Assembly: GCF_001194135.2 (NCBI RefSeq)
Contig: NC_069008.1
Coordinates: 18,365,278-18,397,370, forward strand
Reading direction: 5' to 3'
Source: Octopus bimaculoides
Taxonomy: Eukaryota
DNA: 32,093 nt
Shown here: in pieces, positions 1 through 32,093 of the stretch
Position numbering within the stretch: the first letter of the stretch is position 1
How the letters are laid out: each line of letters opens with the position of its first letter
Translations under genes and position numbers: made by a program
The notes under the pieces: model-generated
What the model was told of the DNA's origin: nothing
What the model saw: the letters and a program-made list of their open reading frames with translations, nothing else
Databases searched by the model: none

Positions 1-143
1 AATAATAATAATAATAACAATAATAATGGGACCCCGAGGAGATGTAGTATCCGATATTTTATAATATTTTATAATATTTTATAATATTTTATAATATGTA
101 TGAATCATTCTGGATATTGCATCGAAATGTTCATAGGTCATTT

Positions 144-802
<659 letters not shown>

Positions 803-879
803 GCCAGCTGGAGATGGTGTCTCCTGGGGCTAAATTACAGCAGCATTAGTCTTAAACCAGGACTACTGCCATGTTATGT

Positions 880-970
880 TGGCAAATAATCTTTACTACA
901 CTTGTGGACATGCTTATGAAATCAGGAAACAACACAACAGCCATGACTTTTGGAAACATCTTTTCCTTGA
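880..970 (+). mobile_element. Short 3' remnant of a CR1-clade LINE
   Basis: Translates TCGHAYEIRKQHNSHDFWKHLF, homologous within this window to ...YKVRKQHSSHDFQKHFF at ~21600-21655; matches the CR1 'TRGH..K....R..FF' C-terminal motif. Confidence 0.65.
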
Positions 971-1039
971 TCAGAATTGCCAAAGCAACGTTAAGGCAAG
1001 ACAAACATCTCAAGTCATGTGTGTGTGTGTGTGTATGCA

Positions 1040-1790
1040 TGTAGGTACATGTGACGATTTGTATGTTTTGTTTTATGTATGTATTCTCATGCATATAGCT
1101 ACATATCCAGACAAGCTCATGTATATTTAAATGATAAACTTCTGGAAAGTTTTACAGATTTTTACAGTTCCAGTGATAGACTGGATCTGTAGTCTTTGAA
1201 TTAGCTTTCTCCTTTCTGGTTTTGAGAAGAATAATTTCTCAAGATTACTATTTAGGCCATGTGTTACATATCCCAGGGCCCCAATGTGAACTTGTAATCT
1301 GGATAGAGTACCTGCAGATTTCTCAATAGTTCAGCATAGGCGTTCTCTTTTTCACTGATCTCCAGCTTTATTTTAACATCCGCTGAGCGGCTAAATACCA
1401 CAACTGTGCACAGTTTCTCTTCTCCATCCCAAATCATTCTATCAGGTCTGTGGTGCTTACATTTTAGTGAGGTCTTCACTGGGATATTCCACCAGTATTG
1501 CTTTTTATTACGAATGGCTATGACTTCTACCATATTGTGGGTTCTTATTTCTTTATCCTTCCAACAGATCTCATTATAGAGTGTCCTAGCTACAACATTG
1601 TGTCTCATCGGTAGATAATACTGTGATGACATTTTCAGACAACTGCTTATGATGTGAGTTACCTCAGCAAAGTCTGCATCTGTTGTCACATTTTTATGTT
1701 TATGCACGCATCCGATGGGCTTCTTTCAGTCTCTGTAAGATTGTGCTGTAAACCATCGTTTTTAATGTCCCTTTACTCCACTGCTACCCC
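1040..1790 (-). mobile_element. Frameshifted 3' fragment of an R4/Dong-like non-LTR retrotransposon (CCHC knuckle + restriction-like endonuclease)
   Basis: Across frameshifts reads KCDNRCRLC..EVTHIISSC (zinc knuckle), RHNVVAR, HHRPD, EKENAYAELLRNL, then IGALGYV...LQIQSITGTVKICKTFQKFII* (stop 1127-1129): the domain order of RLE-type LINEs. Confidence 0.8.
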
Positions 1791-1839
1791 AATCACCATC
1801 TGCACCATCACATCTTCCACTACACACAAATAAACTTTA

Positions 1840-1882
1840 CATCAGACATGTATATATATTTATATATGTATATATAATATAT

Positions 1883-1919
<37 letters not shown>

Positions 1920-2009
1920 AACTTGTGTTTGTGTATGTCTATGTGTACATCTATATTTATGTGTAATTTTATATGTGTATATATGTGTGTGTGTATGTAT
2001 GTATGTGTA

Positions 2010-2041
<32 letters not shown>

Positions 2042-2116
2042 CACACACTCAAAGGTATAGATTTATACACAAACATGTGTATATAGTTTTGTATTTCTTT
2101 TATTATAAACTGTATA

Positions 2117-2171
<55 letters not shown>

Positions 2172-2230
2172 GTATACGGACACACACACACATATATGTA
2201 CATGTCTGTGTGTGTGTGTGTGTGTGTATC
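1840..2230. repeat. Compound (TA)n/(TG)n/(CA)n microsatellite tract
   Basis: Directly visible; source of the low-complexity ORFs at 1820-2379. Confidence 0.95.
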
Positions 2231-2429
2231 CACATGGGTGGTCTGCATAGATCTCTACAAACAAACTGGTGAGTGGTCTGACAAACTGAGTGTGGCGGAG
2301 ATGGGGGTGGTGGTGGGGGGGGCCTAGAGGGGGTGGTGGAATGGTATCCATTCACTAATCCCCCTACCCCTCCCATCACTGTTCACTACAAACAATCCTC
2401 TCATTTTGGGGCTGGAAGTGTGTAGGAGT

Positions 2430-2510
2430 AGTTCTTGTTTAGCCCCAGGTCAGACTGATCCAACAGAACTATAATCAAGGATGTGCCAGCCATGACCATC
2501 CCAGCTTTTA
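2430..2510 (+). repeat. Short interspersed repeat (~75 bp), with further copies at ~4300-4378 (-) and ~4645-4715 (+)
   Basis: Shared core TTGTTTAGCCCCAGGTCAG...CTATAATCAA.GATGT.CCAGCCA.GACCATC seen three times in two orientations. Confidence 0.75.
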
Positions 2511-2882
2511 TTTGCTCATAATGTATTACAGTAACTACGTTCTATTGTTGACTATTGTCTCCTTTTTTCTTGTTGTATATATATGTATATATATGTAGAT
2601 ATATAGAAAGAGAGAGAGAGAGAGGGGGGGAGGGAGACAGGAAATCTGACGATGGCTTAAATGGCCAAAACTTTGAAGTCAACTTTGAAGAATAATAAAT
2701 TTGTACAAAAGTACAGAGTTAGATTAATGTAAAATTGTTTTTAATTATAACTGAACTTAAAAAGGAACTGTAACATGTGTGTGTGTGTGTACGTGTGTAT
2801 ATACACAAAGTTATGTATATGCATGTATACATACACATGTATACATCCAGGTATGTATTTGTTTATACACTCACATTTATAT

Positions 2883-3310
2883 ACAGGTTGCAATGGATAA
2901 ATTGTCTCCATTTTATATTCTTAATTTCATGCATGCTCATTGTTTGTTTTTGATTTTGTCGGCTACACAGTATAGTAGGATCAGTTGGGCACTGTCTGTG
3001 AGAAAACAGCACCATGACGCAATTTACCCTGCCAGAAATTTGGAAATGACATGCTATACTGCTTGGCATTCACACCAGAAGGTCTAATACGAACATTTCA
3101 GAGTGTTTGGGTGTCAATCAGAGGACATGTACTGAGAGCGATAAAAATCAAACTTCCAGTCAACATCATGGTGTTTGGAGTGATCACTAGTGATGGTGAC
3201 GTTATGCCTCCATTCATCTTCCCACATGGCTTCAGACTCAACACAGTGGCCTACATCAAGTGCCTGGAGGTGGTAGTGCTGCCCTGGGTCAAGAGGGTGG
3301 CTGCTGTCAC
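2883..3310 (+). mobile_element. Internally deleted, 3'-truncated Tc1/mariner-superfamily (maT/DD37D-like) transposon
   Basis: TA|CAGGTTGCAATGG left end. N-terminus MTQFTLPEIWK*HAILLGIH...ISECLGVNQRT is joined at ~3127 to catalytic-region IKLPVNIMVFGVITSDGDVMPPFIFPHGFRLNTVAYIKCLEVVVLPWVKRVAA. In-frame stop; no right TIR seen. Confidence 0.8.
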
Positions 3311-3490
3311 ATCTGACAGCTTTTACAATGTTCACAGAATATTGAGCAATGCTGACATCATGACCAGTGAGTCATGTCGTCAGCATTTGGATACCCGCTG
3401 CCAATCACCATGATACAGGTAACTTCTTTCCAACATTCAGATGGCTTCCAGTAATCCTCCATGTCGGCTAATATTTTCTCAACTACAACT

Positions 3491-3900
3491 TTAATCCTTT
3501 TGCATTTAAACTGGCCATATTCAGCCGAAACAGTCCACCTGTTTTATGTTCAAATTGACCAGATTTGGTCTCTCATACCTACCCAACAATGTCGTTCTAA
3601 AAGTAAACAACCACAACATTGAAATCTGAAAGCTATGAGACAATGCATGGTTAATTGAAAACAGTGTGAATAAATAAGGATTACATTTGACAGGATAACC
3701 TGAATGCTGAAGGGTTGAACCAGCCACATCCAGCCGATATATTCTACCTATTTTAAGATCAAATTGGCCAGATCCAGCCTCTCACCCTTATCCTACAATG
3801 TCATTTTAAAAATAAAGTTATGAAATGATCCATGATTAAGTGAAAACAATGTGGATAAATAAGAATTAGATTTGACAGGATAATCTGAATGCTAAAGGGT
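3491..3900. mobile_element. Two tandem copies of a ~230-bp MITE with TTAA/CCC-type (piggyBac-like) ends
   Basis: Copy 1: TTAATCCTTTTGCATT...AATGCTGAAGGGTTGA (3491-3718, inverted termini). Copy 2 (3721-3900) repeats the internal sequence and ends AATGCTAAAGGGT. Confidence 0.75.
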
Positions 3901-4757
3901 CCCTCTTTATGCTCTCCAACGCTGTTGACTGTTCAAGCTGTTCCTGACAAAAAGGAGACAATAAAAATCATCAAATTTATCCCAGACGCCCTGAACATGT
4001 ATAATGTATCAGCAGCTTTTCTTTTATTCTGAGACTGTCTAATGTGGTTTGAGGGAGATTTATTTAACTAGGATGTCTAACATGCCAAGGAACTGTGTAG
4101 AGGTTCCCTCATTAACAAGGAGGTGGGGTTCTGTGTGTGGAGGGGGGAATAAGGACAGGGATAGTGGTGGTGGTGGTGGTGGGGAATATTTCATGAAACA
4201 ACAGGAAGTGATGTTGTTGTAGGTGCAGAAACAACAACATCAAAAACAAGGAAGGTCACATTAGATAATGTAATCCTAGATAGACAATGTCTGAATGAAA
4301 GCTGAGCTGGCCCTGGCTGAAACATGTTCAATCACAGGTCTGTTGGATCAGAGCTGACCCGGGGCTAAACAACAACAAAGAAGGACACATTAGATAATGT
4401 ACTCCTAGATATACATTAACAGTCCCTCCCCTCCTTATGACAATTTTTCAGTAGTAAACCTATAGCAGTGGCGGGGGGGGGTAGTCTTGTGTAAACAGGA
4501 AGTATTTAAGCACTTAACATTCCAGCAGATTCTTTCAACTGTTGTTGTTGTTGTTGTTGTGGTGATGGTGGTGGAGATAGTAGTAGTAGTAGCGTTGTTA
4601 TGTAGTATGATAGCCTAGTTGTGTTGCTGTTGGGTATGGGGGATGTTGTTGTTTGACCCCCCCCCAGGTCAGACCTATAATCAAAGATGTTCCAGCCACG
4701 ACCATCACATCTGTTCCCAGAATCCTGTTAGGAATTATGTATTATTTTAAGATAATA

Positions 4758-5038
4758 GATGTGATTTGAGGGAGATTTGGCTGCTATTTCTACCGGGTCT
4801 AGCTACGATGTAGAGACTTCCCTCATTAGCTCATACTTACATATATACATAGATAAGAGAGTAGGTTGTGATTTGAGAGAGATTTGGCTACTATTTCTAC
4901 CAGCTCTAACTACCATGTAGAGGTGGCCTTCATTGGCCCATACATATATAAATACATAAGACAGTAAGGTGTGATTTGAGGGAGATTTGGCTGCTATTTC
5001 TACCATACTTAGCTACCATGTAGGTATCTCCCTCATCG
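4758..5038 (+). repeat. Tandem trimer of a ~105-bp unit containing a common short repeat (GTGATTTGAGGGAGATTTGGCTGCTATTTCT)
   Basis: Motif starts at 4761, 4868 and 4971 (spacing 107, 103); related copies at ~4047, ~10970 and ~11082. Confidence 0.85.
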
Positions 5039-5206
5039 GATCAGTCGTATATTTGCTATGTAAATATCAATGTGTGAATTTGTGACATTCATACTTCACC
5101 TGTCCCACTATTTACCCCTCACCCTTCTTCTCCCCCCTAGAATTGTGTCCCCCCCACTTAACATTAAACTAACCCCTTACTGTTTCCTCCTTTTTCTTTT
5201 TTCCAG

Positions 5207-5310
5207 CTCACTTCAAGACAGTCATCAAACGGGCCAATCTGGAACCTGTGAAGAAATACGAGTATCCACAGACCGAGTCTCAAGAAATTGGTTGGATAAC
5301 TCAGCCTTTG
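5207..5310 (+). CDS. CFAP144: CFAP144/FAM183 (ciliary microtubule inner protein), penultimate coding exon
   Basis: CTAAC branch site, polypyrimidine tract and CAG acceptor; phase 1 start; reads HFKTVIKRANLEPVKKYEYPQTESQEIGWITQPL, matching the FAM183 motif (human FAM183A [23 protein letters not shown]); GTAACA donor at 5311. Confidence 0.88.
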
Positions 5311-5669
5311 GTAACACACACTTGTTGGGGGTCATCCCTGTGGGGGATTTTGAGGGGTCACAGGGGAACCGAGTCAGTCAGAGTGGAGTGCAGCTCTATA
5401 AGATGTTGATCATGAGATGCAAGAAAGGATGTTAAAGGGGTACAGCTGCCATAGAGTCCTCTTGAGGTTGAGTGAAGCGAATGCTAAGGGGACAGCCGTA
5501 GGGACCTCTGCAAAAGGTTGCCACAGGTTGAGATGTTAAGGTATTAATTAAAAGTGGATAGATGGAAGGATTTGTACTTAGGTTGTCTCAGTGGATTAGA
5601 CAAAGAGACCAAAACAACAGAGGAAACTCTTGAGGTTGATTGTGGACCTGTTATATTGAGGTACAAAGT

Positions 5670-8600
5670 GTTAATGACAAACAATCATAAGGATTTCCCT
5701 GAGACACCATATTAAAACCCCATTAACTCACTATGACCTTACTGATTCATTAAGATGTCTCTTACGATGCCATTAAGTCACTATGACCTCAAAATTGCTT
5801 CAAGACATTTCTTACAACATCATTAACTCACTATGACCTCACAATCTCTTTAAGATGTCTCCTGCAATGTCATTAACTCACCTTCACCACACAATCTTCT
5901 TATGACATCATTAACTCACTATGACCGAAGAATCACTTTAAGACATCTCTTACGATGTCATTAACTCACTAAGACATCACAATCGCTTTAAAACATCTCT
6001 TACAATGTCATTAACTCACCATAATTTCACAACCTCTTTAAGACATCTCATAGACATCACCTCACTATGACCTTACAATCACATTAAGACGTCTCTTATA
6101 ACTTCATTAACTCACTATGACCTCACAGTCACATTAGGACATTTCTTATGAGGTAATTAAGTCACTATGACCTCACAATCCCTTTAAGACGTTTCGTACC
6201 TTATTAACTCACGTTGACATTTCTTACAACATCATTAACTCACTACAACCTCACAGTTTCTTTAAAATGTGTCTTACAACGTTGTTAACTAATTATCACC
6301 ACACAATCACTTTAAGACGTATCTTAGGACGTCATTAACACACTATGACCAAAAATGTCACTTTGAGGCATCTCTTACGACGTCAGTTACTCACTATGAC
6401 CTCAAGATAAATTTAAAACGTGTTTTACGACGTTATTACCTCATTTTAATATCAAAATCACTTTAGATATCTATTACAATGTCATTAACTCACTGTGATA
6501 TCACAATCATTTTAAGACCTCTCTTACGCCGTAGTTAACTCACTATGACGAAACAATCTCTTTGTAGACGTCATTTACTCAGCATGATTTCGCAATCGCC
6601 TTATGATATCTCTTATGTCGTTATTAACTCATCATGACTTCACGATACCTTTAAGATGTCTTTAACGACGTCATTCACTCACTAGGACATCACAATTACA
6701 TTAAAATGTCTCTTACGACACCATTAACTCACTATGACCTCACAATCTTTTTGAAATGTTTATTATGACGTCGTTCACTCACTATGATCTCAAAATCACT
6801 TTAAACGTCTTTTGTGACGTCATTAACTCACAATGGCCTTACAATCACGAGGTAATTAAGTCACTATGACCTCAAAATCCCTTTAAGATGTTTCTTATGA
6901 CATCATTAACTCAATTAAACATTACAGTGTCTTTAAGACATCTCTTATCACACCACTATCACCTCACAGTCTCTTTAATATGTCTCTTACGACGTTGCTA
7001 ACTCATCATGACATCACAATTTATTTAAGATGTCTCTTACGACCTTATTAATTCACTACGAGGAAACAATCTCTTTAAGACGTGTCTAACGACGCCATTA
7101 ACTGACTATGACAAAACAATCATTTTAATATGTTCTTAGAACATCATTAACTCATCATGACCAATCAATTTCTTTGAGACGTTTCTTACGACGTCGTTTA
7201 CTCACTATGATCTCAAGATCACTTCAAACTTTTATGACGTCATTAATTCACTATAGCCTCACAATCACTTTGAGACATTTCTTACAACGTAATTAAGTCA
7301 CTATGACTTTAACAATCCGTTTAAGACGTTTCTTATAGCACCATTAACTCACTTTGATATCACAGTATCTTTAACACATTTCTTATGACGCCACTCTCTA
7401 TCACTTCACACTCTCTTTAACATGTCCCTTACGACGTTGGTAACTCATCATAACCTCACAATTTCTTTAAGACGTCTCTTACGACCTCATCAACTCACTA
7501 TGACGAAACAATCTCTTTAAGACGTGTCTAACGATGTCATTGACTCGCTATGACAAAACAATCATTTTAATATGTCTCTTAGAACGTCATTAACTCATCA
7601 TGACGAAACAATTTCTTTGAGACGTTACTTACGACGTCGTTTAATCACCATGATCTCAAGATCACTTCAAAATTTTATGATTTTATGACGTCATTAATTC
7701 ACTATAGCCTCACAATCATTTTAAGACATTTCTTGACACGTAATTAAGTCACTATGACCTCACAATCCGTTTAAGACGTTTCTTATGACATCACAGTGTT
7801 TTTAAGACATTTCTTATAACGCCACGCTCTATCACCTCACAGTCTCATTAACATGTCTCTTACGGCGTTGGTAACTCACCATGACATCACAATTTCTTTA
7901 AGACATCTCTTACGACCTCATTTATTCACTATGACGAAACAATCTTTTAAGACGTGACTAACGACGTCATTGACTCACTATGACAGAACAATCATTTTAA
8001 TATGTCTCTTAGAACGTCATTAACTCATCATGACCAAACAATTTCTTTGAGACGTTTCTTACGACGTCGTTTACTCAGTATGATCTCAAAATTACTACAA
8101 AATTTTATGATTTTATGACGTCATTAATTCACTATAGCCTCACAATTACTTTATGACAGTTCTTACGACGTAATTAAGTCACTATGACCTCACAATCCGT
8201 TTAAGACGTTTCTTATGACATCACAGTGTCTTTAAGACATTTCTTATGACGCCACTCTCTACCACTTCACAGTGTCTTTAAGGCATTTCTTATGACGCCA
8301 CGCTCAATCACCTCACAGTCTCATTAACATGTCTCTTACGACGTTGGTAACTCACCATGACATCACAATTTCTTTAAGACGTCTCTTACGACCTCATTAA
8401 TTCACTATGATGAAACAATCTTTTTAAGACGTGACTAACGACGTCATTGACTCACTATGACAGAACAATCATTTTAATATGTCTCTTAGAACGTCATTAA
8501 CTCATCATGACCAAACAATTTCTTTGAGACGTTTCTTACGACGTCGTTTACTCACTATGATCTCAAAATCACTTCAAAATTTCTTTAAGACGTCTCTTAC

Positions 8601-9460
8601 GACGTCGTTTACTCACTCTGATCGCAAATTCACTTCAAAATTTTATGATTTTATGACGTCGTTAATTCACCATAGTCTCACAATCACTTTAAGACATTTC
8701 TTAAGAGGTAAGTAAGTCATTATGACCTCACAATCCGTTTAGGACGTTTCTTATGACACCGTCAACTCACTTTGACCTCACAGTATCTTTAAGACATTTC
8801 TTATGACGCCACTCTCTGTCACCTCGCAATCTCTTTAACATGTCTCATTAACTCACTGTTACGAAACAATCTATTTAAGACATCACTAACGACGTTATTT
8901 ACTCACCATGGCGTCACAATCTCTTTGAGACGTCTCTTAGAAATTCGTTAATTCACTACGACCAAAGCATCACTTTACGACGTTTCTTACGGCGTCATTT
9001 ATTCACTATGATCTCGAAATCAATTTTTAAAACTTCGTTAATGACATCATTAACTCACTAGAACATCACAATCACATTAAGACGTCTGTTGCGATGTCAT
9101 TAACTCACTGTGACCTCATAATCGTTTTAAGACACCTCTTACATCATCTTTAACTGACCATGACCTCACAGTCTCTTTTAAGACTTCTCTTACAACGTCA
9201 TTAACTCACTATGACCTCGGAATCACTTTAAATATGTCTTGTGACATCATTAAATCATCATCGATAGGCCCTCACAATCCCTTTAAGACGTTTCTTACAG
9301 CATCATTAACTCACTTTGACATCACAATCTCTTTAAGACGTCTCTCTTTACTCACCATGATCTCACATCCTTAATACGTCTTTTATGATGTTCTTAGCTA
9401 ACTAGGACATCATGATCACGTTACGTCTCTCATGACGTTAACTTACTATGATCTTTGTAA
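5670..9460. repeat. Intronic satellite, 50-bp monomer (consensus TAAGACGTCTCTTACGACGTCATTAACTCACTATGACCTCACAATCACTT), with ~430-480-bp higher-order repeats
   Basis: TTAA(C/G)TCA recurs at ~50-bp steps (e.g. 5723, 5772, 5823, 5873). Diagnostic variant TCATTAACTCATCATGAC recurs at 7144, 7587, 8017, 8494. Confidence 0.95.
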
Positions 9461-9788
9461 CTCACAGAACACATGTGGACCACTCATTCTCTCCAGTAGT
9501 TTAATCTCACTCCCTAGCTGGGGCAACGTCTGCTGGTTCCAATTTATTCTCCAGCTTCTAAGACTAAAATTTCTGAAATGTCAATATTCTGTTTTCTTTC
9601 ATTTCTTTGGAAAATTGGAAAAAAATTTGTTTCAGAAATAAGGAACAGTTCTTCCATTTCTTGCATCTAATCATTTTCTTATTTACAATATCATTACTGT
9701 GAACAGCACCAAAAAAGCTTTTATTCGTGTGTGTGTGTGTGTGTGTGTGTGAGTTTTTCTCTGATGCAGGCTGTTTTTTCCTTTGCAG

Positions 9789-9896
9789 GTGGACCTTGAC
9801 CGCAATGACCGCCGACTTCAATTCCCCCGTGTCCGGACTGGCATCACAGACTACATGGAGGCAGTTTGGTTAATGAAAGAACAGGCACAGCAATGA
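9789..9896 (+). CDS. CFAP144: CFAP144/FAM183 terminal coding exon
   Basis: TTTTTTCCTTTGCAG acceptor; phase 0, compatible with the 5310 donor; reads VDLDRNDRRLQFPRVRTGITDYMEAVWLMKEQAQQ* (cf. FAM183A [23 protein letters not shown]); TGA followed by TAA. Confidence 0.88.
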   Translation: MDLDRNDRRLQFPRVRTGITDYMEAVWLMKEQAQQ

Positions 9897-9898
9897 TA

Positions 9899-10086
9899 AA
9901 TAAATAAATCAAATGAAAGCCAGGGGCTGTATCACTCCACAGCCCCACACTTAACTCTGCCAGAACTTCTCTTCCAAAAGATGGGCACAAAAGAGGATGG
10001 ATTTCTTAATGAAAAACAAATCTTTTGTCTAATGACAATGGTGATTGTAGGGCCTTCATGCTGGCCTTGCTGTTTTAATTAATAAA
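9899..10086 (+). promoter_or_regulatory. Candidate polyadenylation signals of CFAP144
   Basis: AATAAA at 9899 and 9903, directly after the stop, and again at 10081. Confidence 0.5.
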
Positions 10087-10896
10087 TCTCAATTATCAAC
10101 TAAGAAATGGTGTTCAGTTTCATATTTTAGATACAGTTATGTGCATAAGAAGTTGATATATATATATATATATATATATATNNNNNNNNNNTATATATAT
10201 ATATATATATATATATATTCTTAGCTAGAATAGCGGCAAAATGAATTTCTTCACTCTTGCTCTGCTAAAATATTTGAGAAAAACTATATTAATGTGTCCA
10301 ACTTATTAAAATTCTATTTATTTATTTGTGCAGCTGAAGATGGTCTCTGAATCTAAATTGATGTAATGATTGCATTGTTCAATTAAATGGAGCCTCTTGA
10401 AACAGTCGTACTGCATTACTACTTGATACTCTCTGGCTTATTTTNNNNNNNNNNNNNNNNNNNNNNNNNNNNNNNNNNNNNNNNNNNNNNNNNNNNNNNN
10501 NNNNNNNNNNNNNNNNNNNNNNNNNNNNNNNNNNNNNNNNNNNNNNNNNNNNNNNNNNNNNNNNNNNNNNNNNNNNNNNNNNNNNNNNNNNNNNNNNNNN
10601 NNNNNNNNNNNNNNNNNNNNNNNNNNNNNNNNNNNNNNNNNNNNNNNNNNNNNNNNNNNNNNNNNNNNNNNNNNNNNNNNNNNNNNNNNNNNNNNNNNNN
10701 NNNNNNNNNNNNNNNNNNNNNNNNNNNNNNNNNNNNNNNNNNNNNNNNNNNNNNNNNNNNNNNNNNNNNNNNNNNNNNNNNNNNNNNNNNNNNNNNNNNN
10801 NNNNNNNNNNNNNNNNNNNNNNNNNNNNNNNNNNNNNNNNNNNNNNNNNNNNNNNNNNNNNNNNNNNNNNNNNNNNNNNNNNNNNNNNNNNNNNNN

Positions 10897-10930
<34 letters not shown>

Positions 10931-10967
10931 GATGGTGATATGAGAATGTGTGTGTTTGTGTGTAATT

Positions 10968-11168
10968 CGAAGGAGATTTAGCTGCTATTTTAAGCAGAAT
11001 CTCAATAAATTTAGAGTTAAAGGGAGATAATACTAATAATTGCTTGAATGGGTTACCTCCCTTGGACAAGAATAAATTGTCGATTTAGCTGCTATTTTAA
11101 GCAGAATTTCAATAGATTTAGAGATAATTCTAATAGTTGCTTGACTGGGTCACGTCCCTTTGACAAAG
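10968..11168 (+). repeat. ~107-bp tandem duplication at the left border of the GC-rich satellite
   Basis: GATTTAGCTGCTATTTTAAGCAGAAT...TTGCTTGA.TGGGT.AC.TCCCTT at 10975 and 11082. Confidence 0.85.
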
Positions 11169-14100
11169 ACGGACGCAAGGATGTTCGTTTCGTTCGGACG
11201 GACGGACGTGCATGAGAAAGAACGGACGCATGGACGTTCGTTTCGTACGGACGGACGTACGTGCATACGAAAAAACGGACGCAAGGACGTTCGCTTCGTT
11301 CGGACGGACGTACGTGCAAGCGATAGAACAGACGAGCAGAGGGAGGCCGAACGGACGCAGGTATGTTCGAATTCCGCTCGAAGGGGGCAGAGGAGGGCCG
11401 AACGGACGAACGTACGTTCGAATTCCGTTCGAACGATGCAGTGGGAGGCCGAACAGACGCACGTGCGTTCGAATATCGCTCGAACGGTGCAGAGGAAACC
11501 GAACGGACGCACGTACGTTCGAATTCTGCTCGAACGATGCAGTGGGAGGCCGAATGGACGCACGTACGTTCGAATATCGCTCAAAAGGTGCAGAGGAAAC
11601 CGAACGGACGAACGTACGTTCGAATTCCTCTCGAACGGCGAAGAGGGAGGCCGAACGGATGCACTCACGTTCGAATTCCACTCGAACGACGCAGAGGGAC
11701 GGCGAACGGACGCACGTACGTTTGAATTACGCTCGAACCGTGTGAGGGAGGACGAACCGACGCACGTACNNNNNNNNNNNNNNNNNNNNNNNNNNNNNNN
11801 NNNNNNNNNNNNNNNNNNNNNNNNNNNNNNNNNNNNNNNNNNNNNNNNNNNNNNNNNNNNNNNNNNNNNNNNNNNNNNNNNNNNNNNNNNNNNNNNNNNN
11901 NNNNNNNNNNNNNNNNNNNNNNNNNNNNNNNNNNNNNNNNNNNNNNNNNNNNNNNNNNNNNNNNNNNNNNNNNNNNNNNNNNNNNNNNNNNNNNNNNNNN
12001 NNNNNNNNNNNNNNNNNNNNNNNNNNNNNNNNNNNNNNNNNNNNNNNNNNNNNNNNNNNNNNNNNNNNNNNNNNNNNNNNNNNNNNNNNNNNNNNNNNNN
12101 NNNNNNNNNNNNNNNNNNNNNNNNNNNNNNNNNNNNNNNNNNNNNNNNNNNNNNNNNNNNNNNNNNNNNNNNNNNNNNNNNNNNNNNNNNNNNNNNNNNN
12201 NNNNNNNNNNNNNNNNNNNNNNNNNNNNNNNNNNNNNNNNNNNNNNNNNNNNNNNNNNNNNNNNNNNNNNNNNNNNNNNNNNNNNNNNNNNNNNNNNNNN
12301 NNNNNNNNNNNNNNNNNNNNNNNNNNNNNNNNNNNNNNNNNNNNNNNNNNNNNNNNNNNNNNNNNNNNNNNNNNNNNNNNNNNNNNNNNNNNNNNNNNNN
12401 NNNNNNNNNNNNNNNNNNNNNNNNNNNNNNNNNNNNNNNNNNNNNNNNNNNNNNNNNNNNNNNNNNNNNNNNNNNNNNNNNNNNNNNNNNNNNNNNNNNN
12501 NNNNNNNNNNNNNNNNNNNNNCGGACGAACGTACGTTCGAATTCCGCTGGAACGATGCAGTGGGAGGGCGAGCGGACGCACGTACGTTCGAATTCCGCTC
12601 GAACGGTGCAGAGGAATCTAAACTGACGCACGTACGTTTGAATTCCGCTAGAACGATGCAGGGGGAGGCGGAACAGACGCAAGTACGTCCGAACTATGCT
12701 CGATCGGTGCAGAGGCAGGTCGAACGGACACACGTCCGTTCGAATTTCCGCTCGAACGGTGCAGAGTGAGGACGAACGGACGAACGTACATCCGAATTCC
12801 GCTGGAACGGCGCAGAGGAGGGCCGAATGGACGAACGAACGTTCGAGTTCCACTCGAACGATGCAGTGGGAGGTCGAACGGACGTACGTACGTTCGAATA
12901 TCGATCGAACGGTGCAGAGGAACCCGAACGGACGAACGTATGTTTGAATTCCTCTCAAACGACGCAGAGGGAGGCTGAACGGAAGCACGTACGTTCGAAT
13001 TCAGCTTGAACGCTGCAGAGGGAGGCCGAACGGACGCACGTACGTTCGAATTCCGCTCGAACGGTGCAGCGGGAGGAAGAACGGAACCATGTACGTTCGA
13101 ATTCCGCTCGGACGGTGCAGAGGGAGAACGAACGGACGCACGTCCGTTCGAATTCCGCTGGAACAGTGTAGAGGGAGGCCGAACTGACGCACGTACGTTC
13201 GAATTCCGCTCGAACAGTGTAGAGGGAGGACAAACGGACGCACGTACGTNNNNNNNNNNNNNNNNNNNNNNNNNNNNNNNNNNNNNNNNNNNNNNNNNNN
13301 NNNNNNNNNNNNNNNNNNNNNNNNNNNNNNNNNNNNNNNNNNNNNNNNNNNNNNNNNNNNNNNNNNNNNNNNNNNNNNNNNNNNNNNNNNNNNNNNNNNN
13401 NNNNNNNNNNNNNNNNNNNNNNNNNNNNNNNNNNNNNNNNNNNNNNNNNNNNNNNNNNNNNNNNNNNNNNNNNNNNNNNNNNNNNNNNNNNNNNNNNNNN
13501 NNNNNNNNNNNNNNNNNNNNNNNNNNNNNNNNNNNNNNNNNNNNNNNNNNNNNNNNNNNNNNNNNNNNNNNNNNNNNNNNNNNNNNNNNNNNNNNNNNNN
13601 NNNNNNNNNNNNNNNNNNNNNNNNNNNNNNNNNNNNNNNNNNNNNNNNNNNNNNNNNNNNNNNNNNNNNNNNNNNNNNNNNNNNNNNNNNNNNNNNNNNN
13701 NNNNNNNNNNNNNNNNNNNNNNNNNNNNNNNNNNNNNNNNNNNNNNNNNNNNNNNNNNNNNNNNNNNNNNNNNNNNNNNNNNNNNNNNNNNNNNNNNNNN
13801 NNNNNNNNNNNNNNNNNNNNNNNNNNNNNNNNNNNNNNNNNNNNNNNNNNNNNNNNNNNNNNNNNNNNNNNNNNNNNNNNNNNNNNNNNNNNNNNNNNNN
13901 NNNNNNNNNNNNNNNNACGTTCAAATTACGCTCGAACGGTGCAGAGGGAGGCCGAACAGATGCAATTACTTTCGAATTCCGCTCGAACGATAAAAAGAGA
14001 GGCTAATCGGACCCACGTACGTTCAAATTCCGCTCGATGGATAAAGAGAGAGGCCGAACGGACCCACGTACGTTCAAATTACGCTCGAACGGTGCAGAGG

Positions 14101-16702
14101 GAGGCCGAGCGGCCTCTCGTACGTTCGAACTCCGCTTGATCGGTGCAGAGGGTGGCCGAGCGGCCGCTAGTACGTTCGAATTCGGCTTGATCGGTGCAGA
14201 GGGAGCCCGAACGGACGCACGTACTTTCGAATTCCGCTGGAACGGCGTAGAGGATTGCCGAATGGACGAACGAACGTTCGAGTTCCGCTCGAACGATGCA
14301 GTGGGAGGTCGAACGGACGTACGTACGTTCGAATATCGATCAAACGATGCGGAGGAACCCGAACGGGCGAACGTATGTTTGAATTCCTCTCAAACGGCGC
14401 AGAGGGAGGCTGAACTGAAGCACATACGTTCGAATTCAGCTTGAACGCTGCAGAGGGAGGCCGAACGGACGCACGTACGTTCGAATTCCGCTAGAACGGT
14501 GCAGCGGGAGGAAGAACGGACGCATGTACGTTCGAATTCCGCTCGGACGGTGCAGAGGGAGAACGAACGGACGCACGTCCGTTCGAATTCCGCTGGAACA
14601 GTGTAGAAGGAGGTCGAACGGACGAACGTACATTCGAATTCAGCCTGAACGGTGCAGTGGGAGGTCGAACGGACGCACATACGTTAGAATTCCGCTCAAA
14701 CTTTAAAGAGGGAGGCCGAACTGACGCACGTACGTTCGAATTCCGCTCGAACGGTGCAGAGGGAGGACAAACGGACGCACGTAGTTCGAATTTCGCTCGA
14801 ACGGTGTAGAGGGAGGTCGAACGGAGGCACATACGTTCGAATTCCGCTCGAACGGCGCAGATGGAGGCCGAACAGACGCAAGTTCGTTCGAATTCCTCTC
14901 GGATAGTGCAAAGGGAGAACGAACGAATTCCGCTGGAACGGTGCAGAGGGAGGCCGAAAAGATGCAATTACTTTCGAATTCGGCTCGAACTTTAAAGAGT
15001 GAGGCCGAACTGACGCACGTACGTTCGAATTCCACTCGAACGGTGCAGAGGGANNNNNNNNNNCGAACGGTGTAGAGGGAGGTCGAACGGAGGCACATAC
15101 GTTCGAATTCCGCTCGAACGGCGCAGATGGAGGCCGAACAGACGCAAGTTCGTTCGAATTCCTCTCGGATAGTGCAAAGGGAGAACGAACGAATTCCGCT
15201 GGAACGGTGCAGAGGGAGGCCGAAAAGATGCAATTACTTTCGAATTCGGCTCGAACTTTAAAGAGTGAGGCCGAACTGACGCACGTACGTTCGAATTCCA
15301 CTCGAACGGTGCAGAGGGAGGCCGAACGGACGCACGCACGTTCGAATTCCGCTCGAACGGCGCTGAGGAGGGCCAAATGGACGAACATACGTTCAAATTC
15401 CTCTCGAACGATGCAGTGGGAGGCCGAACGGACGCACGTACGTTCGAATATCGCTCGAACGGTGCAGAGGAAACCGAACGGACGAACGTACGTTCGAATT
15501 CCTCTCGAACGGCGCTGAGGGAGGTCGAATGGACGCACGTACGTTCGAAATCCGCTGGATCGGTGCTGAGGGAGGCCGAACGGAGGCACGTACGTTCGAA
15601 TTCCGCTCGAATGGTGTAGAGGGAGGTCGAACGGAGGCACGTACATTCGAATTCCGCTCGAACGGCGCAGATGGAGGCCGAACAGAGGCAAGTACGTTCG
15701 AATTCCGCTCCAACGGCGCAGAGGGAGGCCGAACGGACGCACGTACGTCCAAATATCGCTCGATCGGAACAGAGGGAGGCCAAACGTACGCACGTACGTT
15801 CGAATTTCGCTCGAACGGTCGAGAGTGAGGCCGAACGGACGCAAGTTCGTTCGAATTCCGTTCGAACGATAAAGAGAGAGGCGAAACGGACCCATGAACG
15901 TTCAAATCCAGGTCGATGGATAAAGAGAGAGGCCAAACGGACCCACGTACGTTCAAATTACGCTCGATGGGTAAAGAGAGAGGCCAATCGGACCCACGTA
16001 CGTTCATATCCCGGTCGATGGATAAAGAGAGAGGCCAAACGGACCCACGTACGTTCAAATTACGCTCGATGGGTAAAGAGAGAGGCCAATCGGACCCACG
16101 TAAATTCAAATTCCGCTCAATGGATAAAGAGAGAGGCCAATCGGACCCACGTACGTTCGAATTACGCTCGATCGATAAAGAGAGAGGCCAATCGGACCCA
16201 CGAACGTTCGAATTCCGCTCGATGGATAAAGAGAGAGGCCAAACGGACCCACGTACGTTCAAATTACGCTCGAACGATAAAGAGAGAGGCNNNNNNNNNN
16301 GGACCCACGTACGTTCGAATTACGCTCGATCGATAAAGAGAGAGGCCAATCGGACCCACGAACGTTCGAATTCCGCTCGATGGATAAAGAGAGAGGCCAA
16401 ACGGACCCACGTACGTTCAAATTACGCTCGAACGATAAAGAGAGAGGCCAATCGGACCCACGTACGTTCAATTCCCGCTCGATGGATAGAGAGAGAGGCC
16501 AATCGGACACACGTACGTTCAAATTACGCTCGATGGATAAAGAGAGAGGGCAAATGGACCCACGAACGTTCAAATTACGCTCGAACGATAAAGAGAGAGG
16601 CCAAACGGACCCACGTACATTCAAATTCCGCTCGATGGATAAAGAGAGAGGACAATCGGACCCACGTACGTTCAAATTCCGCTCGAACGATAAAGAGAGA
16701 GG
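11160..16702. repeat. CpG-rich satellite, 51-bp monomer (type A GAACGGACGCACGTACGTTCGAATTCCGCTCGAACGGTGCAGAGGGAGGCC; type B GGCCAAACGGACCCACGTACGTTCAAATTACGCTCGATGGATAAAGAGAGA), interrupted by gaps
   Basis: Directly visible tandem array. The monomer equals 17 codons, which explains the overlapping repetitive ORFs on both strands. Confidence 0.96.
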
Positions 16703-16834
16703 NNNNNNNNNNNNNNNNNNNNNNNNNNNNNNNNNNNNNNNNNNNNNNNNNNNNNNNNNNNNNNNNNNNNNNNNNNNNNNNNNNNNNNNNNNNNNNNNNN
16801 NNTATATATAGACACACACACACATACATTCTCA

Positions 16835-17160
16835 TCTTTAGATAAAGATGAGAATGTTTGTGTGTGTATGTCTGTTTGTGTGAATCCCTAAAACCTGAAA
16901 ATTACACAACCGATTTCATTCCAATTTTACACATGCCTTAATTAGGGTCCATGTAGTATTATGCGCCTAAAAAACTTTCAACTTCTTGCCTAATGCGAGC
17001 CCAGAGCAATCTCTTATCCCTTACACCATTTCACTATTACGTGCCAGAAGTCAAACAATGAAATCTCTCTATTGTAATGTGAGATACTTTCACTTTAATA
17101 GTGAAACTATTAAAGTGAAACTATTAAAGTGAAACTATTAAAGTGAAACTTATCTGCTAT
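16835..17160 (+). mobile_element. Probable non-autonomous Helitron 5' portion
   Basis: A|TC start followed by ...ATAAAGATGAGAATGTTTGTGTGTGTATGTCTGTTTGT...AACCGATTTC, typical of metazoan Helitron 5' ends; no 3' hairpin found nearby. Confidence 0.55.
17086..17150 (+). promoter_or_regulatory. Array of IRF-element/ISRE-like motifs (one inverted, four direct at 14-bp spacing)
   Basis: ACTTTCACTTT (17086-17096; reverse complement AAAGTGAAAGT), ATAGTGAAACT (17098), AAAGTGAAACT at 17112, 17126, 17140. Fits the IRF consensus AAA(G/C)(T/C)GAAA(G/C)(T/C). Function unproven. Confidence 0.35.
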
Positions 17161-17350
17161 TTCCAATTAGGGTGTGTGTGTGTCTGTACTATATACGTAT
17201 ATCAACAGGAAATTGAAAATTTGTTGGTATACACACACACATATATATATCAACCCAAGAGCAGAAATTTTACAGTTTGCTTTTCCTTTGACTGGTATAC
17301 ACCAAGTACAAAATTTCTCTGTTGTAGAAGATACCACAACCGCCAACAAA

Positions 17351-17509
17351 ATGATTTCTGCTTCAAAACTACGCGATTATTTTGCCAGATTACACCTGAA
17401 ACTCAACATTCCTCTGATTTTGGTTGGTGTGATGTTTGTTATGATGACTGTAAATTTCTTGCATCAGACCTCACGTATATCAGAGTTAGAGAAAAGATCC
17501 ATTGCAACG
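17351..17509 (+). CDS. Exon 1 of a 'short-chain collagen C4-like'/spongin NC1-like gene: basic N-terminus, hydrophobic signal-anchor, KR site
   Basis: AAAATGA start; MISASKLRDYFARLHLKLNIPLILVGVMFVMMTVNFLHQTSRISELEKRSIAT; strong GTAAGA donor at 17510, phase 0, compatible with the downstream exons. Confidence 0.7.
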
Positions 17510-17699
17510 GTAAGATTATTTGATTTATACGCATTCTACGTACAATTACCAAAGGTGGGATAGGGTTTATATGATATGTGGACAAAATTATTCATTGATA
17601 AGATGTGTACTGAACATTAAGAACACTTAACAAATACGTTTGATTCGATATTGTGGAAGCAGAAATCACTATAATACATCTGTGGCAATCACAGTAGAT

Positions 17700-18216
17700 C
17701 AGGTGTCACCAAACTTTTTTCATGGCGAGCCAGATAACTCAGAGAATGACAAGCACAGACCACATAATCATTTTGTTTAATACAATACAATGAATACACA
17801 AAAAATAAAGACAATAAACATATTTATTTACCAAAAAGTTATCAAAGGTGATGTTAACAATAAAATAGTTACATCACACCCAGTGTGCATAAATATCAGA
17901 ATCTCATAAGAGTAGAAACGATTAGTGAGATTTGTGAAATTGGTGTTTAGCTTTTAACATATCATCAATATTTGCTTTGGAATTGCTGTATCCAACCAAG
18001 AGAATTGCTTTCAAATGTTCAGCAGTCAACCTCGTTCGATGTGCTGACTTCACAGAATTCCTTTTTGAAAAATGTTTGCTCACAGACATATGTTGTTCGA
18101 AAAACTGGTGTCATATCAGAGGCAAATGACCTCTCATTGCAGGTATTTACACAAAAGGTATAACGCGGTGCGAGCCGGATGAACTGACCTCGCAGGTCGT
18201 AGTTTGGTGATCCCTG
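17700..18216 (-). mobile_element. hAT (Charlie/GTF2IRD2-like) deletion derivative
   Basis: 16-bp TIRs CAGGTGTCACCAAACT / AGTTTGGTGATCCCTG (14/16); degenerate 8-bp TSD CAGTAGAT/CGATAGAT. Minus strand encodes transposase C-terminus FRTTYVCEQTF..KSAHRTRLTAEHLKAILL...HQFHKSH* (stop 17922-17924). Confidence 0.85.
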
Positions 18217-18329
18217 CGATAGATTGATGCATTTATGGATTACAAATACCAATAATCTATACACTTACTAGCAGTAACACCAAGAATAATGATTTTAAAC
18301 CCACACACGTACAATAATCTGTAGACTCG

Positions 18330-18600
18330 GCCATCTTCACTAACTCCACAAATGGTAATCTAGTTCTGAGGTTTTGTTTCGGAATTTCTCTGCTTGTATT
18401 ATTCCCAAGAACCTATTACTATCGGAATTGTTTCTGTTTTCAGTCCCTTCACAGTTCTTATCTCCATTTCCAGATAATTTTATTTGAATAATTTCTTCAG
18501 TGCTATGAGAGATATTGTATTGTCTTTTGAAAAACATATCCATTTCGGTACCAGTGATGATAATTATCATTGATCTCCATGTCTGCACTGATTAACACAC
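18330..18600 (-). mobile_element. Decayed R4/Dong-like RLE LINE fragment
   Basis: LEMEIRTVKGLKTETIPIVIGS motif; shares AAACAGAAACAATTCC with the copy at ~27795. Confidence 0.65.
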
Positions 18601-20217
18601 ACCACATTACACTAATCCCTCATCATATTGCAGTTCACCAATCATGGTTTATCATTTTAAGCTTACATCAATTCCTTAGTGCTGATGTTTTGCATTTATA
18701 ATAAATATATACAAATAATAAAAATAATGAAAAAAAATATATATATACAGTACTGTATTATTTCTACTTCACGAATTTTCACCTATCACAGTGGGGTTTG
18801 GAACGTAACACCTGCCAGAGTCGAGGTATTACTGTATTTCATAATGCTGCCATAATTTCCAGAGTGTAAAATAAAATGCCATTTTTTTTATACCTACACA
18901 TATATATACTCGTTGGCTAAGTCTGGCTAGAGACGACGTTGTCAGTTTTGTCTTCTTAAATCTCCACATAATCCTGCATTTAATGTAATCTGCTTCATTA
19001 CATTCATCCTACGTTACATTAAACTTTTAGTTTCAACTTCTAATACCATTATACAGTTTATCTATTGGTCATACTTTGCACATTGCCAACATACGGGGTT
19101 CCTCTTTGCTAGGCACAATTTTAGATGAGGTTTATAACTTTCTCCAATTTTTGTTTTTTGTCCCCTTTTCTCCTTGCGACTGTCCCTCACATCTCTTTTT
19201 TTTTTAATTGTTGGGCTCCTTGAAAATATATTTTGTTTGTGTTTTGTATTTATTTTTGTAATTAATTTCCATTATTCTATATAATATAGATTATGAACAT
19301 CTTACAATAGACTTTTGGCTGTATTAAATTCCCACTCCACTGTAATGATAAACATAACAGATCTGTGATAGGTCATGGCTGATGCATTCGTTATTTTTTC
19401 CCTTTAATTGTTGGAAATTCAGCAGAAATAACTTTAAAAAGATCATACTGCAAACACAGGGGGGGGGGGCTACAGTATTGATTTATAAGCCTTTAATACA
19501 CTTGGTAGTACATTATGGTTGCTTAAGGAACTGCGGCGTTCATACCAGCAATTAATATGTATGTACCAGTTGCCAGAAATGTGTTTATTATGTGAGATTG
19601 CTCTATCCAATTGTGGTTATTTAAGCAAAATGTTCTAAGATGGCTAATAGCTTGGATGTTGTGGTGAAGAAGGAGCAAGAATGCTTGCAATATGCATATA
19701 CACACTTAATTTTCTTTATTGGATCGCATTGTTTACATAGATGTATTCATATACGAATGCCGTCACTTTCAGTGCAGGCTCTAATTTATACAGAAAATCT
19801 TCAAAAATAACTTTAAAAAGTATTTTCTCCCCAGTTTAGTCTTGCTGGCCACATGGAGCAGCACCCTGTAACTCCTATAGTATGTGCAACCGAAACCCTT
19901 ATGGGACAACCTAGATGAGATGAGATTTAGTCTTGCTAGAATGTTCAGTGTTTTGCTGAGAAGATTAAAACTGATTAATAGATATATAGAGTATTGACAC
20001 CTATAATCCCATTTTTTGGCATCTAGCCTTGTCTTATGCACCGAGCAAAATAAGCACATGATTATGGAAGCAAGGGAAATGCTTATGGCATTTACCAGAG
20101 AAATGGTAAACGGTTTACAGTAGGAAAGAAATCACTTTAAACTTGCTTAAATAATATATGGGATGCCTTTATCTCTTCTTAGAAGCAGAAATGTTACCTA
20201 AGATTAATTATGACGAT

Positions 20218-20383
20218 AGGCACAGTAGGAGTGGCCGTGTGGTAAGAAGCTTGCTTACCAACCACATGGTTCCGGGTTCATTCCCATTGCATAGCACCAT
20301 GGGCAAGTGTCTTCTACTATAGCCTCGGGCCGACCAAAGCCTTGTGAGTGGATTTGGTAGACAGAAACGAAAAAAGCCCGGTG

Positions 20384-20418
<35 letters not shown>

Positions 20419-20604
20419 CTGTGTTTGTCCCCCCCCAACATTGCTTGACAACCGATGGTGGTGCGTTTATGTCCCTGTAACTTAGCAGTTCGGCAAAATA
20501 GACTGATAGAATAAGTTCTAGGCTTCCAAAGAATAAGTCAACTTTCTCGACTAAAGGCGGTGCTCCAGCATGGCCACAGTCAAATGACTCAAACAAGTAA
20601 AAGA
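20218..20604 (+). mobile_element. tRNA-derived SINE with internal (GT)n
   Basis: Pol III A box TGGCCGTGTGG (20232-20242) and B box GGTTCATTCCC (20275-20285); body resembles the high-copy octopus SINE as I recall it; A-rich tail. Confidence 0.85.
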
Positions 20605-21214
20605 GGATCTAATCAAAGATAAATACAGAGGTAGTATACAAAAAAAAAAAATTTACCATCTCATTGTTAGTTTTGCTTTATTTTGAAAAACAAAAATTTA
20701 TTTTATAGTTTATTTTTGTTTTCAATTACATGTACATGGGGCCCCAAAATATTTCAAGTGCTTAAGGTTTCTGTGAGTTTTAATCCAGCCCTGGTTTTAA
20801 GTATTAAACTAATTCTCATCAGAACTCTTTCCTGAACATTTTTCATTCGCCTATGTTGTTTGTTCTCAGCTGTAATTACTGCAACCCAAGTATTTGGGTG
20901 TCTGTATTGTAATAACTCGTAGTATCTCAGTTCGTTTGACCTATTATAATATTTGTTTTCTTCTTTCTCCTATCTTCAGTCTTGCCTTGGTACATTTCCA
21001 AATCCAAATTTCATATTAATTCCGGCAAATATTTTATCTACACATTTATGATGTACAAAACACTTTTAGAGGCCTTTTGTCCTTCCATATTATTTCTAGC
21101 ATTTGTATCCGAGTCCAATTTTGTTTATATAGAGAGTAAACATAAAAAGAAATGGCATATCGATAGATGGGACACTTTGAAACAAGAATGTGCTCAATCA
21201 GGTTTGAAATGGAA

Positions 21215-21770
21215 CTGAACTACAACACAAACAATTTAAAATTGTCAAGAAGGCCGAGGGTGTCTGGGCATCACTCAGCAGCTCTCCAGCTATCTTTTAA
21301 AGGCTGTATATGGTTATGGTGCAGCCACACTTGGAATTTGCATCACCTGTCTGGAACCCCTATCTTGCTCAGGACATTGACTTCCTGGAAACTGTTCGGA
21401 GACATGCAACCAAGCAAATGCCTTCCATCAGGCATCTCCCATACTCTAAACACCTTGCTTCTTCCCTGGGCATGGATACATTGAAGCTCTGATGTCTGGC
21501 AACTGAATTAGTAAACACCCACAAAATTATTAACCATCGCACCAACAACCACCTCAATCACCTTTTTGAGCTCCATGTGTCTAATACACATGTGGGCATG
21601 CTCTACAAAGTCAGAAAACAGCACAGCTCCCATGACTTTCAGAAACATTTCTTCACACTCAGAGTCGCTGAAGCATGGAACAAACTACCAGCATCAGTTG
21701 TTAGTTGCCAAGACATTGCTTCCTTTAAATCCTCCATGTTGCCTGAAATTCACCAACACAAAACCTGATA
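21215..21770 (+). mobile_element. 3' fragment of a CR1-clade LINE (post-RT C-terminus)
   Basis: LYMVMVQPHLEFASPVWNPYLAQDIDFLETVRRHATK...KHFFTLRVAEAWNKLP, the CR1 'VRPHLEYA..VW.P' and 'RV...WN.LP' motifs; frameshifts and stops. Confidence 0.85.
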
Positions 21771-21981
21771 TCCCCCCCCCACCCGCCACTCCATATGCAT
21801 GCACCCATGTATATCATGACTCATACACTGTTCACTTTCCTGACTTTTATACATAATTCTATGTACTGTACATGCACCTTTGATGAGTTGCAGTGCACGC
21901 ACACACACATATGCATGTATGTATGCATACACACACAACATGCATATCTGACATCAAAATACGTTTCCTATGTAATTTCAG

Positions 21982-22012
21982 ACTACGAGTATTCCACCTA
22001 CACCAAGAGCCG
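21982..22012 (+). CDS. 31-nt microexon (exon 2) of the NC1-like gene, encoding TTSIPPTPRA
   Basis: TTTCCTATGTAATTTCAG acceptor and consensus GTAAGT donor; phase 0 in and phase 1 out, exactly what bridges exon 1 (phase 0) and exon 3 (phase 1). Confidence 0.75.
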
Positions 22013-22139
22013 GTAAGTTTTGCATTTTAATGGCTATTGTATTCACAGCTGTCTTTATTTCTACACGTATTATAAACTGTTGCCTTCTCCCTTTCTCTCT
22101 CTCCCTGTTTATTCTTCATATTTTCTTTGCAGAGATGAA

Positions 22140-22600
22140 GGAAATGGCTATTTCATGTTTTCTCACTCTTCAAAGGGAAAGTAAACTTCCTCTGCGAATA
22201 CTGTTTGGCCACAACATTTTATGAGGTGTCGCTCTCCTCCTACTCGGTCCTGCCACATCCCATATCTTCCCTAAGCATTCTCTTAATTCCAGTCCCTTCT
22301 GGATCATAGTCATTTCATTCTTCTCTATATCCAACCTGGACTCTTTGAATGTTACTGCTTCCATTGAAACACCTGTCTCTTTCTCTATGGCACCACTCAT
22401 CTACACAGCCCTAACTCTTCCTTCCATGTCACTTACCACTTCACCTGTGCTACAAACAACGTTACATACTGCATATAGTACAAAAAAATCTGCGTGGTAG
22501 TATGCAGTGTCCGGTTGGAGATTGGCAGACTGTTTTGAAGAGAATCTTTCAAACATCTGACACAACTTCAAATAGTTTCTCCACATTTCTAATCTGCCCC
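22140..22600 (-). mobile_element. Highly decayed RTE-like LINE fragment
   Basis: RLDIEKNEMTMIQ..ELRECLG...RRR resembles the RTE post-RT 'RLE.NEM.M.RW...ELRERLG...RRLRW' segment; weak. Confidence 0.4.
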
Positions 22601-23174
22601 TACACACACACACAAATTCTCAATGGAACACTGCAGACATTATAACTTCAAAAAATGTAGCATACAGTGTCAGGTACTAGAGCAGAACATTTAGCCTTTA
22701 ATTGTTTCGCATTAAAACTTGCTTATATTTATAAAATATTCAGGTCATTTTGGAACTAAGCAGCTAGAAAACATTTACTGATGGCAACTGAGCCTCACCG
22801 CGCCATAATGCTCGAATTAATTCAGTATGAGTGCACAAAGCAAAGAGGATCCAATCAATGATAAAAACAGAATGGAGTACGTAAAGCAAGAATACAGACG
22901 CGTGTTTTCCAGAAATTCCAGCATACTGTCATGAGATGCTGTGTTTTGATTACTGCTTTCTCTGTAGCTCCTGTTGAGTGCAAACAACCAAGGTGTTATC
23001 TCCCAAAGACATGGCAAAAAAGCTTGGCGAATCACTGTCTTGTACTCCGTTGGCGTCACTTGGAGCTTAGTGTATTATTATGCACAAAGATAAATTCATT
23101 TTCTGGACGGGATGCAGGAGGAAAGAGTGAGAGAAAGTTATGGCGAAAGAGTCAGCAAAAGTTTGTTATTACCT

Positions 23175-23251
23175 TTTGCTAGAGCCGCCCATCTCAGATT
23201 CGAAGCCGCGATCCCGAGTCCGCTGCTCTAGCCCATAGGCCATGTAACTCC
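23175..23251 (-). mobile_element. tRNA-like SINE head
   Basis: Minus strand GGAGTTACATGGCCTATGGGCTAGAGCAGCGGACTC...GCTTCGAATCT: A box (23232-23242) and B box (23196-23206); no cloverleaf 3' arm. Confidence 0.6.
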
Positions 23252-24688
23252 ACATAATTACCTCTATTAAGAATAAAAAATAACTCAAAATATTTTTGGC
23301 ACTTGAAAAAATATTCATTTTTTAAAATTATTAATTAGAAATTTAAAGATAGGTTATAAAAATTAATAGCAGTACATAATTAGTTATTAGAATAATACAA
23401 AAATTAGTTATATATTACAGTAAAATTTGCTTGAGTTATTACCAAGTCTTCACATTTTTAGTCTTGACCCAATGCCTATTTTTGGCATAATGAATTTGCT
23501 TACCAAATATACTATTCTACTTTGCTAAAAACTTTAGCTATATTGCTACTCCTGACTCTTGCTTTTTTAGTATTCTAGTGTGTAAATATTTTAACAAAAT
23601 GATGGTACCTTTTTTTAATTATAACGTTACTTTGTAAATTAAAATCAAATAATTTTTAATATTCAGATTTTATCTTTAGCTGCGATATTTTAAGTAAAAA
23701 TTTTCTTGTTCTGTACTTTACCAAATGTAATAACTTGCCCTGTACATTTCCAGGTTTATAATCTTAAGAATAGTATTTCCTTTGCTTGCATGTAATCCAT
23801 GTTTTTTCCAGGCTATTATACCATTATGCTAATTAATAATGTGTCAAATGTGTTAATTAGTGGTGGGTGGTGTTGATAATTTTTTCCTGACCTCAAAGAC
23901 GCCGGTGACAGATATTAGAAGACCCCTTATATTCATAAAAAAAGTATAGAACTATATTATCACCCTCAAATTTGAAAAACAAATACGCATAACATTTTCC
24001 TTTTAAAACTTCATTGCATGAGATTGATACCATGAAATTCCTTGAATTGTGTTCTATCATTTAAGCTTAAATAAAATATAGTTTGTTTTTTAAAAAAAAA
24101 AAGTTAATTATACTTAAATCTAATTTTTTGCCTTATATTTTCTTGCATGATATTTTACCTCACAATTTTTAAATACAATTTTTTGGTTGCATGGGAACAA
24201 AACTATGAAATCTTCCAGGCTTTCTTCTATCATTGTAGCTAAGATAAATATATTTTGCTTTATCTCCAATTACTCCCACCACCAACCATGCTGTAAGCCT
24301 TATTACACATTATTTTCTCAACTAATTCATTACTACATATTCTCATGTAACTGCATAGGTTCACTTTCTGTTTCTTATTCTACAGCCACACAAACAACCC
24401 AATATCAACCCTTCCACTTCTGCAACATTTCAACAGTTCGCTTCACCGTTGCCGTCTTCCATTGCAGCTCCTTTCTGAAATGTATCCATTTACATAAATA
24501 TCTCCATTACACCTACATTGATTCAACTGTGAACTGTACGATTTTCCAAGAGAGGTTAGGGCCTGGAATCCTCCATACGGACTCACGACATGTTGCTTAG
24601 TCAAATTAGCCCATCATTTACTCCACAAATGTTTTGTTGTCAATGCTGCACTTCTCCACATCAGATGTTTCACCTATACCAATTTAAT

Positions 24689-24716
24689 CCCGAGCAACGT
24701 CGGGTATCTCTACTAC
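24689..24716 (+). mobile_element. Helitron 3' terminus
   Basis: Hairpin CCCGA-GCAACG-TCGGG followed 8 nt later by CTAC|T (degenerate CTAG|T), the canonical Helitron 3' signature. Confidence 0.7.
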
Positions 24717-24747
24717 TCTATATATAAACCACATATTTCTCTTACAG

Positions 24748-24825
24748 TTGTTCAGTCTGGTGCCATATACACACATTGGGGAAAACAAAATTGCACTTCT
24801 AGAAGATCTATCCAAGTCTATTCAG
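24748..24825 (+). CDS. Exon 3 of the NC1-like gene (start of the conserved domain)
   Basis: TTTCTCTTACAG acceptor, GTAAGC donor; phase 1-1; VQSGAIYTHWGKQNCTSRRSIQVYS(G) matches the family 'G.vY.rWG...C......vY.G' motif. Confidence 0.9.
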
Positions 24826-25226
24826 GTAAGCATATATAATGCTCCAACCCAACATTCGTTATTTGTGTCTCGAGAAGTTCCACACTACAACACAACACAC
24901 TTCTAGATTACTAAACGTTACAAATAGTTTCCCAGAAATAAAACTTGAAGCATGGATTTTACTCAAGATACTATTTTTTTAAAACAACTTTTGATTCGTC
25001 TTCTGAGAAGAAATAAGTGAAAAGTATAATTAATTAACTCTTATTTAATTCACTAGAACCCGATATTGGTTTGTTAACGATAATTGATGAATGTTAATTA
25101 GATTAGAATGCTACATTGGAACAACTGTTCTCCATTGTACTCATTTATTTGATTCATTAGATATTTCAATTTGATTTATAGATTTCAAAAACTAACACTC
25201 AAATCATTTCATATATATGTTGACAG

Positions 25227-25729
25227 GAGTTGCAGCTGGAGCGCATTACACACACAGTGGAAGTGGAAGTAGCTATTTGTGTCTACCAATGAAACCTCAA
25301 TGGGGTAATTACACAAACACTTGTGAAACCGCTGGCGCTATATACGGTGTCGAATACGAACTATCACAATATTCGAAAAGTCCGAAATTTGGAATGTTTG
25401 CACCTAAACCATACGCTTTGCATGATCAGGATGTCCCTTGTGCAGTCTGTGAGACTAAAAGACCTGCTTCAGTTATGATGATTCCAGCTCGAAAAGAATG
25501 TGTTGGTAGATGGCAAAAAGAGTATTCAGGTTATTTGATGAGCGAATATATAAAGCATGCAGGTAGAACTGAATATATATGTGTCGACAAAGAAGCTGAA
25601 GCTAATACCAAAGGATACGAAAATCTGAATGGTGCTCTATTATACCACGTACAAGCTATCGTTGGTTCATTGCCAAGTCCTCCATACGAGAACAATAGAG
25701 AGTTAACATGTGTTGTGTGTAGTAAATAG
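25227..25729 (+). CDS. Exon 4 (terminal) of the 'short-chain collagen C4-like'/spongin NC1-like gene
   Basis: TGACAG acceptor completes GGA; intact 166 codons with GAHYTHSGSGSSYLCLP, YGVEYE, DVPCAVC, MIPARKEC, EYSGYLM, EYICVD, GALLYHV, LP.PPY, ELTCVVCSK*; AATAAA at 25811. Confidence 0.92.
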
Positions 25730-25842
25730 TCAGGTTTATTTCTTCCTGAAATTTATACTAAATATTGAGACATATAATGAAATGAATGATTTTTGTTGAA
25801 CATTTACATTAATAAATAACAATTTAATATGTGGGTTTGGGG

Positions 25843-25887
<45 letters not shown>

Positions 25888-25921
25888 CAAACCAATCTGG
25901 TCCATTAAACAAAAGAAACAT

Positions 25922-26100
25922 AACTATACCATGGGGTGGGAAATAATCAGTACAGCTACACCATACTGTGCATGAGGAGGTAGATGTGAGCTATGTATAA
26001 AGGAAATATCTACCAAATAGTCATATCGAGGCACAAATTACTTAATACCAAACTTGAACAGGCCTTAAGATGCTTGCATAAACATAGCAAAACATTTAAG
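25922..26100 (+). mobile_element. Penelope-like element remnant (C-terminus after the GIY-YIG domain)
   Basis: NYTMGWEIISTATPY..RCELCIKE...LNTKLEQALRCLHKH resembles the PLE 'W.I...a.pY...C.LCl.Ek...LN.r.E...CrH' motif; stop and frameshift. Confidence 0.6.
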
Positions 26101-26766
26101 AAAAGTTCGAGATAGCTCAATGTCTCAGCCACAGTTTTATGGGAAGGATAGAAGAACATACCCTAAATTCAAAATGTCCATAGCCCTTCATAACCTACCT
26201 AACATATATACTATCCATCTTATACTACCAAATATAAATAACACAGTCAATAAATATATGAATAACTAAAAACCTTACATGACAAGCACTACATTTGAAT
26301 ATGAGATTGTCAACTCCTACAATACATAAACAGGTATGCCAAAACAATATCAACCTTGACCTAGTTAGATAGAGTCCTGACTTCGGAGAGCAACAAATAT
26401 GAAACAGGTCAACCGTGCAAGCTTACAATCAGATCAGATCTCAGTTTAAAAACAACTGCCCCTATCTTGCCCTGAACCCTAATTAACCAACTAACGAACT
26501 GTATTTAGTTTGCTTCAAATCTAACCAAATGGACAGACCTTGAAGAAGTTGCACAGAAAATCATGCCTGGTTGCATGTGCAACTGCCTGAACTTTGTGTA
26601 GTGGAAACATATGTAGGTCTTAACAAGTCTAGAAATAATGCTGTTTGAAATTATAAGAGGAAACAAATCATGAGTATGACCAAGTCTCCATATTCTATAT
26701 CACTGATTATGTGTACGTATACATACATTATATATATATACTCTAAACTTTGTCAATTATATATTG

Positions 26767-26819
<53 letters not shown>

Positions 26820-26863
26820 NNNNNNNNNNNNNNNNNNNNNNNNNNNNNNNNNNNNNNNNNNNN

Positions 26864-27104
26864 GTTAACAAGAAGGAGTACGGTTGGACGTTACAATTGT
26901 TTCCACACAGACAGAGGTCATCTTGAAGCCTAGAATGTGAACTTGCGGAGACAATATTCAGATATCGCTTGAGGAAACACAACTAGATCTCATAATGCAG
27001 GGAAACTGTGGAATAATCAAGTACCCGCACACCTGGAGAACTACATTATGTGAAAACAATTGGAGTGATTAAAAAATAAATGTCCAACCGTACTCCTTGT
27101 TGAC
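26864..27104. mobile_element. ~240-bp element with ~27-bp terminal inverted repeats
   Basis: GTTAACAAGAAGGAGTACGGTTGGACGTT versus AATGTCCAACCGTACTCCTTGTTGAC (core AAGGAGTACGGTTGGAC perfectly inverted); left end abuts a gap. Confidence 0.75.
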
Positions 27105-27269
27105 TCAAAATTTCCTTAATTATCTACTCACACACGGCCGATGCCCAAATGCAAACCTGGACGCACGTATAATACTAGATAGCAGAGGGTGGAATCTGAT
27201 GGTGGACAAGCTTTAAACTGTACACTACTACGTTCTTCACATAACAATATATACACATATATGTTTGTA

Positions 27270-27309
<40 letters not shown>

Positions 27310-27699
27310 CCCAGTGTAACCAGAAAAGTTTAAAGCAAGAATTTCCCATTTTGTTGCATTAACCCAAAATTTTGACGACACTACACAATTTTTTATCCTA
27401 TTCAGTTTTATTATTCTTTCCCTGCATTTCCTTGAAGGCTTCTGTCCAAATCGAATAACATTTTTTCCGTCTTTTTATTTCTTATAATTCTTTGCGTTAA
27501 ACCAATTCAATAAATTATAAATCTTCGTTCCCTGGTTGTTTTGTTTCTTTTGTTCCTAGGGCTATTTCCCTACATGTAATAGTGCACAACACTCAAAAAT
27601 CTACATTTCACCTACAGAATGTTCAACAAGAAATATGTGCATAACTGTATGAGTGTCCATACCACAGTGCCAAGTGTCAGGCGAATTTTAACGGAGATT

Positions 27700-28070
27700 C
27701 TTTGCAAGGATTTGACAACGTTTCTCTAAAAGAAACAGAAAATTTCAAAATACAAAGATCTAGAAATAGAGGTATCTCGAACATGGAGCCTAGAAACAGA
27801 AACAATTCCTATTACAGTAGGCACTTTAGGTACAATAAAAGAAACATTCAGACAATCATATAAGAAAAACTCCAGAACTTACAAGTGTATATAGCATACA
27901 GAAAATAGCACTACTAAGCACCGCACACATCTTACGTAAAACGCTTTCAATACAGTGAAAATAAGAGCACCACAATAAACCATAGCACATACCTAAGACA
28001 CAAAGGATGACGAGATCTGAAACTAATATGCAGACACTATTGCATCCAAATTCAAAGAATTTTCTGAATA
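27700..28070 (+). mobile_element. 3' end of an R4/Dong-like RLE LINE
   Basis: DNVSLKETE..SKYKDLEIEVSRTWSLETETIPITVGTLGTIK...IQKIALLSTAHILRKTLSIQ* followed by a 3' UTR. Confidence 0.8.
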
Positions 28071-28429
28071 AAAAGATGTTGAAACAGAGTGGAAGATGCT
28101 GTTTTTTTTTTTTTCCAGCAGTTTCTTCTTTGGTGGTTCTATGCAGCAGAAAGTGGCACAGTGTGGTGTTAAGTGGCAAAAGAACCTCCCTCATTTAAGC
28201 AGGAGGTTAAAGATAAGATGCTATCCAAGAAAAGAAAGAGGTTTATAAAATTTGTCTTGGAAATACATTTCCTCTTTTGCTCATGTTGGACACGAAAAGT
28301 TGCAGAAGAGACAGTAAGAAACATCCAAAGTGAAGTGATGGGAGGGCTTTGAGGTTAGGCTGCACCCTAACCTTAAACTGGCAAATAACAGATTCTGGCA
28401 AACAATCCACTGACTTTCAACTCAGCTAA

Positions 28430-29835
28430 GATTCTTCACTCTGCTGAGAAGAGCGTCCTTGAGAGGCCGAGAGAATACTTTGCTTATCTCCTAAATCTGG
28501 TTACAACAATATCTTCTGGTAGACATACGGAGGAGGAGGAGGTGGATCTAGGAGTGAAGACTCAAGTCATAGAAGTGATGACAGTAATCAAATGTGACAA
28601 GGCCACTGGAGTGGATAAGACATGACAGAGGCTTAGGGATTGACTGACAAATTCTGGTTACCTTTTCAAAATTGCCATCTCTCTCTCCCCTCACACACCA
28701 TGTCTCACTCCCAAACAGCATTGCAAGCTCTCATGCAACTCCTATGCTTCGGTTAATAGTGCTAAGCTGTAACCTTTCAACAGGAGTGTTCGACTTTGGC
28801 AGCGGTGTGCCTTGTTACTTTACCTTTCCATAATCTTAATGAACTGGAATGATGAGCAGCTGTTGTGGAACGGTATCACAACCAGGGGGTGTAGGGCTAT
28901 TCAGCTGATACGGTGCTACTTGGCTCATCCAAAAGGGTGACCTCCAGCATAACCTAAAGGGTTCAATGCCAAAAGCTGCAAAGCAGGGATGAGAATTACT
29001 TTTGTAAAGATTGAGACACTGGACCTCTCGAGAAACTTGTCCCAGTCATAACTGATAAGCAGCAAGAGGTTGCATTGGAAGTTAGAATTGCAGAAGCTGC
29101 AGCAACAATGCATCACTTCCAGCATCCAATCTTCAGTTTGATTTTTGAGCTTGTCTTCATCTACAGTCATGAATATTATGTAAAGACCCAAAAAATATGA
29201 TCATGAACAGGGGCATAGCTAGGGTGGGGCAAGCAGGGTACATGCCCTGGGCACCACTTTGAGTGGGGCACAATTTTGGCCATGAACATTTTCAAATAAA
29301 GCCATAAAAAAAAATTTTTAAACCTTTTCAGGCTTTGATTTGTTTTTCTGATTTTTTTATTTCAATTTTTTAAAACCAGTCATTTTTCCTATGCAAGTCT
29401 CCACTTTTTGGTTTGGGGGTGGTGCAATTTTGATGCTTGCTCTAGCTACGCCCCTAATCATGAATACAAGCAGCAAAAATGGGGTTCCTTTGAAGGAGTA
29501 ACATTACCTGACACTGTGCATAAATTGGAAATCAATGAGTCTCTCCAAGTCAAGCGACAACTTCTCACGGAAAAATCTTGGCTCCAGTATGACAGACATG
29601 CAATTAGAATGTTACCAGAAGGAATTATAAATTGGATTCTTGAAGCTGGGCCAACCAGGATGAGATCTAGCAAGAGACCAAGAACAAGATAGTTTAATAT
29701 CCATAATCTCAGCTGGGCCCATTTGGGAACCCAGTTGGAAAGTTTAATGATGGTTGCTTCTCACAGGACCTTATGGAAGAAGTGTATGAGGACCCTACTC
29801 TCATTCACCACCCAGATACCTTGGACAGACAAGAT
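28430..29835 (+). mobile_element. Decayed RTE-clade (Expander/Rex3-like) LINE fragment, interrupted by a hAT MITE
   Basis: LERPREYFAYLLN, KATGVD, LF(A)DTVLL (YADD-equivalent), GMRI...KIE, RIAEAAATM, IQAAKMGFL, RMLPE, RPRTR motifs in RTE order; internal deletions. Confidence 0.75.
29208..29456. mobile_element. hAT-type MITE (249 bp)
   Basis: TIRs CAGGGGCATAGCTAG / CTAGCTACGCCCCTA (13/15); perfect 8-bp TSD ATCATGAA at 29200-29207 and 29457-29464. Confidence 0.92.
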
Positions 29836-29842
29836 GCATATA

Positions 29843-29985
29843 TATCATCATCATCGTTTAACATCCCTCTTCCATGCATGCATGGGTAGGATGGTTGACA
29901 GGAGCCAGTCAGGTCGAAAAACTACCCTAGGCTACTGTGTGTTTTGGCAGGGATTTTAGGGCTAGAAGATCTTCCTAACAACATG
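29843..29985 (-). mobile_element. 3' tail of a SINE/RTE-related repeat ending in (TGA)n
   Basis: (CAT)n then CGTTTAACATCC...CATGGG...GGCTAGAAGATCTTCCTAAC, a decayed form of the RTE-type tail GGCTGGATGCCCTTCCTAAC. Confidence 0.55.
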
Positions 29986-30877
29986 TATAAAATTGGTTCT
30001 TCAGTAAAGTACCATGTTAAACTCCCTGCAGGGGTATTAAATTCAAGTCTTGAGACACGGTCAACAACCTTTAGCAGAAAACTATGTAGGTAGGTCAAAT
30101 CAATCCTAAGATAGTCGCAGGTGAGGTGTGCAGTACCTGTATACTAAGAGCACTTAATGAGGTACTTGTATATTGAGAGTACCAAGTGAGACTGATACAA
30201 ACACAACAAAACAGCCAAATGGAAGTCAGCAGGTACAGAAAAGAAGAAACATAATTCGTCTTTTTTAACTGTTTTTACTTAAATTCTTATCATCATCATC
30301 ATCATCATCATCATTGTTTATTAAATATCGAAGTAGGTTTAACGAAGTGTCACGGCACAAACACAACACAACCTGTGTCCTCCATGGATTAATTAAACTT
30401 GGTTTGTTCATATCTTTTATAGTCTTTAGTGTTTTATCCCAGAGTAGGGTGTGATGTGTATATATGTAGGTCTCTGTCCCATAGGAGAGAGNNNNNNNNN
30501 NGTGGGTGTGTGGATTTCTGCCCCAGGGTCAAGAGGGAGAGATGACTCCCACCTGTCCAGTCCTCTCAACACAAACATGACAGAGACACTTGAAGCTGCA
30601 CTGATGGAGATTTGAAGATGAAAATATTGACAAGATGGTAAATAACCAGGTCAAGGGTTCAAACTGAATTGCAGCAAAACAATTTCATCGATTGGCACAG
30701 GGCCAAAAAGAGGTAGGGGAGAGGGAGTCGTTTTATAGCAGATTGTTTCAGCCCCCACCCCAAAGATATGGCTGGGGCCTATGTTGTTGAGCCTAAAAAG
30801 GGATGAAAAGTAAATTTGATCAATGAAAGTTAAATACTGGAAGTCATTTAGTCTGGAACCTAATTTCTGCAGTTATT

Positions 30878-31095
30878 ATAATAATAATAATAATAATAAT
30901 ATACACAAGGCCTGAAATTTGTGGGAGGGGGTTCTATGGATTACATCAACCCCTATATTCAAATGGTTCGTTCTTTTATCGACTCCAAAAGGATGAAAGG
31001 CAAGGTTGACTTAGCGATTTGAATTGAGAATGCAAAAAGCCACAACTCAATATCACAAGGCATTTTGTCTGACACTCCACCGATTCAAACAATCC
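30878..31095 (-). mobile_element. Decayed tRNA-derived SINE with (ATT)n tail
   Basis: Plus strand shows TTTTATCGACTCCAAAAGGATGAAAGGCAAGGTTGAC (conserved central SINE domain) and B-box-like ATTTGAATT; (AAT)n run at 30878-30900. Confidence 0.65.
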
Positions 31096-31739
31096 ACTAC
31101 AATTACACCACTTGAGAGAAAGAAAAATTAATTAGAAAGAAATTCTATGGAAAAAAAAAAAATGGGGGGAGGCAAGGGAAGGGGGGGGAGCAGTAGTGGT
31201 GGTGGGATGAGGTAGAACGCCAACACATTCTCTTGTGCTGATGTCAAGGATGCAGTGGTGACACTGGCAGGAGCAGTGGTGGTGGTGGTAGTAGTAATAA
31301 TAATAGCAGCAGCAGCAGAAAGGGGGGGGGGGTCATTTCTACGACACCCAACCTTTCCCCCCGACACACCAACACAACTACTCTGCAGTCTGTTCAGAAA
31401 CAACCCCTCTGCCATGACCACCACTACTAAAAGGGTTCGCTTTGTTTTGTTTAGGGTTTAACCATCAGACAAGGAGAGTGTTGGTGTTGATGTTGTCGTT
31501 GAGGCAGTGGTAATGGTTGCATTCTCAGTAGTAGTGGTGGTGGTGGTGGTGGTGGCGNNNNNNNNNNNNNNNNNNNNNNNNNNNNNNNNNNNNNNNNNNN
31601 NNNNNNNNNNNNNNNNNNNNNNNNNNNNNNNNNNNNNNNNNNNNNNNNNNNNNNNNNNNNNNNNNNNNNNNNNNNNNNNNAGGGAGGGGAGAGGAGGGAG
31701 GGGAGAGGAGGGAGGGAGGGAGAGAAAATGGCTATTTAC

Positions 31740-31829
31740 CTGGGCACTGACTGTCCTCTGGAAGGATTTCTGGTTTGAGTCCTCATTGGAAACGGGGATG
31801 GCATTAGATGGTACCCAGTAGTCAGACAT
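31740..31829 (-). other. Candidate 90-nt symmetric exon of an unidentified minus-strand gene
   Basis: (TC)n tract then CACAG acceptor and CAG|GTAAAT donor; open in two frames (MSDYWVPSNAIPVSNEDSNQKSFQRTVSAQ); no recognised homology. Confidence 0.3.
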
Positions 31830-31913
31830 CTGTGATATGTTTGGTAGTGGTGGGCATGATGAAAGAGAGAGAGAGAGAGAGAAAGAGAGATTAACAGTGA
31901 CATTAACAGACAT

Positions 31914-32093
31914 TTTAAAACACAAACCCCTTCAGGTAGATGGCCCTGCTCAGTATGTAGAAAAGGAGTAGGTAGTAACTCTATAAGATGTACCCGGTGC
32001 AAGCTATGGACACATAAGAGGTGCAGCAACATCAAAGGCAGGTTAACTAGCAAGTTAGTTTTTGTTTGTGGCAGATGTTCAGGTGCAATAAAG
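31914..32093 (+). mobile_element. PHD-finger-encoding segment, probably from an RTE/RTE-X LINE ORF; runs off the window
   Basis: Open frame TPSGRWPCSVCRKGVGSNSIRCTRCKLWTHKRCSNIKGRLTSKLVFVCGRCSGAIK with Cys4-His-Cys3 spacing; this 'WPC..C..GVG.NSI.C..C..W.H.RC' finger is typical of RTE-type LINEs. Confidence 0.75.

What the first reader, a model, noticed from the sequence alone, without database searches (positions are those of the whole stretch)
17351..25729. Collagen-less, membrane-anchored spongin/collagen-IV-NC1-like protein assembled from four exons
Seen: four exons with canonical splice sites and compatible phases (0, 1, 1) join into a 256-aa ORF: basic N-terminus, ~20-aa hydrophobic segment (residues 18-37), KR, Thr/Pro-rich stalk, then an intact domain. 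Established: this domain resembles the C-terminal NC1 of sponge short-chain collagens (spongin), related to collagen IV NC1, which trimerises collagen chains; invertebrate homologues are mostly annotated only as 'short-chain collagen C4-like'. Inference: with no Gly-X-Y exon visible, this is a type II anchored, stand-alone NC1-like oligomer, more like a lectin/C1q/TNF-style surface or secreted factor than a structural collagen. Only the last exon appears intact in the ORF track.
Basis: partly seen in the sequence, partly recalled or inferred. Interest (0 to 1): 0.7.

Follow-up and report, generated by a model that had tools for sequence, protein, structure and literature searches.

The report
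Octopus collagen-less spongin-like secreted protein gene
This is a real, already annotated four-exon octopus gene for a small secretory-pathway protein that keeps only the globular end domain of an ancient collagen family, and its nearest studied relatives are the cuttlefish "sex pheromone" precursors.

Summary
Exons 17351-17509, 21982-22012, 24748-24825 and 25227-25729 (+) have AG/GT sites and phases 0, 1, 1. They join into a 256-aa ORF identical to Octopus bimaculoides XP_014777155.1 (LOC106874075).

The C-terminal ~190 aa is the domain of the spongin / "short-chain collagen C4-like" family. That family has about 4,900 cluster representatives at 50% identity. The domain is an internal duplication. 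It is only remotely related to collagen IV NC1: Foldseek's top 29 hits are all NC1, hhalign gives E = 1e-4, and Pfam C4 does not match.

The window has no Gly-X-Y exon and the gene has no assembly gap. Lacking collagen is normal here, since about 85% of 260 relatives lack Gly-X-Y.

These are the Sepia officinalis oviduct-gland "sex pheromone" precursors SPα/α'/β (38-41% identity over nearly full length). They share the N-terminal hydrophobic segment and a dibasic site just after it. That site is reported as cleaved in Sepia SPβ.

The protein is therefore most likely released as a soluble factor rather than kept as a surface anchor. It evolves fast (dN/dS about 0.5-0.7). Oligomeric state and function were not tested. 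It is a new member of a known kind, of moderate interest.

The parts
17351..17509 (+). Exon 1 (CDS residues 1-53, phase 0 donor). It encodes a polar, basic N-region (1-17), a hydrophobic segment (18-37, nt 17402-17461), and a juxtamembrane helix with the conserved HQTSRISELEKR motif.
   Evidence: tblastn with the O. sinensis, O. vulgaris and L002 homologues hits 17351-17503. AF2 predicts a helix over residues 4-51. Conservation is shown.
17486..17497 (+). Codons L46-E47-K48-R49, the conserved dibasic site directly after the hydrophobic segment. It is the inferred convertase release site (cleavage between R49 and S50).
   Evidence: It aligns with LEKK of Sepia SPβ, LEKR/LERR/LEKK of other cephalopod paralogues, and LEIR of SPα. 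The Sepia β1 peptide AEENKIQIQ, reported among the MALDI-TOF products, starts right after LEKK. Cleavage in the octopus protein is inferred, not shown.
21982..22012 (+). Exon 2 (31 nt, residues 54-63 plus 1 nt): the Thr/Pro-rich linker TTSIPPTPRA. It occupies the position where collagen-bearing relatives carry their Gly-X-Y region.
   Evidence: P0001 residues 54-63. Alignment A2 places the Gly-X-Y blocks of P0039, P0085, P0089 and P0024 in this gap. AF2 pLDDT is low here, 63.
24748..24825 (+). Exon 3 (78 nt, phase 1-1, residues 64-89): the first two beta strands of the N-lobe. It carries invariant Y71, W74, G75, C79 and Y88 and the sequon N78-C-T.
   Evidence: Homologues align to 24747-24827.
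25227..25729 (+). Exon 4 (503 nt including TAG, residues 90-256): the rest of the N-lobe (to residue 158, nt 25432) and the whole C-lobe (residues 159-256, nt 25433-25726). It contains Cys 108, 122, 161, 164, 181, 208, 251 and 254 and the sequon N117-Y-T.
   Evidence: ORF 25217-25729. All homologues align from 25226. AF2 of the domain alone gives pLDDT 91.8 and pTM 0.87. The two halves match by hhalign at 97.3% probability, E = 1.8e-11.
25811..25816 (+). AATAAA, the candidate polyadenylation signal, 82 nt after the stop codon.
   Evidence: The consensus is present; use of the signal was not shown.
17510..21981 (+). Intron 1 (4,472 nt). No homologous or Gly-X-Y exon and no assembly gap.
22013..24747 (+). 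Intron 2 (2,735 nt). No homologous or Gly-X-Y exon and no assembly gap.
24826..25226 (+). Intron 3 (401 nt), 92% identical to the O. sinensis intron.

Best explanation
The locus is Octopus bimaculoides LOC106874075, a four-exon gene for a 256-aa collagen-less member of the spongin short-chain-collagen-related ('short-chain collagen C4-like') family. It belongs to the cephalopod group of that family, which also contains the Sepia officinalis oviduct-gland 'sex pheromone' precursors.

Shown here:
- The gene model is correct.
- The protein has an N-terminal polar region followed by a 20-aa hydrophobic segment.
- A conserved LEKR site follows that segment.
- A short Thr/Pro linker takes the place of the collagen helix.
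- The C-terminal ~190-aa beta domain consists of two homologous lobes. Its 8 conserved cysteines line up with 8 of the 12 cysteines of collagen IV NC1.

Inferred mechanism:
1. The hydrophobic segment targets the chain to the ER with the C-terminal domain in the lumen. It acts as a type II signal anchor or as an unusually long signal peptide.
2. The domain folds with four long-range disulfides (two per lobe) and is N-glycosylated at N78 and N117.
3. A dibasic-specific proprotein convertase cuts after K48-R49. This is the position used in Sepia SPβ.
4. A ~23-kDa soluble globular protein (residues 50-256) is released and acts outside the cell as a signalling, recognition or secretion-coat factor, not as a structural collagen.

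Fast sequence evolution fits a reproductive, communication or defence role. The actual ligand, oligomeric state and tissue are unknown.
For: Gene model.

Family: E 1e-40 to 1e-50 to named short-chain collagen C4-like proteins from molluscs, annelids, brachiopods, echinoderms, cnidarians and a sponge. A profile search finds 4,920 representatives at 50% identity with E<=1e-3.

Sepia link: P0001 against SPα' is 41% identical over 241 aa (E = 1e-59). Against SPβ it is 38% over 253 aa (E = 3e-53).

Sepia proteins (PMC3484142): transcripts were found only in the oviduct gland and make up 47.8% of ESTs. Peptides β1, β2 and β4 were detected by MS. β2 and α3 were myotropic on penis and gill.

Shared N-terminal architecture and the aligned LE[KR][KR] site.

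Domain structure: AF2 gives pLDDT 91.8 and pTM 0.87. Internal duplication: hhalign 97.3%, E = 1.8e-11.

Collagen IV relation: the top 29 Foldseek PDB hits are all collagen IV NC1, with best E = 4.4e-4 and probability 0.98. hhalign against 7 NC1 sequences gives E = 1.1e-4 over 175 colinear columns. The literature agrees (PMC5395295).

No collagen.

Internal Sepia dibasic sites are mostly not conserved in the octopus protein, which favours release of the intact domain.

Fast evolution: omega 0.68 overall and 0.54 in the domain, and exon identity (87%) is about equal to intron identity (85-92%).
Against: - No expression or junction-read data for this gene could be examined.
- Signal anchor versus cleavable signal peptide cannot be decided without a dedicated predictor or an experiment.
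- LEKR lacks the P4 Arg of the furin consensus. Cleavage is transferred from Sepia SPβ by alignment only.
- The NJ tree does not resolve orthology to the Sepia genes (the cephalopod clade has 14% bootstrap).
- The collagen IV relation is weak by every single measure: Pfam C4 has no hit in any of 88 members, hmmsearch against PDB gives E about 1, Foldseek TM-scores are only 0.22-0.28, and the hhalign probability is 56%.
- Near-neutral divergence could also mean weak functional constraint.
Confidence: 0.6

Rival explanations
1. The protein is a stable type II single-pass membrane protein that displays a stand-alone NC1-like oligomer on the cell surface, acting as an adhesion or recognition receptor or a membrane-bound ligand, without obligatory release.
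For: - The N-region is long (17 aa) with a net positive charge.
- The hydrophobic stretch is 20 aa, with no small-x-small cleavage motif after it.
- AF2 predicts one continuous helix over residues 4-51.
- The length and pattern of the N-region are conserved among cephalopod paralogues, which a disposable signal peptide would not need.
- Anchor-like N-termini also occur in sponge, annelid and hemichordate family members.
Against: - A basic cleavage motif right after the hydrophobic segment is conserved.
- MS evidence indicates use of that position in Sepia SPβ. The Sepia homologues were recovered as processed products from the gland, and activity was reported from egg-conditioning medium as unpublished data.
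- A paralogue peptide was found in O. vulgaris ink.
- Most family members have ordinary short signal peptides.
Confidence: 0.22
2. The protein is a prohormone-like multi-peptide precursor, as proposed for Sepia SPα and SPβ. It would be cut at several dibasic sites (KR48-49, RR82-83, KR167-168, RK178-179) into small Cys-containing peptides that act as waterborne pheromones.
For: The homology to SPα' and SPβ is full-length. Sepia β2 was confirmed by MS/MS, and β2 and α3 were bioactive at 1e-8 to 1e-9 M. P0001 has four dibasic sites. RR/KR at 82-83 is conserved in the three Octopus copies.
Against: - Most Sepia internal sites are not conserved in P0001: CLP-RR becomes CLPMK, SE-KR becomes SEYIK, VD-KR becomes VDKE, and N-KR becomes HDQD.
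- Both Gly-dibasic amidation-type sites are altered: WGRKK becomes WGKQ and IPGRK becomes IPARK.
- The sites lie inside a confidently predicted compact fold. Its disulfides, mapped by analogy to collagen IV, would hold the fragments together.
- W-G-[RK] and M-I-P-G are family-wide structural motifs, also present in collagen-bearing members.
Confidence: 0.12
3. The protein is a secreted structural or matrix component, for example of the egg coat, mucus, ink or another secretion. It would self-assemble through NC1-like contacts, continuing the matrix role of spongins without the triple helix.
For: - Family history: spongins are extracellular matrix proteins, and NC1 directs assembly in collagen IV (PMC5395295).
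- The Sepia homologues make up about 48% of ESTs in the gland that secretes the inner egg envelope, an abundance typical of structural secretions.
- A paralogue peptide was found in O. vulgaris ink.
- Family members are up-regulated in the sea-anemone pedal disc, an adhesive tissue.
Against: - No assembly data exist.
- The HSQ motif is absent from the octopus sequence. The sulfilimine Met/Lys pair and the domain-swap hairpin of collagen IV NC1 were not examined here; PMC5395295 reports from modelling that spongins lack the domain-swap region.
- There is no long coiled coil in this protein.
- The high dN/dS is unusual for a structural protein.
Confidence: 0.2
4. The gene is an annotation artefact or a decaying gene. 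The four pieces would not be joined in vivo, or the gene would no longer be functional.
For: Sequence divergence from O. sinensis is near neutral. There is an odd ninth cysteine (C122). A family-conserved cysteine pair has been lost.
Against: - The open frame is intact, with consensus splice sites.
- The same 256-aa product is held by NCBI and by EukProt.
- The four-exon structure and the 256-aa length are conserved in O. sinensis.
- All 8 core cysteines and about 40 invariant family positions are kept.
- Domain omega of 0.54 is below 1.
- A transcript-length contig of a homologue has the same architecture.
Confidence: 0.04

Closest known systems
Sepia officinalis sex pheromone precursors SPα, SPα' and SPβ (AFH01336-AFH01338; Enault et al. 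2012, PMC3484142)
   Same: The size matches (248-252 aa against 256 aa). Identity is 38-41% over nearly the full length. The order of parts is the same: polar N-region, about 20 hydrophobic residues, an LE[KR/IR][KR] site, a linker, and the two-lobed Cys-rich domain ending in CxxC. Neither has Gly-X-Y.
   Different: The Sepia proteins keep the CGSLPC cysteine pair and add extra C-terminal cysteines. They carry more internal dibasic and Gly-dibasic sites, which the octopus protein mostly lacks. Orthology is unresolved. Expression and activity of the octopus gene are unknown. The Sepia authors listed these proteins as 'unknown' by BLAST and did not relate them to spongins or NC1.
Spongin short-chain collagens / SSCR family (founding member Ephydatia muelleri 'short-chain collagen C4', CAS4_EPHMU; Aouacheria et al. 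2006, cited)
   Same: The C-terminal domain is homologous (E 1e-40 to 1e-50 to family members) and sits at the extreme C-terminus. The core cysteines and motifs are conserved (YxRWG, YLCLP, PCAVC, GWxxEYxGYLMS, CVD, TCVVC). There is no Pfam C4 hit, as reported for bona fide spongins.
   Different: There is no collagen triple helix. The spongin-specific Cys pair is lost (CGSLPC becomes VGSLPS) in the Octopus clade only. The N-terminus is anchor-like rather than a short signal peptide. 'C4' in the name is the sponge cDNA clone name taken over from CAS4_EPHMU. It does not mean collagen IV.
Collagen IV NC1 domain (Pfam C4, PF01413; PDB 1LI1, 1M3D, 5NAX, 8TYS)
   Same: Both have two tandem homologous subdomains. 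The profile alignment is colinear and end to end, and 8 cysteines match, including both CxVC motifs and the C-P-x-G-W...G-Y segment. NC1 is the only fold found by Foldseek at E<0.1.
   Different: The domain has about 190 residues rather than about 229, and 8 cysteines rather than 12. It has no HSQ motif and no Pfam match. TM-scores are 0.22-0.28. There is no attached triple helix or 7S region. Hexamer formation and the sulfilimine cross-link residues were not tested.
Type II membrane proteins released by proprotein convertases (for example the TNF-family ligands EDA and APRIL, and the transmembrane collagens XIII/XXIII/XXV, MACITs, PMC4678570)
   Same: This is an analogy of architecture only: a short cytosolic N-terminus, a single hydrophobic segment, a basic cleavage site near the membrane, a stalk, and a C-terminal globular domain. 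The properties of those families are recalled from established knowledge and were not tested here.
   Different: The globular fold is unrelated: there were no TNF or C1q hits in Foldseek. The site is KR rather than RxK/RR. There is no collagen. Cleavage and trimerisation are unproven.
Ctenophore stand-alone NC1 protein (Fidler et al. 2017, PMC5395295)
   Same: It is an NC1-type domain encoded without a collagen helix.
   Different: The ctenophore protein is a true collagen IV-type NC1 and was reported only in Ctenophora. The octopus protein belongs to the spongin branch, which the same paper did not detect in ctenophores.

Membership tests
Spongin short-chain-collagen-related (SSCR, 'short-chain collagen C4-like') family | C-terminal ~185-aa Cys-rich domain homologous to the family domain | tested here: met
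   phmmer E 1e-40 to 1e-50 and 40-50% identity to many proteins named short-chain collagen C4(-like). About 40 invariant or near-invariant positions are kept. The profile finds 4,920 representatives.
Spongin short-chain-collagen-related (SSCR, 'short-chain collagen C4-like') family | Short Gly-X-Y collagenous region N-terminal to the domain (literature definition, PMC5395295) | tested here: not met
   No Gly-X-Y in the protein or in any frame of the window, and no gaps in the introns. However, only 38 of 260 close relatives have it, so the databases already hold mostly collagen-less members.
Spongin short-chain-collagen-related (SSCR, 'short-chain collagen C4-like') family | Ten conserved cysteines (seven shared with collagen IV plus three spongin-specific, PMC5395295) | tested here: inconclusive
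   Eight of ten are kept. The pair in CGSLPCPPY is replaced by VGSLPSPPY in the Octopus clade only. There is one extra non-conserved Cys122.
Spongin short-chain-collagen-related (SSCR, 'short-chain collagen C4-like') family | Direct similarity to the founding sponge sequence (Ephydatia CAS4_EPHMU) | not tested
   That sequence was not retrieved. The evidence is indirect: NCBI and UniRef names derived from it, and a Sycon ciliatum (sponge) homologue at E = 2e-41.
Cephalopod 'sex pheromone precursor' group (Sepia SPα/α'/β) | Full-length homology with the shared N-terminal hydrophobic segment and the following basic site | tested here: met
   BLASTP E = 1e-59 and 3e-53. MSA A4 aligns LEKR with LEKK of SPβ.
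Cephalopod 'sex pheromone precursor' group (Sepia SPα/α'/β) | Internal dibasic and Gly-dibasic processing sites that yield the α3- and β2-type amidated peptides | tested here: not met
   WGRKK becomes WGKQ and IPGRK becomes IPARK. Most other Sepia sites are absent. The O. sinensis and O. vulgaris copies do keep WGKR and IPGRK.
Cephalopod 'sex pheromone precursor' group (Sepia SPα/α'/β) | Female accessory-gland (oviduct gland) expression and secretion | not testable with these tools
   No expression data are available for LOC106874075. No paper in the library names it.
Cephalopod 'sex pheromone precursor' group (Sepia SPα/α'/β) | Orthology to the Sepia genes | tested here: inconclusive
   In the NJ tree the query clade has 100% bootstrap, but the cephalopod-wide clade has only 14%.
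Collagen IV NC1 (Pfam C4, PF01413) | Match to the Pfam C4 model | tested here: not met
   No hit at E<=10 for the protein and none at E<=1 in any of 88 family members. The same was reported for sponge spongins (PMC12749355).
Collagen IV NC1 (Pfam C4, PF01413) | Two tandem homologous subdomains | tested here: met
   hhalign of the N-half against the C-half of the family alignment: probability 97.3%, E = 1.8e-11, 77 columns.
Collagen IV NC1 (Pfam C4, PF01413) | Same fold as solved NC1 structures | tested here: inconclusive
   The top 29 Foldseek hits are all NC1 (E 4.4e-4 to 0.2, probability up to 0.98). TM-scores are 0.22-0.28 and rmsd is about 18 Å. Profile-profile comparison gives probability 56% and E = 1.1e-4.
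Collagen IV NC1 (Pfam C4, PF01413) | Twelve cysteines, HSQ motifs, and attachment to a long triple helix | tested here: not met
   Eight matching cysteines, no HSQ, no Gly-X-Y.
Collagen IV NC1 (Pfam C4, PF01413) | Trimer and hexamer assembly | not testable with these tools
   Only monomer prediction is offered.
C1q / TNF-like globular-head proteins | Ten-strand jelly-roll C1q/TNF fold | tested here: not met
   No C1q, TNF or collagen VIII/X NC1 structure appears among the Foldseek hits at E<=10. There is no Pfam C1q hit.
Type II signal-anchor membrane proteins | Uncleaved N-terminal hydrophobic segment of about 20 residues with positive charges on the N-side | tested here: inconclusive
   The sequence features fit: a 17-aa N-region with net positive charge, a 20-aa hydrophobic stretch, and no small-x-small site. 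No dedicated predictor or experiment was available. The Sepia homologues were predicted by their authors to have cleaved signal peptides of 29 and 34 aa.

The most novel reading that the evidence does not exclude
In coleoid cephalopods, a collagen-IV-type NC1 module inherited through the spongin family lost its triple helix and acquired a signal anchor with a convertase release site. It became a fast-evolving family of secreted chemical signals, to which the cuttlefish 'sex pheromones' belong, and LOC106874075 is an octopod member that acts in reproduction or chemical communication. This would make an ancient matrix-assembly domain the scaffold of a pheromone family. It would also reinterpret the Sepia 'peptide precursors' as folded NC1-like proteins.
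Probability: 0.25. Interest if true: 0.6.

Novelty: new member of a known kind. Interest (0 to 1): 0.38.

Why it matters
The gene itself is ordinary. It is an annotated member of a very large invertebrate family in which collagen-less forms dominate.

Two points have wider value. First, the cuttlefish sex pheromone precursors, which their authors described as having no database match, turn out to be spongin/NC1-like domain proteins. I found no paper in the searchable library that makes this link. It gives the large, functionally unstudied "short-chain collagen C4-like" family its first experimentally studied collagen-less relatives. It also suggests re-examining whether the Sepia products act as peptides or as a folded domain.

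Second, cephalopod members share a signal-anchor-plus-dibasic-site N-terminus. This is a simple and testable release mechanism.

Tried and rejected
- Pfam scan of the protein (E<=10) and of 88 relatives (E<=1) gave no C4 or any other domain hit except Collagen in 15 relatives.
- phmmer and hmmsearch against PDB sequences gave only noise and a marginal Viking NC1 hit at E about 1.
- Foldseek with the full-length model gave poor TM-scores. Repeating it with a domain-only model did not raise them, so the low TM-score is not caused by the N-terminal helix.
- A first ungapped codon comparison with O. sinensis was wrong, because two indels shift the register. It was replaced by a protein-guided codon alignment.
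- The NJ phylogeny could not resolve relations among the cephalopod paralogue groups or orthology to the Sepia genes.
- The search for hidden paralogues or collagen exons in the window was negative.
- Pfam on eight other window ORFs found nothing.
- Literature searches for the locus names, for octopus oviducal-gland pheromones, and for a published link between sex pheromones and short-chain collagen found nothing. The last search was swamped by the Bacillus phage SPβ.
- Aouacheria et al. 2006 is not held in the library.
- CTHRC1 was considered as a relative. It was set aside because published analyses place its C-terminal domain nearer the C1q / collagen VIII-X fold, and no such structure appeared in the Foldseek hits here.
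- Tegillarca P0300, which combines this domain with C1q, looks like a merged gene model rather than support for a C1q link.

Full report
**1. Observation**

The exons are 17351-17509, 21982-22012, 24748-24825 and 25227-25729 on the + strand. Each internal boundary has an AG acceptor preceded by a pyrimidine-rich tract and a GTAAG donor. The lengths are 159, 31, 78 and 503 nt, which gives intron phases 0, 1 and 1. The joined sequence is 771 nt, or 256 codons plus TAG.

The product is 100% identical over its whole length to XP_014777155.1, "uncharacterized protein LOC106874075 [Octopus bimaculoides]" (A0A0L8GXK3_OCTBM). The same sequence is also held by EukProt. The gene is called over exactly this 8,379-nt span on chromosome CM046628.1 of GCA_001194135.2.

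The O. sinensis counterpart (LOC115210429, 78% identity) has the same four exons, of 159/28/78/506 nt, with introns of 2.9, 14.2 and 0.4 kb.

A 1,104-nt Logan contig (L002) carries an uninterrupted 283-aa homologue (45% identity). It has the same order of parts: hydrophobic N-terminus, LEKRS, linker, domain. Its 90% cluster recurs on about 40 contigs of 1.0-1.2 kb, as expected of an mRNA. This is cross-species evidence that an exon-1-type N-terminus is joined directly to the domain.

No frame of the window encodes a Gly-X-Y run, apart from a low-complexity G run at 2294-2338. There is no second copy of the domain in the window. No assembly gap lies inside the gene.

**2. What the domain is**

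The protein matches hundreds of invertebrate proteins named "short-chain collagen C4(-like)". They come from molluscs, the annelid Owenia, Lingula, echinoderms, a hemichordate, amphioxus, cnidarians and the sponge Sycon. E-values are 1e-40 to 1e-50 and identity is 40-50% over the C-terminal ~190 residues.

The name comes from Swiss-Prot CAS4_EPHMU, a cDNA clone called C4 of the freshwater sponge Ephydatia. It is the spongin short-chain-collagen family of Exposito 1991 and Aouacheria 2006, as cited in PMC5395295 and PMC12549020.

A profile of 88 members finds 4,920 cluster representatives at 50% identity with E<=1e-3, and 1,405 with E<=1e-30.

Pfam has no model for this domain. The protein has no hit at E<=10, and none of the 88 relatives hits C4 (PF01413). 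Fifteen of them hit the Collagen repeat. An independent paper reports the same for bona fide sponge spongins (PMC12749355).

**3. Relation to collagen IV NC1**

The relation is real but remote. No single measure is strong.

- The domain is an internal duplication. The N-half (residues 66-158) and C-half (159-256) of the family alignment match at hhalign probability 97.3%, E = 1.8e-11. Collagen IV NC1 has the same two-subdomain plan.
- AlphaFold2 with the family alignment gives a confident all-beta model (domain alone: pLDDT 91.8, pTM 0.87).
- Foldseek against the PDB returns collagen IV NC1 chains as all 29 top hits (best E = 4.4e-4, probability 0.98). Nothing else scores below E = 0.1. However, TM-scores are only 0.22-0.28.
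- I compared the family profile with a profile of seven NC1 sequences. Their letters were taken from the output, which also verified my recalled human α1 sequence as 100% identical to the α1(IV) NC1 copy in the PDB fusion chain 6MPX_A (the same query scores E = 1e-159 over the whole of 1LI1_A). The comparison gives a colinear, end-to-end alignment of 175 columns at E = 1.1e-4 and probability 56%.
- In that alignment the eight conserved cysteines of the octopus protein fall on eight of the twelve NC1 cysteines. This includes both C-x-V-C motifs and the C-P-x-G-W...G-Y-S/L-x-M segment. That segment is also the only stretch picked up by hmmsearch against Viking NC1, at E about 1.4.
- The HSQ motif is absent.

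Fidler et al. reached the same conclusion for spongins: shared cysteines, no HSQ, and no domain-swap region by modelling.

By analogy with the solved NC1 disulfides (established knowledge), the predicted pairs are 79-164, 108-161, 181-254 and 208-251. I could not check these on coordinates.

**4. What is and is not special about this member**

Lack of collagen is not special. Among 260 proteins returned by the two searches, only 38 have five or more Gly-X-Y triplets. Among those of 450 aa or fewer, the figure is 35 of 215.

In collagen-bearing members the Gly-X-Y block sits exactly where the octopus protein has its 10-residue exon-2 linker.

Two features are specific:

- The otherwise nearly invariant pair in C-G-S-L-P-C-P-P-Y is replaced by V-G-S-L-P-S-P-P-Y. 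Among the 260 proteins, this occurs only in the Octopus clade P0001-P0005. Both cysteines are lost together, as expected for a local disulfide.
- The N-terminus is anchor-like: a 17-residue polar, net-positive N-region, then 20 uncharged hydrophobic residues, with no small-x-small site after them. Most family members have short signal-peptide-like N-termini. A minority have long anchor-like segments, including Sycon, Owenia and Glandiceps members, some of which carry collagen.

**5. The key relatives**

A second search, with the L002 protein as query, showed two things. Cephalopods hold a whole set of paralogues: at least four in O. bimaculoides, and more in O. sinensis, O. vulgaris and Argonauta. 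The Sepia officinalis "alpha", "alpha-prime" and "beta sex pheromone" precursors (AFH01336-8) are also members.

The octopus protein is 41% identical to SPα' over 241 residues (E = 1e-59) and 38% identical to SPβ over 253 residues (E = 3e-53).

Enault et al. 2012 (PMC3484142) found these transcripts as 47.8% of ESTs from female accessory sex glands. RT-PCR detected them only in the oviduct gland. The authors classed them as "unknown" by BLAST, predicted signal peptides of 29 and 34 residues, and proposed processing at dibasic sites. MS detected peptides β1, β2 (confirmed by MS/MS) and β4, and truncated α3. Synthetic β2 and α3 contracted penis and/or gill at 1e-8 to 1e-9 M.

No paper in the searchable library contains both "sex pheromone" and "short-chain collagen", so this family link appears not to have been made there.

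**6. How the protein most likely works**

In the alignment of 17 cephalopod proteins, all share the polar N-region and the hydrophobic segment of about 20 residues. In most, a helical H-Q-x-S-R-I-x-x-L-E-[KR]-[KR]-S motif follows; the two Sepia sequences lack the H-Q-x-S-R part and keep only L-E-[KR/IR]-[KR]. Ten of the 17 are dibasic at exactly the column of octopus K48-R49. The "MEEKS" subgroup has KK or KR about 12 residues later.

The LEKK of Sepia SPβ aligns with octopus LEKR. The β1 peptide AEENKIQIQ, reported among the MALDI-TOF products, begins immediately after LEKK. This indicates that this position is cut in vivo in a homologue.

I therefore infer the following sequence of events:

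1. The hydrophobic segment inserts the chain with the C-terminus in the lumen.
2. The domain folds and is glycosylated (sequons at N78 and N117).
3. A dibasic-specific convertase cuts after R49.
4. A soluble ~22.8-kDa protein of residues 50-256 is released.

Whether the hydrophobic segment is first removed by signal peptidase or acts as an anchor until convertase cleavage cannot be decided here. In either case the end product is extracellular and soluble.

The internal Sepia cleavage sites are mostly absent from the octopus protein. The two Gly-dibasic sites that generate the bioactive amidated Sepia peptides read WGKQ and IPARK in O. bimaculoides. They read WGKR and IPGRK in O. sinensis and O. 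vulgaris. W-G-[RK] and M-I-P-G are also family-wide structural motifs. I therefore favour release of the intact folded domain over a multi-peptide precursor.

**7. Evolutionary rate**

I used a protein-guided codon alignment with the O. sinensis copy. It gives dS = 0.20, dN = 0.13 and omega = 0.68 overall. In the domain omega is 0.54. In residues 1-63 it is 1.33, based on few sites.

Exon nucleotide identity is 87.4% in exon 1 and 86.5% in exon 4. That is no higher than in the adjoining introns, which are 85.7-92.3% identical. The core residues are kept, but the gene evolves close to the neutral rate. This fits a reproductive, communication or defence protein. It is equally compatible with relaxed constraint or with paralogue gene conversion, and I could not separate these.

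**8.

The anatomy and the family assignment are right. [quoted passage not shown] is reasonable.

"Membrane-anchored" is probably only a transient state. "C1q/TNF-style" is an analogy of architecture with no fold support. "Oligomer" is untested. The collagen-less state is the rule in this family, not an exception. The interest score of 0.7 is too high for the gene as such.

**9. Novelty**

The gene is annotated, the family has been known since 1991 and 2006, and the Sepia proteins have been known since 2012. This is a new member of a known kind.

The added value is the link between the Sepia pheromone precursors and the spongin/NC1 fold, and the shared signal-anchor-plus-dibasic-site N-terminus of cephalopod members.

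**10. Limits**

- I had no expression data, no signal-peptide predictor, no multimer modelling and no access to model coordinates.
- Aouacheria 2006 could not be read.
- The species of L002 is unknown.
- Orthology to the Sepia genes is unresolved.

Noticed in passing
window 5721-9345 and 11161-16702: There are two long tandem-repeat (satellite) arrays upstream of the gene, with periods of about 50 nt and about 51 nt (and higher-order 102, 153 and 430 nt units). They are broken by assembly gaps at 10445-10896, 11770-12521, 13250-13916 and 16703-16802. The second array ends about 650 nt before the start codon. The many long 'ORFs' listed there are repeat artefacts.
   Followed up: partly
window about 7351-9896 (+); L001 1-2546: The upstream neighbour on the same strand is a FAM183/CFAP144-like gene (Pfam PF14886, 133-aa product). 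Its called range ends near window position 9896 and overlaps the 50-nt satellite region.
   Followed up: no
P0336, P0371, P0365 (Sepia officinalis AFH01336-AFH01338): The cuttlefish 'sex pheromone' precursors SPα, SPα' and SPβ are collagen-less members of the spongin / short-chain collagen C4-like family. Their authors described them as without database matches. No paper in the searchable library holds both terms.
   Followed up: yes
window exons against L006 (O. sinensis CM016862.1, 39364773-39403090): The coding exons are as diverged as the flanking introns, or more so (86.5-87.4% in exons 1 and 4 against 85.7-92.3%), with omega 0.54-0.68. The cause was not resolved: relaxed constraint, diversifying selection or gene conversion.
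   Followed up: partly
P0002 (O. vulgaris, 419 aa); window 17294-17350: The O. vulgaris 419-aa protein is a fused model of two tandem paralogues. It reads through the equivalent of the 5' leader just upstream of the ATG, and both copies omit the 78-nt exon 3. Exon 3 is symmetric (phase 1-1), so skipping it keeps the reading frame but removes invariant Y71, W74, G75 and C79.
   Followed up: partly
window 25321-25323 (codon C122): O. bimaculoides has a ninth, unpaired cysteine (C122, in NTCET) that is absent from the O. sinensis and O. vulgaris copies and from the rest of the family.
   Followed up: no
P0268, P0170, P0276 (O. bimaculoides); P0265-P0290 (O. sinensis, O. vulgaris, Argonauta hians): Octopods carry several further paralogues, all collagen-less with the same anchor-like N-terminus and with the CGSLPC pair kept. 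Many lie on the same large contigs, so tandem clusters are likely. A peptide of one O. vulgaris paralogue was reported in the ink proteome (PMC10142993).
   Followed up: partly
P0300 (Tegillarca granosa, 457 aa); P0121 and P0122 (3,949 and 3,827 aa): Some database proteins combine this domain with a C1q domain, or contain 6-9 copies of it. P0300 reads as domain, then C1q, then a partial domain, and looks like merged neighbouring genes. The giant proteins were not examined.
   Followed up: partly
P0039, P0084 (Owenia), P0085 (Glandiceps), P0048 (Sycon): Some family members from other phyla have long anchor-like hydrophobic N-termini. Several combine a coiled coil, a furin-type RxKR site and a Gly-X-Y region before the domain. 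These would be transmembrane spongin-like collagens. I found no description of them in the searched literature.
   Followed up: partly
window 566-1130, 1969-2379, 21900-21945: (CA)n, (TA)n and (TATG)n-type microsatellites are frequent, including one inside intron 1 just upstream of exon 2. The window has 36.6% G+C.
   Followed up: no
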